In this document: one piece after another, positions 1 to 56,629 of the stretch
Numbering within the stretch: position 1 is the first letter of the stretch
Layout of the letters: each line of letters starts with the position of its first letter
DNA from: Candidatus Poribacteria bacterium
Lineage (GTDB): Bacteria > Poribacteria > WGA-4E > WGA-3G
NCBI GenBank assembly: GCA_012270875.1
Contig: JAAXHI010000558.1
Location: 1,952 to 58,580 of the forward strand
Length of the DNA: 56,629 bases
Direction of reading: 5' to 3'
Notes under the pieces: generated by a model
Told to the model about the DNA's origin: nothing
Databases searched by the model: none
What the model saw: only the letters and a program-made list of their open reading frames with translations
Program-made: the position numbers and the translations under genes

Positions 1-786
1 GAAGCAGAAAACGACGTGATACGCCAAATCGCTGACGACATTGTTGATGGGAAACGACCTTTCCCGGCGGATAATATGAATCAAAACGCATTGGTGAGAG
101 ACGGAAAAGTTGAGGCATCAGGTATCCACGCCATGCACAAAATCCATCATGTAAGTTGTTATATCTCCGAATTCCTCGCCCGCGTCCGCGACCCAAAACT
201 AACGGATCCGATTGTTGACTTACTCGGACCAAACCTACTCGGTCTCAACAACTTGTACATCTGGAAATCACCCAAAATTGGATTAGGGTTCCCCTGGCAC
301 CAAGATAAATGGTATTTTAACCATCAGTATAAAACTGAAATGACAGTCGGAACGTGGACAGCAATTGATCCAGCAGATAAAGAAAACGGATGTCTATACG
401 TTATTCCGGGGAGCCACAAGGGCGGCATTCTTGAACATGAAGACCTCGAAGGTTCACAACAGAGCGAGTTTAAGATCGCACGCGAGGCACGCGACGAAGA
501 GGGGGTCGCCGTTGAAGTCCCACCCGGCGGCGTCGTTTGGTTCAACAACCAACTCCTCCATAAAAGCACCGATAACCACAGCCTTCGCTTTCGACGCTGT
601 AACGTCGCGCATTATATCAGTGGCAAAGCAGAACGCGTTCCTATTAAAAATGTGAAGAATAGGCGACCTGTTATGTGGGTGCGCGGGGATACATACTCCG
701 AAAAGATGGAACCCGTCTATCGCGACGTTTTACCGATCCCAAAAATGTATCGCCAAACGGTTTCAGGAGCGTCGGACGCGCAATAA
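1..786 (+). CDS. Phytanoyl-CoA dioxygenase (PhyH) family Fe(II)/2-oxoglutarate oxygenase, probably 5'-truncated by the window edge
   Basis: ORF 16..786. The frame stays open back to nt 1. 'FPWHQDKWYF' gives the HxD iron motif, with a distal His in 'QLLHKS' and a basic 'RFRRCNVAHY' segment typical of PhyH jelly-roll oxygenases. Confidence 0.8.
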   Translation, partial: EAENDVIRQIADDIVDGKRPFPADNMNQNALVRDGKVEASGIHAMHKIHHVSCYISEFLARVRDPKLTDPIVDLLGPNLLGLNNLYIWKSPKIGLGFPWHQDKWYFNHQYKTEMTVGTWTAIDPADKENGCLYVIPGSHKGGILEHEDLEGSQQSEFKIAREARDEEGVAVEVPPGGVVWFNNQLLHKSTDNHSLRFRRCNVAHYISGKAERVPIKNVKNRRPVMWVRGDTYSEKMEPVYRDVLPIPKMYRQTVSGASDAQ

Positions 787-818
787 ATTACGCGCCGACG
801 CATCACTGAATTCAGGCA

Positions 819-2663
819 TTAATCATCATCACGTTCACTCAGCAATTCGCCACGGGCGAGACGTTCCGCGTTCTCGGTCGACCACAGAATGTTCTTCATC
901 AACTTCTGTGCCGTGATGTAACGGGTCGCTGCCAACATGTGCATCCGCCGCTCCTCATCGTCTTCCGACAAATCGTAATGCCGAAACGCGACTTCCAGCA
1001 CTTGGAACATGTGGAGTTCCGCGTCCTCGCGCAGTAGGATGTGTGCCAGTGTCCGCTTCAACGCACCAACGTCATGTCCCTCTTCCAGATATTGATTCAC
1101 CAGAATCTCTGCCTCATAGACCTTCTGGAAGTCCGCGAATTCTTGGAGTCGCGCTAACATTTTATCAACGGAGTCGTAAGTTTCATCAGGTATCCGTTGA
1201 CCCGGTTTTGGGATCCGGGCAGCAGGCATATTCAACCAACGCAAATACGCAAGGAAAACCACACCGTGGAAAATGCCGCGCAGTAAACTCGCACTCGGTG
1301 CATACGCAAAAGCGTGATAAAGCGCGTGTGCGTATGAGTAGATATTCGCCACATCGTGCCAATCGCCTTCATTCTTCAGATGGAAACGGGCTGTACGAAC
1401 CGCTGAAGCGTAAGTCATCGCACGGCAAATGTCCCTCGGATCCACACCGGCGCGCAGTTTCTCTTCGACCACAGCGACAGTCGGCTCAAACTCGTCGCCG
1501 AGCAGTGTCTGCGCAAATTCCGAAATATCGAGTTCCGATGTGTTGGCTTGATTCTCTTCCCAGATGCTATCAAGCCGCTCAAAGACCGGTTCTAACACCG
1601 GCACCGCATCCGCCCACCGCGAGGTCTCCTCATGCCGCGTCCGACTCACCAGATCAACGACAATCGGACGTAAAATCTCGTGTGCGCCATCCCATTCGAC
1701 GTAATCTAACGCCTCAAACATCTTGTTAGCGAAATCGAGGGCATGTCCATCGCCAGTAAAGTAGTAATCCGTCGCTGCTGTGTAGACGAAATCCGCCAGC
1801 ACCGATCTATCGTAATCCCGGTCGTTAAGCGTCAATAAGATACGTTCCGCTGCACCCGAGTGCCGTTTATCCACAAAGTAGCGGAACCATCGCTTGAGCG
1901 TTTCAAGATCGTGGTCCCCGTTCACTTGCGGGAACGGCGCGCGATACGAACGCGCACTTCCAGTCGTCCGACGGCTAATCTGGGTCAAACCGTGCACGAG
2001 AAACAGGTTATGGTCTTTCGGATCAACGTCGTCCCAAAGATTCGCCGCGAGCGTGAGGATCGCAACACCCGACGACCACCCATCACTACTTTTATGTGCA
2101 CCGTAGTGAAGTCCCTGTTGAATAATCTCGTTCGGTGTCGCGCCAGCATCCCGAAGCGCGGTAACAGCCTTTGCGATAAAGAAGGTACTGCGGTCTTTGA
2201 GTCCCCGTTCAAGTGAACGTTTACCGCTATCAATGACCCGCCGTTTCGCTGCCTCCCGCTCGCCTTTCGCCAATCCGACGTACAGATAACCGTCATCTCG
2301 CAATTCGACGGGAAACGCCTTCAAGTCATCGCCAAACGCCAAAAAGCATCCGCCCGATTTCAGGTCGAATTCCCAGTGGTGCCAGTGACAAATAAGCACA
2401 CCATCTCGGATACTGCCTTTCGACATAGGATACCCCATGTGTGGACAGCGGTTATCAACAGCGTAGAACTTGTCCTCAAACTTGAAAACCGCGAGGTGTG
2501 TGCCGTTGACGTGAAAAGGTTTGCCTTCCAAATCCTCGAAATCATCAGCAGGACACAATTGATGGTAAATAAGTTCCGTCTCTACCACCGCATCCACCGG
2601 CAACGCCTCAACGTGGATAGTACCCACACCGGTCTCTTGGGGGGTAAGGGTTGAAGTACGCAT
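819..2663 (-). CDS. Rieske [2Fe-2S] domain protein fused to a large all-helical C-terminal domain of unknown function
   Basis: ORF 819..2693. The start is moved to the internal ATG (MRTSTL) because AGGAG lies 8 nt upstream. The Rieske motifs 'CPHMGYP' and 'CHWHHWEF' (CxH...CxxH) are present. The remaining ~480 aa lack the canonical Rieske-oxygenase catalytic-domain motif. Confidence 0.8.
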   Translation of the reverse strand: MRTSTLTPQETGVGTIHVEALPVDAVVETELIYHQLCPADDFEDLEGKPFHVNGTHLAVFKFEDKFYAVDNRCPHMGYPMSKGSIRDGVLICHWHHWEFDLKSGGCFLAFGDDLKAFPVELRDDGYLYVGLAKGEREAAKRRVIDSGKRSLERGLKDRSTFFIAKAVTALRDAGATPNEIIQQGLHYGAHKSSDGWSSGVAILTLAANLWDDVDPKDHNLFLVHGLTQISRRTTGSARSYRAPFPQVNGDHDLETLKRWFRYFVDKRHSGAAERILLTLNDRDYDRSVLADFVYTAATDYYFTGDGHALDFANKMFEALDYVEWDGAHEILRPIVVDLVSRTRHEETSRWADAVPVLEPVFERLDSIWEENQANTSELDISEFAQTLLGDEFEPTVAVVEEKLRAGVDPRDICRAMTYASAVRTARFHLKNEGDWHDVANIYSYAHALYHAFAYAPSASLLRGIFHGVVFLAYLRWLNMPAARIPKPGQRIPDETYDSVDKMLARLQEFADFQKVYEAEILVNQYLEEGHDVGALKRTLAHILLREDAELHMFQVLEVAFRHYDLSEDDEERRMHMLAATRYITAQKLMKNILWSTENAERLARGELLSERDDD

Positions 2664-2745
2664 AATGAATCTCCTGTTGTAGGTCCGGCTCATAGAAAAT
2701 GATTTTGTTATTCTCTTCTGATTCTAATTCAAACTTGTTATATCT

Positions 2746-2774
2746 ATTATAAGGCTTATGCCCTTTTCTTACAA
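2746..2774 (-). promoter_or_regulatory. Sigma70-like promoter for the Rieske-fusion gene (TTGTAA-N17-TATAAT on the minus strand)
   Basis: The reverse complement reads TTGTAA (2774-2769), a 17-nt spacer, then TATAAT (2751-2746). It lies ~80 nt upstream of the 2663 start in an AT-rich divergent intergenic region. Confidence 0.5.
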
Positions 2775-2806
2775 GTAATTAATCAAGCTTACCAAAATCC
2801 CAAAAT

Positions 2807-2835
2807 TTGACAAAAAATTCGCTACACGCTATACT
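2807..2835 (+). promoter_or_regulatory. Sigma70-like promoter for the PhyH/HD operon (TTGACA-N17-TATACT)
   Basis: TTGACA at 2807-2812, an exact 17-nt spacer, TATACT at 2830-2835. It lies ~36 nt upstream of the ATG at 2871. Confidence 0.55.
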
Positions 2836-2870
2836 TACAAACAACAGGATCACTCGCAAGGAAGAGGACT

Positions 2871-3662
2871 ATGTCTCATCTTAATCCCGAACACCACCGA
2901 AACTGGAAAACGAACGGCTATCTGAGAATCCCGCGCTTTTTCTCTACCGAAGAAGTGGACGCGCTACAAGCATGGGTCGCTGAAATCTCGGACTGGGAAC
3001 CGACACCCGACAAGTGGATGCATCATTACGAATCCACGCCGAAGGGACCGCGGCTCTCCCGCTCAGAAAATTTCGTACCGTATCATACGGATATAAGAGC
3101 CACGGTGACAGATGGCAAAGTATTAGCCGTTGTCTCCGAGTTAATGCGTGAACCCGCAGTCCTCTATAAAGAGAAAATCAACTACAAATATCCCGGCGGC
3201 GGTGGTTATGCTGCCCATCAGGACGCGCCCGCCTACGAGTTTATCGACTACCACATCACCTGTCTAATCTCAGTGGACGCAGCAACGCCTGAAAGCGGAT
3301 GCCTCTATTTCGCACCCGGTCGGCATCAGGAAGGGTTCATCGCACTCGATGAAAAAGGCTGCGTCGCGCCCGAAACCGCTGCAACGATGACGTGGGACGC
3401 AGTGCCAACAGATCCCGGAGACATCCTCCTTTTCGGATCCTATATCCCACACAAGAGTCCGACAAATCGCTCCGACCAACCGAGACGTATTATCTATCTC
3501 ACCTACAACGCCAGATCCCAAGGCGACTGGCGCGAAAAGTATTATACCGACAAACGACAGGCTTTCTCGGAATACGCAGAAGACGGCTCAAACCGAGACA
3601 AACAAATTAGCAAAATCGCACATTTTCGAGGGAAAACAGTAAATCATGCAAAATTACGTTGA
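2871..3662 (+). CDS. PhyH-family Fe(II)/2-oxoglutarate dioxygenase (PhnY*/TmpA-like candidate)
   Basis: 263 aa. 'AAHQDAPAY' gives HxD, with a distal 'YIPHKSP' His and 'PRRIIYLTY' Arg. It overlaps the downstream HD gene by 17 nt. Confidence 0.8.
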   Translation: MSHLNPEHHRNWKTNGYLRIPRFFSTEEVDALQAWVAEISDWEPTPDKWMHHYESTPKGPRLSRSENFVPYHTDIRATVTDGKVLAVVSELMREPAVLYKEKINYKYPGGGGYAAHQDAPAYEFIDYHITCLISVDAATPESGCLYFAPGRHQEGFIALDEKGCVAPETAATMTWDAVPTDPGDILLFGSYIPHKSPTNRSDQPRRIIYLTYNARSQGDWREKYYTDKRQAFSEYAEDGSNRDKQISKIAHFRGKTVNHAKLR

Positions 3663-4245
3663 TCCGAGTCTCGCACAGGAAATGAGAGGCGCGACCGCAC
3701 AGCAACAGGTCGATGCACTCTTCGACTACATGGAAAAACGAGGACAGTCATTCTACGATGAGGTCGTGACACAGTTAGAACACGCACGCCAATGCGCCGC
3801 ACTCGCAAAACAGCACGACGCAAGTCCGACACTGATTACGGGGGCATTACTTCACGACATCGGACATATCATCTTAGATGAACACAACGCCGATAAAGCC
3901 TTCCTCGACATAGACCTGAATCACGAAGCAATTGGGGCAGCGTATCTGGCACCCTTTTTCCCAGAAGCGGTCACAACACCGATCCGGCTGCACGTGCCAG
4001 CAAAAAGGTATCTCTGTAAAACCGATGCCGCTTACCATGACGGGTTATCCGAAGCATCAAAAAGGAGCCTCATCGTTCAGGGCGGTATCATGTCAGACGA
4101 GGAGCAGGCGGCGTTTGAAGAAATCCCACATTTCCAAGACGCGCTCACACTACGCCGCTGGGACGATCTTGCAAAGGTAAAAGAATTAGAAACTCCAGAA
4201 TTAGAAACCTACCGAGACATCGTGCAGCAGTGCCTAACCCACTAA
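3646..4245 (+). CDS. HD-domain protein with a six-ligand diiron pattern, PhnZ/TmpB-like phosphonate C-P oxygenase candidate
   Basis: 199 aa. The ligand pattern is 'QLEHARQCA' (H), 'LLHDIGH' (HD plus an extra H), 'NHEAIGAAYL' (H), 'RLHVPAKRYL' (H) and 'RRWDDLAK' (D). This is the H..HD..H..H..D pattern of MIOX/PhnZ-type oxygenases, not the 4-ligand pattern of phosphohydrolases. The 'LSEASKRSLIVQGGIM' segment is PhnZ-like. Confidence 0.72.
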   Translation: MQNYVDPSLAQEMRGATAQQQVDALFDYMEKRGQSFYDEVVTQLEHARQCAALAKQHDASPTLITGALLHDIGHIILDEHNADKAFLDIDLNHEAIGAAYLAPFFPEAVTTPIRLHVPAKRYLCKTDAAYHDGLSEASKRSLIVQGGIMSDEEQAAFEEIPHFQDALTLRRWDDLAKVKELETPELETYRDIVQQCLTH

Positions 4246-4252
4246 CTAAGAA

Positions 4253-4295
4253 AAGTTTGCACGTGTGCTAAAGTTTGCACGTGTGCTAAAGTTGG
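4253..4295. repeat. Tandem 18-bp repeat (aagtttgcacgtgtgcta, two copies plus a partial) upstream of the four-helix-bundle gene
   Basis: Exact copies at 4253-4270 and 4271-4288, then a partial 'aagtt'. Confidence 0.85.
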
Positions 4296-4362
4296 AGAGA
4301 AATTTTGCCCCCAACCAAATACGCTTAACAACTTCACAACTTTACAGAACACACTTTATTTC

Positions 4363-4722
4363 ATGGATAACAAAGAATTTGCGAAACAGTTAGAGAAACG
4401 GACACAAAAATTCGCTGCGAATATCGTCCTTCTCTCCAAAAACCTCCCAGATACGCCAGAAGGACGACGCATCAGAGATCAAATAACAGGTTCCGGTACC
4501 TCTGTCGGTGCCAATTATCGAGAAGCGAATCGTGCGCGAAGCCGCCGAGACTTTCGCAATAAAATGCACATCTGCGAAGGAGAATGCTCCGAGACCCAAT
4601 ACTGGCTTGAAGTCATCGTTGATGCCAAGATGCTAAAGTGGGAAGTTGTAAAACCGACCTATGAAGAATGCAGTGAGATTCTGGGTATTTTCACTTCAGC
4701 GAATGCAAAACTTGACCGATAA
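4363..4722 (+). CDS. Four-helix-bundle protein (23S rRNA intervening-sequence protein / Avd-like family)
   Basis: 119 aa. The family signature 'GSGTSVGANYREANRARSRRDFRNKMHICEGECSETQYWLEV' is present. The gene is flanked by direct and inverted repeats. Confidence 0.85.
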   Translation: MDNKEFAKQLEKRTQKFAANIVLLSKNLPDTPEGRRIRDQITGSGTSVGANYREANRARSRRDFRNKMHICEGECSETQYWLEVIVDAKMLKWEVVKPTYEECSEILGIFTSANAKLDR

Positions 4723-4795
4723 ATAAAGAAATCCACACGCGCACTAAAGTAGGAAAGATGTTTTAGGTGCAATCAAAATCCCTAACATCTTCACA

Positions 4796-4846
4796 ACTTT
4801 ACAGACTTTAGCACACTTTACAGACTTTAGCACACTTTACAACTTT
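4796..4846. repeat. Tandem 19-bp repeat (actttacagactttagcac, ~2.6 copies) downstream of the four-helix-bundle gene
   Basis: Copies at 4796-4814 and 4815-4833 plus a partial. It contains 'ctttagcacac', the inverted complement of 'gtgtgctaaag' in the upstream tandem repeat. Confidence 0.8.
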
Positions 4847-4885
4847 CTATCGGTATCCCTTTCACAACAAAGAACTGAGGTAAAA

Positions 4886-5563
4886 ATGAGTTACGAAACA
4901 ATCGAATCAAAATTCATCGCAACGCCAGAAAAAGGCGAAGTCTCTTCAATCCTGATGCGTCCAGCCGACGCGAAATGGCTGCTCGTCCTCGGACACGGCG
5001 CAAGCACAAACATGCGTAGCGCAACGCTCCAAACGATCGCTGAACGGTTGGCGGATATAGGTATCGCAACGTTCCGTTACCAGTTCCCTTACATGGAACG
5101 CGGTGGCGGTGGTAGAGAATCGGAGGCAGTCGCACTCCAAACCGTCCGATCCGCCGCAGCAGCTGCACACGAAGCCGTAAGCGATGTATCCATCCTCGTC
5201 GGCGGACACTCCTATAGCGGACGCATGTCCTCAATGTCCGCAGCGAAAGAACCCATTGAACACGTCAAAGGTCTCGTATTTTTCGCATTCCCGCTGCATC
5301 CCTCCGGCAGAGAAGGCACAGAGCGCGCCGAGCATCTTGCCGATGTCACAATCCCGATGTTATTCCTTTCTGGCACCCGTGACAAGTTAGCAGTCCTCGA
5401 CCTATTAGAACCCGTCTGCAAAAAACTCGGCGACAAGGCGACCTTACATCTGCTGGACACAGCGGACCACGGGTTCAAGGTACTCAAACGCCGTAAAACG
5501 GAAGAAGACGTTTTCGTAGAAATGGCACGCGTACTCAGCGAATGGACTGAAACACTCAATTGA
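4886..5563 (+). CDS. Alpha/beta hydrolase (dienelactone-hydrolase / KANL3-like family)
   Basis: 225 aa. The 'GGHSYSG' nucleophile elbow (GxSxG) is present, with 'GTRD' and 'DTADHGF' as candidate acid/His positions. Confidence 0.75.
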   Translation: MSYETIESKFIATPEKGEVSSILMRPADAKWLLVLGHGASTNMRSATLQTIAERLADIGIATFRYQFPYMERGGGGRESEAVALQTVRSAAAAAHEAVSDVSILVGGHSYSGRMSSMSAAKEPIEHVKGLVFFAFPLHPSGREGTERAEHLADVTIPMLFLSGTRDKLAVLDLLEPVCKKLGDKATLHLLDTADHGFKVLKRRKTEEDVFVEMARVLSEWTETLN

Positions 5564-5596
5564 TACAAGTATAACAACAAAACTTTCAGGAGGCTT

Positions 5597-6331
5597 ATGA
5601 TGACAACGTTAAAGCGAAGTTTGGCATTCAGTTTAGGACTCTTGTTTTTCGGGGTCAATGCGTTTTGCGACGTATGGTACAGCGAGAATTTTGACGACTT
5701 CAAAGATGGCGACATCGCCGGGCAAGATGACTGGAAAACGGCAATGAACCAAAAAACTTGCCAAATTGGAAGCGAGGTGACGCGCGGGGACACTGGCAAA
5801 AGTATTCTGGTCACAGAAAACACAATGGTCACCAGAAGTTTTGACGGTACGCATGATGGGATTCAGTACACTTCACTGTTCACGCAGCGGGAAGAAGGCG
5901 CAGGCACAATGCTATTTTATATCGGTGGAGATGCCCTCAAGTGGGGCGGGGCTGCCGTATTTAACATTAAGCCGGATGCCACAATCCACGCACTCGACGG
6001 CACTGCAGGACAACAAGTAGCGGAGGGAAAATTCGGTGAATGGCATCATCTCCGTATCGTGCTTGACTTTAAAGACAGAACTTATGATTTTTACGTCGAT
6101 GACGAAAAGGTCGCCGATGATTTCGGTTTTAGAGGCGAGGGCGGCAAAGGCGGCATAAATCCGAGCCTCAGCTGGATCTTCTTCGGTTGGGACCACCCCA
6201 CCGCGCTGACCAATTATATCGATGACATCGAAATGGGAGACGGCGAAGGCGAAACGGCTGGCAAACCGCAAGCAGTCTCCGCCGCAGACAAACTCGCCAC
6301 CACTTGGGGAAAAATCAAACAGCGATTGTAG
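5597..6331 (+). CDS. Secreted jelly-roll/lectin-like protein carrying the C-terminal 'KLATTWGKIK' tail
   Basis: 244 aa. AGGAGG RBS. Signal peptide 'LAFSLGLLFFGVNAFC'. A Gly/Glu-rich linker precedes the terminal 'DKLATTWGKIKQRL'. Confidence 0.7.
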   Translation: MMTTLKRSLAFSLGLLFFGVNAFCDVWYSENFDDFKDGDIAGQDDWKTAMNQKTCQIGSEVTRGDTGKSILVTENTMVTRSFDGTHDGIQYTSLFTQREEGAGTMLFYIGGDALKWGGAAVFNIKPDATIHALDGTAGQQVAEGKFGEWHHLRIVLDFKDRTYDFYVDDEKVADDFGFRGEGGKGGINPSLSWIFFGWDHPTALTNYIDDIEMGDGEGETAGKPQAVSAADKLATTWGKIKQRL

Positions 6332-6420
6332 CATCTGTTCATGCAACGGTCAAAGTCTGTCAGTTAACAGTAACCCAACGTGAATTTGATAAATATTTAG
6401 GGAAACCGACCTATTTCCTC

Positions 6421-6459
6421 TTAAAGTCCCCCTGATAAGGGGGATTTAGGGGGTTTAAA
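6421..6459. repeat. Dispersed repeat copy with a CCCCC-tgataa-GGGGG hairpin (REP/MITE-like family)
   Basis: 'ttaaagtccccctgataagggggatttagggggtttaaa' is 39/39 identical to the reverse complement of 32453-32491. The companion motif 'gcataagtcctatta' lies ~90 nt downstream, around 6512-6526. Confidence 0.85.
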
Positions 6460-6581
6460 GGACGGAAATTACCGATTTTTGCTTCTACATGTCCGACATC
6501 TGCTCAATTTGCATAAGTCCTATTATAGTAAAGCCCGAAAAGATATGAACATTTTAGCATCCACAAAATACCCTCCCTTGC

Positions 6582-6604
6582 AGGCGGGGTTTGAAACCCC
6601 GCCT
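6582..6604. repeat. GC-rich hairpin 'aggcggggtttgaaaccccgcct' (member of the GGCGrGGTT..AACCyCGCC hairpin family)
   Basis: Inverted repeat seen directly. It is related to the two hairpins at 51762-51823. Confidence 0.6.
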
Positions 6605-6661
6605 TCTATAAGTGTATAACTCGTAGGTTGGGTTGAACGGATGCCACCAAAATAAAAAACA

Positions 6662-7804
6662 ATGCCGACACATCCGTTCAAAATCACAGCCATCGAAAGC
6701 CAACTCTACGAATGGGACAAGCCGCCCATCTGGAACGGCATGCACGTCTACGATAAAGGCAGGCTCCATCTAATAAAAGTAACCACCAAAAATGGGACAG
6801 AAGAACTTGTCGGATACGGCTTCAACGGCGGCACCGCTGCAACCCGTCCACTCTCCATATTCCCAAAATTTGTAGAACTGTTCCGTCCCGCCTTGATTGG
6901 ACACGACGTAACGGATACGGCTTATGTCTCGCGGTTAGCCGAAAACTACAAAATCTACGGACCCGGTGGGTATCACACACAGGTACTCGCAGCGATAAAT
7001 CAAGCGTGCTGGGATATCCGCGGGAAAATAGAAGGCAAATCGGTTCACGCCATACTCGGCGGGACACAGCAACGCATCCGCACCTACATTGCGGGTGGCT
7101 ACTACGGTCGCGGCAAAGGATTCGATGAACTCCGTGAAGAGATGGCGCGCAATACCGACGAATTCAACGCCACAGCAGTCAAGATGAAAATTGGAGACCC
7201 CGATGCTGGTCTTGAAACAGACATCAAACGGATTGAAGCGGTTCGCGAAACGGTCGGTCCCGATATTACCGTCATGGTAGATGCGAATTGTGCATGGTCA
7301 GTCGAAAAGGCAAAGGAGTGCCTTCCCACACTTCAGGCGAACGACATCTTCTGGTTTGAAGAACCGATCCATAGTCATGATTATAGGGGACATAAGGCAT
7401 TACGGGAAATAGCACAAGATTACGGCATACAGATCGCCACTGGCGAAAACGGATACGGACTACACTCTTTCCAGACACTCATTGATTACGAAGGTGCGGA
7501 TGTATTCAACTTGGATGTCGCCATCCTCCCCGGCTATGAGCCAGCGATGCAGGTCGTAGAAGAAGCGTTGACAGCCAATAAACGCATAGCACCGCACGGC
7601 GCGCAAGAACTGCAAATCCATATCGCTGCAAGCCGAGATAACGGACTGATGTTAGAATACTATCCACCCGCTGTCGATCCGTTGCGCGGCGAAATGTTCC
7701 TCCCACAGATAGTTTTAGATGCCGATGGATACGTCACAGTTCCGTCTCGTCCCGGCATCGGGTTTGAGCCGAATTGGGAGTTACTAAAGCATCACCGAGT
7801 GTGA
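6662..7804 (+). CDS. Enolase-superfamily enzyme (mandelate racemase / muconate lactonizing / acid-sugar dehydratase family)
   Basis: 380 aa. It has 'AVKMKIG', 'VMVDANCAW' and 'IFWFEEP' together with 'IATGEN', the typical metal-ligand strand ends of the MR/MLE fold. Confidence 0.85.
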   Translation: MPTHPFKITAIESQLYEWDKPPIWNGMHVYDKGRLHLIKVTTKNGTEELVGYGFNGGTAATRPLSIFPKFVELFRPALIGHDVTDTAYVSRLAENYKIYGPGGYHTQVLAAINQACWDIRGKIEGKSVHAILGGTQQRIRTYIAGGYYGRGKGFDELREEMARNTDEFNATAVKMKIGDPDAGLETDIKRIEAVRETVGPDITVMVDANCAWSVEKAKECLPTLQANDIFWFEEPIHSHDYRGHKALREIAQDYGIQIATGENGYGLHSFQTLIDYEGADVFNLDVAILPGYEPAMQVVEEALTANKRIAPHGAQELQIHIAASRDNGLMLEYYPPAVDPLRGEMFLPQIVLDADGYVTVPSRPGIGFEPNWELLKHHRV

Positions 7805-8037
7805 TAACAAAACTGAAGGCACATTCTTCAAATCTTAACCTTTTCTATACATTCTCACTGCCCGCGGATAGAAAAAAGAAATGTGTCACCGAATCTTAAC
7901 CCCTCTCGTTAAATATCAATAACCTAAGTTGCTACCTTAGCAAAACAGTGTTGATTTAATCATATATCCATATTAGGACGTAATAATATAATATATTTTA
8001 AGTTTTATTATGTCTTAAAATATCTAAATGTGCTTCA

Positions 8038-8059
8038 AATTTGACTTCTAAGTCAAATT
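8038..8059. promoter_or_regulatory. Perfect palindrome (aatttgactt-ct-aagtcaaatt) in an AT-rich intergenic region; candidate operator
   Basis: 10-bp arms at 8038-8047 and 8050-8059. It lies ~190 nt upstream of the 8251 start. Nearby 'cttcaaa(a)t' motifs are repeated. Confidence 0.3.
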
Positions 8060-8250
8060 AAATCTGTGTGTGACTTCAAAATCAACGGTAATCCGCATGA
8101 TATTCAAGGAAAAGTCGGATTTGAACAACTACGGTCTTTTAGGTGGCAAGTTGAGTTATCAATAGACGTAGAACTGCAAAAATCTATGTGCCAACACATA
8201 AGATGCGCCTACCATTGTAGTGAACGCATCTCTAAAAGGAGACTTTTTAT

Positions 8251-8781
8251 ATGCAAAAAACGACTGAAGAATATCAGAAAGACTTACTTTGGCAGACAGC
8301 ACTTGAAACCTTCTACCGCGTTGCTTACGCTGAAAGCCTCATGACCTCAGTGCTTCAGATTTGGAGACCGGTAGATGGGTTCATTAAGAGCATTGTGACT
8401 ATTACAACCATCGGTTCAGTCATGATAGGGTGGATGTTATGGGGAACACCAACAGGCAAACTCACATGGCTGATTATAGCTGGATCCGCTGCATTCTTAG
8501 CACTTTCACACATTATCCTTAAAATTTCGGATCGTATAGCCGATTTGAGTCATAATGCCCAATACTTCAAGAGCTTACGCCTCAATTTAGAACGGTTCAT
8601 CTATGACATGGAAGTGAATCCTGATTTTCCGCTGGAGCCATTCAAAACCACATTTGAACAGTATCGAGAATGGTTATTGGTCGGTTCGCAAATGCTAAAG
8701 GAAGATTTCCTTTTGACGCGTCGCCGCCGCCAGCAGGTTCAGGAGAAGTTGAATCAACAGATGGGAGATATAATTGTATGA
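8251..8781 (+). CDS. Small two-TM membrane protein, hypothetical (architecture reminiscent of SLATT/DUF4231-type 2TM effectors)
   Basis: 176 aa. AAGGAG RBS ~10 nt upstream. An N-terminal helix is followed by two adjacent hydrophobic helices (IVTITTIGSVMIGWMLW and LTWLIIAGSAAFLALSHIIL) and a helical, basic C-terminal region. Confidence 0.6.
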   Translation: MQKTTEEYQKDLLWQTALETFYRVAYAESLMTSVLQIWRPVDGFIKSIVTITTIGSVMIGWMLWGTPTGKLTWLIIAGSAAFLALSHIILKISDRIADLSHNAQYFKSLRLNLERFIYDMEVNPDFPLEPFKTTFEQYREWLLVGSQMLKEDFLLTRRRRQQVQEKLNQQMGDIIV

Positions 8782-9020
8782 AAGAACAACCCACTGAAAC
8801 CAGAGAAAACGGTGTTGAACATTCAGTAGCGCAGCGGTCCATACATGCGACTTATGAGCCGCCGCGACCGCTGCCCCAATTCCGTGCCCGTCCGAAATTA
8901 ATCCAAGTACAGCTCGCTACGAAAAAACAAACGCCAGCATCAGAGACAGTGAAACCAGAGCAGAACATTTCAGAGGGGGCAGTTGACTCAGGATCCGCAG
9001 CACCGAAGAAAAGTAGTTGA
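8778..9020 (+). CDS. Small basic, low-complexity protein, apparently translationally coupled (ATGA overlap) to the 2TM gene
   Basis: The ATG at 8778 overlaps the TGA at 8779-8781. It uses the same frame as track ORF 8670..9020. The 80-aa product is Pro/Lys/Gln-rich, so coding status is uncertain. Confidence 0.4.
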   Translation: MKEQPTETRENGVEHSVAQRSIHATYEPPRPLPQFRARPKLIQVQLATKKQTPASETVKPEQNISEGAVDSGSAAPKKSS

Positions 9021-9081
9021 CCTAATTTACGAATGCTGCTAAAATTCTCCACAAATTTAAGCATTCGGAGGTTAAGTCACC

Positions 9082-9876
9082 ATGAAAAAAGTTTATTTGG
9101 TTCTACTTATCAGTACATTTGTCATCGTTTCTGCGTTCGCAGGAATCCCGAAAGATAAGGATATCCTGCTGTGGATTGGTGAAGGCAGCGGAAAAAAAGC
9201 AGTTGATGGCACAGGAAACGGGAAGGACGGCACATTTGGCGGATCGGCGAAATGGGTTCCCGGACAAGGTAAATATGGGGCTGGCATCGCACTCAGAGGC
9301 AAGGAAACCTATCTTGAAGTGCCCAAAGTTATTACAGAAGCGGGAAGCCTACTCTTCTGGTTCAAACCCGATTGGGACGGTAAGGACGACGACGACTATC
9401 GGCTTTTTGATGCCAGCCTTGGGGGTATCTACTTCTTCGTAGGAAAAGGGTCTGCACACCCGGACATCACACCCGCAGAATTCGGGTTCTATTTTGAAGC
9501 AGCAGACGACGGCGACTGGCAAGATGTCGAATTCGATCCGACAGGTATCATCAAAAAAGAGGAGTGGTTCCATTGCGCTGTTACGTGGGATTTCACTGGC
9601 GAACCCCCATTTGTCTATATTGACGGTAAAGAGCAAGCGACGAGCCGAAAGATAGGCGGCGGCTTCCCTGCACTTCACGAAAAACCGAGATTCGGTTGGG
9701 AAACCGTTCAGTATATCGCGCTGACCAACGGCGCAGACGGTATCATTGACGAAATCTCGTTCTGGGCACGTGCCTTAAATGAAAACGAGATCCAAGAGAT
9801 GATGGATGTCAGTTTGGATGTTGAAGCGGTCGGAAAATTGGCTGTTATGTGGGGTAAATTGAAAGTAACCCGATAA
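9082..9876 (+). CDS. Secreted LamG (Laminin_G_3 / concanavalin-like) domain protein with a C-terminal 'GKLAVMWGKLK' tail
   Basis: 264 aa. Signal peptide 'LVLLISTFVIVSAFA'. 'IDEISFWARALNENEI' is the LamG_3-type motif. The terminal sequence is 'LDVEAVGKLAVMWGKLKVTR'. Confidence 0.8.
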   Translation: MKKVYLVLLISTFVIVSAFAGIPKDKDILLWIGEGSGKKAVDGTGNGKDGTFGGSAKWVPGQGKYGAGIALRGKETYLEVPKVITEAGSLLFWFKPDWDGKDDDDYRLFDASLGGIYFFVGKGSAHPDITPAEFGFYFEAADDGDWQDVEFDPTGIIKKEEWFHCAVTWDFTGEPPFVYIDGKEQATSRKIGGGFPALHEKPRFGWETVQYIALTNGADGIIDEISFWARALNENEIQEMMDVSLDVEAVGKLAVMWGKLKVTR

Positions 9877-9914
9877 ACCATATTCCTGAATGCTGAGCGT
9901 AAACCGTGCTTTCT

Positions 9915-9948
9915 AAGTCTGGTGATTCCATCACCAGACTTATTTTTT
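9915..9948 (+). terminator. Rho-independent terminator
   Basis: An 11-bp stem (aagtctggtga / tcaccagactt) with a 5-nt loop, followed by a-tttttt. It lies directly after the 9082..9876 gene. Confidence 0.8.
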
Positions 9949-9997
9949 CGGATCAGGTACAGCCGGAAACCGCATCGGATTTTAGGCAAAAACCGCC

Positions 9998-11284
9998 TCA
10001 CAAAAGCGGTACTGATGTTTTCCCAAAAACTTGCGGGAGCCAAAGACTCAACTCCGGCACATAAGTCACCAACACAAGTGCCACCAACAACAGTGCAATA
10101 AATAACAGAACCGAGCGGTAAAGCATCACAACAGACCGATCAAATTTCATGCTGGAGATGAACAGATTCATGCCGACCGGCGGCGTCAAATACCCGATTT
10201 CGAGATTCGTCAGCACAATAATGCCGAGATGCGCCTTGTCAATCCCAAATTGCTCAGCGATAGGCAGTAGCAACGGCACTACGATAATCACCGCTGAAAA
10301 GATGTCCATCAGACACCCAACAATGAGTAAGAAAATATTGAGTCCGATGAGCGTAATAACTCGGTTCTCTGTTGTTGATTGAATCCAGTCGAGGATAATT
10401 GTCGGCACATCAAGCGTAATGAGGTAGTTCGTCAATCCCAAAGCGATACCGAGGATGATGAGGATCGCACCCACAAGCAGTGTGCTTTCTTTGACGATAC
10501 GTGGCAACATCTTCAGTGAAATCGAGCGATGAATCACGAGCTCTACGATACAGGCATAGATAGCAGTTAAAGCAGCCGCCTCATCCAATGTAACGACACC
10601 CGACAGAATACCGCCTAACACAATAAAGGGTAACAGCAGTTCCCACTTCGCTGCCCAGAACGCCTTCAGGAACACCTCCAAATCAAAGGGTGTCGTCTCA
10701 GTCTTTTTGATAACACTCCAGCCAGAACAGTAGACACTCAGAACACCGAGAATAAGCAATCCGGGGATAATACCAGCGAGAAACATTCTATCAATCGGAA
10801 CTTGGGCAATGATGGCGTAGAGAATGAGCGGAACACTCGGTGGGAACAGCAGCCCGATGCTCCCAGAAGCCGTTATCAAGCCAAGCGAAAACTTTTCGTT
10901 ATAGGTCTGCCGCAGGATCGGATAGACCAATCCACCGAGCGCGATAATCGTGACACCGGATGCACCTGTGAAAGTCGTAAAGAACGCACAAGTCCCCAAG
11001 ACAACCACAGCGATGCCACCGGGCAGCCAGCCAACACTCGCACGCGCGAATGCGACCAACCGCTGCGGTGCCTTCCCTTCAGCGATGATATAGCCAGCAA
11101 AAGTGAAGAGTGGGATAATCAGGATTGTCGAATTCCGGGTGAGCCGATTGAAATCAATCAGGATTGTCGAAATCGGTTCGCCTGCCATAGCGTAGCCAAT
11201 AATCGAAGCCCCACCCAATAAAACGAAAAGTGCCCCGCCGAGAAGCGCGAATGCGACCAATCCGATACCAATTATCAATCCCAT
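9998..11284 (-). CDS. dctM: TRAP transporter large permease subunit
   Basis: 428 aa, polytopic, with typical DctM length and sequence character. Its ATG overlaps the stop of the upstream small subunit (TAATG). Confidence 0.9.
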   Translation of the reverse strand: MGLIIGIGLVAFALLGGALFVLLGGASIIGYAMAGEPISTILIDFNRLTRNSTILIIPLFTFAGYIIAEGKAPQRLVAFARASVGWLPGGIAVVVLGTCAFFTTFTGASGVTIIALGGLVYPILRQTYNEKFSLGLITASGSIGLLFPPSVPLILYAIIAQVPIDRMFLAGIIPGLLILGVLSVYCSGWSVIKKTETTPFDLEVFLKAFWAAKWELLLPFIVLGGILSGVVTLDEAAALTAIYACIVELVIHRSISLKMLPRIVKESTLLVGAILIILGIALGLTNYLITLDVPTIILDWIQSTTENRVITLIGLNIFLLIVGCLMDIFSAVIIVVPLLLPIAEQFGIDKAHLGIIVLTNLEIGYLTPPVGMNLFISSMKFDRSVVMLYRSVLLFIALLLVALVLVTYVPELSLWLPQVFGKTSVPLL

Positions 11285-11820
11285 TACTCCGACTCTCCTT
11301 CGACGGTATCAGGTGTATACACACCACTTGTGAAATGGATGCCAATTTGTAACACCACATGGATGCCGATGAGAACAAAACCGTACGGAATAATCGACTT
11401 CGCCCACCACAAAGGGACACTCCCAATTAATACAGCCTCGCTGGACTTCTCATCCTCAATAAAGAGAAAACCGTAATACGCTAAAATTCCGACAACAACC
11501 AAAGCAGCACAGTCAATAGCAAGGTTAGTCCAACGGGTGATTTTTTCGGGCAGAATTCGATTCAGCACATCAATACTGATATGTCGTCTCTCACAGGTAG
11601 CAAGTGCGGCACCCAAGAAACACAGCCAGAGCGTCAAGTGCTGAAGCATCGTATCGCTCCACAACAGGCTCGCACTGAACACATAACGCATAACGATTTT
11701 GAGGATCGCAAGTCCGAGCATCATCGCTACAATGACACACAACCCACCCGTCTCGACTTTACCGAGGAAGGTATTCGCGCTCTGCAGGAAAGCGTTTGGG
11801 GACTGACCTTTTTTAAGCAT
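11284..11820 (-). CDS. dctQ: TRAP transporter small permease subunit
   Basis: 178 aa, four hydrophobic helices, immediately upstream of dctM and abutting the LarA-like stop (TAAATG). Confidence 0.8.
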   Translation of the reverse strand: MLKKGQSPNAFLQSANTFLGKVETGGLCVIVAMMLGLAILKIVMRYVFSASLLWSDTMLQHLTLWLCFLGAALATCERRHISIDVLNRILPEKITRWTNLAIDCAALVVVGILAYYGFLFIEDEKSSEAVLIGSVPLWWAKSIIPYGFVLIGIHVVLQIGIHFTSGVYTPDTVEGESE

Positions 11821-13080
11821 TTACGCCTCCGACGCTAACACCTGAATCCCAGCGGAAGGCAGCACAGCAACTTTCGCCTCAGACGGAAGCCTCTCAGCGA
11901 ACAGCGCGATTAACTGATCGAGATCTCTAAAGAGGAGCGCACCCGGATGTTTCTTGTAAAAATCATCTACCAAAAAGTGTTCTGACCAGACATGTAATTG
12001 ATCTTGCGTTCCGAGTTGTGGCGGTGGCAGTTCAGATTGTGTCCGCTCCGCGCGCTGCTGCGCGAAACGTGCGTAATCAATCTCCTCAAAGAGTCCGTGG
12101 TAACAGATACCGTCTGACGCAGGGTTGAGTGCCATTGTATGTGCTTTCTCAAAATAATGCGTCGCCCACAACGCCTTACCCGTTTGGATCGGATCGCTAT
12201 CCAGCGGATAACAATTCAGCACAACGAGATCGGTCTCTTTTCGACTCGCCTCTGGAATCTCCGTACCATAAGTGTCTAATGCGAAGTACGCGCCTTTACG
12301 ATGTGCCTGCACAAAATCGCCTACGAACAGTCCACAGATTTCACGACGACTGTTGAGGACTGTGTTCACAATCACATCAAGGTCGAGGACACCCGCCACT
12401 TCCTCAGCAAAATCGCGATGATCGGGTTCACTGCCTTTTCTTTCGATAACAGCATGCCCGCGTCCGGGTGAGAAAGTATGGAAATAGAACATTGTGGCGA
12501 AACCGGCGATGCCCGGCACGACCAACTTCGCACCACCACCAAAACCGACAGACCCGTGAGGATAGATACCGCCGAGACAGATTTTGAAATCCGAATCAGC
12601 GATGACACGATTGAGATAGATAGGCATCCCGTTACTAAGATTCCCCAACGCACGCAGATCCCCGCTCATAAAGTCGTGGCTCGTTGCCTCATATTCAGCG
12701 GCGACATCCGCACCGATTTTCTTCGCCACCTCTTCATCCGTGAGCGGTCGGTGAGAACCGCCCCCAACAACAAATCGGATTTCGGACTTCGGGACACCCG
12801 CCGATGCCAACTCACGCAGCAGAAACGGAATAACTTGCGCTGCAGGTGTCGGGCGACTCAAGTCATCAACGACGATACCGGCACTCTTTTTCCCCTTCGC
12901 GAGCTCCGAAATACGAGGCGTGCCAATCGGTTCGGCAAATGCCTTCTCAATTTGTGTATCCGAAAGTACGGGCGCGTCTTTCGGTCCAAGTACCTCCACT
13001 TCCCAACCGGTCGGAAAATTCAAAGTCAGTTCCGCATCCCCGTACCAAGCACGAGAGTAGACTGTCGCAGTGTTGTTCAT
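11821..13080 (-). CDS. LarA-like nickel-pincer-cofactor-dependent 2-hydroxyacid racemase/epimerase family protein (DUF2088), paralog 1
   Basis: 419 aa. It has 'VVDDLSRPTP', 'GGGSHRPLTDEE' and 'IYPHGSVGFGGGAKLVVPG...FYFH', matching the LarA catalytic His pair, the cofactor-binding Lys and the Ni-ligand His positions. Confidence 0.8.
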   Translation of the reverse strand: MNNTATVYSRAWYGDAELTLNFPTGWEVEVLGPKDAPVLSDTQIEKAFAEPIGTPRISELAKGKKSAGIVVDDLSRPTPAAQVIPFLLRELASAGVPKSEIRFVVGGGSHRPLTDEEVAKKIGADVAAEYEATSHDFMSGDLRALGNLSNGMPIYLNRVIADSDFKICLGGIYPHGSVGFGGGAKLVVPGIAGFATMFYFHTFSPGRGHAVIERKGSEPDHRDFAEEVAGVLDLDVIVNTVLNSRREICGLFVGDFVQAHRKGAYFALDTYGTEIPEASRKETDLVVLNCYPLDSDPIQTGKALWATHYFEKAHTMALNPASDGICYHGLFEEIDYARFAQQRAERTQSELPPPQLGTQDQLHVWSEHFLVDDFYKKHPGALLFRDLDQLIALFAERLPSEAKVAVLPSAGIQVLASEA

Positions 13081-13136
13081 AACTATCCTCCATTTTTGGA
13101 TCGCGGGTTAAGAATATCTGAAAAGATTGCCTTGTT

Positions 13137-14402
13137 CTATTGAGAGGACGCTGGTATTAGCACTTGCGTACCCGCCACAGGTAAGACTGTAACTTTCGCG
13201 TATGCTGGCAATTTCTCTGCGAACAACTGAATCAGCACCTCTAAATCACGGAAGAGCAGCGAGGCGGGGTATTCCTTGTAGAAATCATCCGCCAGAAAAT
13301 ACTCAGACCAGACGTGCAGTTGCCCACGCCGCCCAATTTTCGGTGTAGGCAGCTCCGGCGGCACCTGATCGGCTCGCTGCCGAAGATAGCGCGCATAATC
13401 AATCCGATCAAATAGCCCGTGGTAGCAGCTGCTATCGCTCGCAGGATAAAGTGCCATCGTATAGGCATCTTCAAAATAGGTTAAAGCCCCCAACGCCTTA
13501 TCCAGTTGAATCGCATCAGCATCCAGCGGGTAGCAGTTAATCACCACCAGATCCGACCCCGTTTGATTCGTTTCCGGTATCTCCGTGCTGTAAGTATCCA
13601 TCGCGAAATGCGCGCCTTTACGATGCGCTTGTATAAAGTCGCCGACAAACAACCCACAGATTTCGCGGCGGCTATTCATCACAACATTGGCGATAGCGTC
13701 AAGTCCGAGAACACCGGCAGCCAATTCAGCACAGTCGCGACGATCCGGTTCATCGCTCTCTCCTTCAATTATCGCGGGACCTCTGCCAGGCGGAAATGTA
13801 TGGAAATAGAACATCGTGGTAAAACCTGAAATACCGGGAACAATTAACTTCGCACCGCCACTAAAACCGACGGAACTGTGCGGATAGATACCACCGAGAC
13901 AGATTTTGAAATCCGAATCAGCGACAACACGGTTGAAGTAGATAGGCATCCCGTTTTCAAGGCTACCGAAGGCACGTAGGTCACCGCCCATAAAATTATG
14001 GTTCGATACCTCATATTCAGCGGCGATATCCGCACCTATCTTCTTGACTATATCTTCGTCTCTTAAGGGACGGTGGGCACCGACCCCGCAAACGAACCGG
14101 ATTTCGGACTTCGGGACACCCGCCGCGCTCAACTCACGCAGCAGAAATGGGATAACCTTATATGCTGGTGTCGGACGGCTTAGATCGTCAACAACGATGG
14201 CAGCACTCTTTTTCCCTCTCGCCAACTCCGAAATACGAGGCGTGCCAATCGGTTCGGCAAATGCCTTCTCAATTTGTGCATCCGAAAGCGCAGGTGCGTC
14301 TTTAGGACCCAATACTTCGACTTCCCAACCCGTCGGGAAATTCAAAGTCAGTTCCTCATCTCCATACCAAGCACGGGAACGGACAGTGGCTACGTTGTTC
14401 AT
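13137..14402 (-). CDS. LarA-like racemase/epimerase family protein, paralog 2
   Basis: 421 aa, colinear with paralog 1 with long identical DNA stretches. It has the same 'DDLSRPTP', 'GAHRPL' and 'PHSSVGFSGGAK' motifs. Its ATG overlaps the pyrG stop (ATGA). Confidence 0.8.
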   Translation of the reverse strand: MNNVATVRSRAWYGDEELTLNFPTGWEVEVLGPKDAPALSDAQIEKAFAEPIGTPRISELARGKKSAAIVVDDLSRPTPAYKVIPFLLRELSAAGVPKSEIRFVCGVGAHRPLRDEDIVKKIGADIAAEYEVSNHNFMGGDLRAFGSLENGMPIYFNRVVADSDFKICLGGIYPHSSVGFSGGAKLIVPGISGFTTMFYFHTFPPGRGPAIIEGESDEPDRRDCAELAAGVLGLDAIANVVMNSRREICGLFVGDFIQAHRKGAHFAMDTYSTEIPETNQTGSDLVVINCYPLDADAIQLDKALGALTYFEDAYTMALYPASDSSCYHGLFDRIDYARYLRQRADQVPPELPTPKIGRRGQLHVWSEYFLADDFYKEYPASLLFRDLEVLIQLFAEKLPAYAKVTVLPVAGTQVLIPASSQ

Positions 14403-16033
14403 TGCTTTTCAGCTCCTTCCATATCTTCAACTTTACACTGATCAGAAAGCACTGCCGCGATGAATTCACGGAAAAGCGGATGCGGCGCAAGCGGTTTCGA
14501 TTGAAATTCAGGATGGAATTGCGAACCCACCATCCACGGATGATCGGTCACCTCAGCAATCTCTACGAGGCTTTCATCCGGCGATAACCCGCTAAAACAG
14601 AGACCCGCCGATTCTAATTCGGAGCGGTATAGATTATTTAATTCATAACGATGCCGATGTCGCTCCAGAATAATAGGCTGCTGGTAAGCACTATAACTTT
14701 TGGTGTTTTCTTTAAGGACGCACGGATAGTGTCCGAGTCGCATTGTCGCACCGAGATCAGCCACTGACCGTTGTTCATGCATTAAATCTATAACAGGATA
14801 AGGTGTCTGCTCGTCAACTTCTGTGCTATTTGCCCGTTCCATATTCGCTACGTGCCGAGCAAATTCAATCACGAGACACTGCATGCCGAGACATAACCCC
14901 AAATACGGTATCCTATTTTCACGGGCATATCGTGCAGCAACCAACATCCCTTCTATCCCACGATAGCCGAACCCGCCAGGGACGAGTATACCATCAGCGT
15001 TTTCAAAAACAGCATCAAGGTTCGGATGCTCCGTGAGCGACTCCGCTTCTATCCATTCAATCTCAACAGCGGCTCCATTAGCGATCCCGCCGTGTTTGAG
15101 GGCTTCCTGTACACTGATATAGGCATCGCTGCCGGTCGTGTATTTTCCGACAATCGCAATGCGGACGTCCTGCTTTGGGTTCTTCAACTTTTCGACCATC
15201 GCCGACCATTCAGCATCCATAGGTGCGCGTGCTTCAAGTCCAAGCTTCTTTGAAACGAGATGTCCCATCCCTTGGCGTTCAAAATTAAGTGGGATTTCAT
15301 CAACGCATTTCGTGTCCAACCCTTCAAAGATACAGTCTTCAGCGATACCACAGAGGAGCGCGATTTTCCGACGGAACGCCTCCGCCAGCGTCTGACTCGT
15401 CCGACAGAGCAGGACATCTGGGAGGACCCCCAATTCTTGGAGTTTTCGGATACTGTGCTGCGTCGGTTTGCTCTTGCTTTCGCCATTCGGCAAGGTATAA
15501 ATGAGCGACACATGGAGGAACATCGCATTCTCGCGTCCAACCTCAACTGCCATTTGTCGAATGGCTTCAACAAACGGCGGCATCTCAAAGTCGCCGATCG
15601 TTCCACCGATCTCAGTAATGACGATCTCGGCTCCGTTATCCTCACCGATCTGGTAGATGCGACCCTTAATCTCGTCCGTTATATGCGGAATCAGCTGCAC
15701 CGTTTCGCCGAGATAGTCGCCGCGCCGCTCCTTCTCAATCACTTCCTTATAGACAGAGCCTGTCGTAAAGTTAGAATACTTGTTCAGATCAATGCCAAGG
15801 AACCGCTCATAATTCCCAAGGTCAAGATCGGTTTCCGCGCCATCACGGGTAACGAAAACCTCCCCATGCTGAAACGGATTCATTACCCCCGCATCTACAT
15901 TGAGGTACGGGTCGATTTTTACGACGATCACCTTGAACCCGCGATTGATAAGCAATCTGCCAAGGGACGCGGTTGTGATCCCTTTACCGATACCTGAGAT
16001 AACACCGCCCGTCACGAAAATGTATTTTGTCAT
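14399..16033 (-). CDS. pyrG: CTP synthase
   Basis: 544 aa. N-terminal 'YIFVTGGVISGIGKG', and a C-terminal glutamine amidotransferase domain with 'GLCLGMQ' and 'HRHRYE'. Confidence 0.97.
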   Translation of the reverse strand: MTKYIFVTGGVISGIGKGITTASLGRLLINRGFKVIVVKIDPYLNVDAGVMNPFQHGEVFVTRDGAETDLDLGNYERFLGIDLNKYSNFTTGSVYKEVIEKERRGDYLGETVQLIPHITDEIKGRIYQIGEDNGAEIVITEIGGTIGDFEMPPFVEAIRQMAVEVGRENAMFLHVSLIYTLPNGESKSKPTQHSIRKLQELGVLPDVLLCRTSQTLAEAFRRKIALLCGIAEDCIFEGLDTKCVDEIPLNFERQGMGHLVSKKLGLEARAPMDAEWSAMVEKLKNPKQDVRIAIVGKYTTGSDAYISVQEALKHGGIANGAAVEIEWIEAESLTEHPNLDAVFENADGILVPGGFGYRGIEGMLVAARYARENRIPYLGLCLGMQCLVIEFARHVANMERANSTEVDEQTPYPVIDLMHEQRSVADLGATMRLGHYPCVLKENTKSYSAYQQPIILERHRHRYELNNLYRSELESAGLCFSGLSPDESLVEIAEVTDHPWMVGSQFHPEFQSKPLAPHPLFREFIAAVLSDQCKVEDMEGAEKQ

Positions 16034-16042
16034 GAAATTCCC

Positions 16043-16789
16043 TTATGAAGCCTCCAAAATCTGTTTTACCCGTTCCAAGTCGGCAGGAACATCAACCCCA
16101 ATCAGTGGCGTATCCGTTTCGACGACATGAATAGGCACACCGTTTTCCAAAAAGCGTAACTGTTCTAAACCCTCCGCCAGTTCATACGGCGTTCTCGCCC
16201 ACCTTGTAAAAGCGAGGAGTTGCTCTCGTCGGTAAGCGTACAACCCGACATGCCGGTATACAGGAAATTTGTGTAGTTCAGTCTCAGTGATTTTCCCGGG
16301 CATAGACGCGCGCGAAAAGTATAACGCATCACCCTGAAGATCTGTAACTACCTTTACGACGTTAATATCCCGATAATCCGCAGCAGTTTTAACGCGCTGC
16401 TTCAACGTACACACCTGTACTTCCGGGTTGTCGAGCATAGGGCGCAGCATTAGGTCTATCTGTGCAGGTTTAAGTAACGGCTCATCGCCTTGAATATTGG
16501 CGACAATATCACACTTCAGCCCTTCCGCAACAACAGCGACACGCTCGGTGCCGGTCTCACACTCGCCGGTCATCTGAACGTTCCCGCCAAATCGGGTAAC
16601 AGCGTCGTAAATCCGCTCGTCGTCCGTTGCGACGATAACCACATCCAACGTCTCAGCACGACACGCACTTTCATAGACATGCTGGACCATCGGCTTCCCG
16701 AAAAGGTTCACCAACGGCTTGCCCTCAAAACGACTGGAGGCGTAGCGCGCCGGAATTATGCCTACACTTTGCAACCTCATGTCCTTCAC
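16043..16789 (-). CDS. kdsB: 3-deoxy-manno-octulosonate cytidylyltransferase (CMP-KDO synthetase)
   Basis: 248 aa. It has 'IIPARYASSRFEGKPL' and 'IQGDEPL'. It lies 9 nt upstream of pyrG. Confidence 0.93.
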   Translation of the reverse strand: MKDMRLQSVGIIPARYASSRFEGKPLVNLFGKPMVQHVYESACRAETLDVVIVATDDERIYDAVTRFGGNVQMTGECETGTERVAVVAEGLKCDIVANIQGDEPLLKPAQIDLMLRPMLDNPEVQVCTLKQRVKTAADYRDINVVKVVTDLQGDALYFSRASMPGKITETELHKFPVYRHVGLYAYRREQLLAFTRWARTPYELAEGLEQLRFLENGVPIHVVETDTPLIGVDVPADLERVKQILEAS

Positions 16790-16965
16790 AATACCTTAAA
16801 TTTTTCCATCCATATTCCAAATCAGTTTAACCCAAATTGAAGTTAAAATCAATTAAATTTTCGATTTTCGTTGCAAAGACCAATGGGAAAGTGGTAAACT
16901 TTAATCACTCATATATCGTTTTAGTGAATAGCGAACGGATAATTCATCTAAAGGAGATTCTCAAG

Positions 16966-17799
16966 ATGAAAGGCAACTTGAGATTTGTATTGACAATTTG
17001 CAAACGACACACCTTTGTGGTGTGCTTACTTCTAATAGGCGCGCTCTGTCTACATACGACAGAATTCGCGGCAGCCGAACCCTTGGATCCGGACTTAGTC
17101 CTATATTTTGATTATGAAGACTTCAAGGGGGATACCGTCCTTGAAAAATCTGGACGAGGCTATGACGGCGCGATTAATGGCAAGGTCACACAATCCAAAG
17201 ACGGGAAGTTTGGCAGCGCAGCCCATTTCGTCCTTGGCAGTTTCCTTGACTTAGATGGTGCCAATATCAAGCCTGACGACATTCCTACTGAAGGCATGAG
17301 CGTCGTCGCGTGGATTAACGTTGAAGCTGTCGCTGATATGGCGATCTTCAACGCACGCGCAGCAGATAATACATGGCTTGTACACCCAGAAGCACGCGGT
17401 AGTGGTAAATATCGTTGGCTCAATCGGAGTCCCGGCAGCACGATATTTGATATCCGCGCCGGTGACAACAAAGATAACGAATGGCAACATTACGCCGGTA
17501 CATTCAGTAGGGCTGACGGGTTAGCCGTGCTTTACATCAACGGAAAAAATGTCGGTGAAGAGAAAGCGCGTGTTCCGACACCGATCGCTGGCGATTGGGA
17601 TCAAGGGGCACGTGTCGGCTATAATATTGACGACAACCGTCCATTCGCTGGACTCATGGATGACCTTAACATCTGGAAACGTGGGTTGACAGAAGAAGAG
17701 GTCAATATGATTATGAACGAGGGTGTTGACGCGTTCCTCGCTGTCGAAGCACAAGGGAAACTCGCTACAACATGGGGAAAACTCAAGGCATCAAAGTAA
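16966..17799 (+). CDS. Secreted LamG-domain protein with 'GKLATTWGKLK' tail, tandem paralog 1
   Basis: Track ORF 16837..17799 is trimmed to the ATG at 16966, which is preceded by 'ttcatctaaaggag', a sequence conserved before all three paralogs. A signal peptide is present. It has 'MDDLNIWKRGLTEEEV' and the terminal 'AVEAQGKLATTWGKLKASK'. Confidence 0.8.
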   Translation: MKGNLRFVLTICKRHTFVVCLLLIGALCLHTTEFAAAEPLDPDLVLYFDYEDFKGDTVLEKSGRGYDGAINGKVTQSKDGKFGSAAHFVLGSFLDLDGANIKPDDIPTEGMSVVAWINVEAVADMAIFNARAADNTWLVHPEARGSGKYRWLNRSPGSTIFDIRAGDNKDNEWQHYAGTFSRADGLAVLYINGKNVGEEKARVPTPIAGDWDQGARVGYNIDDNRPFAGLMDDLNIWKRGLTEEEVNMIMNEGVDAFLAVEAQGKLATTWGKLKASK

Positions 17800-17834
17800 A
17801 AAGAAATGGTTCATCTAAAGGAGGACCTTAAAAG

Positions 17835-18659
17835 ATGAAACGACATCTTATACTAACCCCTTATCTGATGTGCTTACTTCTCATAAGCACACTCTGTCTG
17901 CTTACAGCAGAAATGCAGGACGTATCCGCTGAAGCCTTAGATCCGGATTTGGTCGTGTATTTCGATTATGAAGACTTCAAGGGAAAGACCGTCTTTGAAA
18001 AATCCGGACGCGGCTATGACGGTGAGATCAACGGGGATATCACACAATCCGATGACGGGAAGTTCGGCAAAGCCGGTCATTTTGAAGCCGGCAGCTTCCT
18101 CGATTTAGATGGCGCTAATGTTGATCCTGACGATATTCCCACTGAAGGCATGAGCGTCGTCGCTTGGATTAATGTTGAATCTATCTCAGATATGGCACTT
18201 TTCAACGCACGCGCAGCCGACGGCACCTGGCTTGTACACCCAGAAGCACGGGGCGATGGAAATTACCGTTGGCTCAATCGGGGTCCTAACCCCGGTAGGA
18301 CCATATTTGACATCCGGGCAGGCGAAAACAAAGCCAATCAATGGCAGCATTACGCCGGCACCTACAGTCGCGCTGACGCAAAAGCCGTGCTCTACATCAA
18401 CGGCAAACAAGTCGGTCAAGAAGCGTCCCGCCTTGACACGCCTATCGCAGACAACTGGGGCCAAGGCGCACGTGTCGGTTTCAACATCGACAACAAGCGC
18501 CCTTTCACCGGACTCATGGACGACCTCAACGTCTGGAAACGTGGCTTGACAGAAGAAGAAGTCAATATGATTATGAACGACGGCGTTGACGCGTTTCTTG
18601 CCGTCGAAGCACAAGGGAAACTCACCACGACCTGGGGAAAACTTAAGGCATCAAAGTAA
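17835..18659 (+). CDS. Secreted LamG-domain protein with 'GKLTTTWGKLK' tail, tandem paralog 2
   Basis: 274 aa. It has the conserved RBS block 'ttcatctaaaggagg' and a signal peptide. It is highly similar to paralogs 1 and 3. Confidence 0.85.
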   Translation: MKRHLILTPYLMCLLLISTLCLLTAEMQDVSAEALDPDLVVYFDYEDFKGKTVFEKSGRGYDGEINGDITQSDDGKFGKAGHFEAGSFLDLDGANVDPDDIPTEGMSVVAWINVESISDMALFNARAADGTWLVHPEARGDGNYRWLNRGPNPGRTIFDIRAGENKANQWQHYAGTYSRADAKAVLYINGKQVGQEASRLDTPIADNWGQGARVGFNIDNKRPFTGLMDDLNVWKRGLTEEEVNMIMNDGVDAFLAVEAQGKLTTTWGKLKASK

Positions 18660-18816
18660 AATGAGACCTATCAAAAAGGTTTAACCCATTAAAACTGTTC
18701 TGTGGTGTCGGATACATCTGCGGTTTACACGAATGGAGAATGGTAAACTTTAATGCAGATGGTTATATGTTGTAAAAAAGTAAAGGAATAGTTCATCTAA
18801 AGGAGGACCCCAAAAG

Positions 18817-19641
18817 ATGAAACGAAATCTTATACTAACCCCTTACCTAATGTGTTTATTTCTCATAGGCACGCTCTGCCTGCTTATGGCAGACATTCAG
18901 GACGCATCCGCTCAAATTTTAGATCCGGATTTGGTCCTGTATTTCGATTACGAAAACTTCGACGGAAATACCGTCCTTGAAAAATCTGGACGTGGCTACG
19001 ATGGCGAGATTAATGGCGATGTCACACAAGCCGATGACGGGAAATTCGGCAAAGCCGCCCATTTCGCCGCCAACAGTTTCCTCGATTTAGACGGCCCCAA
19101 TGTTAAGGCTGAGGATATTCCAACCGAAGGCATGAGTCTCCTCGCGTGGATTAACGTTGAATCCGTATCCGATATGGCACTTTTCAACGCACGCGCAACC
19201 GATGGCACCTGGCTCGTACACCCAGAAGCACGGGGCGACGGAAACTTCCGTTGGCTCAACCGGGGGCCCAACCCCGGTAGAACGATATTTGATATCCGCG
19301 CTGGCAAAAACGAAGCCAATAAATGGCAGCATTACGCTGGCACGTTCAGTTACGCAGACGAATTAGCCGTGCTCTACATCAACGGTGAAAAGGTCGGTGA
19401 AGAAAAGTCTCGCCTTGACACGCTTATCGCTGACAACTGGGGGCAGGGTGCACGGGTCGGTTTTAACATCGACGATAAACGTCCTTTCACCGGACTCATG
19501 GACGAATTTAACCTCTGGAAACGCGGGTTGTCAGAGCAAGAAGTCCTTGACATCATGACCAACGGCGTCGCAGCAACGCTCACCGCAGTCGATCCGCAAG
19601 GTAAACTCGCGACTACATGGGGCAAGCTCAAAGCCAACTAA
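18817..19641 (+). CDS. Secreted LamG-domain protein with 'GKLATTWGKLK' tail, tandem paralog 3
   Basis: 274 aa. It has the conserved RBS block and a signal peptide. The terminal sequence is 'AVDPQGKLATTWGKLKAN'. Confidence 0.85.
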   Translation: MKRNLILTPYLMCLFLIGTLCLLMADIQDASAQILDPDLVLYFDYENFDGNTVLEKSGRGYDGEINGDVTQADDGKFGKAAHFAANSFLDLDGPNVKAEDIPTEGMSLLAWINVESVSDMALFNARATDGTWLVHPEARGDGNFRWLNRGPNPGRTIFDIRAGKNEANKWQHYAGTFSYADELAVLYINGEKVGEEKSRLDTLIADNWGQGARVGFNIDDKRPFTGLMDEFNLWKRGLSEQEVLDIMTNGVAATLTAVDPQGKLATTWGKLKAN

Positions 19642-19672
19642 CGAAAATGGGATGGATTTAAACCGTTTTCTG

Positions 19673-19699
19673 AGAGGCGCGCTCCAGCAGCGCGCCTCT
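19673..19699. terminator. GC-rich hairpin between convergent genes (possible bidirectional terminator)
   Basis: An 11-bp perfect stem (agaggcgcgct / agcgcgcctct) with a 5-nt loop. The flanking T-runs are weak. Confidence 0.5.
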
Positions 19700-19764
19700 T
19701 AAATTCGCGTAAATCCTAATGAGAGAAGGACACACGGCTATTCGGTTAGAAAGGCAGGAACGGG

Positions 19765-20052
19765 TTATAGATCGGATGGCTTGGACGGTGGATCCGCTTC
19801 CTGAGCGTCAGGCACCGTGGTAGCCTCTGAAAGCCTATACTCGCTGAGTAACTCGGTGAGATAATCCGCTTGTGAAAGCAATTCCGTATTGACACGGATA
19901 CTCGCTTCATGGAACCAATAGACTTTACCGCGCCGATAGTAACACTGTAAGTGTTCAGCGTTAACTGCCCATTTAAGAACTTCAGGTGAGATATCGAGCA
20001 TCGCTGCCGCTTCCTCTAAGTTATACTCAACAACGGCATTGCGCATTTGCAT
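19765..20052 (-). CDS. Small helix-turn-helix DNA-binding protein (excisionase/MerR-like HTH)
   Basis: 95 aa. The segment 'NLEEAAAMLDISPEVLKWAVNAEHLQCYYRRGKVYWF' resembles excisionase-type HTH_17 proteins. Confidence 0.55.
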   Translation of the reverse strand: MQMRNAVVEYNLEEAAAMLDISPEVLKWAVNAEHLQCYYRRGKVYWFHEASIRVNTELLSQADYLTELLSEYRLSEATTVPDAQEADPPSKPSDL

Positions 20053-20144
20053 CTTTTCATCTCCAATTTACCACTACAAGGCAGAATTTCGTGCTTCGCG
20101 AAATTATAAGAGATACAACATCATAGGTCAAGCGGAATTTCACA

Positions 20145-20762
20145 ATGCAGTACAAGTATGTAAGTTACAACTTCGCAAGATATTTTAAACCGTGGTTGAT
20201 ATGCAGCCTAATCCTCTGTAGTTTTATAACAGGCTTAGATGTAGCCGCTGAAAATTTCTTATCGCGCTGGGATCAAACACTTTTTGATCGTATCTACGAT
20301 GCACCGCCACGCCAAGAACCGATATGGACAGGTATGGAAGGCATCTCAAGGCTCGGAGACTACCGAGGCGTGATGGGTGTCTCAATCCTCCTGATGGCTT
20401 ATGGAAATGAATCGCACCGAGAAACCGGACGACTCCTGTCTTCAGCATATCTGGGAGCAGGCGTCATAACGTATGGGATGAAAAGGTTGATTGGAAGGAA
20501 ACGACCCCTTGATGAGACGCTGGGGAATCCAGCAATGCCGTCGGGACACGCATCCATTGCGTTCAGCGTTGCGACGATTTTAGGGTATCGGTACCCGAAA
20601 TGGCGAATTCCACTCTATATCGGTGCTGGACTCGTCAGTTTTTCGCGGGTCTATTTAGGACGGCATTATACTTCAGATGTCGTCGTCGGGGCAGCAATCG
20701 GCACCGCGACAGGGATACTCGTCTGGCATAACCGCGTTACGTTGTTAAAATGGGAGTTTTAG
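20145..20762 (+). CDS. PAP2-family membrane phosphatase
   Basis: 205 aa. All three PAP2 motifs are present: 'KRLIGRKRP', 'PSGH' and 'SRVYLGRHYTSDV'. Confidence 0.87.
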   Translation: MQYKYVSYNFARYFKPWLICSLILCSFITGLDVAAENFLSRWDQTLFDRIYDAPPRQEPIWTGMEGISRLGDYRGVMGVSILLMAYGNESHRETGRLLSSAYLGAGVITYGMKRLIGRKRPLDETLGNPAMPSGHASIAFSVATILGYRYPKWRIPLYIGAGLVSFSRVYLGRHYTSDVVVGAAIGTATGILVWHNRVTLLKWEF

Positions 20763-20848
20763 GATTTTCAAAGCCGTTGTTCAATCGAATTAGAGTAGAT
20801 TTCACAATTAACGAGATAGCGTCAATTATGGTACTGGAACTAAAATCC

Positions 20849-20877
20849 TTGACAATAAAATTCGGGATGCGTAAAAT
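20849..20877 (+). promoter_or_regulatory. Sigma70-like promoter (TTGACA-N17-TAAAAT)
   Basis: TTGACA at 20849-20854, a 17-nt spacer, TAAAAT at 20872-20877. An AGGAGG RBS and the ATG at 20902 follow. Confidence 0.55.
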
Positions 20878-20901
20878 ATATGACACAGGAGGGTGAGAAT
20901 C

Positions 20902-21669
20902 ATGACTTATCGGAAAAATCACAGATTCTTCGGGACTCAGATTATATATAGTATCGGTTTGCTTCTTCTAACGGGAGCACTGTTGGCAGGATGCGCTGCT
21001 GCACCACAACCCTCAATCGATATCTATATGGAGCCTGTTGCAGAACGTTTTAACGCTCAGATTGATCCAGAGACGGGGGCAGCGACTGTTGTGAAAAAGG
21101 GAGTCGCCGTTACCATTAAACCGATTGATGAAATTGAACTGTTTGAACTCACCGACGATCCGAAAGCGAACCCCTATCTCATTGTCGAGAGAAATGGGGC
21201 TGTTGAGCCTATCTATACAGTGTTTGAAATTGTCGTTCACAACCGCAAAAATCGCCGCGTCGTCTTTGACGACACAGCAGTGCTAATGGATGCAAACGGC
21301 GTGCAATACGCCAATCTACCGAACGATTACTTTGATGAACTTTACGACAATGTGAACCTTGGACATCGTAATCCTTGGGGTGGGGTTCATCCTTATGCGC
21401 GTACTGTCTACCCCGCCTACTACGGTTACTACCAATCCTATGTCGATGCTGAGGCGTTAGAGTGGGGACGCGTTGTGATAGAGGACAGTATCCTTAAAAG
21501 CGGGAAGTTGTTCTCCGGCGCGAAACGGAGCGGCTTCTTAATCTTCGATCGGCTTGAGAGTGATGCTACCGACCTCAGAGTTGTTGTACCGGGTGTTCGG
21601 ATCGTCCATTCAAACGGTAAAGAGGATAAATTAGAATTTAAAATTGACTTTAGACAGGTCTTGCCGTAA
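20902..21669 (+). CDS. Lipoprotein, hypothetical
   Basis: Track ORF 20893..21669. The ATG at 20902 is preferred because of its spacing from AGGAGG. The lipobox is 'LLAGC'. No domain is recognised. Confidence 0.6.
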   Translation: MTYRKNHRFFGTQIIYSIGLLLLTGALLAGCAAAPQPSIDIYMEPVAERFNAQIDPETGAATVVKKGVAVTIKPIDEIELFELTDDPKANPYLIVERNGAVEPIYTVFEIVVHNRKNRRVVFDDTAVLMDANGVQYANLPNDYFDELYDNVNLGHRNPWGGVHPYARTVYPAYYGYYQSYVDAEALEWGRVVIEDSILKSGKLFSGAKRSGFLIFDRLESDATDLRVVVPGVRIVHSNGKEDKLEFKIDFRQVLP

Positions 21670-21747
21670 AATAATCGTAATCTTAACAATTTGATTCGGA
21701 TTGATAGCACGCAAGATTTGTCAGACAAACAAGGGAGCATACACAAG

Positions 21748-22929
21748 ATGAAAAATTGGCTTATAGGATTGCTGGTAATCGGACTCGTATCCGTTTTCGG
21801 ATGTCAACCCACCAGCAAAGACCAACAGACAACCCAAGGTGAGGTTAGAATCGCTGTGGCTGGACCCTTTACAGGTAATGCAGCAGCATTTGGAGAGATG
21901 ATTAAACGGGGTGCCGAGCTCAGGGCAAAACACGTCAATGATGCTGGCGGCATCAAAGGTATGAAGTTAACACTCGTTCCCGGGGATGATACCGGGACAG
22001 AAAAGGAAGCAATATCTGTTGCCACGCGCTTCGCCACTGACCGACGAATCCTCGCGGTCGTCGGGCACTTTAACAGCGCGTGTTCCTTAGCAGGTAAACC
22101 CATTTACGCAGATAACGGGATCGTTGAATTGTCTCCAGGTTCAACAAATGTAAGCGTCTGTGAAGGGAGCGATTGGACTTTTCGGAATTTGTATCGAGAT
22201 GATTTTCAGGGGAAGTTCATCGCTAAATATATTAAGGACTACATGAAAGAGTTTCAGACCGTCGCCATCCTGTTTGATAACGACGACTATGGACGTGGAC
22301 TTCGGGACGGTTTCAGTGCCGCTGCTGAAGAAATTGGAATTGAGATTGTTGCCTCTGAAGCCTACGACCGAGACAATACCGATTTTAAAGCACAACTCAC
22401 CAGTATTAAAGCGAAGAACCCAGACCTTATCTTCATCTCCGGTCTTTACAGTCAAGCAGGACTCATCGCGAAACAGGCGCGTGAGACTGGAATTACCGCA
22501 CAGTTTTTCGGAGCTGATGGTGTGGATTCTCCAGATTTCCTCATAATTGCAGGTGCTGCTGCAGAAGGAACATACCTAACAACACCATTTACGTTTGAAT
22601 TAGGTGGGGAAAACGCAAAACAGGTCGCTTCATCATTTGAGGATGAATACGGTGTTCCACCGGATACATGGGCCGCGCTAACTTACGATGCCGTGGGCAT
22701 GATTGTGGAAGCAATTGAGAAAACCTATAATAAGGATGCCACCCTCGCCGAAAATCGAAAAGCCATCCGCGATCATTTGGCATCATTAGACACGCCAGAA
22801 GAAGGGTACAAAGGCATTACCGGATTAACCTATTTTGACAAAAACGGGGACACTGTTAATAAACCCGCCTACGTTAAAATTGTTAAAGATGGTGAATTCA
22901 CGACCGCTCCACAGCAAGTGCTCGATTAA
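21748..22929 (+). CDS. Branched-chain amino acid ABC transporter substrate-binding (lipo)protein, LivJ/LivK family
   Basis: Track ORF is trimmed to the ATG at 21748 (RBS AAGGGAG). The lipobox is 'SVFGC'. 'IRIAVAGPFTGNAAAFG' is typical of Peripla_BP_6 proteins. Confidence 0.85.
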   Translation: MKNWLIGLLVIGLVSVFGCQPTSKDQQTTQGEVRIAVAGPFTGNAAAFGEMIKRGAELRAKHVNDAGGIKGMKLTLVPGDDTGTEKEAISVATRFATDRRILAVVGHFNSACSLAGKPIYADNGIVELSPGSTNVSVCEGSDWTFRNLYRDDFQGKFIAKYIKDYMKEFQTVAILFDNDDYGRGLRDGFSAAAEEIGIEIVASEAYDRDNTDFKAQLTSIKAKNPDLIFISGLYSQAGLIAKQARETGITAQFFGADGVDSPDFLIIAGAAAEGTYLTTPFTFELGGENAKQVASSFEDEYGVPPDTWAALTYDAVGMIVEAIEKTYNKDATLAENRKAIRDHLASLDTPEEGYKGITGLTYFDKNGDTVNKPAYVKIVKDGEFTTAPQQVLD

Positions 22930-23001
22930 GAATCTCAAGGCTGAAATACTGAGATTTTCGCTAATTCTTCTAAAGGACATACAACAGGACCGTTAAGAAT
23001 T

Positions 23002-23946
23002 ATGGAGCTATTTTCACAGCAACTGATTAATGCCCTTGTGCTTGGTGGTATCTATGCTCTTATTGCTGTCGGTTACACGATGGTTTATGGCATCATTGAG
23101 CTGATTAACTTCGCACACGGCGAAATTTTCATGTTTGGTGCCTACTTCGCCTTCACCCTGGTCACGGGATTTAACTTGCCATTTTGGGCAGCAGTTCCGA
23201 TCAGTATGCTCCTCTGTGCTGGCATCGGAATGTTGATGGACCTCGTCGCCTATCGACCGCTTCGTAACGCAGCACGTCTCTCAGCATTAATTACAGCAAT
23301 AGGTGTTTCAATCGGTCTGCAAAATCTCGCCCGAATTATTTGGGGGGCAAGGCAGCGTCCTTTCCCACCAGAGTCTCTACCAACCTTTTTAAGACAGGGC
23401 ATCCCGCCGAGCGAACCGCTACCAGCATTCTCCTTCACCGAGACGGCGATCGCACTCCCCGGCGGTGCTTTCCTACCTTACCGAGACTTATGTATTATTC
23501 TCCTCGCGCTTATCCTGATGATCGCCTTAAATCGGCTGGTCTCCTTAACAAAGATAGGTAAAGCGATGCGGGCTTGTGCACAAAATCGGGTCGCCGCCAA
23601 TTTGATGGGTATCAATACCAACCGTGTTATCGTCATAACGTTCGCTATCGGTTCCGCTTTAGGAGCCGTCGCAGGGGTGATGGTCGGCATGAAAGAAATT
23701 ATTGAACCAACGATGGGATACTATAAGGGGGTCGCAGCATTTGCCGCAGCTGTCCTCGGTGGAATTGGAAATATCACGGGTGCCATGCTTGGAGGACTAC
23801 TTATAGGATTTGCTGAAGTATTTGGGGCTGGCTACATCCCCGGCGGTTCCGGGTACCGGGTAGCTATTCCCTATATTGTCATGATTGTCGTTATTATAAT
23901 CCGACCCTCTGGACTCTTTGGAAAATCAACCGCAACCCGTGCCTAA
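23002..23946 (+). CDS. livH: Branched-chain amino acid ABC transporter permease
   Basis: 314 aa. The N-terminus 'QQLINALVLGGIYALIAVGYTMVYG' is typical of LivH. Confidence 0.9.
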   Translation: MELFSQQLINALVLGGIYALIAVGYTMVYGIIELINFAHGEIFMFGAYFAFTLVTGFNLPFWAAVPISMLLCAGIGMLMDLVAYRPLRNAARLSALITAIGVSIGLQNLARIIWGARQRPFPPESLPTFLRQGIPPSEPLPAFSFTETAIALPGGAFLPYRDLCIILLALILMIALNRLVSLTKIGKAMRACAQNRVAANLMGINTNRVIVITFAIGSALGAVAGVMVGMKEIIEPTMGYYKGVAAFAAAVLGGIGNITGAMLGGLLIGFAEVFGAGYIPGGSGYRVAIPYIVMIVVIIIRPSGLFGKSTATRA

Positions 23947-23973
23947 ACTCGGAGGCAGCGCGGAGACACGTTT

Positions 23974-24987
23974 ATGAATCTTGAAACCATACGAGGTCAA
24001 CTAACAACCAAAAACATAATCTTTGGGCTTCTAATCTGTTTCTTCCCGTTACTCATGTATGCAGTGGATTACATTACCCTGTTACTGTCCTATCGGGACA
24101 TCTATCTTCCAACACCCAGTGGAGATTACGTCCTCCGTATTGTTGTTCAAGTCGCCCTCTACACACTCCTCGCCGTCGGGCTAAATATCGTTTGTGGATT
24201 TACAGGGTTGTTAGACCTCGGCTACGCTGGGTTTTATCTCGTGGGAGCATATACTGCGGGTCTTCTGATGGTGAGGCTTGGATTTAGTTACTGGATAGCT
24301 TTACCGTTAGCTATTCTGAATGGCGGAATTTGGGGATTGTTACGCGGGGCACCTACCCTACGACTCACCGGCGACTATTTCGCAATTGTCACCTTCGGGT
24401 TCGCAGAATTTCTCCGTATCGCTGTAAAAAATGAAATATGGTTGATCGGAGATATCAACGGATTCGTCAAAAACATCCCACACGTCACGTTTCTCGGAAT
24501 AGAACTCAAGCAGAATTGGCACCACTATTACCATATCCTCATCTTACTTGCTCTGGTCATATTCGTTACCTACCGGTTACAGCATTCCCGCATTGGTAGA
24601 GCATGGGTTGCTATCCGAGAAGATGAACAAGCCGCAGCATCTATGGGTATCAACGTCAGCCGATACAAGTCGCTCGCTTTCGCTGTCAGCGCAGCTATTG
24701 GCGGACTCGGGGGCGCCTTTTTGGCACCGTTCTGGTCAATCATCAGCGCGAAAACCTTTGAATTTTGGGAATCCATCCTCATCCTCTGTATGGTCATCCT
24801 CGGCGGTAAGGGCAGCATCAAGGGATCTATTATAGGGGCAATCATCATCGCTTCCTTAAGTGAAATCCTACGAGAAATTCTCGCCAACTTCCCTCAATTT
24901 AGCGGTGGACGCTATCTGATCTTCGGGATTATCTTGGTATTGTTGATGCGCTATCGTCCGGACGGCTTGATCTTCAAAAAGGCATAA
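23974..24987 (+). CDS. livM: Branched-chain amino acid ABC transporter permease
   Basis: 337 aa. 'GLLDLGYAGFYLVGAYTA' and 'IREDEQAAASMGINV' are typical of LivM. Confidence 0.9.
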   Translation: MNLETIRGQLTTKNIIFGLLICFFPLLMYAVDYITLLLSYRDIYLPTPSGDYVLRIVVQVALYTLLAVGLNIVCGFTGLLDLGYAGFYLVGAYTAGLLMVRLGFSYWIALPLAILNGGIWGLLRGAPTLRLTGDYFAIVTFGFAEFLRIAVKNEIWLIGDINGFVKNIPHVTFLGIELKQNWHHYYHILILLALVIFVTYRLQHSRIGRAWVAIREDEQAAASMGINVSRYKSLAFAVSAAIGGLGGAFLAPFWSIISAKTFEFWESILILCMVILGGKGSIKGSIIGAIIIASLSEILREILANFPQFSGGRYLIFGIILVLLMRYRPDGLIFKKA

Positions 24988-25034
24988 TACGATCACACGC
25001 GTCGGAATATCCTACCGCACGATACGCGGCATTT

Positions 25035-26063
25035 TTAACGTTGCGACCTACGAGACCATAATGTAAAGTGCAACACCTCACAGATAAGCAGAACTAACGC
25101 ACCCGCAACAAATAACTGAAAGCGATCCTGATATTCGCCATCTGCGCGGATTCGGAACTTCTGCTTTTCGAGGCGTGCTAAGTCCGTCGCTAACTCGGTA
25201 ATTCCCGCTGTTGCGTGATGGTAGTTACCGTTCCCCTCCTTAGCAATTTCTTGCAGATGCGTTTCATCTAATGCCGTTAACACAAGCTGCCCACTGGTAT
25301 CTCGCTTGTATGGCGTAGCCTCTGTCGCAACACCCGACTGAAGTGGAATCGGCACAGCCCTGATAGGGTCGCCGATACCGATGCAATAGATATACACACC
25401 CTCCCCTGTTGCCGCTTTTGCTGCCGCAACGGCATCTCCACCGTGGTCCTCTCCATCTGTAAACAGGATGAGCACCTTCTGTCCTCCGAAATCAGATGCT
25501 ATTCCTGTATCTTTTTGATCTGAAATCAGACGCTCAGTTGCTATCTCAATAGCGTTGCCAATACGGGTACCACTATGAACAAGCGTATCCGCCGTTACCG
25601 CCGCTAAGAACTCTCTAAGCGTACCAGTATCACTGGTCAAAGGGCATACCACAAAACTCGATTCGGCAAAGTAAAGGAGTCCGATCCGGTCCCCTTCAAG
25701 CGCATCTAATAGTGAAAGCATCATCTCCTTAGCGTGCGCAAGTCGCCGAACAGATTTATCATCTTCTGCAAGCATACTCGTCGAAACGTCCAGTGCGAGC
25801 ATAACATCCAACCGCTCCGCGACGGCTTCAGATTTTGCACCCCACTGTGGACGTGCCATTGCAAGCACCACAAACAGATAACTTAGCAGCAACAACCCAG
25901 CTTGAATTTTATGTCGTTGTAGATGTCCGGGATCCACACCGGTGTGAAATTGGCGGAGTGCCCTCTGTTTTTGTCGCAGTCCAAAGAGAAGTAAGAAAAT
26001 TAAAGGCGGCACTAACCATAGGAGATGGAGTAATTCAGGATTACCAAAACGGAGCCAGTTCAT
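25035..26063 (-). CDS. VWA-domain membrane protein (BatA-like)
   Basis: 342 aa. The N-terminus 'FGNPELLHLLWLVPPL' is followed by TM helices. The MIDAS motif is 'LDVSTSM'. There is a C-terminal TM helix. Confidence 0.8.
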   Translation of the reverse strand: MNWLRFGNPELLHLLWLVPPLIFLLLFGLRQKQRALRQFHTGVDPGHLQRHKIQAGLLLLSYLFVVLAMARPQWGAKSEAVAERLDVMLALDVSTSMLAEDDKSVRRLAHAKEMMLSLLDALEGDRIGLLYFAESSFVVCPLTSDTGTLREFLAAVTADTLVHSGTRIGNAIEIATERLISDQKDTGIASDFGGQKVLILFTDGEDHGGDAVAAAKAATGEGVYIYCIGIGDPIRAVPIPLQSGVATEATPYKRDTSGQLVLTALDETHLQEIAKEGNGNYHHATAGITELATDLARLEKQKFRIRADGEYQDRFQLFVAGALVLLICEVLHFTLWSRRSQR

Positions 26064-26092
26064 GTTTTTAATTATTGTTAGGAATATACACG

Positions 26093-27121
26093 CTACAGGG
26101 ACGATAAAATAGAGTTCCGAACACGCTCAAAAATCTCAATCGCATAGTCCAGATGCGCTTTAGTAGCGATGTTGAAAGAGATACCGAAATTTTTGACTGT
26201 CACGTTAGGCAAATTGGCTCTGCACTCAACAATATGAAGTGGCGTAAAATCACCATGAACATCAACACGGAAATGCGTCGCTCTTCTTGACGGATATGTG
26301 TCAAGCCACCAATGTCCACCGATAGTCATCCGGAGTTTGGCAATACGCGGTCGAAGCGTTGCGCCGCATGTATCAACGTACGCCAGAAATTCGTTGGCAA
26401 TTTGCAAGAGTTCTTCGTTAACTTGTAGCGTTTCAATAAACGACGCGAACGTCATAAATTGCTGCGCTGTGTGTCCATAACTCCGCTCTTCTTCCTTGAC
26501 GACCTTACCACCTAAGACAGTTTCGGTAGCGACCAAAATTTCATCAGGCGCGTGATAAGAAAAATAGGAGATATAGGTGAGATCAAGCCCCAAGGCGCGC
26601 AGATATTCTGCAACCTCTAAGACGCGCGTGTCCACACCTTCCGAAATAAGCACCAATCGCTGCCGTTGATTAAAGGCTGATTTGCGGATATCACCCGGTT
26701 CATATCCAAAAAATTCGCTGTGCAGTGCGGTGAGCGTTGAGAATTCTTTGCCCTGCTGTTGGCACCATCGGTAAGCGAGCTGCTCCAATTCTATGAAAGA
26801 GAGTTGAGAAACGCCTGCTGCATACTCTAAAATCTGCGTGATCGCTGTCCTTGAGGGTTTACCACGCTTGAGTTCAATAATCACACAATTGCCCTGCCGG
26901 TCAAGTGCGAGTAGATCAATCTTCTGCTTCGACGTACTCAGCGGCGGCTGCCTGCTGATAACACAGAGCGGCTCCCCAAGCACCAATGTCGCATCCTTTT
27001 CAAGGAGATCCTCAAAATCGCGTTCTTCGCCAAAGCGCAGTGGCTCCAGTTTTCCAAATCTCCGGTCATCCCAACGGTAAACTTCCATGATTTCGCGTCC
27101 TAAAGGTAAAAATTCAGCCAT
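26093..27121 (-). CDS. PD-(D/E)xK nuclease-fold protein (NucS/DUF91-like core) with an extended C-terminal domain
   Basis: 342 aa. 'IDLLALDRQGNCVIIELKRGKPSRTAITQILEY' shows the D...ExK core. The start may instead be the internal ATG at 27088, because the 27121 start overlaps glpD by 22 nt. Confidence 0.5.
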   Translation of the reverse strand: MAEFLPLGREIMEVYRWDDRRFGKLEPLRFGEERDFEDLLEKDATLVLGEPLCVISRQPPLSTSKQKIDLLALDRQGNCVIIELKRGKPSRTAITQILEYAAGVSQLSFIELEQLAYRWCQQQGKEFSTLTALHSEFFGYEPGDIRKSAFNQRQRLVLISEGVDTRVLEVAEYLRALGLDLTYISYFSYHAPDEILVATETVLGGKVVKEEERSYGHTAQQFMTFASFIETLQVNEELLQIANEFLAYVDTCGATLRPRIAKLRMTIGGHWWLDTYPSRRATHFRVDVHGDFTPLHIVECRANLPNVTVKNFGISFNIATKAHLDYAIEIFERVRNSILSSL

Positions 27122-28791
27122 CGGATATGTTCGCGATACGCCTCAACTTCTGCATCTATTCTATCTTGATCCCAGATATTTTTCTCGCTTAGGAATTGCG
27201 CAATTTGGAGCGCAATGTCAAGTCCTTGCCCCCGGGTCCAACCGATACGGGTACGTCGCCAGAGGAGGTCGTCAAGTGTGATTGCCATCTCGCCCCAATA
27301 GGCGTAGAGAAGTTCGGCTTTCGTGAACGGAAGGGACGGGGTTATCGGTTCAGCAAGTGCTGGATCGTCGTTGACGAACTTCTGAATAATCTGATACCCG
27401 TCACCATAGCGTTGAATCAGGTATTCTGTGTCAATATGCGAGTGTGAAGCGTGATCCCCATCGCCATTCAATGCCGCCGTTGATCCATTGAACAGAGGCG
27501 TCGTATCTGTTTTACAATGGCGCGAGACATTCAAAAACGTCGCAAGGTGGTCTACCGTCTCCTCTGCCATCTGTCGATGGGTCGTCAACTTCCCACCATA
27601 AAGATACATTACACCGCTCGGGCTCTCTGTGATTAAATGATCCCTTGAAACAAAATCGTCCTTTTCAAACCCTTGTCGGAGTTGGTTCTCTGCTATGAGT
27701 GGACGTGTACCTGCGTAAGTAGCGATAATAGAATCATTATTGAGCCGCTGTTCAGGAAAAATTCGCTGCGTTTCTGAAAGTAGGTATGCCACTTCATCCA
27801 CTGACGCACGCACCGACGATAAATCTTCCGCGGGTGTCGTTTCAGTGGTGCCGACGATAGAGGTATTGTAAGGACCCGGTAAAATAAAAATACCGCGGGA
27901 TTTACCACCCTGTCGCATTTCTGAATGCGTAGAGATCACTAAGCCGTACGCGCCGGATGCATCGTCTTTTCCACATCTTGGTAAAACGATGTGAATACCT
28001 TGCGCATTCTTCGTTACCAGGCGCGGCATCCCATCGTAACTTGGATCTTTGCGCCACACATGGTCGCTCCAAGGCCCCGTCGCCGATACAACTTTTCGCG
28101 CAGAGATTTCAAAACGTTGTCCAGAGATAGTATCTTCAGCAGTTATTTTGGATACACGGTTTCCGCTATTCGTTGTATCTGGTTGATCGACAAAATTGAG
28201 AAATCGGACATAGTTAGTTATAACGGCACCGTGTTGATGCGCGTCTTTGAGTGTTGCGAGGGTTAATCTCGCGTCGTCAGTAGTGCTATCCCATATAACG
28301 ACACAACCTTTTAGCGTATCCGTGGCAACGGGCCCGAGTAAGTGTTGAATCTTTTGAGAATCGCGAATCACTTTTGATTTTTCTGTCTTATCTGTTTTAG
28401 ACAGATAATTGTAGTAATACGCAGCGGCTTGTATACCTACTAACGGGTATGGATCGCCTTTGTAGAAGAGAATAGCTAACGGAAGCGGCTTGACAAGATT
28501 CGGGGCAATGCGCTGAAGAATCTCACGTTCTCTACGCGACATTTTAACGAGTTCTCTATCGTGTTGGAGGTAACGAAATCCACCGTGAACCAGCTGCGAA
28601 GTAGCACTGCTCGTTCCACTCGCAAAATCGCCTTGTTCAATTAATCCTGCTTTGATACCACCGTTGAGCGCAAGATCGCGAATTAAACCCGCACCGACGA
28701 TACCGCCACCAATAACCAAGACATCCAAAGGTTCAGTCTTGAGCGTTTCAATATTGTTCGCCCGAGTTCGGGCTGAAAATTCTGTTGACAT
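27100..28791 (-). CDS. glpD: FAD-dependent glycerol-3-phosphate dehydrogenase
   Basis: 563 aa. The dinucleotide fold is 'VLVIGGGIVGAGLIRDLA'. 'HGGFRYL' is present, and the C-terminal segment 'LDDLLWRRTRIG' is typical of GlpD/GlpO. Confidence 0.85.
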   Translation of the reverse strand: MSTEFSARTRANNIETLKTEPLDVLVIGGGIVGAGLIRDLALNGGIKAGLIEQGDFASGTSSATSQLVHGGFRYLQHDRELVKMSRREREILQRIAPNLVKPLPLAILFYKGDPYPLVGIQAAAYYYNYLSKTDKTEKSKVIRDSQKIQHLLGPVATDTLKGCVVIWDSTTDDARLTLATLKDAHQHGAVITNYVRFLNFVDQPDTTNSGNRVSKITAEDTISGQRFEISARKVVSATGPWSDHVWRKDPSYDGMPRLVTKNAQGIHIVLPRCGKDDASGAYGLVISTHSEMRQGGKSRGIFILPGPYNTSIVGTTETTPAEDLSSVRASVDEVAYLLSETQRIFPEQRLNNDSIIATYAGTRPLIAENQLRQGFEKDDFVSRDHLITESPSGVMYLYGGKLTTHRQMAEETVDHLATFLNVSRHCKTDTTPLFNGSTAALNGDGDHASHSHIDTEYLIQRYGDGYQIIQKFVNDDPALAEPITPSLPFTKAELLYAYWGEMAITLDDLLWRRTRIGWTRGQGLDIALQIAQFLSEKNIWDQDRIDAEVEAYREHIRWLNFYL

Positions 28792-28801
28792 CTTTGCGTA
28801 T

Positions 28802-30208
28802 TCAATCCGTTATTAAATGGCTATGTAAACAGACTTTACGAATAGCGGTTAGGATTCTCGATGCAGCACCTGCTATCGGTTGTGTTAGCAGCGGCAAAAA
28901 TATAAGCCGCGAACAAGCCTGTTCCGTTACAGGCAAATCCCCAGCAGCATAACCTTTAAACACGCCACCGATCTCCGCAGTGCAGAGAGAACCCCTACCA
29001 TTCATATAGATATCAAGTCCATGTGTGAAAAGTGGTAAAGTATGCAGCAGCGGATATGGATTGCTATTCGTCGGTAGACTCCCTGAAAAAAGCGGCACAC
29101 CATTCCCGACAAGGAGCGGATATGGATTATTGTTTGCCAATACACCTTCTTTTCGGAGTGCCTCAGCAAACAGGGGAGCAGGCAGCCCATGCACCTCATC
29201 CGCATGGTAACGGATCGGAAACCCGTAAAATCCAGCTGGCTCAGCCCCTTCATAAGTCTCAACAGGAGACACGCCCGGAATTTCCTGTAATCCAGCGGAT
29301 ATTTCTTGTATGTAAGCGCGACGTCCCGTATTGAGTTCATCAAGCTTTTCCAGCTGCACCGAAGCGATACCGATAGCAAGCGGATGCGCCCGGAATTTAA
29401 CACCCAATCCCAACGGCGGAAGATGCGTGTATTGCAGCGCTTCTACCGCAGCACCTTCAACGTTAGGTGAACGATTAACTTGACCGAGCAGACACGCCCG
29501 CTCAAAAACCGTCACATCATTGGTAGCGAGCATCCCCCCTTCGCCAGCACTCACTGACTTGTTGCCTTGCAAACTCCACGCGCCTGCCTGCCCGATACTT
29601 CCACACGGTGTCCCTTTGTATGATGCCCCGTGCGCGTGAGAACAGTCCTCTATGACCGGCACACCCGTCTCTTCGCTGAGTGCCATGAGCGCGTCCATAT
29701 CACAGACATTGCCCCACAGATGCACCGCCATGATAGCCTTCGTTCGCGAGGTAATACGCCGCCGAACATCATCCACATCTATCAACAGCGTTCTCGGATC
29801 CACCTCACAGAAAACAGGGGTCGCCATCAGGGTCAACGCCGGTGTAATTGAACCCATCCACGTGTAAGTCGGACAGATAACCTCATCACCAGGACCGACA
29901 CCGAGCCCAAACATCGCACTATGTAACGCTGCCGTACCGTTGGTAAGACTCAAGGCGAATTGGGTTTGATGGCGTTCACACCAAGTTCGCTCAAATTCTT
30001 GAACAGTCGCAGAAGCACCAGAGAGTTCGTTCCGAAGCGTCATCTCATAAACGACCCGTGCCTCCGCCTCTGTAATTTGCCGCCACTCGTCCAATTTCGG
30101 ATAAGGCGCGTCGGGTGTTATTTCAAAAACGGGTGTCCCCCCTAAAACAGCAGGTAGATCCGTTGGGTCAACCTCACGACGAGATAACTGGGTTTCGTTC
30201 TTCTCCAT
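28802..30208 (-). CDS. DegT/DnrJ/EryC1/StrS-family PLP-dependent sugar aminotransferase with an enlarged C-terminal part
   Basis: 468 aa. It has 'EVICPTYTWMGSITP' and 'VIEDCSHAHGA', with the PLP-Lys region 'GNKSVSAGEGGM'. An internal 'NPYPLL' duplication is present. Confidence 0.83.
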   Translation of the reverse strand: MEKNETQLSRREVDPTDLPAVLGGTPVFEITPDAPYPKLDEWRQITEAEARVVYEMTLRNELSGASATVQEFERTWCERHQTQFALSLTNGTAALHSAMFGLGVGPGDEVICPTYTWMGSITPALTLMATPVFCEVDPRTLLIDVDDVRRRITSRTKAIMAVHLWGNVCDMDALMALSEETGVPVIEDCSHAHGASYKGTPCGSIGQAGAWSLQGNKSVSAGEGGMLATNDVTVFERACLLGQVNRSPNVEGAAVEALQYTHLPPLGLGVKFRAHPLAIGIASVQLEKLDELNTGRRAYIQEISAGLQEIPGVSPVETYEGAEPAGFYGFPIRYHADEVHGLPAPLFAEALRKEGVLANNNPYPLLVGNGVPLFSGSLPTNSNPYPLLHTLPLFTHGLDIYMNGRGSLCTAEIGGVFKGYAAGDLPVTEQACSRLIFLPLLTQPIAGAASRILTAIRKVCLHSHLITD

Positions 30209-30266
30209 AGCACGCTCCTTGCTACCGTCCTAATAATCAGCGATTTGTTTTAATCCGAGATCCGTG

Positions 30267-30304
30267 TTATACTGACAGATACCCTATCAGCAGATACAGT
30301 ATAA
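30267..30304. promoter_or_regulatory. Imperfect 38-bp palindrome with TATACT/TATAAT-like hexamers in the divergent intergenic region
   Basis: The outer arms 'ttatactg' (30267-30274) and 'cagtataa' (30297-30304) are exact complements. The element lies between the DegT gene (minus strand) and the ABC permease gene (plus strand). Confidence 0.3.
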
Positions 30305-30354
30305 TAGCACGTTCCAATAACTTTTGTCAAATTTAGCAGAGAGACCAAGAACCC

Positions 30355-31455
30355 TTGAATATCCGAAAATTGATCACCTCAGTGTCGCGAGGTAGAATAT
30401 CTCAATCCAGAAAGTTTTTCCTAAACTTCATATCTCCGCTAATCGCTATCTTCGGGTTCTTTCTTTCGTGTGGGATTGTCGTCCATTTCCGAGGACAAGA
30501 TGCATTAGAATTCTATAGAATCATTCTGCTCAGCGGGTTCGCAAGTTTCGATGATTTCGGGTATGTCCTCTTCAACGCCACGCCTTTAGTCTTTACAGGA
30601 CTCGCCGTCGCTGTTGGCTATAAAAGTGGATTGTTTAATATAGGCTGTGAGGGGCAACTCTACATCGCCGCATTCGCCGCCGCGTGGATAGGTATGCACC
30701 TAAACCTACCTGCTTTTCTACTCGTTCCACTCTGTATAGGAGCAGCAATGATTGCCGGTGCTGGATGGGGGGCAGTACCGGGTTTCTTAAAGGCAAGATA
30801 TGGTGCGCACGAAGTCATCAATACAATTATGATGAACTTCATCGCCTTCGCCCTCATGAACTACCTCGTTACAGCCGTTTATCAAGAACCGGGACAGATG
30901 ATCCCACAAACCCGTCAGATTCATGAAACGGCTCGAATCCCACGATTAGCATCTTTAGTCCCTATCCTACCCCAGAGCAACCCATTAAACGCGAGTTTTT
31001 TGATTGCCTGCGGGTGCGTCGTGTTTTGTTATATCTTTTTAACATATACCCGTTGGGGATATGAACTCCGCTTGGTAGGAAACGCGCAAGATGTCGCATC
31101 TTATGGCGGGATCAATCCCCGTGCTGTAATCGTATGGGTCATGGCGTTGAGTGGTGCGATTGCTGGATTAGCCGGTGTCGCTGAGGTGATGGGATACCGT
31201 TATCGGTTTTTGGATAGCTTTTCTTCAGGTTGGGGGTTCACCGGGATTGCTGTCGCACTCTTGGGAAGAAACAATCCATTCGGTATTTTGGCTGCAGCCG
31301 TTTTATTCGGATTACTGAACAAGGTCGCCTTAGATATTGAAATTTTGTTGGAGATCCCACGGGGTCTATTCTTTGCGGGGCAAGGCATGCTGATTATCTG
31401 GTTGGTTTGCATAGAAGGCATATCACGAAAAACAGCCACTCTCCTCCGCACCTAA
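30355..31455 (+). CDS. ABC transporter permease, BMP/nucleoside (YufP/NupB-like) family
   Basis: 366 aa. 'TPLVFTGLAVAVGYKSGLFNIGCEGQ' is characteristic of the family. The TTG start is uncertain, and the GTG at 30382 is an alternative. Confidence 0.83.
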   Translation: MNIRKLITSVSRGRISQSRKFFLNFISPLIAIFGFFLSCGIVVHFRGQDALEFYRIILLSGFASFDDFGYVLFNATPLVFTGLAVAVGYKSGLFNIGCEGQLYIAAFAAAWIGMHLNLPAFLLVPLCIGAAMIAGAGWGAVPGFLKARYGAHEVINTIMMNFIAFALMNYLVTAVYQEPGQMIPQTRQIHETARIPRLASLVPILPQSNPLNASFLIACGCVVFCYIFLTYTRWGYELRLVGNAQDVASYGGINPRAVIVWVMALSGAIAGLAGVAEVMGYRYRFLDSFSSGWGFTGIAVALLGRNNPFGILAAAVLFGLLNKVALDIEILLEIPRGLFFAGQGMLIIWLVCIEGISRKTATLLRT

Positions 31456-31460
31456 ACCTG

Positions 31461-31610
31461 CCTCACCGAACCGCAAGGAAATTTAAAAAATGATACTTGC
31501 TTGGCTAAAAAAGAAAACTAAGCCCGAAACGAAGTGGAGGGCGATTCTACGGAGAGGCACGTCAAAATCCAAACCCACCTCACCGAACCGCAAGGAAATT
31601 TAAAAAAATG
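31461..31610. repeat. Direct duplication of a 5'UTR/RBS/start-codon module (cctcaccgaaccgcaaggaaatttaaaaaa(a)tg) between the two permease genes
   Basis: Copies at 31461-31492 and 31578-31610. A third, related copy at 38267-38300 precedes the sugar dehydrogenase gene. Confidence 0.85.
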
Positions 31611-32450
31611 GTTCTTGAATTGATTCCAAGTACATTGCGAATGGCAACACCGTTAGGATACGCCGCACTCGGTGGGGTTTATTCAGAGCGCGCCGGGGTC
31701 ATTAACCTCGGTTTAGAAGGCATGATGTTGATCGGCGCATTCGGCTATGTTATTGGGACACAAGGTACAGGTTCAACGTGGCTTGGCTTACTTATCGGCA
31801 TCGGGTGCGGATTAGCACTGGCTTTGCTACATGCCGTTGCAACGGTTACTTTTCACGCGGATCAGGTCGTCACCGGAATCGGCATCAACATTTTGGCGTT
31901 AGGGATTACAGAGTATCTTTTACCACTCCCCAAACAGGTAGGTGGACTTCCGCATTGGGAGCTGCCGCTGATCGGTTCATACAGTTTCATCGTCTATCTG
32001 CTACCAGTCCTGATGGTAGCGAGTCATATCCTTCTGTTCAAAACGCCGTGGGGCTTACGATTGCGTGCAGCAGGCGAATCAACGGAAGCACTTGCGGCAT
32101 TGAGTCTAAGCCGTACAAAATGGCAATATCTTGGAATATTACTAAGCGGACTCTTAGCGGGGATAGGCGGATGCTTTTTGGCATCCGAAGTCCATTACTT
32201 CACAAAAGGGATGACAGCCGGACGGGGGTATCTCGCACTCGCAGCCGTCATCTTCGGGAACTGGCGACCCTTAAGCGGTGTATCTGCGTGCTTCCTCTTC
32301 GGGTTCGCCACCGCCTTAGAACTCGCAAACCGATGGAACATTCCGGGACAACTGCTACACAGTCTCCCATATATTTTAACAATGGTCGTGCTCATCGGGT
32401 TCGTAGGGACCTCGCGTCCGCCGGCGAGTTTGGGAAAGATGAAGCCGTAG
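31608..32450 (+). CDS. ABC transporter permease, BMP/nucleoside (YufQ/NupC-like) family
   Basis: 280 aa. 'TLRMATPLGYAALGGVYSERAGVINLGLEGMM' is characteristic of the family. Confidence 0.85.
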   Translation: MVLELIPSTLRMATPLGYAALGGVYSERAGVINLGLEGMMLIGAFGYVIGTQGTGSTWLGLLIGIGCGLALALLHAVATVTFHADQVVTGIGINILALGITEYLLPLPKQVGGLPHWELPLIGSYSFIVYLLPVLMVASHILLFKTPWGLRLRAAGESTEALAALSLSRTKWQYLGILLSGLLAGIGGCFLASEVHYFTKGMTAGRGYLALAAVIFGNWRPLSGVSACFLFGFATALELANRWNIPGQLLHSLPYILTMVVLIGFVGTSRPPASLGKMKP

Positions 32451-32625
32451 GTTTTAAACCCCCTAAATCCCCCTTATCAGGGGGACTTTAAGAAGTCGTC
32501 GGTTTTAAACCCAACCCCCTTATCAGGGGACTTTAAGAAGTCGTCGGTTTTAAACCCAACCCCCTTATCCCCCCTTATCAGAGGGGTAGGGGACTTTAAG
32601 GGGAAATACGTAAGTCCTTACTATT
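32451..32625. repeat. Cluster of ~3 abutting copies of the CCCCC/GGGGG hairpin repeat (REP/MITE-like family), ending in 'cgtaagtcctta'
   Basis: 32453-32491 is identical to the reverse complement of 6421-6459. The unit 'actttaagaagtcgtcggttttaaaccc' is repeated. The cluster lies between convergent genes. Confidence 0.85.
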
Positions 32626-35023
32626 CCGTTTCGCTGTCCTCATCCACAAGCCCATAGTAACTACCGTGGCGACTGTAATAACCGTAGGATTTGGCGTGCC
32701 TCGGATTGATCATATTACAAAGCACACCGATCCCCTTAGTCGGAAACGCCTCCGTCAAATGCCGTATCCCCGTGAGAATATCAAACCGTCGGGTCTTCGT
32801 GATGTCAAAAACATAGACGACAGCATCAACGATGTTTGCCAGAATCATCGGATCGGCAACAGCGCGAACAGGTGGGGAGTCAATCACAATGACATCATAC
32901 TCGGATTTCGCGAGTTCCAACCATTGGGTCATCATCTCTGAGTTGAGAAGTTCAATCGGATTCGGCGGCACAGTCCCGCTCGGGACTAAGAATAGATCGG
33001 GAATTCCAGTCTGTTTAACTGTTGCCTGAAGGACATCGTATCCATTTTCTGAGTTCAAGTGGATAAGGGCTTCGCTTAATCCCGGTTTGCGTACATCAAC
33101 GTGCGGAACAGGTAGTGCTGATGTCTCAATATCTGTCGTATCCTCTACCGGCAGGAGCTGTTCTCTCGGAAAGGTATTGTGTTGCGAAGGTCGTCGCATA
33201 TCGGCATCAATTAGTAAAACCCTATTACCCCTCTGTGCAAGGGCAACGGCAAGGTTCGATGAGATCGTGCTTTTACCCTCACCGCGCGTCGCGCTCGTGA
33301 CGAGAATCGTTTTCACAGAGGCACCCGGATTCAGGAACGGCAGTTTGGCTTGCAGCACACGAAACGCCTCGGCTGTCCTCGAATTCGGAGCATCGTGAAC
33401 CATCAGCGGCAGCCGATAGGAGCTGCGCCTTTTGATAGAGGGAAGCACCCCAAGAAAACTCGGCGATTCGGGAAGCGCGTCCAACTGTCGGACAGCCTCC
33501 TCTAAGCGGAGATAGGTATCTTTGAAATAATTCTTGGCGACAGCGAAGGTCATACCGAGTAGCATCCCGACGAATGCTCCTAAGGCGAGATTCAATTTTT
33601 GGCGCGGCTTCAGCGGTTCTTCCGGGGCACGTGCCCTATCCATCACCTTGATACTTTCCGAACGCGCTTGGGCGAAAACCTCCGCCTCCCGCATTTTTGT
33701 CTCCAAAACGATGACCTGAGCGTTGTAAATCTCAACATCTCGCTTAAGGCGATAGAACTCTAATTGGTCAGGCGACCATTCACGGAGCTCAGCGAAGTGT
33801 GTGTTAATTTGAGCAGTAACTTCATCTTTCTGCTTTTTAAGACTAATAGCAGCTGCCTCCGCCTCATTGACTTTCTCGGTGATGACTTGGTGGAGCGGAT
33901 TATAGGAAGATGTCGTACTTTTTATCTCTTTCTCCGATTTAGCAAGGCGTGCCGCCGTTTCTGCAATCTTCTTATCAATTGCAGTCACTTCAGGATGCGT
34001 TTCATCATATTTGCCAAGGAGTTCCGCCTTATCGATTTCGTATTGGTTTAAATTATCTTGTAGTTTGGAATGTGACGGATTTCGTGCGGTCGTTTCCGAT
34101 ATAATCTCCTCTGATAGGCCTTCCAATTCTTCGCGATAAGTAGCGAGTCTCAATTCAGCCCCTATCAAAAGGTTTATTAATTCATTTTCTTTCACTTGAA
34201 GTGCCAGAATGATCTGTGCTTGCGTCCCACCTTCCGCATTTAAGGTAAGTTTCGGGTGTTGTTCTTGGAATGCGAAGAGTGCTTCGTCTGCATTTGTAAG
34301 TCTCTCCTGTGTCTGATTCAGCATCCCTTGTGGAAGCGGCTTTCGCCACCACTCCATTCTTTCAACCGCTTCTGCTTCAACAACCCCCTGAAATACAGCA
34401 GCGATCCTGTTCGCAAGATGCTGTGCCCGCTCTGAGTCTCGTTGTTGCACGGTAACGGTAATCACTTTTCCATCCGGTGATTCTTCGACCTTTAACTGCT
34501 CATCAATAAGCGTTTTAACAAAGAAATCCTGCCACTCGTCGTCTGTAAGTTCTCCCTGTTCTGTAGCATCCTGATCCAGTCCAATATTCAACACATCTGC
34601 AAGCCACACGACAGTCCAGCCGCGATGAACCGGTAACGGATCAAGCAGTCCCTCGTCTCTGAGTTGGCGCACTGCCGGTGTAATCACAAGGTCGCGGGAT
34701 TGTAGCTGCGCCGCGAAAGCACTCACAGAGGTCCCACCCAGTAACCCAGATATCGGTAACTGTGAAAGTAGGGAGGACGCGGATTGACTATCTAAAACAC
34801 GAAGGGTCGTCTCGGATTGAAAAACCGGCGGCGTAAGATCCGTTATAAGAAACGCCGCGAAAACGGAAAGCAGAAAAATCAGAAGAACACTCCACTTATT
34901 CCGAAAGAGTATCCAAAAATAGTCTGACAATCGAATCTCTTTAACTTCTTCAAGCTGCCTATCGGCTGTCTCTGGCATCTGTAACCTCGTAGTGAAATTT
35001 TTCTTAGTGCCTTTTAAGTGCAT
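32621..35023 (-). CDS. Polysaccharide co-polymerase / tyrosine autokinase (Wzc/GumC-like)
   Basis: 800 aa. An N-terminal Wzz-type TM and coiled-coil region is followed by the Walker A segment 'SATRGEGKSTISSNLAVALAQ' and a Tyr-rich tail 'KSYGYYSRHGSYYG'. Confidence 0.88.
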   Translation of the reverse strand: MHLKGTKKNFTTRLQMPETADRQLEEVKEIRLSDYFWILFRNKWSVLLIFLLSVFAAFLITDLTPPVFQSETTLRVLDSQSASSLLSQLPISGLLGGTSVSAFAAQLQSRDLVITPAVRQLRDEGLLDPLPVHRGWTVVWLADVLNIGLDQDATEQGELTDDEWQDFFVKTLIDEQLKVEESPDGKVITVTVQQRDSERAQHLANRIAAVFQGVVEAEAVERMEWWRKPLPQGMLNQTQERLTNADEALFAFQEQHPKLTLNAEGGTQAQIILALQVKENELINLLIGAELRLATYREELEGLSEEIISETTARNPSHSKLQDNLNQYEIDKAELLGKYDETHPEVTAIDKKIAETAARLAKSEKEIKSTTSSYNPLHQVITEKVNEAEAAAISLKKQKDEVTAQINTHFAELREWSPDQLEFYRLKRDVEIYNAQVIVLETKMREAEVFAQARSESIKVMDRARAPEEPLKPRQKLNLALGAFVGMLLGMTFAVAKNYFKDTYLRLEEAVRQLDALPESPSFLGVLPSIKRRSSYRLPLMVHDAPNSRTAEAFRVLQAKLPFLNPGASVKTILVTSATRGEGKSTISSNLAVALAQRGNRVLLIDADMRRPSQHNTFPREQLLPVEDTTDIETSALPVPHVDVRKPGLSEALIHLNSENGYDVLQATVKQTGIPDLFLVPSGTVPPNPIELLNSEMMTQWLELAKSEYDVIVIDSPPVRAVADPMILANIVDAVVYVFDITKTRRFDILTGIRHLTEAFPTKGIGVLCNMINPRHAKSYGYYSRHGSYYGLVDEDSETE

Positions 35024-35045
35024 CTCCCAGGCGTATATCCCTCAA

Positions 35046-36317
35046 CTATCTGTATCGAACCAAGACAGTGACAAGCAGATTTACAAATGATGTTGCGAAG
35101 GTAATCACCCGCCAATCTAAACGTGTCCGTTCACGAACGCGGAGTTGATCCTTCGGGTTCAGATAAACTTCCGAGTGTACCTGATCGAAATTCAACTCCT
35201 CCTCTGTGCCATCAGCCCGCGTCAGAAGACATTTTTTTGGATTTGCCCTTTCTTCGTCGAATCCACCCGCCATAGCAACGGCTTGTCCCAAGAGGACAGG
35301 TTCGCTAATCACATATTGTCCCGGCTTTTCTACCGCCCCCGTAACGCTGATCTTCGCTTCCGCCAAGGGCACATATAACATGTCCCCAGGTCCCAACATC
35401 GCCACAGTGTCTTCAGTGGTCAGATCCACTAAAATCCGTTCTTCACTCGTGATGACTTCCGATTTATGCAAATCCGCAAAATCGGTTCTGGAACCGCCTG
35501 CAAGTTTTAGTGCCTGTATCGCTGAAATTTGTGGGGCAGTTATCGGATAAATACCCGGCGTAACCACTGCGCCTATGACACGCACCGGCCGTTGTTGAAA
35601 AACAGAAGGCACAAATACAGTATCATAATCCCTCAATAGAATATCGGGACCCCCCTTGTTGATGAGATCAACATAATCAACTCTGGCGAACAGTGCCCCA
35701 TCGCGCCAGATAGAAATATCTGTGAGATTCGCACGTTCGTAGTTGATTGAGGCAGACGCGAGTGCCTGGATTAAATAGACCTGCCCGACTTCAAAAACGT
35801 GTAAGTTTCCACGTGCCCGCGGTTCAACCGCGCCGAACACAAGGATCGTGCGTTTTGGGGGCATGAGCGTTACAAACACGCGTGCTGTCGGTAAATGTTT
35901 TGAAAAAGCCGTCTGCATCCGCGCCTGCAGTTCAGAAACCGTCAGACCAGTGACCTTAATGAGTCCAATAAGCGGATACGAGACATAACCGTCTTGTTGG
36001 ACAGGCACGGGGACCCGCTCTTTACTATATTCAGGATACCCATCTACGGTGACGACAAAACTATCGCCAACCTCTAATTTATATGTAGACAATTCAGGGA
36101 GACTTGCGTCTTTCGGGGTAGCCGCTGTGTCAGTCGTTGGGTCAACAGTAACAGATTCAGCAGCAAAAGCAGGCATGGAATAACCCACTTGCCCCAGAAT
36201 GAGTAGAAATATTAGAAAATTTTTAACAGGAGATTTTGGAAAACAGTCAGTGTCTGTAAAAAATTGTCGGCATAAAGCGTGTATTTTTTTCATGAAATTG
36301 CTATCAACCCTTTTCAA
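35046..36317 (-). CDS. Polysaccharide export protein (Wza-like, Poly_export plus SLBB repeats)
   Basis: 423 aa with a signal peptide. 'YKLEVGDSFVVTV...DGYVSYPLIGLIKVTGLTVSEL' is the Poly_export motif, and repeated SLBB-like segments follow. It lies immediately upstream of the Wzc-like gene. Confidence 0.8.
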   Translation of the reverse strand: MKRVDSNFMKKIHALCRQFFTDTDCFPKSPVKNFLIFLLILGQVGYSMPAFAAESVTVDPTTDTAATPKDASLPELSTYKLEVGDSFVVTVDGYPEYSKERVPVPVQQDGYVSYPLIGLIKVTGLTVSELQARMQTAFSKHLPTARVFVTLMPPKRTILVFGAVEPRARGNLHVFEVGQVYLIQALASASINYERANLTDISIWRDGALFARVDYVDLINKGGPDILLRDYDTVFVPSVFQQRPVRVIGAVVTPGIYPITAPQISAIQALKLAGGSRTDFADLHKSEVITSEERILVDLTTEDTVAMLGPGDMLYVPLAEAKISVTGAVEKPGQYVISEPVLLGQAVAMAGGFDEERANPKKCLLTRADGTEEELNFDQVHSEVYLNPKDQLRVRERTRLDWRVITFATSFVNLLVTVLVRYR

Positions 36318-36516
36318 CGGAGTTTTCTATTCGTTGATTCTCAGATTCAGATCCTTCTTATTTTTACATTGCCCAATATTTTAACAGATATTCACCAGAA
36401 ACGCAACGGAAAACCACTTGCATCGGGTACTATATTACGTTTGTTGCGAATCGCTCGGTTTCCTTCAAAAATAATGTTTGTTGCTTTAACCTATGGAGTT
36501 ATGCTAATATAGTGTT

Positions 36517-37557
36517 GTGAATTTAAAAGATACTTTTGCACAACTTCAAGGCAAACAGGTAATGATCATCGGTGATGTCATCGTGGACGAATACATCTGG
36601 GGAGATGTGAACCGAATTTCGCCTGAAGCCCCTGTACCTGTGTTTGAAATCGAGACAGAAGAAACCGGATGCGGCGGCGCAGCGAATGTCGCACAAAATG
36701 TCGCAAGTTTGGGCGGCAACGCAATCCCGGTCGGAGTCATTGGAAAGGACAGAGGCGGCGAAAAGTTAGTCCAAATGCTAACCGAGATGAATATAGTTAC
36801 CACAGGGATCTGTACAGACACCCAGCGACCCACAAGCACAAAAACACGTGTAATCGCGGGTGCTTCTGCTACGACACTTGTAGATCGCGATCATAATTCG
36901 GCACATCACCTGCTTCGCATTGACAGGGAATCCAAACAGGAAATCTCTATTCGGATACGGGAACATCTATTAGAAACTATTGTTTCTCAGTTACCAGCAA
37001 GCGATGCCATTATCTTCGCAGATTACGATAAAGGCGTAATCAATGCCCAACTCATCAGAGACGTGATGAAACACGCCCAACCTTACGATCTACCGATTGT
37101 CGTCGATCCAAAGCGAAATAACTTCTGGCACTATAAAGGCGTAACCGCCATTACACCAAATCACAAGGAAGCAGGCACCGCTGTTCACGAAGAAATTACG
37201 GATGTCCCTCAACTGCTCGCCGTCGGTGAGAAAATTTTAAACCGATTATCGCTCAAGGCGTTGTTAATCACGCGCGAGGCGAACGGAATGGCACTGTTCC
37301 AACGCAAAACTGATGGCAACCTGCACGTAGAGGATTTACCACCACATAGCAGCGTCGTAACAGATGTGACGGGTGCCGGAGATACTGCCGTCGCGGTTTT
37401 CACGCTCGCGCTTGCAGCGAATGCCGATTTTCATAGTGCTGCAGTCTTGTCGAATCTCGCTGGCGGGATTGTCGTTGGAAAAGTAGGGTGCGCAACGGTT
37501 ACACCGAAAGAACTGTTGAACGCAATTGAAACAGAAACATCTGTCTCTGGATTGTAG
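36517..37557 (+). CDS. hldA: D-glycero-beta-D-manno-heptose-7-phosphate kinase (RfaE domain I, PfkB family; kinase domain only)
   Basis: 346 aa with a GTG start. It has 'IIGDVIVDEYIWGDVNRISPEAPVPV' and the C-terminal 'DVTGAGDT'. Confidence 0.85.
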   Translation: MNLKDTFAQLQGKQVMIIGDVIVDEYIWGDVNRISPEAPVPVFEIETEETGCGGAANVAQNVASLGGNAIPVGVIGKDRGGEKLVQMLTEMNIVTTGICTDTQRPTSTKTRVIAGASATTLVDRDHNSAHHLLRIDRESKQEISIRIREHLLETIVSQLPASDAIIFADYDKGVINAQLIRDVMKHAQPYDLPIVVDPKRNNFWHYKGVTAITPNHKEAGTAVHEEITDVPQLLAVGEKILNRLSLKALLITREANGMALFQRKTDGNLHVEDLPPHSSVVTDVTGAGDTAVAVFTLALAANADFHSAAVLSNLAGGIVVGKVGCATVTPKELLNAIETETSVSGL

Positions 37558-37568
37558 GAAACCGAGAA

Positions 37569-38168
37569 ATGAAAACTATCTTTCTCGATCGAGATGGTGT
37601 CATCAACCGAAATCCGCCGAATATGGGATATGTCCGGAGATGGTCCGAATTTAACTTTATCCCAAATGCGCGAAAAGCGATTCGAGAACTCACCGAAAAC
37701 GGTTATCGGATTGTTGTGGTAACCAATCAAGCAGGAATTGGGAGAGGACTTTTCTCGGAGGAAAATCTGAAGGATATTCACTCCCGAATGGTTTCCGAAA
37801 TTACGGAAACAGGCGGCAGAATTGATGCCGTCTATTACTGTCCACACCACCCTGATGCTGGATGCGAGTGCCGAAAGCCGAAACCGGGTATGTTAATACG
37901 CGCAGCGCGTGAGCATCACATCGAACTATCAAAGGCATATCTGATCGGCGACTCCGTCACAGATATTGAGGCAGGACAACGCGCTGGAACCAAAACGTTG
38001 CTCGTTTTAACGGGACATGGACAGGAGAGTTATCACCATTATATTAATACCAAACCTTGTGGGCGCGCCGATAAAAACGGACCCTGCCCCGAAAAAATTT
38101 TCACCAACCTCTATACGGCAACACGCTGGCTCAAAAACAATGAAAAGAATGAAAAACCGAAATTGTAG
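37569..38168 (+). CDS. gmhB: D-glycero-D-manno-heptose-1,7-bisphosphate phosphatase (HAD family)
   Basis: 199 aa. It has 'FLDRDGVIN', 'VVTNQAGIGRG', the Zn loop 'CPHHPDAGCECRKPKPGM' and 'IGDSVTDIEAG'. Confidence 0.88.
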   Translation: MKTIFLDRDGVINRNPPNMGYVRRWSEFNFIPNARKAIRELTENGYRIVVVTNQAGIGRGLFSEENLKDIHSRMVSEITETGGRIDAVYYCPHHPDAGCECRKPKPGMLIRAAREHHIELSKAYLIGDSVTDIEAGQRAGTKTLLVLTGHGQESYHHYINTKPCGRADKNGPCPEKIFTNLYTATRWLKNNEKNEKPKL

Positions 38169-38169
38169 T

Positions 38170-38300
38170 CCGTAGCGTAGTAGAGGGGTGTTTTTGATAG
38201 GGTATTTCTGCGTATTGCTTAGGTATTTCTTCAGTTCTACGGGGAAGACTGCCACATCTCCAACGCACCTAACCGAACTGCAAGGAAAATTAAAAGAATG
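38170..38300. repeat. Mosaic intergenic repeat: a 'aggggtgtttttgatagggtatttct' block plus the RBS/start module shared with 31540-31610
   Basis: 38184-38209 resembles 55190-55215 (21/26 matches). 38233-38309 aligns with 31540-31616, including the ATG and the next three codons. Confidence 0.7.
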
Positions 38301-39623
38301 ATTCTTGAAAAAATAGAAACCCGGACGGCTCATGCTGGTGTTATCGGACTCGGTTATGTTGGCTTACCGCTTATCGTTGCCATTGCAAGCGCGGGTTTCC
38401 GAGTTACAGGTATTGATATCTGTTCGGAAAAAATTGAGAGACTCAAACAGGGCATCTCAGATGTACCAGATGTGCCAGATGCAGTACTCGCACCTTTGAT
38501 TACGTCCGGACAGATTCAGATAACAACAAACTCCGATGTGCTTCAGGAATTGGACACGGTCAATATCTGTGTGCCGACACCGCTGCGTGAGAACCGAACG
38601 CCGGATATGCAGTTTATCGTCGCTGCAGTGGAACAAGTCGCTCAACACCTTCATTCCGAACAACTGATTGTCCTCGAAAGTACGACTTATCCCGGCACAA
38701 CTGAAGAATTTGTGATGCCAATGCTCACTGACCCGCCGAACAAAGATACCGCTGCCCAAACTTTAGAAGTAGGACGCGATTTCTACCTCGCCTTCTCACC
38801 CGAACGCATCGAACCCGGAAATAGCACCTATTATATGACAAACACCCCGAAGATTATCGGAGGCGTTACACCGCATTGCACGCACGTTGCGGAAACCTTT
38901 TACGCACAGTTCATCAATAAAACACACACAGTATCTTCACCTCGAACGGCAGAAATGGTGAAGCTGCTGGAAAACACGTTTAGGAGTGTCAATATCGGGC
39001 TAATCAACGAGGTTGCCCTGATCTGTGACCGGATGGATTTGGATGTGTGGGAAATTGTTGACGCTGCTGCGACAAAACCGTTCGGATTCATGCCTTTTTA
39101 TCCAGGTCCCGGACCCGGCGGTCATTGCATCCCAGTTGATCCGCATTACCTCTCTTGGAAAGCACAGAAGTATCAATACCATGCCCGATTCATCGAACTC
39201 GCCAGCGAAATTAACAATGAGATGCCCAAGTATGTCTTAGACAAAATTAGCCACGCCTTGAACCTTCAGCGAAAACCCCTTAATGGGTCGAAACTATTAA
39301 TCTTAGGGGTCGCATATAAAAAGGACATCGGAGATACCCGTGAATCGCCCGCGCTTGAGGTAATTCGTTTAATTCTTGACAAAAAAGCAGAATTTGTATA
39401 TCATGACCCGTACGTAGAAAATCTGTCTCTTGATGGCAGAAAAATTTATCAGTCAGAACCCCTGACAGTCAATTTAGTAGAAAGCACCGATTGCGTTGTA
39501 ATCTTGACAGATCACGGGGCTATAGACTACGATTGGCTCGTCAAACATGCTCAAATAATAGTCGATACGCGCAACGCAACACGCGATGTGCAGAAGGGAC
39601 AGGAGAGAATTATCAAAATTTAA
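38298..39623 (+). CDS. Nucleotide-sugar dehydrogenase (UDP-N-acetyl-hexosamine / UDP-glucose dehydrogenase family)
   Basis: 441 aa. The NAD fold is 'VIGLGYVGLPL'. The catalytic Cys region is 'GPGPGGHCIPVDP'. 'LGVAYKKDIGDTRESPA' is also present. Confidence 0.88.
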   Translation: MILEKIETRTAHAGVIGLGYVGLPLIVAIASAGFRVTGIDICSEKIERLKQGISDVPDVPDAVLAPLITSGQIQITTNSDVLQELDTVNICVPTPLRENRTPDMQFIVAAVEQVAQHLHSEQLIVLESTTYPGTTEEFVMPMLTDPPNKDTAAQTLEVGRDFYLAFSPERIEPGNSTYYMTNTPKIIGGVTPHCTHVAETFYAQFINKTHTVSSPRTAEMVKLLENTFRSVNIGLINEVALICDRMDLDVWEIVDAAATKPFGFMPFYPGPGPGGHCIPVDPHYLSWKAQKYQYHARFIELASEINNEMPKYVLDKISHALNLQRKPLNGSKLLILGVAYKKDIGDTRESPALEVIRLILDKKAEFVYHDPYVENLSLDGRKIYQSEPLTVNLVESTDCVVILTDHGAIDYDWLVKHAQIIVDTRNATRDVQKGQERIIKI

Positions 39624-39649
39624 TCTTATCATATTTTCGGAGCATAATA

Positions 39650-41275
39650 ATGTCATACCCAAATTTAAAATTGCAAATACAGCGAGACCAACTGACGTGG
39701 TTCTTAGATTTACTTTTAAATGAAAGAGAAATTTTCCAGTTGAGTGCCTCTATCGGTATCATCCCTGATGTTGACAGGCTCTACGCCTTGTCAAAGCGAG
39801 AGTTATTGGTAAATTTAACCGACGCGTTTTTAGGGACAGTTGCCCCCAAAAAAGCTGCCCTCGAAAATGGTGAAACCCACATATCCAAACCCGGAATCAA
39901 CAACGGCGAAACTTCAGTCGAAGAATTAGCCAGCGAATTTCTTACCGAGAAAGCACATGCCGCAATCTCTCGGGTCGGATATATGGAGGTTTCAGAAATC
40001 GAAACGTTTTTTAAAACATCCGATATCCTTATCGAAGCAGGCGACTTCGGCGAAGTTGTATGGGCACTCCTTACCGACCAACGCACTGCAGTCGTCGAAC
40101 ACGGTTACAGACTTCTCAATACAACGTACGAATCCGTAGAAGTCGCGCACACAAATGGATACGAAGACCTCCAAAGCAGCGAACAGTTGGAAAAAATTGG
40201 ATCTCAAGACGCTTACAATTTAGAAGACACAGATCAACAACCGCAGAATTCTACCTCCGAAATTGAGCAACTTGAGCAACAATTAGCAAACTCGAAAGCA
40301 GACTATGTCTCGCTTGAACAGAAGCACAGTCGGTTAGACCAACAGCGCGCTTTCCTTTTAGAAGAAAATAAAGGATTGAAGACGCAAGCTGAAGACTATC
40401 ACGACAACGAAAAACGACGCAAGGAACTTGAACAAGAAAACCTTACACTCCGAGAACAGGTAACGCAATATACCGAAAACGCCACTACGGTACAGCAACT
40501 GACTGACGAACGCGATCTCCTGCTTGTAGAAAAGGAACGGTTAATAGAACAGTTGCAAGAATACGAACAGATCAAGGCAGCGAAAGAGACATTCACTACC
40601 GACCTCAACTTAGTTGAAGAGGCAATCTACAAAGGATACCAAGGACTTGAAGAGTTTCAGACTAACTTACATAACCATTTCGATGCCTTGGAAAGTTCTC
40701 ATCAAGCCGCGCGCGGCGCACTGAACCAGATTCGCCAAACCCTCGCTTATTTAGATACACAGCAACTCAGCGAAGGCGAAGATGCCTATCCGATGACCGC
40801 CGAGCAACCTCGCGTTGGGGTCTTCGTTGATGTCCAGAACATGTTTTACGCTGCCAAAGATCGCTACGGAAGAAGAGTCGATTACATCAAACTGCTTGAT
40901 CTGATCGTCGGTCCGCGCTACCTTATGGGTGCTTATGCTTACGTTGTTCAGATACCAGAAATCGACCAGGCCCCCTTCCTATCTCTTCTTGAACACAACG
41001 GATATACCATTAAGAGCAAAGACCTACGTCTGCGCGGTGATGGTTCCGCAAAGGGGGATTGGGATGTCGGTATCGCTGTGGATGTCGTCTCAATGCTCGG
41101 TTCATTGGATGTCGTCATCTTAGCAAGCGGCGATGGCGATTTCTGTCCGCTCGCTGAACTCATCAAGCAACAGAACAAACGCGTGGAGGTCGTCGCTTTT
41201 GAACACAACACCTCCATGGACCTACAACAGATCGCAGACCAGTTCTTCCCAATTGGAGATGAGTTGCTCATATAA
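39650..41275 (+). CDS. Coiled-coil protein with a C-terminal NYN (LabA/DUF88-like) ribonuclease domain
   Basis: Track ORF 39491..41275 is trimmed to the ATG at 39650, because the upstream part overlaps the dehydrogenase gene. The central region is Glu/Gln/Leu-rich heptad-like sequence. The C-terminus has 'VGVFVDVQNMFYAAKD' and 'VVILASGDGDFCPLAELIKQQNKRVEVVAF'. Confidence 0.72.
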   Translation: MSYPNLKLQIQRDQLTWFLDLLLNEREIFQLSASIGIIPDVDRLYALSKRELLVNLTDAFLGTVAPKKAALENGETHISKPGINNGETSVEELASEFLTEKAHAAISRVGYMEVSEIETFFKTSDILIEAGDFGEVVWALLTDQRTAVVEHGYRLLNTTYESVEVAHTNGYEDLQSSEQLEKIGSQDAYNLEDTDQQPQNSTSEIEQLEQQLANSKADYVSLEQKHSRLDQQRAFLLEENKGLKTQAEDYHDNEKRRKELEQENLTLREQVTQYTENATTVQQLTDERDLLLVEKERLIEQLQEYEQIKAAKETFTTDLNLVEEAIYKGYQGLEEFQTNLHNHFDALESSHQAARGALNQIRQTLAYLDTQQLSEGEDAYPMTAEQPRVGVFVDVQNMFYAAKDRYGRRVDYIKLLDLIVGPRYLMGAYAYVVQIPEIDQAPFLSLLEHNGYTIKSKDLRLRGDGSAKGDWDVGIAVDVVSMLGSLDVVILASGDGDFCPLAELIKQQNKRVEVVAFEHNTSMDLQQIADQFFPIGDELLI

Positions 41276-41314
41276 ACCGAAAGAAATGTAGCGAACTCAG
41301 TTGACATCTACAAG

Positions 41315-42838
41315 ATGATTTACCCGCTTCAGCGTATACGGAATGCTTTGGGTGAAAAAGGAGCGCGCGCGGGGTCCTCCAAAGACCTCTCAAACCTCAG
41401 TTCTTTCCCGCTATTCCGGATATGCCTCGTTCTCATTACCCTTTCTGTGCTTATCACAACAGACTTCGCAAGCGCAGAATGGTCATCTTTAGCAACACAA
41501 AACCTTCCATTATGCACAGCACAAAACGAACAACGCTTTCCTGTTCTCACCGCTGATGGACACGGGGGTGCTATCGTCGCGTGGAGCGATGCAAGACATG
41601 CGAATCGCGATATTTTCGCGCAACGCGTTAGTGCAACAGACGATATGCACTGGAACCCGGACGGTATCCCTATCTGTGATTTACCCTCATCGCAAAGCTG
41701 GCCCCTCATCGTTAGCGACACCGAGGGGGGCGCGATTCTCGTCTGGGGCGATACGCGACACGGCAATCAAGACAGTTACGCACAACGCATTGACGAAAAC
41801 GGCAACAAACTCTGGAACCCCGATGGTGTCCCTGTCTGCACACATCCAACCTTACAAGACGATGTGAACGCTACCGCCGACGGCAAAGGCGGCGTAATTG
41901 TCGTATGGGAAGATTGGCGAAACGGAAATCAGGATATCTATGCCCAAAGAATTGACAACACCGGGAAACCGCTATGGGAGGCAAACGGTGTCCCTGTTTA
42001 TAGCGGAGAAGGCGACCAATATGACCCCGTTTTAATCGCTGATGGACAAGGGGGCGCTATCTTCGCATGGTGGGATATCAGCACTCCAGATTGGGACATT
42101 TACGCACAACGGCTATCAGCGGATGGAAAACCTATGTGGAATACTGATGATGAGGCAGAAAACGCACCTATTCCAGTCTGCACAGCGCGCGGCAATCAAG
42201 GCGCGCCAGTCGTAGTCAACGATGAAAACGGCGGCGTGTTCTTCGTCTGGTCGGACTACCGAAATGACCCGAACTTTTATACAAGCGCACAGTTATATGC
42301 CCAGCACATAACTGCTAAAGGCGACGCGTTGTGGGAAAAGGATGGCATCCCTATCTGCAAACTGTGGGTCAATCAACAACAACCCGATTGCATTCCCGAT
42401 GGCAGCGGGGGCTTTATTGTTGCATGGTGGGACGAACGAAATATCTTCGCCGATATCTATGCACAACGTATCAATGCAGATGGCGATGCGTTGTGGAACG
42501 ACGAAAACTCAGATTTCCCAGAAGACGGGACACCTGTTTGTGTTGAGGCAGGTGTTCAACGGCTCCCGCGACTCGTGCCTACCGATGAGACGGGTGCTAT
42601 CGTCTATTGGCTGGATTATCGCGAAGACTTTGGCGATTCGACTGAAGATGCGATCTATGCACAACGACTTGATACTGACGGCAAACCGCTATGGGAAATT
42701 AATGGGATCCCTGTCTGCAGTGCACCGAAAGCACAAATCACCCCGCAAGCCATTGCCGCAAGCGTTAACGCCGCCATTGTCGTCTGGGGCGATGCCCGCG
42801 GTCAAGATGAAGACATCTACATCCAACGCATTCCATAA
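41315..42838 (+). CDS. Secreted repeat protein (~7.5 copies of a ~55-aa 'GGAIVxW.D.R....DIYAQRI...G..LW..DGVPVC' unit; probable beta-propeller)
   Basis: 507 aa with an N-terminal hydrophobic signal/anchor. The repeat periodicity is visible directly in the translation. Confidence 0.65.
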   Translation: MIYPLQRIRNALGEKGARAGSSKDLSNLSSFPLFRICLVLITLSVLITTDFASAEWSSLATQNLPLCTAQNEQRFPVLTADGHGGAIVAWSDARHANRDIFAQRVSATDDMHWNPDGIPICDLPSSQSWPLIVSDTEGGAILVWGDTRHGNQDSYAQRIDENGNKLWNPDGVPVCTHPTLQDDVNATADGKGGVIVVWEDWRNGNQDIYAQRIDNTGKPLWEANGVPVYSGEGDQYDPVLIADGQGGAIFAWWDISTPDWDIYAQRLSADGKPMWNTDDEAENAPIPVCTARGNQGAPVVVNDENGGVFFVWSDYRNDPNFYTSAQLYAQHITAKGDALWEKDGIPICKLWVNQQQPDCIPDGSGGFIVAWWDERNIFADIYAQRINADGDALWNDENSDFPEDGTPVCVEAGVQRLPRLVPTDETGAIVYWLDYREDFGDSTEDAIYAQRLDTDGKPLWEINGIPVCSAPKAQITPQAIAASVNAAIVVWGDARGQDEDIYIQRIP

Positions 42839-42849
42839 AAGGAGTTTTT

Positions 42850-44814
42850 ATGACAAAACGCACGCAGCATGCCCCCGCAAAACGGGCAATTATCGTCGGA
42901 ATGGACGGCGCAAGCATGGAACTCGTTAAGAATATGATTGACTGGGGACATGCCCCGAATATGGCGAAGCTGCTTCAAACGGGTGTCTATCGACCAATGA
43001 TTGGCGTATTTCCGACATTAACACCGCCCGGATGGACCGCACTCTCCACCGGTTCATGGCCCGGCACACATCAAGTGATGGATTTCAATATTCGGGCTGT
43101 AGGTGAACGTCTTGATAAAACGGTGTGGGGGATTAACACCGGCTTGTGCCAATCCGAGTATCTATGGAATCTCGTAGAGCGTGCGGGCGGAAAACCTATC
43201 TTGGTAAAATGGGAGATGTCTTGGCCCCCCACCGTCAAAACTGGCATCCAAGTCGAAGGTACAGGACCCGGGGTCTCCAACCACCATCAGGTTGCAGGGT
43301 ATCACCTCTTTGTCGCAGGAAAATGGGCACCGCGCCCTATCGGTGGGCAACGCGACCCAGAAACACTGGATCCGAGCGCATTACAAAAAGTGCGACATAT
43401 TGATCCCGTCACTATTCAACCGATTCAAGAGGCACAATGGAGTGCCTTACCTGATTCCGCAAAACCGGCGCAGGAGGTTGAACTTATCATCCAACCTTTG
43501 GCACGCGGTAGAGAAGATGTGATGCCATCGGTCTATTCCACAGCTGAAGCGTCCAACGAAACACGGATTCCAAAACCGTTTTATGGACTCATTTACGCCT
43601 CCGGTGATAACGGCTATGATCGGGTGCGGATCTGTCGAAGCCGTGCTGGAGATGACGCTGTTGCTGATCTCGGTGTCGGTGAATGGAGCGACTGGTGGTT
43701 GGACACGTTTGAAATTGATGGTGCTGAAGTAGAAGGGTATGTCCAGATGAAACTGGTCACACTCACGTCCACAGCCGACGCTTTTGAACTCTTTGTACCG
43801 CAAATCTGGCCCCGAAAGGGATATACGGTTCCCGATACAGTCGCCAAAACGATTGATACGGAAATCGGTTCGTTTCTGCAAAACCCTGCGCGCGATGCAC
43901 TCGGGCAAATGGACGATCACACCTATTTTGAACTCTTAGACTACCACCACCAACGCCTCGCCGATGTCGCAACCCATCTTGCAACGAACAACGATTGGGA
44001 TATCCTGATGGTAGAGAGCCACGCGCCAGACTATGCAAGCCACTTCTTCCTCAGTCAAGCCGACGAAATTAGCGGCGCAGCTCCCGAAACAATCCATCGC
44101 TGCCGTGAGGGGTTACGACACACTTACGAATCCGTTGATCGGATGATTGGACAGTTGATGGAACTCGCAGACGAAGATACCGTTGTTCTCGTCTGTTCCG
44201 ACCACGGCGGCACGCCAAATCAATTCCGCGCTATTGATATCGAACAGGTCTTGGAAGAGACAGGATTCATCGTTAGAGATGCAAATGGCGAAATAGACTG
44301 GACAAAAACACGTGCCGTCAATGTCGGTCTCGTACATATCTTCATTAACTTAGCAGGACGTGAACCCGATGGGATCGTCGCACCAGAGGACTATGAAGAG
44401 ACGCAACGCGAACTCATCGCAGCACTGCATACTTACAAGGATGAAAAAACCGGACGGCATCCGTTTACCTTAGCCGTCACACGTGCAGACGCTGAGATGT
44501 TCAACCTACACGGTGAGTTAGTCGGCGATGTCGTCTATGCGCTGCGTCCCGAATTTGACGGCGCGCACGGCAAGCAGTTGCCTTCCGTGAGTTTCGGGAT
44601 CGGCGGACAGCACTCTACATTTATCCTATCGGGTGCTGGTGTTCAGGAAGGCGTTGCGTTACAAGGACAGGTTCGCGTCGTAGATGTCGCACCGACGCTC
44701 TGCTACCTCTTGGGGCTGCCGATGCCTGATAAGGTAGAGGGTGGGGTCGTCTATGAGGCGTTAGCGGATCCGAACTGGCATTTGACCCAACTCGCTGCTC
44801 TGGATGAAAAGTGA
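42850..44814 (+). CDS. Alkaline-phosphatase-superfamily enzyme (type I phosphodiesterase / nucleotide pyrophosphatase family)
   Basis: 654 aa. It has 'IIVGMDGAS', the nucleophile region 'FPTLTPPGWTALSTGSWPGTH' and the metal site 'VCSDHGG'. Confidence 0.8.
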   Translation: MTKRTQHAPAKRAIIVGMDGASMELVKNMIDWGHAPNMAKLLQTGVYRPMIGVFPTLTPPGWTALSTGSWPGTHQVMDFNIRAVGERLDKTVWGINTGLCQSEYLWNLVERAGGKPILVKWEMSWPPTVKTGIQVEGTGPGVSNHHQVAGYHLFVAGKWAPRPIGGQRDPETLDPSALQKVRHIDPVTIQPIQEAQWSALPDSAKPAQEVELIIQPLARGREDVMPSVYSTAEASNETRIPKPFYGLIYASGDNGYDRVRICRSRAGDDAVADLGVGEWSDWWLDTFEIDGAEVEGYVQMKLVTLTSTADAFELFVPQIWPRKGYTVPDTVAKTIDTEIGSFLQNPARDALGQMDDHTYFELLDYHHQRLADVATHLATNNDWDILMVESHAPDYASHFFLSQADEISGAAPETIHRCREGLRHTYESVDRMIGQLMELADEDTVVLVCSDHGGTPNQFRAIDIEQVLEETGFIVRDANGEIDWTKTRAVNVGLVHIFINLAGREPDGIVAPEDYEETQRELIAALHTYKDEKTGRHPFTLAVTRADAEMFNLHGELVGDVVYALRPEFDGAHGKQLPSVSFGIGGQHSTFILSGAGVQEGVALQGQVRVVDVAPTLCYLLGLPMPDKVEGGVVYEALADPNWHLTQLAALDEK

Positions 44815-44827
44815 GTAGATGCGTGTT

Positions 44828-46675
44828 TTACGAATGCTTGCCGATACCGCATTTCTCGCGCAATTCTTCTAACGTGTAGGTGTTGATGACTTCGGATTTG
44901 GTGAGCCAACCCCGACGGGCAACATTTAAACCGGTGCGTCGGTGTGCCAACTGTGGGATACCGTGTGCGTCTGTATTGACGGACAGTAGCACCCCTGCAT
45001 CTTTCGCCATCCGTACAAACTGAGGGTCCAAATCCAATCGGCTCGGGGATCCGTTAATCTCCAAAACCGTGTTATTTTCTGCAGCCGCCGCAATAACGTC
45101 CTCAAGATTCAACGGATAGCCGTGTCTGTGCCCGAGCATCCTACCTGTCGGATGACCGATGATATTGACAAATGGGTTCTCAATCGCGCGAGTGATCCGC
45201 TTTGTCATCTCAACTTCTGTTAATGTGAAATGACTATGAACGCTTGCGACAACAACATCAAGTTGTGCTAAAATCTCATCAGGGAAATCCAGCGTGCCGT
45301 TCCGCCGAATATCGACCTCAGACCCCGCAAGCACCGTGATCCCCTCGACCGCCGCATCGAATTCGCGAACCCGCGCGACTTGTTCAAGAAGTCGTTCCTG
45401 ATCCAAACCGTTTGCGACAGTAGAAGACACAGAATGATCCGTAATAGTGAAGTATTCAAAACCTTCTGCTTTTGCTGCCGCCACCATCTCTTGAAGCGTA
45501 TTTCGTCCGTCACTCCAGTTAGTATGTGCGTGCAAGTCGCCTCGCAAGTCAGTAAATTCAACGAGAACCGGCAACCTATTGTCTTTAGCCGCTGCGACCG
45601 ATGTGCCATCCTGTCGAAGTTCAGGTGGAATATACGAGAGCCCAAGTGCGTCGTAGATACCCGCTTCTGTTATCCCGTGCTCAATCGTTTGCAGGGAAGA
45701 ACAATCCGGTAACGCCTCAAAATGGGCATCCGCTGCTGTCGTTAAGAATAGGGTGAGTTCAAACGTGGCAGCGGTGCAAAGATAGATAGAGACCGGAAAC
45801 TCTTGGTCAACATAGAATTGAATTACGGGGAGCATATCGCGGACATCATTCGTCGGTTCGCTTTGACTTTTTTCAACGAGAGATGCGCTGTTGCTGTCAT
45901 ATATGCATTGGGTGTGATCGGCTGTTCTAAAAACTATTTGCGTTTGCGAAAAGGGTTCAAGAAACGTTTGCAGCGGCGCAGGGACGCCCCCATTCTCAAA
46001 CCGGTATGCTGTTTCGCCTTCACATTCAACAATTAATTCTATACCTCGACAGATCTCTTCGTGTCGCCGTAGATGTCCAGTGAGTTCGGGTCCCCGTTTT
46101 ATCCATTCCGTCCCCATCAATTGCGCCAAACTCTCGGAAATCTGTTCTGCGATCTGTAAAACGTTCCGTAAGGGTCGCGCCTTTCGCAGCTGCATCCGAA
46201 ACGTCAAACTCTCATCTATCATCTGAAGGGTCTTTTTTCCAATCCCCTTCATACCTCTCATCTTTCCGCTCTCCAGCAATGCTCGGAGGTCCTCAAGATT
46301 CCGTACACCGAGTTCCTGATAGAATCTACTGACAGTCTTCACACCGACCCCTCGAAGTTCAAGCACTTCAAGTATCCCGGTCCCCATTTCCGCTGTGAGA
46401 TCATCGTAGAATTTGCAACGTCCAGTTTCCAGCATCTCAATCGTCTTGTCTTGAATAGCTTTCCCGATGCCGGGTGTTGCCCAGAGTTGTTCAACTGCCT
46501 CCGGATCGTAACTGGGTGCGTCTTGTTTAGCGGTTTCGCCGGACAATTCACGCGGGAATTTTTCGATTACATCGGCTGCGCGCTCATAAATTCGTGCGCG
46601 GAATGCGTCGTCGCCCCGGATTTGTAGGAGGGATCCGATGGCACGGAATACAATACTAATCTCACGATTTGTCAT
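44828..46675 (-). CDS. polX: Family X DNA polymerase with a C-terminal PHP domain (PolX); the polymerase catalytic carboxylates appear substituted
   Basis: Track ORF 44828..46747 is trimmed to the internal ATG (MTNREISIV) to avoid overlap with ftsX. HhH motifs 'GIGKAIQ' and 'GVGVKT' are present. PHP motifs 'DLHAHTNWSDG', 'ITDHS' and 'VNTDAH' are intact. The palm motif reads 'GHLRRHEEICRGIELIV' instead of GS.RRG.E...D.D.l. Confidence 0.82.
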   Translation of the reverse strand: MTNREISIVFRAIGSLLQIRGDDAFRARIYERAADVIEKFPRELSGETAKQDAPSYDPEAVEQLWATPGIGKAIQDKTIEMLETGRCKFYDDLTAEMGTGILEVLELRGVGVKTVSRFYQELGVRNLEDLRALLESGKMRGMKGIGKKTLQMIDESLTFRMQLRKARPLRNVLQIAEQISESLAQLMGTEWIKRGPELTGHLRRHEEICRGIELIVECEGETAYRFENGGVPAPLQTFLEPFSQTQIVFRTADHTQCIYDSNSASLVEKSQSEPTNDVRDMLPVIQFYVDQEFPVSIYLCTAATFELTLFLTTAADAHFEALPDCSSLQTIEHGITEAGIYDALGLSYIPPELRQDGTSVAAAKDNRLPVLVEFTDLRGDLHAHTNWSDGRNTLQEMVAAAKAEGFEYFTITDHSVSSTVANGLDQERLLEQVARVREFDAAVEGITVLAGSEVDIRRNGTLDFPDEILAQLDVVVASVHSHFTLTEVEMTKRITRAIENPFVNIIGHPTGRMLGHRHGYPLNLEDVIAAAAENNTVLEINGSPSRLDLDPQFVRMAKDAGVLLSVNTDAHGIPQLAHRRTGLNVARRGWLTKSEVINTYTLEELREKCGIGKHS

Positions 46676-46703
46676 CTCACCAATCTCCGAGAGCCAAGGA
46701 CTG

Positions 46704-47561
46704 TTATGCCAATTTCCGATGTGCGACGAAACCGACGAGTAACCCAATTACCATCTCACCGACAATAACCAAAATAGTGTGATAAATTGTTAGGAAACCG
46801 AACCCACCTAATTGAGATTTGAATACATAGACTATCCCGTAAAAGCAGCCGAGTCCACACAAAGCCCCAAGCCCGCCGAGGAAAAGCCCATGAATGATAA
46901 ATGGCGTAAGCAGGTGTCGTCGGAACATACCAAGCATCTTCATGAGGTAAATCTCGTCGGTGCGAGCAATCGCTGTCTTCTTGATAATCGAACCGATAAT
47001 GAACCACACGACAACAACCGTTACACCGATACCGATAAGCGTTGCTCGCTCTGAATCACGCAATTGATCCTTCAGCTGCCCCTGTCCAGTCAATAATACA
47101 TCTTCAATTTCGTCGTATGTTTTAATATCCAAGGCAATATGTTCTAATACTTTACGCGTTATCAATTCCTCATCTACATAAACATTGAGCGATGCCGGAA
47201 ATGGGTTTACGCCTTGGGTTTCTGCAAACGCTTCCTTAATCAGAACGCCTAAATCCTGAAACTCGGTTTCGCCGCGCGAAAGTTTCTCTGCCTTCGACGT
47301 ATAATCTACAGCAAGTATCTGACCATTTTTTTCTAACTGGCTAACTAATGTGCGACCTTTTACTTCATCTACTGTGTCTTTTAGAAAGGCTATAAGGGTA
47401 GGTGCTCGGTTTTTAAACTCGGACTGTCGTAATATGAATGAATGGTTTAACAGCAAAGTCGCGAGCAAGGCAGTAATGAATCCGATACCGATAATACCGA
47501 TCAGATTTGAAGTACCTGAGCGTGCGATATGAGATGTGGCATTTTTAAGACGATAGCCCAT
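46704..47561 (-). CDS. ftsX: Cell-division ABC transporter permease-like protein
   Basis: 285 aa. It has one N-terminal TM helix, a periplasmic domain and three C-terminal TM helices. It lies downstream of ftsE. Confidence 0.82.
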   Translation of the reverse strand: MGYRLKNATSHIARSGTSNLIGIIGIGFITALLATLLLNHSFILRQSEFKNRAPTLIAFLKDTVDEVKGRTLVSQLEKNGQILAVDYTSKAEKLSRGETEFQDLGVLIKEAFAETQGVNPFPASLNVYVDEELITRKVLEHIALDIKTYDEIEDVLLTGQGQLKDQLRDSERATLIGIGVTVVVVWFIIGSIIKKTAIARTDEIYLMKMLGMFRRHLLTPFIIHGLFLGGLGALCGLGCFYGIVYVFKSQLGGFGFLTIYHTILVIVGEMVIGLLVGFVAHRKLA

Positions 47562-47597
47562 TTTCAGTCTTCAGTTTTCAGTCTTCAGTTTTCAGTT
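47562..47597. repeat. Tandem 14-bp repeat (ttttcagtcttcag, ~2.6 copies) abutting the ftsX start codon
   Basis: Copies at 47561-47574 and 47575-47588 plus a partial. Confidence 0.85.
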
Positions 47598-47688
47598 TCG
47601 GCTTTTGATGCACAAACACGCTCTTTCAAACCTTTACTTTTTGAAGGGTCAGCGGCGAGAAAAAAATCTTGAACAATCAAATCCTCTT

Positions 47689-47724
47689 GTAACTGATAAC
47701 CGATAACTGATAACTGACAACTCC
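47689..47724. repeat. Short tandem 'ctgataac'-type repeat just downstream of the ftsE stop
   Basis: The sequence 'gtaactgataaccgataactgataactgacaactcc' is seen directly. Confidence 0.7.
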
Positions 47725-47731
47725 TCCTATG

Positions 47732-48379
47732 TCAATGGATGCCGCCATCCCGCAATTCAATAATCCGCTTATTACATTTTTCAGCGAGTTCGCGGTCCGT
47801 AGTTGCTACGAAGATAGTCATGCCTTGAAAATTAAGCGCATCAAGCAGTGCCATAACCTCAAGTGAAAGCCGCATATCTAAGCCTTCTGTAGGAGCATCC
47901 GCAATCAGCAACACCGGATTGTTGATAACTGCTCTGGCTATCGCAAGCCTTCGCTGTTCGTTGCTGGATATTTCCGTGGGTAAGGCATGTTGATGGTGGC
48001 TTAACCCCATTTGATGCAGGAGTTTGTTAACGTTCTCTTCAACAACTCGCGGTGCTACCCCTACCAACTTTTGTGGGAGTGCAAGATTTTCCTGAATCGT
48101 CTTATCCACCAAGAATTTGAAGTCTTGAAAGACAAGTCCTATCTTCTGTCGAAAGTAGGGCAGACTTACCTTGTCCAGCCTCGCGAGTTTTTGTCCAACC
48201 ACACTCAGATCACCGGCAATCGGCATCAAATCAGCGTATAACAGCCGTAACAGCGTTGTTTTCCCGGCACCGCTCGGACCTACAAGGAATACGAATTCAC
48301 CGCGCTCGACGCGAAAACTCACCTTCTCAAGCACGCTAAGCTCATTATAACTGAAACTGACTTGGTGGACCTGTATCAT
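47732..48379 (-). CDS. ftsE: Cell-division ABC transporter ATP-binding protein
   Basis: 215 aa. Walker A is 'GPSGAGKTT', the signature-like segment is 'ISSNEQRRLAIARA', and Walker B is 'LLIADAPTEGLD'. Confidence 0.9.
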   Translation of the reverse strand: MIQVHQVSFSYNELSVLEKVSFRVERGEFVFLVGPSGAGKTTLLRLLYADLMPIAGDLSVVGQKLARLDKVSLPYFRQKIGLVFQDFKFLVDKTIQENLALPQKLVGVAPRVVEENVNKLLHQMGLSHHQHALPTEISSNEQRRLAIARAVINNPVLLIADAPTEGLDMRLSLEVMALLDALNFQGMTIFVATTDRELAEKCNKRIIELRDGGIH

Positions 48380-50662
48380 TTATCCCTTTATATAGTCACA
48401 ATCCGATTTGTGACAACTCAGCGACACGGTCGTAGTCTCACTGTCTTTCACCTTTCTGGTTTTCTCAACAAGAAAAGGTGCGTTGCATGTCGGGCAAGGC
48501 TCAGGCACCGGTTTATCCCATGTAGAAAACTCACACTTCGGATAGTTACTGCATCCGTAAAAGACTTTACCACGTCGGCTGCGACGCTCACCGAGATACC
48601 CCTCACAATCCGGTTCAGGACAGTCAATCCCCATCGGAATTGGTTTCGCATTTTTGCATTTCGGGTATCCACTGCACGACAAAAATTTCGCGCCCGCGCG
48701 GCTCACCCTGATAACCATCGGTTTACCGCACTTATCACATGCGGTGTCGGTCAGTTCCGGCTCTTCAGTCGGTGTGTCATCAGCGTTCAAGGCTTTGATA
48801 TTCTGACACTCTGGATAGTTAGCACATCCGAGAAAACGTCCATATCTCCCCCATTTGACGATCATGTTCCCGCCACACTTTTCACATTTCTCGTCCGACT
48901 GTTCCTCCATCGCCTTTCGGGCTTCATACATCTTATCGGGTGCTTTATCGATCGCTTTTTGGAAGTCAGGATAAAATTGCTCTAAAGTTTGCACCCACGC
49001 GACTTTACCATCGGCAATGGTATCCAGGTCCTCTTCCATTTTCGCTGTGAATTCAACATCAACGATCTTCGGAAATCCGTGTATCAGGAGTTCATTAACA
49101 AGTCTGCCAACATCTGTAGGTAAGAGTCGCCCACGCTCCTTGGCGATATACTCCTTGGTAATCGTTGAGAGAATAGATGCGTAGGTACTCGGTCGTCCGA
49201 TCTCTTTTGCCTCCAGCATCTTGACGAGTGTCGCTTCGTTGTAACGTGGCGGCGGTTGCGTAAAATGCTGTTTCGGTTGTAATTTGCGAAGATTAAGCGC
49301 GTCACCTTCTTTAACGACAGGCAAACTGACATCCTCTTCATCTGACGCATTCCCATCAGCAGCGACATCATCCATACCTTCCATGTAGATACGCCTGAAC
49401 CCATCAAATTTGATAACTGAACCGGTGGCGCGGAAAAGATAAGTGCCAGCCTTGATGTCAATTGTTGTGGCATCCAGAATCGCAGGATTCATCTGACACG
49501 CGATGAACCGCATCCAGATAAGCTCATAAAGACTGTATTGATCCTTGTTCAGATAAGGCTTCAATTCGGATGGCGTACGTAACGGCACCGTCGGACGGAT
49601 CGCCTCATGTGCGTCTTGCGCGCCCTTCTTGCTTCGATAACTCACTGCCCGACCCGGCAGATATTCTGTCCCATACGTCGCTTTAATATAGTCCCGTGCG
49701 GCTCCGAGTGCTTCTTGGGCGATACGCGTTGAATCAGTCCGCATATAGGTAATAAGTCCAACAGAACCCTCGCTCCCGATCTCTAACCCTTCATAGAGTT
49801 GTTGCGCAACAAGCATCGTCTTTTTGGCAGTAAATCGAAGTTTTCGAGAGGCTTCCTGTTGCAAAGTACTTGTGATAAAGGGGGCGACAGGTTTCTGCTT
49901 CCGTTCCCGTTTTTGGACCTTTTCAACAATATAATTGTGTGTTTTTGCGTCTGCAGCGAGTTCTTTTGCCCGCGCTTCATCTATCCGAAACCCGTAGTTA
50001 TTAATCTCACCTTTCTTGCTGCCAATTTTATGTAACTTTGCGAGAAAAGGGTGTTCAACCTCGGTAGGGGTCAAGGTTGCAGTGAGTGTCCAATATTCTT
50101 CAGGTTTAAAAGCATCAATCTCTGCCTCGCGTTCACAGATAAGCCGGACCGCAACCGACTGGACTCTCCCCGCACTCAGCCTCGGTTTGACGCTACGCCA
50201 TAAAATAGGGCTAATCAGGTATCCTACAAGTCGGTCCAAAACACGTCGCGCCTGTTGCGCATCGACGAGCGCCATATTAATCTCACCCGGCTCTTGAATG
50301 GCATCTAAAATAGCACTTTTGGTGACTTCGTTGTAGGTTATCCGATAAATAGGTTTCTTTGCTTTCTTCAGTTCTTCAGCGAGATGCCAACAGATGGCTT
50401 CACCTTCTCGATCCGGATCCGCGGCAAGATAGATATTATCAACCTTACGCGCTTCATCTTGAAGGGTTTTTACGACTTTACCTTTCCCCCGAATAAGGAC
50501 GTATTTCGGTGTAAAGGCATTTTCAATGTCAACCCCAAGCTCCCGCTTCGGTAAGTCTCGGATATGCCCAACCGACGAGTCGACAATATAATCCTTGCCT
50601 AAAATCTTTTTGATAGTTTTCGCTTTCGCCGGCGATTCAACAACGACGAGTGACTTTGGCAT
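48380..50662 (-). CDS. topA: DNA topoisomerase I
   Basis: 760 aa. The TOPRIM N-terminus is 'LVVVESPAKAKTIKK'. 'GLITYMRTDS' holds the active-site Tyr region. Multiple C-terminal CxxC zinc ribbons are present. Confidence 0.97.
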   Translation of the reverse strand: MPKSLVVVESPAKAKTIKKILGKDYIVDSSVGHIRDLPKRELGVDIENAFTPKYVLIRGKGKVVKTLQDEARKVDNIYLAADPDREGEAICWHLAEELKKAKKPIYRITYNEVTKSAILDAIQEPGEINMALVDAQQARRVLDRLVGYLISPILWRSVKPRLSAGRVQSVAVRLICEREAEIDAFKPEEYWTLTATLTPTEVEHPFLAKLHKIGSKKGEINNYGFRIDEARAKELAADAKTHNYIVEKVQKRERKQKPVAPFITSTLQQEASRKLRFTAKKTMLVAQQLYEGLEIGSEGSVGLITYMRTDSTRIAQEALGAARDYIKATYGTEYLPGRAVSYRSKKGAQDAHEAIRPTVPLRTPSELKPYLNKDQYSLYELIWMRFIACQMNPAILDATTIDIKAGTYLFRATGSVIKFDGFRRIYMEGMDDVAADGNASDEEDVSLPVVKEGDALNLRKLQPKQHFTQPPPRYNEATLVKMLEAKEIGRPSTYASILSTITKEYIAKERGRLLPTDVGRLVNELLIHGFPKIVDVEFTAKMEEDLDTIADGKVAWVQTLEQFYPDFQKAIDKAPDKMYEARKAMEEQSDEKCEKCGGNMIVKWGRYGRFLGCANYPECQNIKALNADDTPTEEPELTDTACDKCGKPMVIRVSRAGAKFLSCSGYPKCKNAKPIPMGIDCPEPDCEGYLGERRSRRGKVFYGCSNYPKCEFSTWDKPVPEPCPTCNAPFLVEKTRKVKDSETTTVSLSCHKSDCDYIKG

Positions 50663-50941
50663 GTTTTATTCCTATTTTTATATTTGATTGCGTAAGTACC
50701 GGTTAAGTGTACACCGGTCTCGATTTAATATCAGCAGTTTTTCGCCAAAGATAACAACAAATGTCTAAAGAACGTTTACACTGACGCGAACTTTTCTAAC
50801 AGCGCGCGATTAGGCAATAACTATACGCTTTTATTAACGACTAATGCTGATAACGGTTTCATACGCTATTCGTTAGCGTGTTTATGTTAGTTACAATAGC
50901 ACAAATTTTGTTTTTCAGACTGGGGAAGATAGGTTCACTAC

Positions 50942-51715
50942 TTAGGATGCAAAATCAATCAGATCAATAAGCCTTTGTCGCATATCAGCGCGATGAACGA
51001 TAGCATCAATAAAGCCGTGCTCTAATAAGGACTCTGCCTTCTGAAAGTTTTCAGGCAATTCTTCACGGAGGCTCGCAACAGCTAACGGACCCGCAAACCC
51101 GATTCGCGCACCAGGTTCAGCGATAATTACATCGCCAAGCGATGTATAACTTGCAGTCGCACCACCAAAGGTCGGATCGGTGACAACGGAGATATAAAAA
51201 ATTCCGGCTTTAGCATATTCAGCACAAGCAGCAGCAGTTTTCGCCATCTGCATCAAAGCCAGGGTCCCCTCCTGCATCCGCATGCCACCACTGACAGAAA
51301 CAATCACTAAGGGTAATCTGTTTTCGAGGGCGCGTTCAATACATCGGGTAACCTTTTCGCCGATGACAGAACCACAAGTTCCGCCTATAAACCCAACATC
51401 ACCAATCGCAATAGCGGCACGGGAACCACCAATTTCGGCTATCCCCGAAAGCATCTCGGACCTGAGTCCTGTTTTGGCGACATCCCTTTCCAGTTTCTGC
51501 GGATATTCGGGAAATTCTAACGAATCTATTGAGTAGAGGTTCGCATCGTATTCCTCAAAACTATCTGCATCTATAATGAGGTCGAGCCGCTCGTAAGCAC
51601 TCATATAATGATGGTGGCCGCAGTGCGGACACACTTTCAGATTATCAGCGAATGTCTTTGCCGGAATCTGTGTTCCGCAATTTCTACATGAAATTATTTT
51701 TGAAGTTTCGGACAT
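50942..51715 (-). CDS. accD: Acetyl-CoA carboxylase carboxyltransferase beta subunit
   Basis: 257 aa. The N-terminal Zn ribbon is 'CRNCGTQ...CPHCGHH'. 'GGSMG'-like 'GGTCGSVIGEK' and 'SGGMRMQEG' are present. Confidence 0.92.
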   Translation of the reverse strand: MSETSKIISCRNCGTQIPAKTFADNLKVCPHCGHHHYMSAYERLDLIIDADSFEEYDANLYSIDSLEFPEYPQKLERDVAKTGLRSEMLSGIAEIGGSRAAIAIGDVGFIGGTCGSVIGEKVTRCIERALENRLPLVIVSVSGGMRMQEGTLALMQMAKTAAACAEYAKAGIFYISVVTDPTFGGATASYTSLGDVIIAEPGARIGFAGPLAVASLREELPENFQKAESLLEHGFIDAIVHRADMRQRLIDLIDFAS

Positions 51716-51761
51716 TTCTCAGCAATCAATGGAGTGCAATCAGAAAGCACTCGTGAAAATA

Positions 51762-51823
51762 GGCGAGGTTGCAAACCTCGCCAATAAGATAAAACGGAAG
51801 AGGACGAGGTTACAAACCTCGCC
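51762..51823. repeat. Two related 9-bp-stem hairpins (ggcgaggtt-gca-aacctcgcc and gacgaggtt-aca-aacctcgcc)
   Basis: Hairpins at 51762-51782 and 51803-51823, between the stop of the LamG gene and the start of accD (both on the minus strand). They may act as terminators or REP elements. Confidence 0.6.
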
Positions 51824-51854
51824 AGCAAAAGATTAGATTCAGTTATAGGTTCTA

Positions 51855-52634
51855 CTATAGTCCTGCCTTAAGACGGCCCCAAGTCGTTGAAAGTTTCCCT
51901 GCTGCTTCAACATCGAGCGCTTCCGCGCCCTGGTCCATGAAAGTATTAATTTCATCCTCGCTCAATGCGCGATTCCAGAGGCGGACTTCGTCGATAATAC
52001 CAGCAAAAACGTAGTTCAGACGGTCACAATCCTGTCCTACCCGCCACGGATCATCGTTGACTTTGAGCTTACCGGGCGTATCTCCTGCCTGTACCTCTTT
52101 GCCGTCATAGTAGATTTTGGTTTCCTTGGTGTCGTTGGTGAAAGTGATATGCACAAATTTCCCAGTGTCAGGCAAATCGGTTGCAATATCAGCGCGCCCC
52201 CCTTCGGTTTCAAGACGGATTTTGAAGACCGCGCCTTCACTGAAAACCCCATATTGGACCCTACCGCCGCATCCGCCATGAACGGATTTGCCAACGACTT
52301 GACGGACACCGTTCCATTCCTCGGAGTTGATCCACGCCATAAACGTGAATGCGTCCACGTTCAATGCATTCGTGCTCTCAACTGTGACAAAAACGTCACT
52401 GCCTGGACCGCCAAATTCCAACGCCTTTCCGAATTTACCATTAACCCATTCCGGATTGTCAATTACACCGTGATGATCGTTTCCGCTAAGGTCTTCGGCC
52501 TCGGCATCTTTCCCTTCATCATAAGGGTGGTATAGCACCAAGCCATCAAGAAACTCTTCTGGACCCGCAGACATCGCGAACGGCGTTAGCACCAAAAACG
52601 ATGCAATAACGCATAAACTAATAGCCAATTTCAT
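51855..52634 (-). CDS. Secreted LamG-domain protein with 'GKLSTTWGRLK' tail
   Basis: 259 aa. AAGGAGG RBS and a signal peptide. It has 'IIDEVRLWNRALSEDEI' and the terminal 'LDVEAAGKLSTTWGRLKAGL'. Confidence 0.82.
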   Translation of the reverse strand: MKLAISLCVIASFLVLTPFAMSAGPEEFLDGLVLYHPYDEGKDAEAEDLSGNDHHGVIDNPEWVNGKFGKALEFGGPGSDVFVTVESTNALNVDAFTFMAWINSEEWNGVRQVVGKSVHGGCGGRVQYGVFSEGAVFKIRLETEGGRADIATDLPDTGKFVHITFTNDTKETKIYYDGKEVQAGDTPGKLKVNDDPWRVGQDCDRLNYVFAGIIDEVRLWNRALSEDEINTFMDQGAEALDVEAAGKLSTTWGRLKAGL

Positions 52635-52773
52635 AATTAGATTTCCTCCTTAGGTTAAGTAAAGATAAAGTACTATAACAAAGGAAGAAATATCCGTCAA
52701 GTAAAATTAGTTTAAATTAGTTTATCAAGGAAGTCCAGAAGTTCTTATCCTGCTAACGCTCTCACTCCATATA

Positions 52774-54594
52774 TCAAGCATCCAAGCCGAGTTGATCGCT
52801 GAGTTCCATCAGCCGCCTATTAATTCCTGTCTTGTCAATTCGGTTGCCATCCACAAATTCTTGATATTCTGGCAACAATCCGTCTGGCACCATTCCACGG
52901 GAATTCGCTTCTCGCAACGCTAATAACCCCATAAATATTTGCATCTCCCGTGAGTAATCCGGTATGAAATCGTTTAATGCTTGACGGAGTTCGCCTTCTG
53001 TGAAGGTATCGCGCCCCTCGCGTCTCGCGAGGTTGTTCGCACGTTGAACGATCAAGAACAGATCCCGCCACGTCAACCCATCTGTCTCTGAACCGCCAAC
53101 GAGAGACTGTAAATTGATGTTGCCTGATGTTTGCCCGCGACAGAAAATTCTTAAAATTTCTACTCTGCCACCATTTGTCGGCGGCAGCATGATCAATTTC
53201 GTATCGAAAATACCGTACCGTCGAAAAATTGGCGGCATTAAGTCGGGACGCTGTGACGCGCCTACCCATATCACCCTACCGTGCAGGGACGCATCACTCA
53301 TAGCATTTACGAGGGCAGGCGGAAACGTTCGTTCATGATCCTCCGGGTTCATCGTCGTATGTGGCGATGCCTGCTCAATTCCATCCATAAAGACAACCGT
53401 TGGGGCAATGCCGCGGATAAAATTGAGGCCCGCATTCAGGTTCCGTTCATAAGTGTTCCCATTTTGATTGATGTTTATTGTTACTTCGCCGACCTGATTG
53501 GCGTACCGGAGTTGGACGAGCGTCATATTCGCCTCACCCGCGAGCACCCTTGCAGCGTATTCTTTGCTGGTACCCGGAGGACCGAGGAGGAGCATACCCC
53601 GCGGCACACGCCGAAGATCCCGATGCCTCATACCATCTGCGATATCCCGAATCGTCCGCATCACGTACCAACCGTCGTCAGAAGGACCCCGCTGAATTTC
53701 CCCGAGTTCAAGGACACCGTGACTGAAAGCCTTAATGCTTTCTCGCTTGTATCTGACGAGCGGTTCACCCCCCGCTTTCTGTTGTGCAGATTCCGCCTGT
53801 TGCACAACATCGTGAATACCGAATAGGTTCAGTCCTATCGTCTCTCGTGCTAAGGATTCCCGCTCCTGGTTATTGCCAAGCGTTTTACGCATCTGCGATG
53901 AATCATCCGAAACGTTATGTATATGTTCAAGAAACCTCAAGCGTTCATTATGGTCTGGAAACGGAATCTCTATCATCGGGATCTCTGGATTCACGGTGAG
54001 GTTCGGATGTATGTCAAATGTATTGTGAGTCACCAGCAGAACAATATGCCCGCGTCTTCGGATGCCTAAGTCGGATGCCCAATTTTGGATCTGATTAAAC
54101 AAGATCTGTGATTCATCTCTGGCAACGTTGCTCAGTGAGGGATCATTAGGTATGAGTTGCTCCAAGAAATCAATAACCAACCCGATTTTCGTTCTGTCTT
54201 GTCCCAGGAGATTATTTAACTTTTCGCGCAAGTCTTTGGAGGGCGAAGGGTCTATTTTCATGAACGGGTCTTTATGAACTTCATCGAACGCCACGCTGGA
54301 ATTAATTCTTGGACGCTTCTTTTCTGCCGCCTCTTCCTTTTGTTCTTGCGGAGCAAGCTCTAACATTCTCTGCATGTTTCGCCAGCGTCCGACATGAGGG
54401 AGTTGGATGCCGTGTGATGTATTATATCCGAGGACGAGTTGACAGCCTAATACATTGAGTTGCTCCATGAGGTAGGCTTTAGTCGGCAAGTAGCCGTAAA
54501 CATCATCATACAGCAGGTCATTTGCATTAAAATGGAGCAGAAATTGGTGGGCGGAACCTGCGTCGTAGTGTTTTTTGACTTCATCCCAAAACAT
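52774..54594 (-). CDS. Tandem AAA+ family protein with degenerate nucleotide-binding motifs
   Basis: 606 aa. The C-terminal module has 'LLLGPPGTSKE' (compare GPPGTGKT), 'VVFMDGIEQ' (compare hhhhDE), 'VIWVGASQRPDLMPPIFRR' and 'YGIFDTKLIMLPP'. The N-terminal half looks like an AAA module lacking a P-loop ('LVIDFLEQL', 'VLLVTHNTFDIHPNL', 'IEIPFPDHNERLRFL'). Confidence 0.7.
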   Translation of the reverse strand: MFWDEVKKHYDAGSAHQFLLHFNANDLLYDDVYGYLPTKAYLMEQLNVLGCQLVLGYNTSHGIQLPHVGRWRNMQRMLELAPQEQKEEAAEKKRPRINSSVAFDEVHKDPFMKIDPSPSKDLREKLNNLLGQDRTKIGLVIDFLEQLIPNDPSLSNVARDESQILFNQIQNWASDLGIRRRGHIVLLVTHNTFDIHPNLTVNPEIPMIEIPFPDHNERLRFLEHIHNVSDDSSQMRKTLGNNQERESLARETIGLNLFGIHDVVQQAESAQQKAGGEPLVRYKRESIKAFSHGVLELGEIQRGPSDDGWYVMRTIRDIADGMRHRDLRRVPRGMLLLGPPGTSKEYAARVLAGEANMTLVQLRYANQVGEVTININQNGNTYERNLNAGLNFIRGIAPTVVFMDGIEQASPHTTMNPEDHERTFPPALVNAMSDASLHGRVIWVGASQRPDLMPPIFRRYGIFDTKLIMLPPTNGGRVEILRIFCRGQTSGNINLQSLVGGSETDGLTWRDLFLIVQRANNLARREGRDTFTEGELRQALNDFIPDYSREMQIFMGLLALREANSRGMVPDGLLPEYQEFVDGNRIDKTGINRRLMELSDQLGLDA

Positions 54595-54693
54595 TTTTTT
54601 CTCCGCGATTGGGTGTGAAATTTTTGGTAATCAGACGCGCCCAGGCAGCTACAAGAAGGGATAGGCGCGCTTTAAAAGAGCGCCTCCATTATC

Positions 54694-55074
54694 TTAACGA
54701 ACGGTTTTGATGTCGCCCCAAGTGGTGGTTAATTCCGCTTGAGCGTCAACAGCAGTCGGCAAATCTTTTAGAGCCGCAATATCCTCTGCACTTAAAGCGC
54801 GGTTCCAGAGACGCACCTCATCGTCTTCACCACCAAATTTAAGTGCCTTCCCAAATTTTCCGTCAACCCACTCAGGGTTAGAAATTTCACCGTCATGACC
54901 GTTTCCACTCAAATCTGCAGCCAGTGAGCCTTCTCCTTCATCGTACGCATGATGTAGGATAAGCCCATCTGAAAAATCCGCAGAGACAGTTGGCGTAAAC
55001 ACCATGAGAGGTGTTACGAAGAGGACTACCATCACGTATAGTGCTAACTTGTAAGTCAATATTGCGTTTTTCAT
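54694..55074 (-). CDS. Mini LamG-family protein: signal peptide, N-terminal ~50 aa and C-terminal tail retained, with the central ~135 aa of the LamG core missing (in-frame deletion derivative, possibly a pseudogene)
   Basis: Track ORF 54694..55113 is trimmed to the ATG at 55074 (GGGAGG 5 nt upstream). The product aligns to both ends of the 51855..52634 product. The junction is 'FGKALKFGG|EDDEVRLWNRAL'. It ends 'ELTTTWGDIKTVR'. Confidence 0.65.
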   Translation of the reverse strand: MKNAILTYKLALYVMVVLFVTPLMVFTPTVSADFSDGLILHHAYDEGEGSLAADLSGNGHDGEISNPEWVDGKFGKALKFGGEDDEVRLWNRALSAEDIAALKDLPTAVDAQAELTTTWGDIKTVR

Positions 55075-55153
55075 GTCTGCCTCCCACAGAAGTATAAAAC
55101 ATACATAAGACATTATAACAAGTTTTCACGGATACTGTCAAAGAAAAATTGAT

Positions 55154-55275
55154 ACGACTTACGCATTATCTCTTAAAGTCCCCTGATAAGGGGGTGTTTT
55201 TGCTGGGGTGTTTCTTCTATAGGGGGTTAAATTGCTGGAATATAGCACTTTTAGACGTAATTTGCGTAAGTCCTA
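55154..55275. repeat. MITE-like copy of the dispersed repeat with 10-bp terminal inverted repeats (gacttacgca ... tgcgtaagtc)
   Basis: Inverted repeats at 55156-55165 and 55263-55272. It contains 'tcttaaagtcccctgataaggggg' (55171-55194) and a 'gggggtgtttttgctggggtgtttct' block shared with 38184-38209. Confidence 0.7.
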
Positions 55276-55334
55276 TTTAAGTTGTAATTTTTGCTCATAT
55301 TTGGTAACATTGAAAAACGCCCTATAAAACTTTT

Positions 55335-55383
55335 GAAAATTTTTTTAAAAAATATTGACAACATTTTTAATTCATGGTATAAT
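55335..55383 (+). promoter_or_regulatory. Near-consensus strong promoter: A/T-rich UP-like tract, TTGACA, 17-nt spacer, extended -10 TGgTATAAT
   Basis: TTGACA at 55355-55360, TG at 55375-55376, TATAAT at 55378-55383. The upstream sequence is 'gaaaatttttttaaaaaata'. Confidence 0.65.
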
Positions 55384-55389
55384 TTTCAC

Positions 55390-55836
55390 ATTCAAGTTGC
55401 TACTAACAGATTTTGCACACTTTGGAAAGGTTTTTTGTCTTTTTCCCTACCCCAGAGGGGTGATATATCTATAGAAAATAGTGTATTTATGCGATTGCAC
55501 TCCAGCGGAGTGCAGTGTGTATAAAAAAGCAATTTGCGTTAATCACGGAGCACAAAGGTGACGACCATGCAAAGCGGACGGATCACATTAACATCTCCAA
55601 ACGGGTTTTACGGGTCCACCGAGTCTAAAGGGCCCTGTGTTGCTGCTGTGCGCTGCTCTTCTCTATGTTCATTGCTTTTTCGTCGTATTAACTGTGAGTT
55701 AACTGTGCTATCTGCAGGGTTAACGCCCCCCCCACTTAACAAGTGATAAGTATAATACTTCACAAGATAGTATAGCCTTCACAGACGTTCTATCTGTGTC
55801 ATGCCTGCGCGCGCTTCGTTGCAGGCTGTTTTTATT
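55390..55836 (+). ncRNA. Candidate structured non-coding RNA or long regulatory leader (class not identified)
   Basis: About 450 nt downstream of the strong promoter with no convincing ORF. Several hairpins are present, for example tgcactcc-agc-ggagtgca at 55496-55514. It ends in a terminator-like hairpin with a T-run at 55803-55836, just before the next CDS. Confidence 0.35.
55803..55836 (+). terminator. Terminator/attenuator-like hairpin (gcctgc ... gcaggc followed by tgtttttatt)
   Basis: A 6-bp GC-rich stem at 55803-55808 / 55821-55826 with a 12-nt loop and a T-rich tail. It lies 58 nt upstream of the ATG at 55894. Confidence 0.45.
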
Positions 55837-55893
55837 CCAGGGAAGCAGTGCACAACTCACTTTATCAACAGAAGGAGTTTGAAAAACAATATC

Positions 55894-56412
55894 ATGAAAC
55901 GGCATAAAATATTTCCATGGCAAATTTATGTGTTTGTTTTACTCTTTGGCCTTATATTCTGCTCGATAGGCGGCTGCCAAGCCGGTAAGAAGACAGACAA
56001 CACGGAGGTGCCGCCCCCAGAGCCGAAAGTAGAGCCACGCTATAAACAAGGGACTGTGTTGCTTATCAGATCAGGAGACTATGGTTACCTTGCACGTGTC
56101 ACAGCAGATACCCTCCCCGATGCTACACAAGTCCCTGTCCACGTCTTTAATGAGAATATTCGCGACACCATCGGCGGTACCGTGCCGCTTGAAGCAATTA
56201 CTACCACGCGAGAAAAACCGCTAGAAGGCTGGGGAATACGGAAAGTCGCTTTAGAATATTTTGATGGTACCTCATGGACATATACGATGACTGCCATTGA
56301 GACTGAGGACTACTATATCCTTACAGACAAGGAAGGCGGGCTACACCGCTTGGAATTCGCAAATGTTCGATTTTCATCCCCAGTCCGTCTGAGGCATGGA
56401 GGAACAGAGTGA
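55894..56412 (+). CDS. Lipoprotein, hypothetical
   Basis: Track ORF 55801..56412 is trimmed to the ATG at 55894 (MKRHKIF). The lipobox is 'SIGGC'. No domain is recognised. Confidence 0.6.
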   Translation: MKRHKIFPWQIYVFVLLFGLIFCSIGGCQAGKKTDNTEVPPPEPKVEPRYKQGTVLLIRSGDYGYLARVTADTLPDATQVPVHVFNENIRDTIGGTVPLEAITTTREKPLEGWGIRKVALEYFDGTSWTYTMTAIETEDYYILTDKEGGLHRLEFANVRFSSPVRLRHGGTE

Positions 56413-56416
56413 AAAA

Positions 56417-56629
56417 ATGAAAGAACTTAAAAATAGAATGGTGTGTAAACGCAGAATACTGAGAACCGGTTATTGTCTCATCGTCTTGGCGCTCACAGGC
56501 CTCCTCTGTATCATGCCGGCTTGCCAGCCCTCAGCAGATAAAGATGGCAACACTGAGAAACCTGAGACCGAGGAAGAGGAGGAAACACCGCCACCGGAGG
56601 ACAAGACACCCCCACCTGACACCGAGGAA
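56417..56629 (+). CDS. Lipoprotein, hypothetical, 3'-truncated by the window edge
   Basis: The ATG at 56417 is followed by 'LIVLALTGLLCIMPAC' (lipobox) and an acidic/Pro-rich linker 'EEEEETPPPEDKTPPPD'. The frame is open to the window end. Confidence 0.5.
   Translation, partial: MKELKNRMVCKRRILRTGYCLIVLALTGLLCIMPACQPSADKDGNTEKPETEEEEETPPPEDKTPPPDTEE

Follow-up and report, generated by a model that had tools for sequence, protein, structure and literature searches.

A conserved C-terminal tail shared by unrelated, predicted exported proteins of Candidatus Poribacteria

Many predicted exported proteins of Candidatus Poribacteria end in a common tail of ∼20 residues, a modular element that is conserved at the peptide level and caps unrelated protein bodies encoded at scattered sites in the genome. 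Its consensus, [LF]-A-V-[ED]-[PA]-x-G-K-L-x-T-T-W-G-x-[LI]-K, is followed by 1 to 8 mostly basic residues. Literature searches on the motif, or on sorting and secretion in Poribacteria, returned nothing relevant except a remark on T9SS-like domains by Kamke et al. (2014), and no paper describing the tail was found. Our judgment leans, if only slightly, toward a Poribacteria-specific, modular, linear C-terminal label on Sec-exported proteins that would be read after export by a single reader.

Tail carriers in the analyzed contig

The stretch of DNA analyzed here (the window) is a 56.6-kb contig of Candidatus Poribacteria, in which seven ORFs had been predicted to share a C-terminal ending. A six-frame scan for WGx[ILV]K recovered these seven, all ending in V[ED]xxGKLxTTWGxLK with 2 or 3 residues left before the stop codon, and one further match, a chance one inside a 19-codon ORF. 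A degenerate DNA pattern encoding TTWGx[LI]K matched six times in the window (0.00 matches expected, 100 shuffles); the tail of 9082..9876 has VMWG in place of TTWG and hence falls outside these six. The carriers are as follows.

5597..6331, + strand: 244 aa; signal peptide, divergent and probably ConA-like body, Gly/Glu-rich linker, tail at 6269..6328 (QAVSAADKLATTWGKIKQRL)
9082..9876, + strand: 264 aa; signal peptide, Laminin_G_3, tail at 9814..9873 (LDVEAVGKLAVMWGKLKVTR), VMWG variant
16966..17799, + strand: 277 aa; signal peptide, Laminin_G_3, first of three tandem paralogs, tail at 17737..17796 (LAVEAQGKLATTWGKLKASK)
17835..18659, + strand: 274 aa; signal peptide, Laminin_G_3, second of three tandem paralogs, tail at 18597..18656 (LAVEAQGKLTTTWGKLKASK); modeled with AlphaFold
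18817..19641, + strand: 274 aa; signal peptide, Laminin_G_3, third of three tandem paralogs, tail at 19579..19638 (LTAVDPQGKLATTWGKLKAN)
51855..52634, − strand: 259 aa; signal peptide, Laminin_G_3, tail at 51858..51917 (LDVEAAGKLSTTWGRLKAGL)
54694..55074, − strand: 126-aa mini-protein; signal peptide, first LamG strands, last LamG strand, tail at 54697..54756 (TAVDAQAELTTTWGDIKTVR)

The N termini of all seven products combine a basic n-region, a hydrophobic h-region, and an AxA-like site, so that the signal peptides originally proposed for them were recovered by heuristic calls. The mini-protein 54694..55074 is a paralog of 51855..52634 with an in-frame internal deletion and matches only the 32 final positions of the Pfam Laminin_G_3 model, in agreement with the initial observation that the tail survives the loss of the LamG core. 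The claim that 5597..6331 has a differently built body held in part: this body forms a BLAST family of its own, but it is probably also ConA-like, judging from a weak match to a Sialidase-like CBM and from the presence of PF13385 in some of its homologs. All seven tail carriers in the window are ConA/LamG-like.

Use of the tail among exported proteins is selective. It is absent from the periplasmic binding protein encoded at 21691..22926 and the Wza-like exporter at 35049..36317, both exported, as well as from the repeat protein at 41315..42838, which has a signal-peptide-like N terminus. A Wza/Wzc-like EPS export locus is also found in the window.

Position and conservation of the tail

In ∼1 Mb of sampled Poribacteria DNA (119 loci fetched by motif pattern), all 143 matches to the strict motif were located 1 to 12 residues from a stop codon, and 197 of the 200 matches to a looser regular expression were no more than 12 residues away; the other three appear to be chance matches outside real genes. 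Confinement to C termini, one of the checks suggested originally, was thus borne out. A profile of the tail was also searched exhaustively against 1.84 billion proteins. The initial 40-aa profile returned only fragments of 30 to 74 aa, and the additional tails in these improved a later profile, which yielded 363 cluster representatives at E ≤ 1e-3; in ∼126 of the 136 newly listed matches, the motif lies within 8 residues of the end. Hundreds more predicted exported proteins across Poribacteria thus carry the ∼20-residue tail.

Among 150 tails, the W, the adjoining G, and the final K are invariant, and the other signature residues are nearly so (V, 96%; G, 91%; K, 99%; L, 95%; T, 96%; T, 99%), although some conserved positions were fixed by the search pattern; the V at position −5 was part of no pattern. 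For the conserved V, G, K, L, and T, every synonymous codon is in use. Because synonymous codons vary freely at these conserved residues, selection acts on the peptide; the scrambled synonymous sites also rule out a DNA-level repeat or mobile cassette.

Downstream of the LK, 29% of the residues are Lys or Arg versus 5.5% Asp or Glu, usually as one or two basic residues and with no Arg cluster; the last residue is Lys or Arg in 53% of the tails. From the conserved K to the C terminus, the mean net charge is +2.95, but the x after WG is sometimes acidic, and one tail in the window is net negative. The mean Eisenberg hydrophobicity of the 20-mer is ∼0; its VEP-like start is separated from the basic end by only 11 residues, most of them polar, and the hydrophobicity calculation found no transmembrane segment in the tail, as predicted at the outset. 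The helical moment at 100 degrees is 0.06 to 0.25 in six of the seven window tails and 0.48 in one; for a PBP5 segment, the same calculation gave 0.43 (helical moment) and 0.38. On these values, an amphipathic C-terminal membrane-anchor helix of the PBP5 type was rejected. The tail corresponds to no recognized sorting signal, consistent with the original prediction: in the seven window proteins it had no Pfam match at E ≤ 1 and no NCBIfam match at E ≤ 10 (E ≤ 0.1 for nine other carriers), and none of the PEP-CTERM, GlyGly-CTERM, MYXO-CTERM, or other named CTERM HMMs matched it.

Carrier bodies and their export

In the fetched loci, the tail caps 16 body clusters that are unrelated by BLAST, and when database matches are included, at least 12 Pfam families bear it, which answers the question of how many domain families carry the tail and upholds the view of it as a module. 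The carrier families comprise the following.

Propellers: Kelch, PD40, BNR
LamG and CBM: Laminin_G_3, CBM60, CBM4_9, CBM9
Other: PA14-like, 3keto-disac_hyd, DUF3108-like, DUF4960, F5/8 type C
Protease and giant proteins: a reprolysin-like metalloprotease with ankyrin repeats; giant He_PIG+LTD proteins

Most carriers are lectin-like, carbohydrate-binding, or β-propeller modules, together with some enzymes. The tail is also present on an esterase-like protein encoded on a viral contig, and decaying paralogs still have it in frame.

Signal peptides were called by a hydrophobicity heuristic, with the other ORFs as the control. A signal-peptide-like N terminus with no later transmembrane segment was found in 119 of the 124 carriers (96%) versus 211 of the 683 other ORFs (31%), which confirms the suspected tie between the tail and signal-peptide proteins. 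Lipobox-like sites were seen in only 3 of the 124 carriers, and in the AlphaFold model of the 17835..18659 product, residues 3 to 28 form a separate helix. The carriers would leave the cytoplasm via Sec with ordinary type I signal peptides.

Position of the tail relative to the fold

The Pfam Laminin_G_3 model stops 27 to 30 residues short of the C terminus in each of the five complete LamG proteins. The last strand of the sandwich in the AlphaFold model of the 17835..18659 product spans residues 226 to 234, and the tail (residues 251 to 273) is predicted with moderate confidence to be helical (pLDDT, ∼68), the usual LamG C-terminal helix running on into it. In the model of the 5597..6331 family (mean pLDDT, 53.5), the last strand spans residues 208 to 215, and the tail that comes after it is a low-confidence segment (pLDDT, ∼30) and no confident part of the fold. 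For the tail itself these models are weak evidence, but they suggest that it is positioned outside the folded domain and forms no strand of the jelly roll. Two simpler readings raised with the original prediction, namely, that the tail is the obligatory last β-strand of LamG or that it occurs only on close paralogs of a single family, were not borne out by the two AlphaFold models and the 16 body clusters, respectively. The tail is not an integral element of Laminin_G_3, being found beyond both the Pfam model and the last strand and also on non-LamG folds. The evidence thus supports a C-terminal tag that is modular and previously undescribed.

Distribution

Poribacteria are dominant, uncultured symbionts of sponges. 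More than 90% of the genome matches, among the matches listed, are labeled Candidatus Poribacteria, most of them come from sponge or coral metagenome bins, and single complete Poribacteria chromosomes (e.g., OY761015.1, OZ242029.1, and CBDBPM010000002.1) carry several separate tail loci; within this sample, the tail appears to be specific to Poribacteria. Some bins with other labels, e.g., JAPPIL01 ("Pseudomonadota") and JAFDHL01 ("Deltaproteobacteria"), also contain the tail and may be misbinned. It is kept in orthologs down to 44% identity. In pelagic lineages the tail drifts coherently, e.g., to KLASYWANIK, with S[YH]WA in place of TTWG, and apparently free-living pelagic MAGs (Arabian Sea; ocean at 3000 m) have a drifted tail on an orthologous protein.

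Possible function of the tag

By analogy, the tag could function as a sorting or anchoring signal. After export, a single reader, common to all tagged proteins and genetically unlinked to them, would recognize the exposed peptide in the periplasm or at the outer membrane. This reader, for instance a receptor, a translocon, a pilot lipoprotein, or an enzyme of the transpeptidase kind, would route the tagged proteins to the cell surface or the medium or hold them there; the tag might or might not be cleaved in the process. Such logic, with many substrates for one machine, would resemble that of PEP-CTERM/exosortase or the T9SS C-terminal domain. An intramembrane protease of a known kind could not be the reader, given that the tag lacks any segment spanning the membrane. 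Analysis of the neighborhoods of the tail loci revealed no processing enzyme, receptor, or secretion system and no gene adjoining more than 3 tail-body clusters; what it recovered was orthologous synteny and expanded families of enzymes or housekeeping genes. The window genes include no obvious candidate for the reader.

With somewhat more doubt than belief, we put forward a previously unrecognized envelope sorting or surface-attachment pathway of Poribacteria, with the signal KLxTTWGxLK-CTERM and a reader outside the cytoplasmic membrane (a receptor, translocon, or transpeptidase). Such a signal, if it exists, would found a new class of sorting signals in Gram-negative bacteria, unlike both the tripartite transmembrane-type signals and the folded T9SS domain, and the pathway would govern the phylum's extensive set of surface proteins of lectin-like and eukaryote-like type. 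Reading of a tag that lacks a membrane-spanning segment would be a design principle new to protein sorting in Gram-negative bacteria. The tag also provides a simple sequence handle for the candidate surface and secreted proteome of the phylum and a concrete target for phylogenetic profiling of the missing machinery, the approach by which exosortase and rhombosortase were found. Many carriers share the tryptic peptide L-x-T-T-W-G-K, so that existing sponge metaproteomes could show directly whether the tail is kept or removed.

Among the alternatives, the one that fares best, while still unlikely, dispenses with a reader: a cationic Trp tail, with an acidic V-E/D start followed by K..W..K..K/R, could bind lipid head groups or polyanions of the envelope directly, e.g., LPS, acidic exopolysaccharide, or the membrane interface, and hold exported lectins on the surface noncovalently. 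Interfacial peptides typically contain a Trp with lysines on either side, and the tail has exactly such a Trp, single and invariant, along with the net positive charge and the frequent terminal Lys or Arg described above; the EPS export locus in the same window and the lack of a dedicated partner gene in the neighborhood analysis would also fit. However, conservation of nearly every position of K-L-x-T-T-W-G-x-L-K is the mark of specific protein recognition rather than of bulk electrostatics, the hydrophobicity and most of the helical moments are well below those of an anchoring amphipathic helix, and both the tolerance of an acidic residue after WG and the net negative tail in the window speak against an electrostatic role.

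It is rather improbable that the tail is a C-terminal propeptide or degron through which a periplasmic protease, of the Ctp/Prc type or another, controls maturation, activity, or turnover with no change in destination. The coupling to export, the predicted exposure and flexibility of the extreme C terminus, and the in-frame tails of decaying paralogs would all suit such a role. On the other hand, PDZ-type readers need a fixed free C terminus, whereas the conserved core of the tail is 1 to 12 residues from a variable end; a single turnover signal for lectins, propellers, proteases, and giant adhesin-like proteins is hard to explain, and the neighborhood analysis showed no such protease near the tail genes. 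There is still less to be said for a host-directed label, by which a peptide on many surface proteins would mark the symbiont to its sponge or coral host: the prevalence of sponge and coral bins among the matches listed and the eukaryote-like adhesion and lectin modules of the carriers point that way, but the pelagic, apparently free-living MAGs keep a drifted tail. Finally, the idea that the tail is only a structural piece of a single LamG subfamily, a repeat at the DNA level, or an artifact of annotation can be practically dismissed: all seven window carriers are ConA/LamG-like and AlphaFold runs the LamG helix into the tail, but the tail extends past the end of the LamG model, occurs on Kelch, PD40, and BNR propellers, CBMs, proteases, and giant Ig/LTD proteins, persists after deletion of the LamG core, and has fully scrambled synonymous sites and a chance expectation of 0.00 in the window.

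Comparison with known sorting systems

To our knowledge, a transmembrane helix defines all characterized short sorting signals. The tail resembles the tripartite CTERM signals (PEP-CTERM/exosortase, GlyGly-CTERM/rhombosortase, MYXO-CTERM/myxosortase, LPXTG/sortase, and PGF-CTERM/archaeosortase) in being a short homology region at the extreme C terminus, present in many copies on unrelated proteins with N-terminal signal peptides, and in its near-invariant signature residues, basic end, restriction to a lineage, and scattered substrates. Unlike these signals, it has 11 polar residues instead of a transmembrane segment between the motif and the basic end, matches no CTERM model, and was seen with no exosortase-like gene. 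No classical C-terminal signals of the transmembrane type were detected in the ∼1 Mb of sampled Poribacteria DNA.

With respect to the list of criteria for short C-terminal sorting signals drawn up by Haft (bioRxiv 10.1101/2023.06.07.544157, section 5), the tail displays properties 1, 2, 3, 6, and 7: a core 1 to 12 residues from the stop codon (143/143 strict and 197/200 loose matches), multiple copies per genome (seven on one 56.6-kb contig and several loci per complete chromosome), near-invariant residues (in 150 tails, some of them pattern-fixed but the V not), signal peptides in most members (119/124), and many member pairs with no homology outside the signal (16 body clusters). It lacks the strongly hydrophobic segment of transmembrane-helix length (criterion 4), and where criterion 5 asks for a terminal cluster of basic residues, it has 29% Lys or Arg, usually as one or two residues.

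Like the tail, the T9SS C-terminal domain (TIGR04183/PF18962) is a nonmembrane signal on Sec-exported cargo of the lectin, propeller, or adhesin type, and, as proposed for the tail, it is recognized once the protein has been exported and leads to secretion or to attachment at the surface. The T9SS domain is a folded, Ig-like β-sandwich of ∼70 to 100 residues. The tail, at ∼20 residues, is far shorter, as pointed out originally, and is predicted to be helical or disordered with no sandwich; no T9SS model matched it, and a giant carrier examined over its 236 C-terminal residues gave no match either. In single-cell genomes of Poribacteria, Kamke et al. (2014; PMC3909097) found no structural genes for Por secretion; they reported matches to T9SS-like C-terminal domains in Poribacteria without T9SS genes and left open the secretion pathway.

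The tail is also like the S-domain of secretins in being a short C-terminal peptide of an exported protein. The S-domain, a peptide of ∼20 residues, is disordered on its own and becomes helical upon capture by a pilotin lipoprotein (as in PulD-PulS), which delivers the secretin to the outer membrane or holds it there. Such pairs are known only from secretins, each pilotin serving one substrate, whereas the tail is found on hundreds of unrelated proteins, and no pilotin-like partner for it was found. PBP5 and PBP6 of E. coli are signal-peptide proteins held at the membrane by a short C-terminal segment with no transmembrane helix; their helices are strongly amphipathic, hydrophobic, and not conserved in sequence across families. 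The tail differs from them in its conserved linear motif, hydrophobicity of ∼0, and helical moment of mostly 0.06 to 0.25 (versus 0.43 for the PBP5 segment). Finally, encapsulin cargo-loading and microcompartment encapsulation peptides are short, conserved terminal peptides joined by variable linkers to unrelated cargo, and their ..L-x-I-G-S-L-K bears a superficial likeness to the ..L-x-T-T-W-G-x-L-K of the tail, but their cargo is cytoplasmic and devoid of signal peptides, whereas 96% of the tail carriers have one.

Tail-Bearing Proteins in the Window

The original prediction assigned a common C-terminal tail of ~20 residues (GKLxTTWGxLK) to seven ORFs, whose coordinates were confirmed: 5597..6331, 9082..9876, 16966..17799, 17835..18659, 18817..19641, 51855..52634(-), and 54694..55074(-). 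In a six-frame scan of the window, WGx[ILV]K was found in exactly these carriers, ending 2 to 3 residues from the stop; the sole extra match, within a 19-codon ORF, is due to chance. The back-translated pattern TTWGx[LI]K occurs 6 times versus 0.00 expected (100 dinucleotide-preserving shuffles), and the seventh tail, at 9082..9876, has VMWG in place of TTWG. The V, L, W, G, and K residues are in register in all seven tails. Five carriers contain Laminin_G_3 (PF13385), with the Pfam match stopping 27 to 30 residues short of the C terminus; in the 54694..55074 mini-protein (126 aa), only the final 32 model positions are matched. The 5597..6331 product, previously described as carrying the tail on a differently built body, has only a weak sialidase-CBM match in Pfam and a full-length identity of only 21 to 28% to the other six carriers, with the tails still in register. 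The three tandem LamG-tail paralogues at 16966..19641, between kdsB/pyrG and a PAP2 gene, share 77 to 79% identity, and this triplet was found again, with its flanks, on other metagenome contigs.

Phyletic Distribution and Carrier Diversity

The motif GKLxTTWGx[LI]K, written as a degenerate DNA pattern and run over 185,579 species genomes, matched at least 119 stretches. Of the records among the matches listed, more than 90% carry a Candidatus or uncultured Poribacteria label, the others being unlabeled "uncultured bacterium" bins, one "Pseudomonadota" bin, and one "Deltaproteobacteria" bin. The "Pseudomonadota" locus is likely misbinned, as its sponge sample also gave a Poribacteria bin. Close homologues bear the name LamG domain-containing protein [Candidatus Poribacteria bacterium].

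Comparison loci discussed in the text
L024, JAPPIL010000222.1, "Pseudomonadota" RHO2_bin_21: two carriers
L066, JAFDHL010000343.1, "Deltaproteobacteria": tail only on a 28-codon ORF
L124, 4001..4168 and 6060..6580: mini-protein counterpart and decayed neighbor
L125, 1422..2513 (-), contig classed as viral, IMGVR_UViG_3300024518_000011 (IMG/VR): esterase-like carrier, 363 aa
L126, 6261..6293 (-), Arabian9_MAG_50, and L127, 469..501 (+), OC6_3000m_MAG_233: pelagic drifted tail DKL[AV]SYWAxIK on the 5597 orthologue

The original prediction treated the tail as a module and proposed to test whether matches are confined to C termini and to signal-peptide proteins; its reading as a modular C-terminal tag is supported. 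Across the 119 fetched loci, read in any of six frames, all 143 strict matches lie 1 to 12 residues from a stop, mostly 2 to 3. The loose pattern [KR][LIVMF]xxxW[GAS]x[ILVMF][KR] gave 197 matches within 12 residues of the stop and only 3 elsewhere, apparently by chance and outside real genes. An exhaustive search of 1.84 billion cluster representatives with a 24-position tail profile retrieved 363 proteins at E ≤ 1e-3; in about 126 of the 136 matches newly listed, the motif is within 8 residues of the end, and the nonterminal ones appear to stem from gene calls that are fused or run through a stop, apart from one repetitive false positive. Conservation is at the peptide level: where V, G, K, L, and T are conserved, every synonymous codon is used (six for Leu, four each for Val and Gly), which rules out a DNA repeat or mobile cassette, and the Val five residues ahead of G-K-L is 96% conserved, though absent from every search pattern.

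By a hydrophobicity heuristic run identically on all ORFs of the fetched loci, 119 of 124 carriers, versus 211 of 683 other ORFs, have a signal-peptide-like N terminus without a later transmembrane segment. Since only 3 of the 124 have a lipobox-like site, most of these signal peptides are of type I. Other exported proteins of the window (a periplasmic binding protein, the Wza-like exporter, and a repeat protein whose N terminus is signal-peptide-like) do not have the tail, so that only part of the exported proteins is tagged.

By BLAST, the bodies of the 124 complete carrier ORFs form 16 clusters that show no similarity to one another. Their Pfam domains include Laminin_G_3, a duplicated PA14-like module, a DUF3108-like domain, a reprolysin-like metalloprotease with ankyrin repeats, He_PIG plus lamin-tail-domain proteins (968 to >1,900 residues), PD40 and BNR/Ycf48-like propellers, and 3-keto-disaccharide-hydrolase (DUF1080) domains; several families have no Pfam match. 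Domains in 38 full-length representatives retrieved by the exhaustive search are LamG (19), Kelch propellers (6), and, in the remainder, CBM60, CBM4_9, CBM9, DUF4960, PD40, or F5/8 type C. The esterase-like protein of the contig classed as viral has a hydrophobic N terminus and the C terminus ..GKLPTTWGEMKRQ, with the tail ..GARGKLPTTWGEMKRQ; this contig may derive from a Poribacteria phage or prophage with a tagged enzyme, or may be misclassified.

The family of the 5597..6331 product is confined to Poribacteria and probably has a divergent ConA-like body. The tail of this family is kept down to 44% identity and, in distant orthologues, has drifted to KLASHWAVLK, KLASYWANIK, and KLATTWAELK. 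Pelagic Poribacteria, sampled as MAGs in the Arabian Sea and in the ocean at 3000 m, have the S[YH]WA variant, a coherent drift that suggests lineage-specific coevolution with a putative reader, i.e., a partner recognizing the tail.

In another genome, locus L124 (mini-gene, AAA ATPase, accD) encodes a syntenic counterpart of the mini-protein that consists of a signal peptide and the tail and nothing else (P0027, 55 aa); the adjoining LamG paralogue is decayed, with only a remnant left (..WVNGKFGKALEFGGP..). These two independent in-frame reductions, both of which leave the signal peptide and the tail in place, may reflect selection for a minimal product, or chance.

Gene Neighborhoods

When all neighbors of tail genes were clustered, no gene adjoined more than 3 tail-body clusters; the neighbors were large enzyme families (Gfo/Idh/MocA, sulfatases, PhyH), PBP1c, and cases of orthologous synteny, e.g., ASPIC/UnbV plus a TPR lipoprotein. 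In a many-to-one system, the substrates are expected to be unlinked. The window itself encodes mostly housekeeping and transport functions, plus an exopolysaccharide (EPS) export pair. Near this pair are sugar-nucleotide genes (DegT aminotransferase, UDP-glucose dehydrogenase, PfkB, HAD), and no exosortase-like gene was seen adjoining it. PhyH-domain genes and gene clusters of Poribacteria have been catalogued (Kamke et al. 2014, PMC3909097).

Other features of the window
16..3659: 624-aa Rieske-domain protein between two PhyH (phytanoyl-CoA dioxygenase) paralogues
11821..14402 (-): two adjoining paralogous ~420-aa genes, putatively LarA/DUF2088-like, directly downstream of TRAP-transporter-like permease genes (9998..11820)
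32624..36317 (-): EPS export pair, a Wzc-like chain-length determinant/tyrosine kinase (Wzz, GNVR, AAA_31) and a Wza-like Poly_export+SLBB protein
41315..42838 (+): 507 aa, signal-peptide-like N terminus, about nine repeats (..DIYAQRI..G..LW..GVP[VI]C..), no Pfam match, no tail; uncharacterized repeat family, probably propeller-like

Structure and Possible Function of the Tail

The tail is a lineage-restricted, strictly C-terminal, peptide-level-conserved, and domain-independent tag on signal-peptide proteins. We lean toward the view that, once the carriers are exported, it would be read by a common machinery for sorting, secreting, or anchoring these proteins, most of which are lectin-like. 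Conservation extends over nearly the whole core instead of following one face of a helix, which points to recognition by a protein. From the conserved K to the end, the tail has a net charge of about +3, and the stretch ahead of this K is slightly acidic; electrostatic binding to LPS or EPS without any reader appears rather unlikely. A mean hydrophobicity of about 0 excludes a transmembrane segment, and the low helical hydrophobic moment (0.06 to 0.25 in six of the seven window tails) makes an amphipathic membrane anchor unconvincing. A processing or turnover signal on these exported proteins is a less probable reading still, and a host-directed label seems very improbable.

The idea that the tail is a fold element or an artefact is contradicted by the data and is extremely unlikely. 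In neither AlphaFold2 model is the tail a sandwich strand. In the model of the 17835..18659 product (37-sequence alignment, mean pLDDT 82), whose body resembles the lectin-type jelly-rolls of clostridial neurotoxin Hc, the trans-sialidase lectin domain, and AbnA domain 4, the final strand (226-234) and the usual short helix (240-249) are followed by the tail as a helix (251-273, pLDDT about 68). The model of the 5597..6331 product is poor (mean pLDDT 53.5), with the final strand at 208-215 and a tail pLDDT of about 30.

As originally noted, the tail is not a recognized named sorting signal: no Pfam or NCBIfam model covers it, and no mention of the motif was found in the literature searched. 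Among the Haft criteria for short C-terminal sorting signals (bioRxiv 10.1101/2023.06.07.544157), the tail shows five: it is C-terminal, occurs in multiple copies, has invariant signature residues, and sits on signal-peptide proteins that are otherwise unrelated. It has the basic end in part and lacks the transmembrane segment. No classical signals of the transmembrane type were found in the Poribacteria DNA sampled, about 1 Mb. T9SS-like C-terminal domains have been described in Poribacteria without T9SS genes, the secretion route being left open (Kamke et al. 2014, PMC3909097). If the tail is a sorting tag, it would constitute a new class of one, closest in logic to the T9SS domain and the PEP-CTERM-type signals, yet a member of neither.
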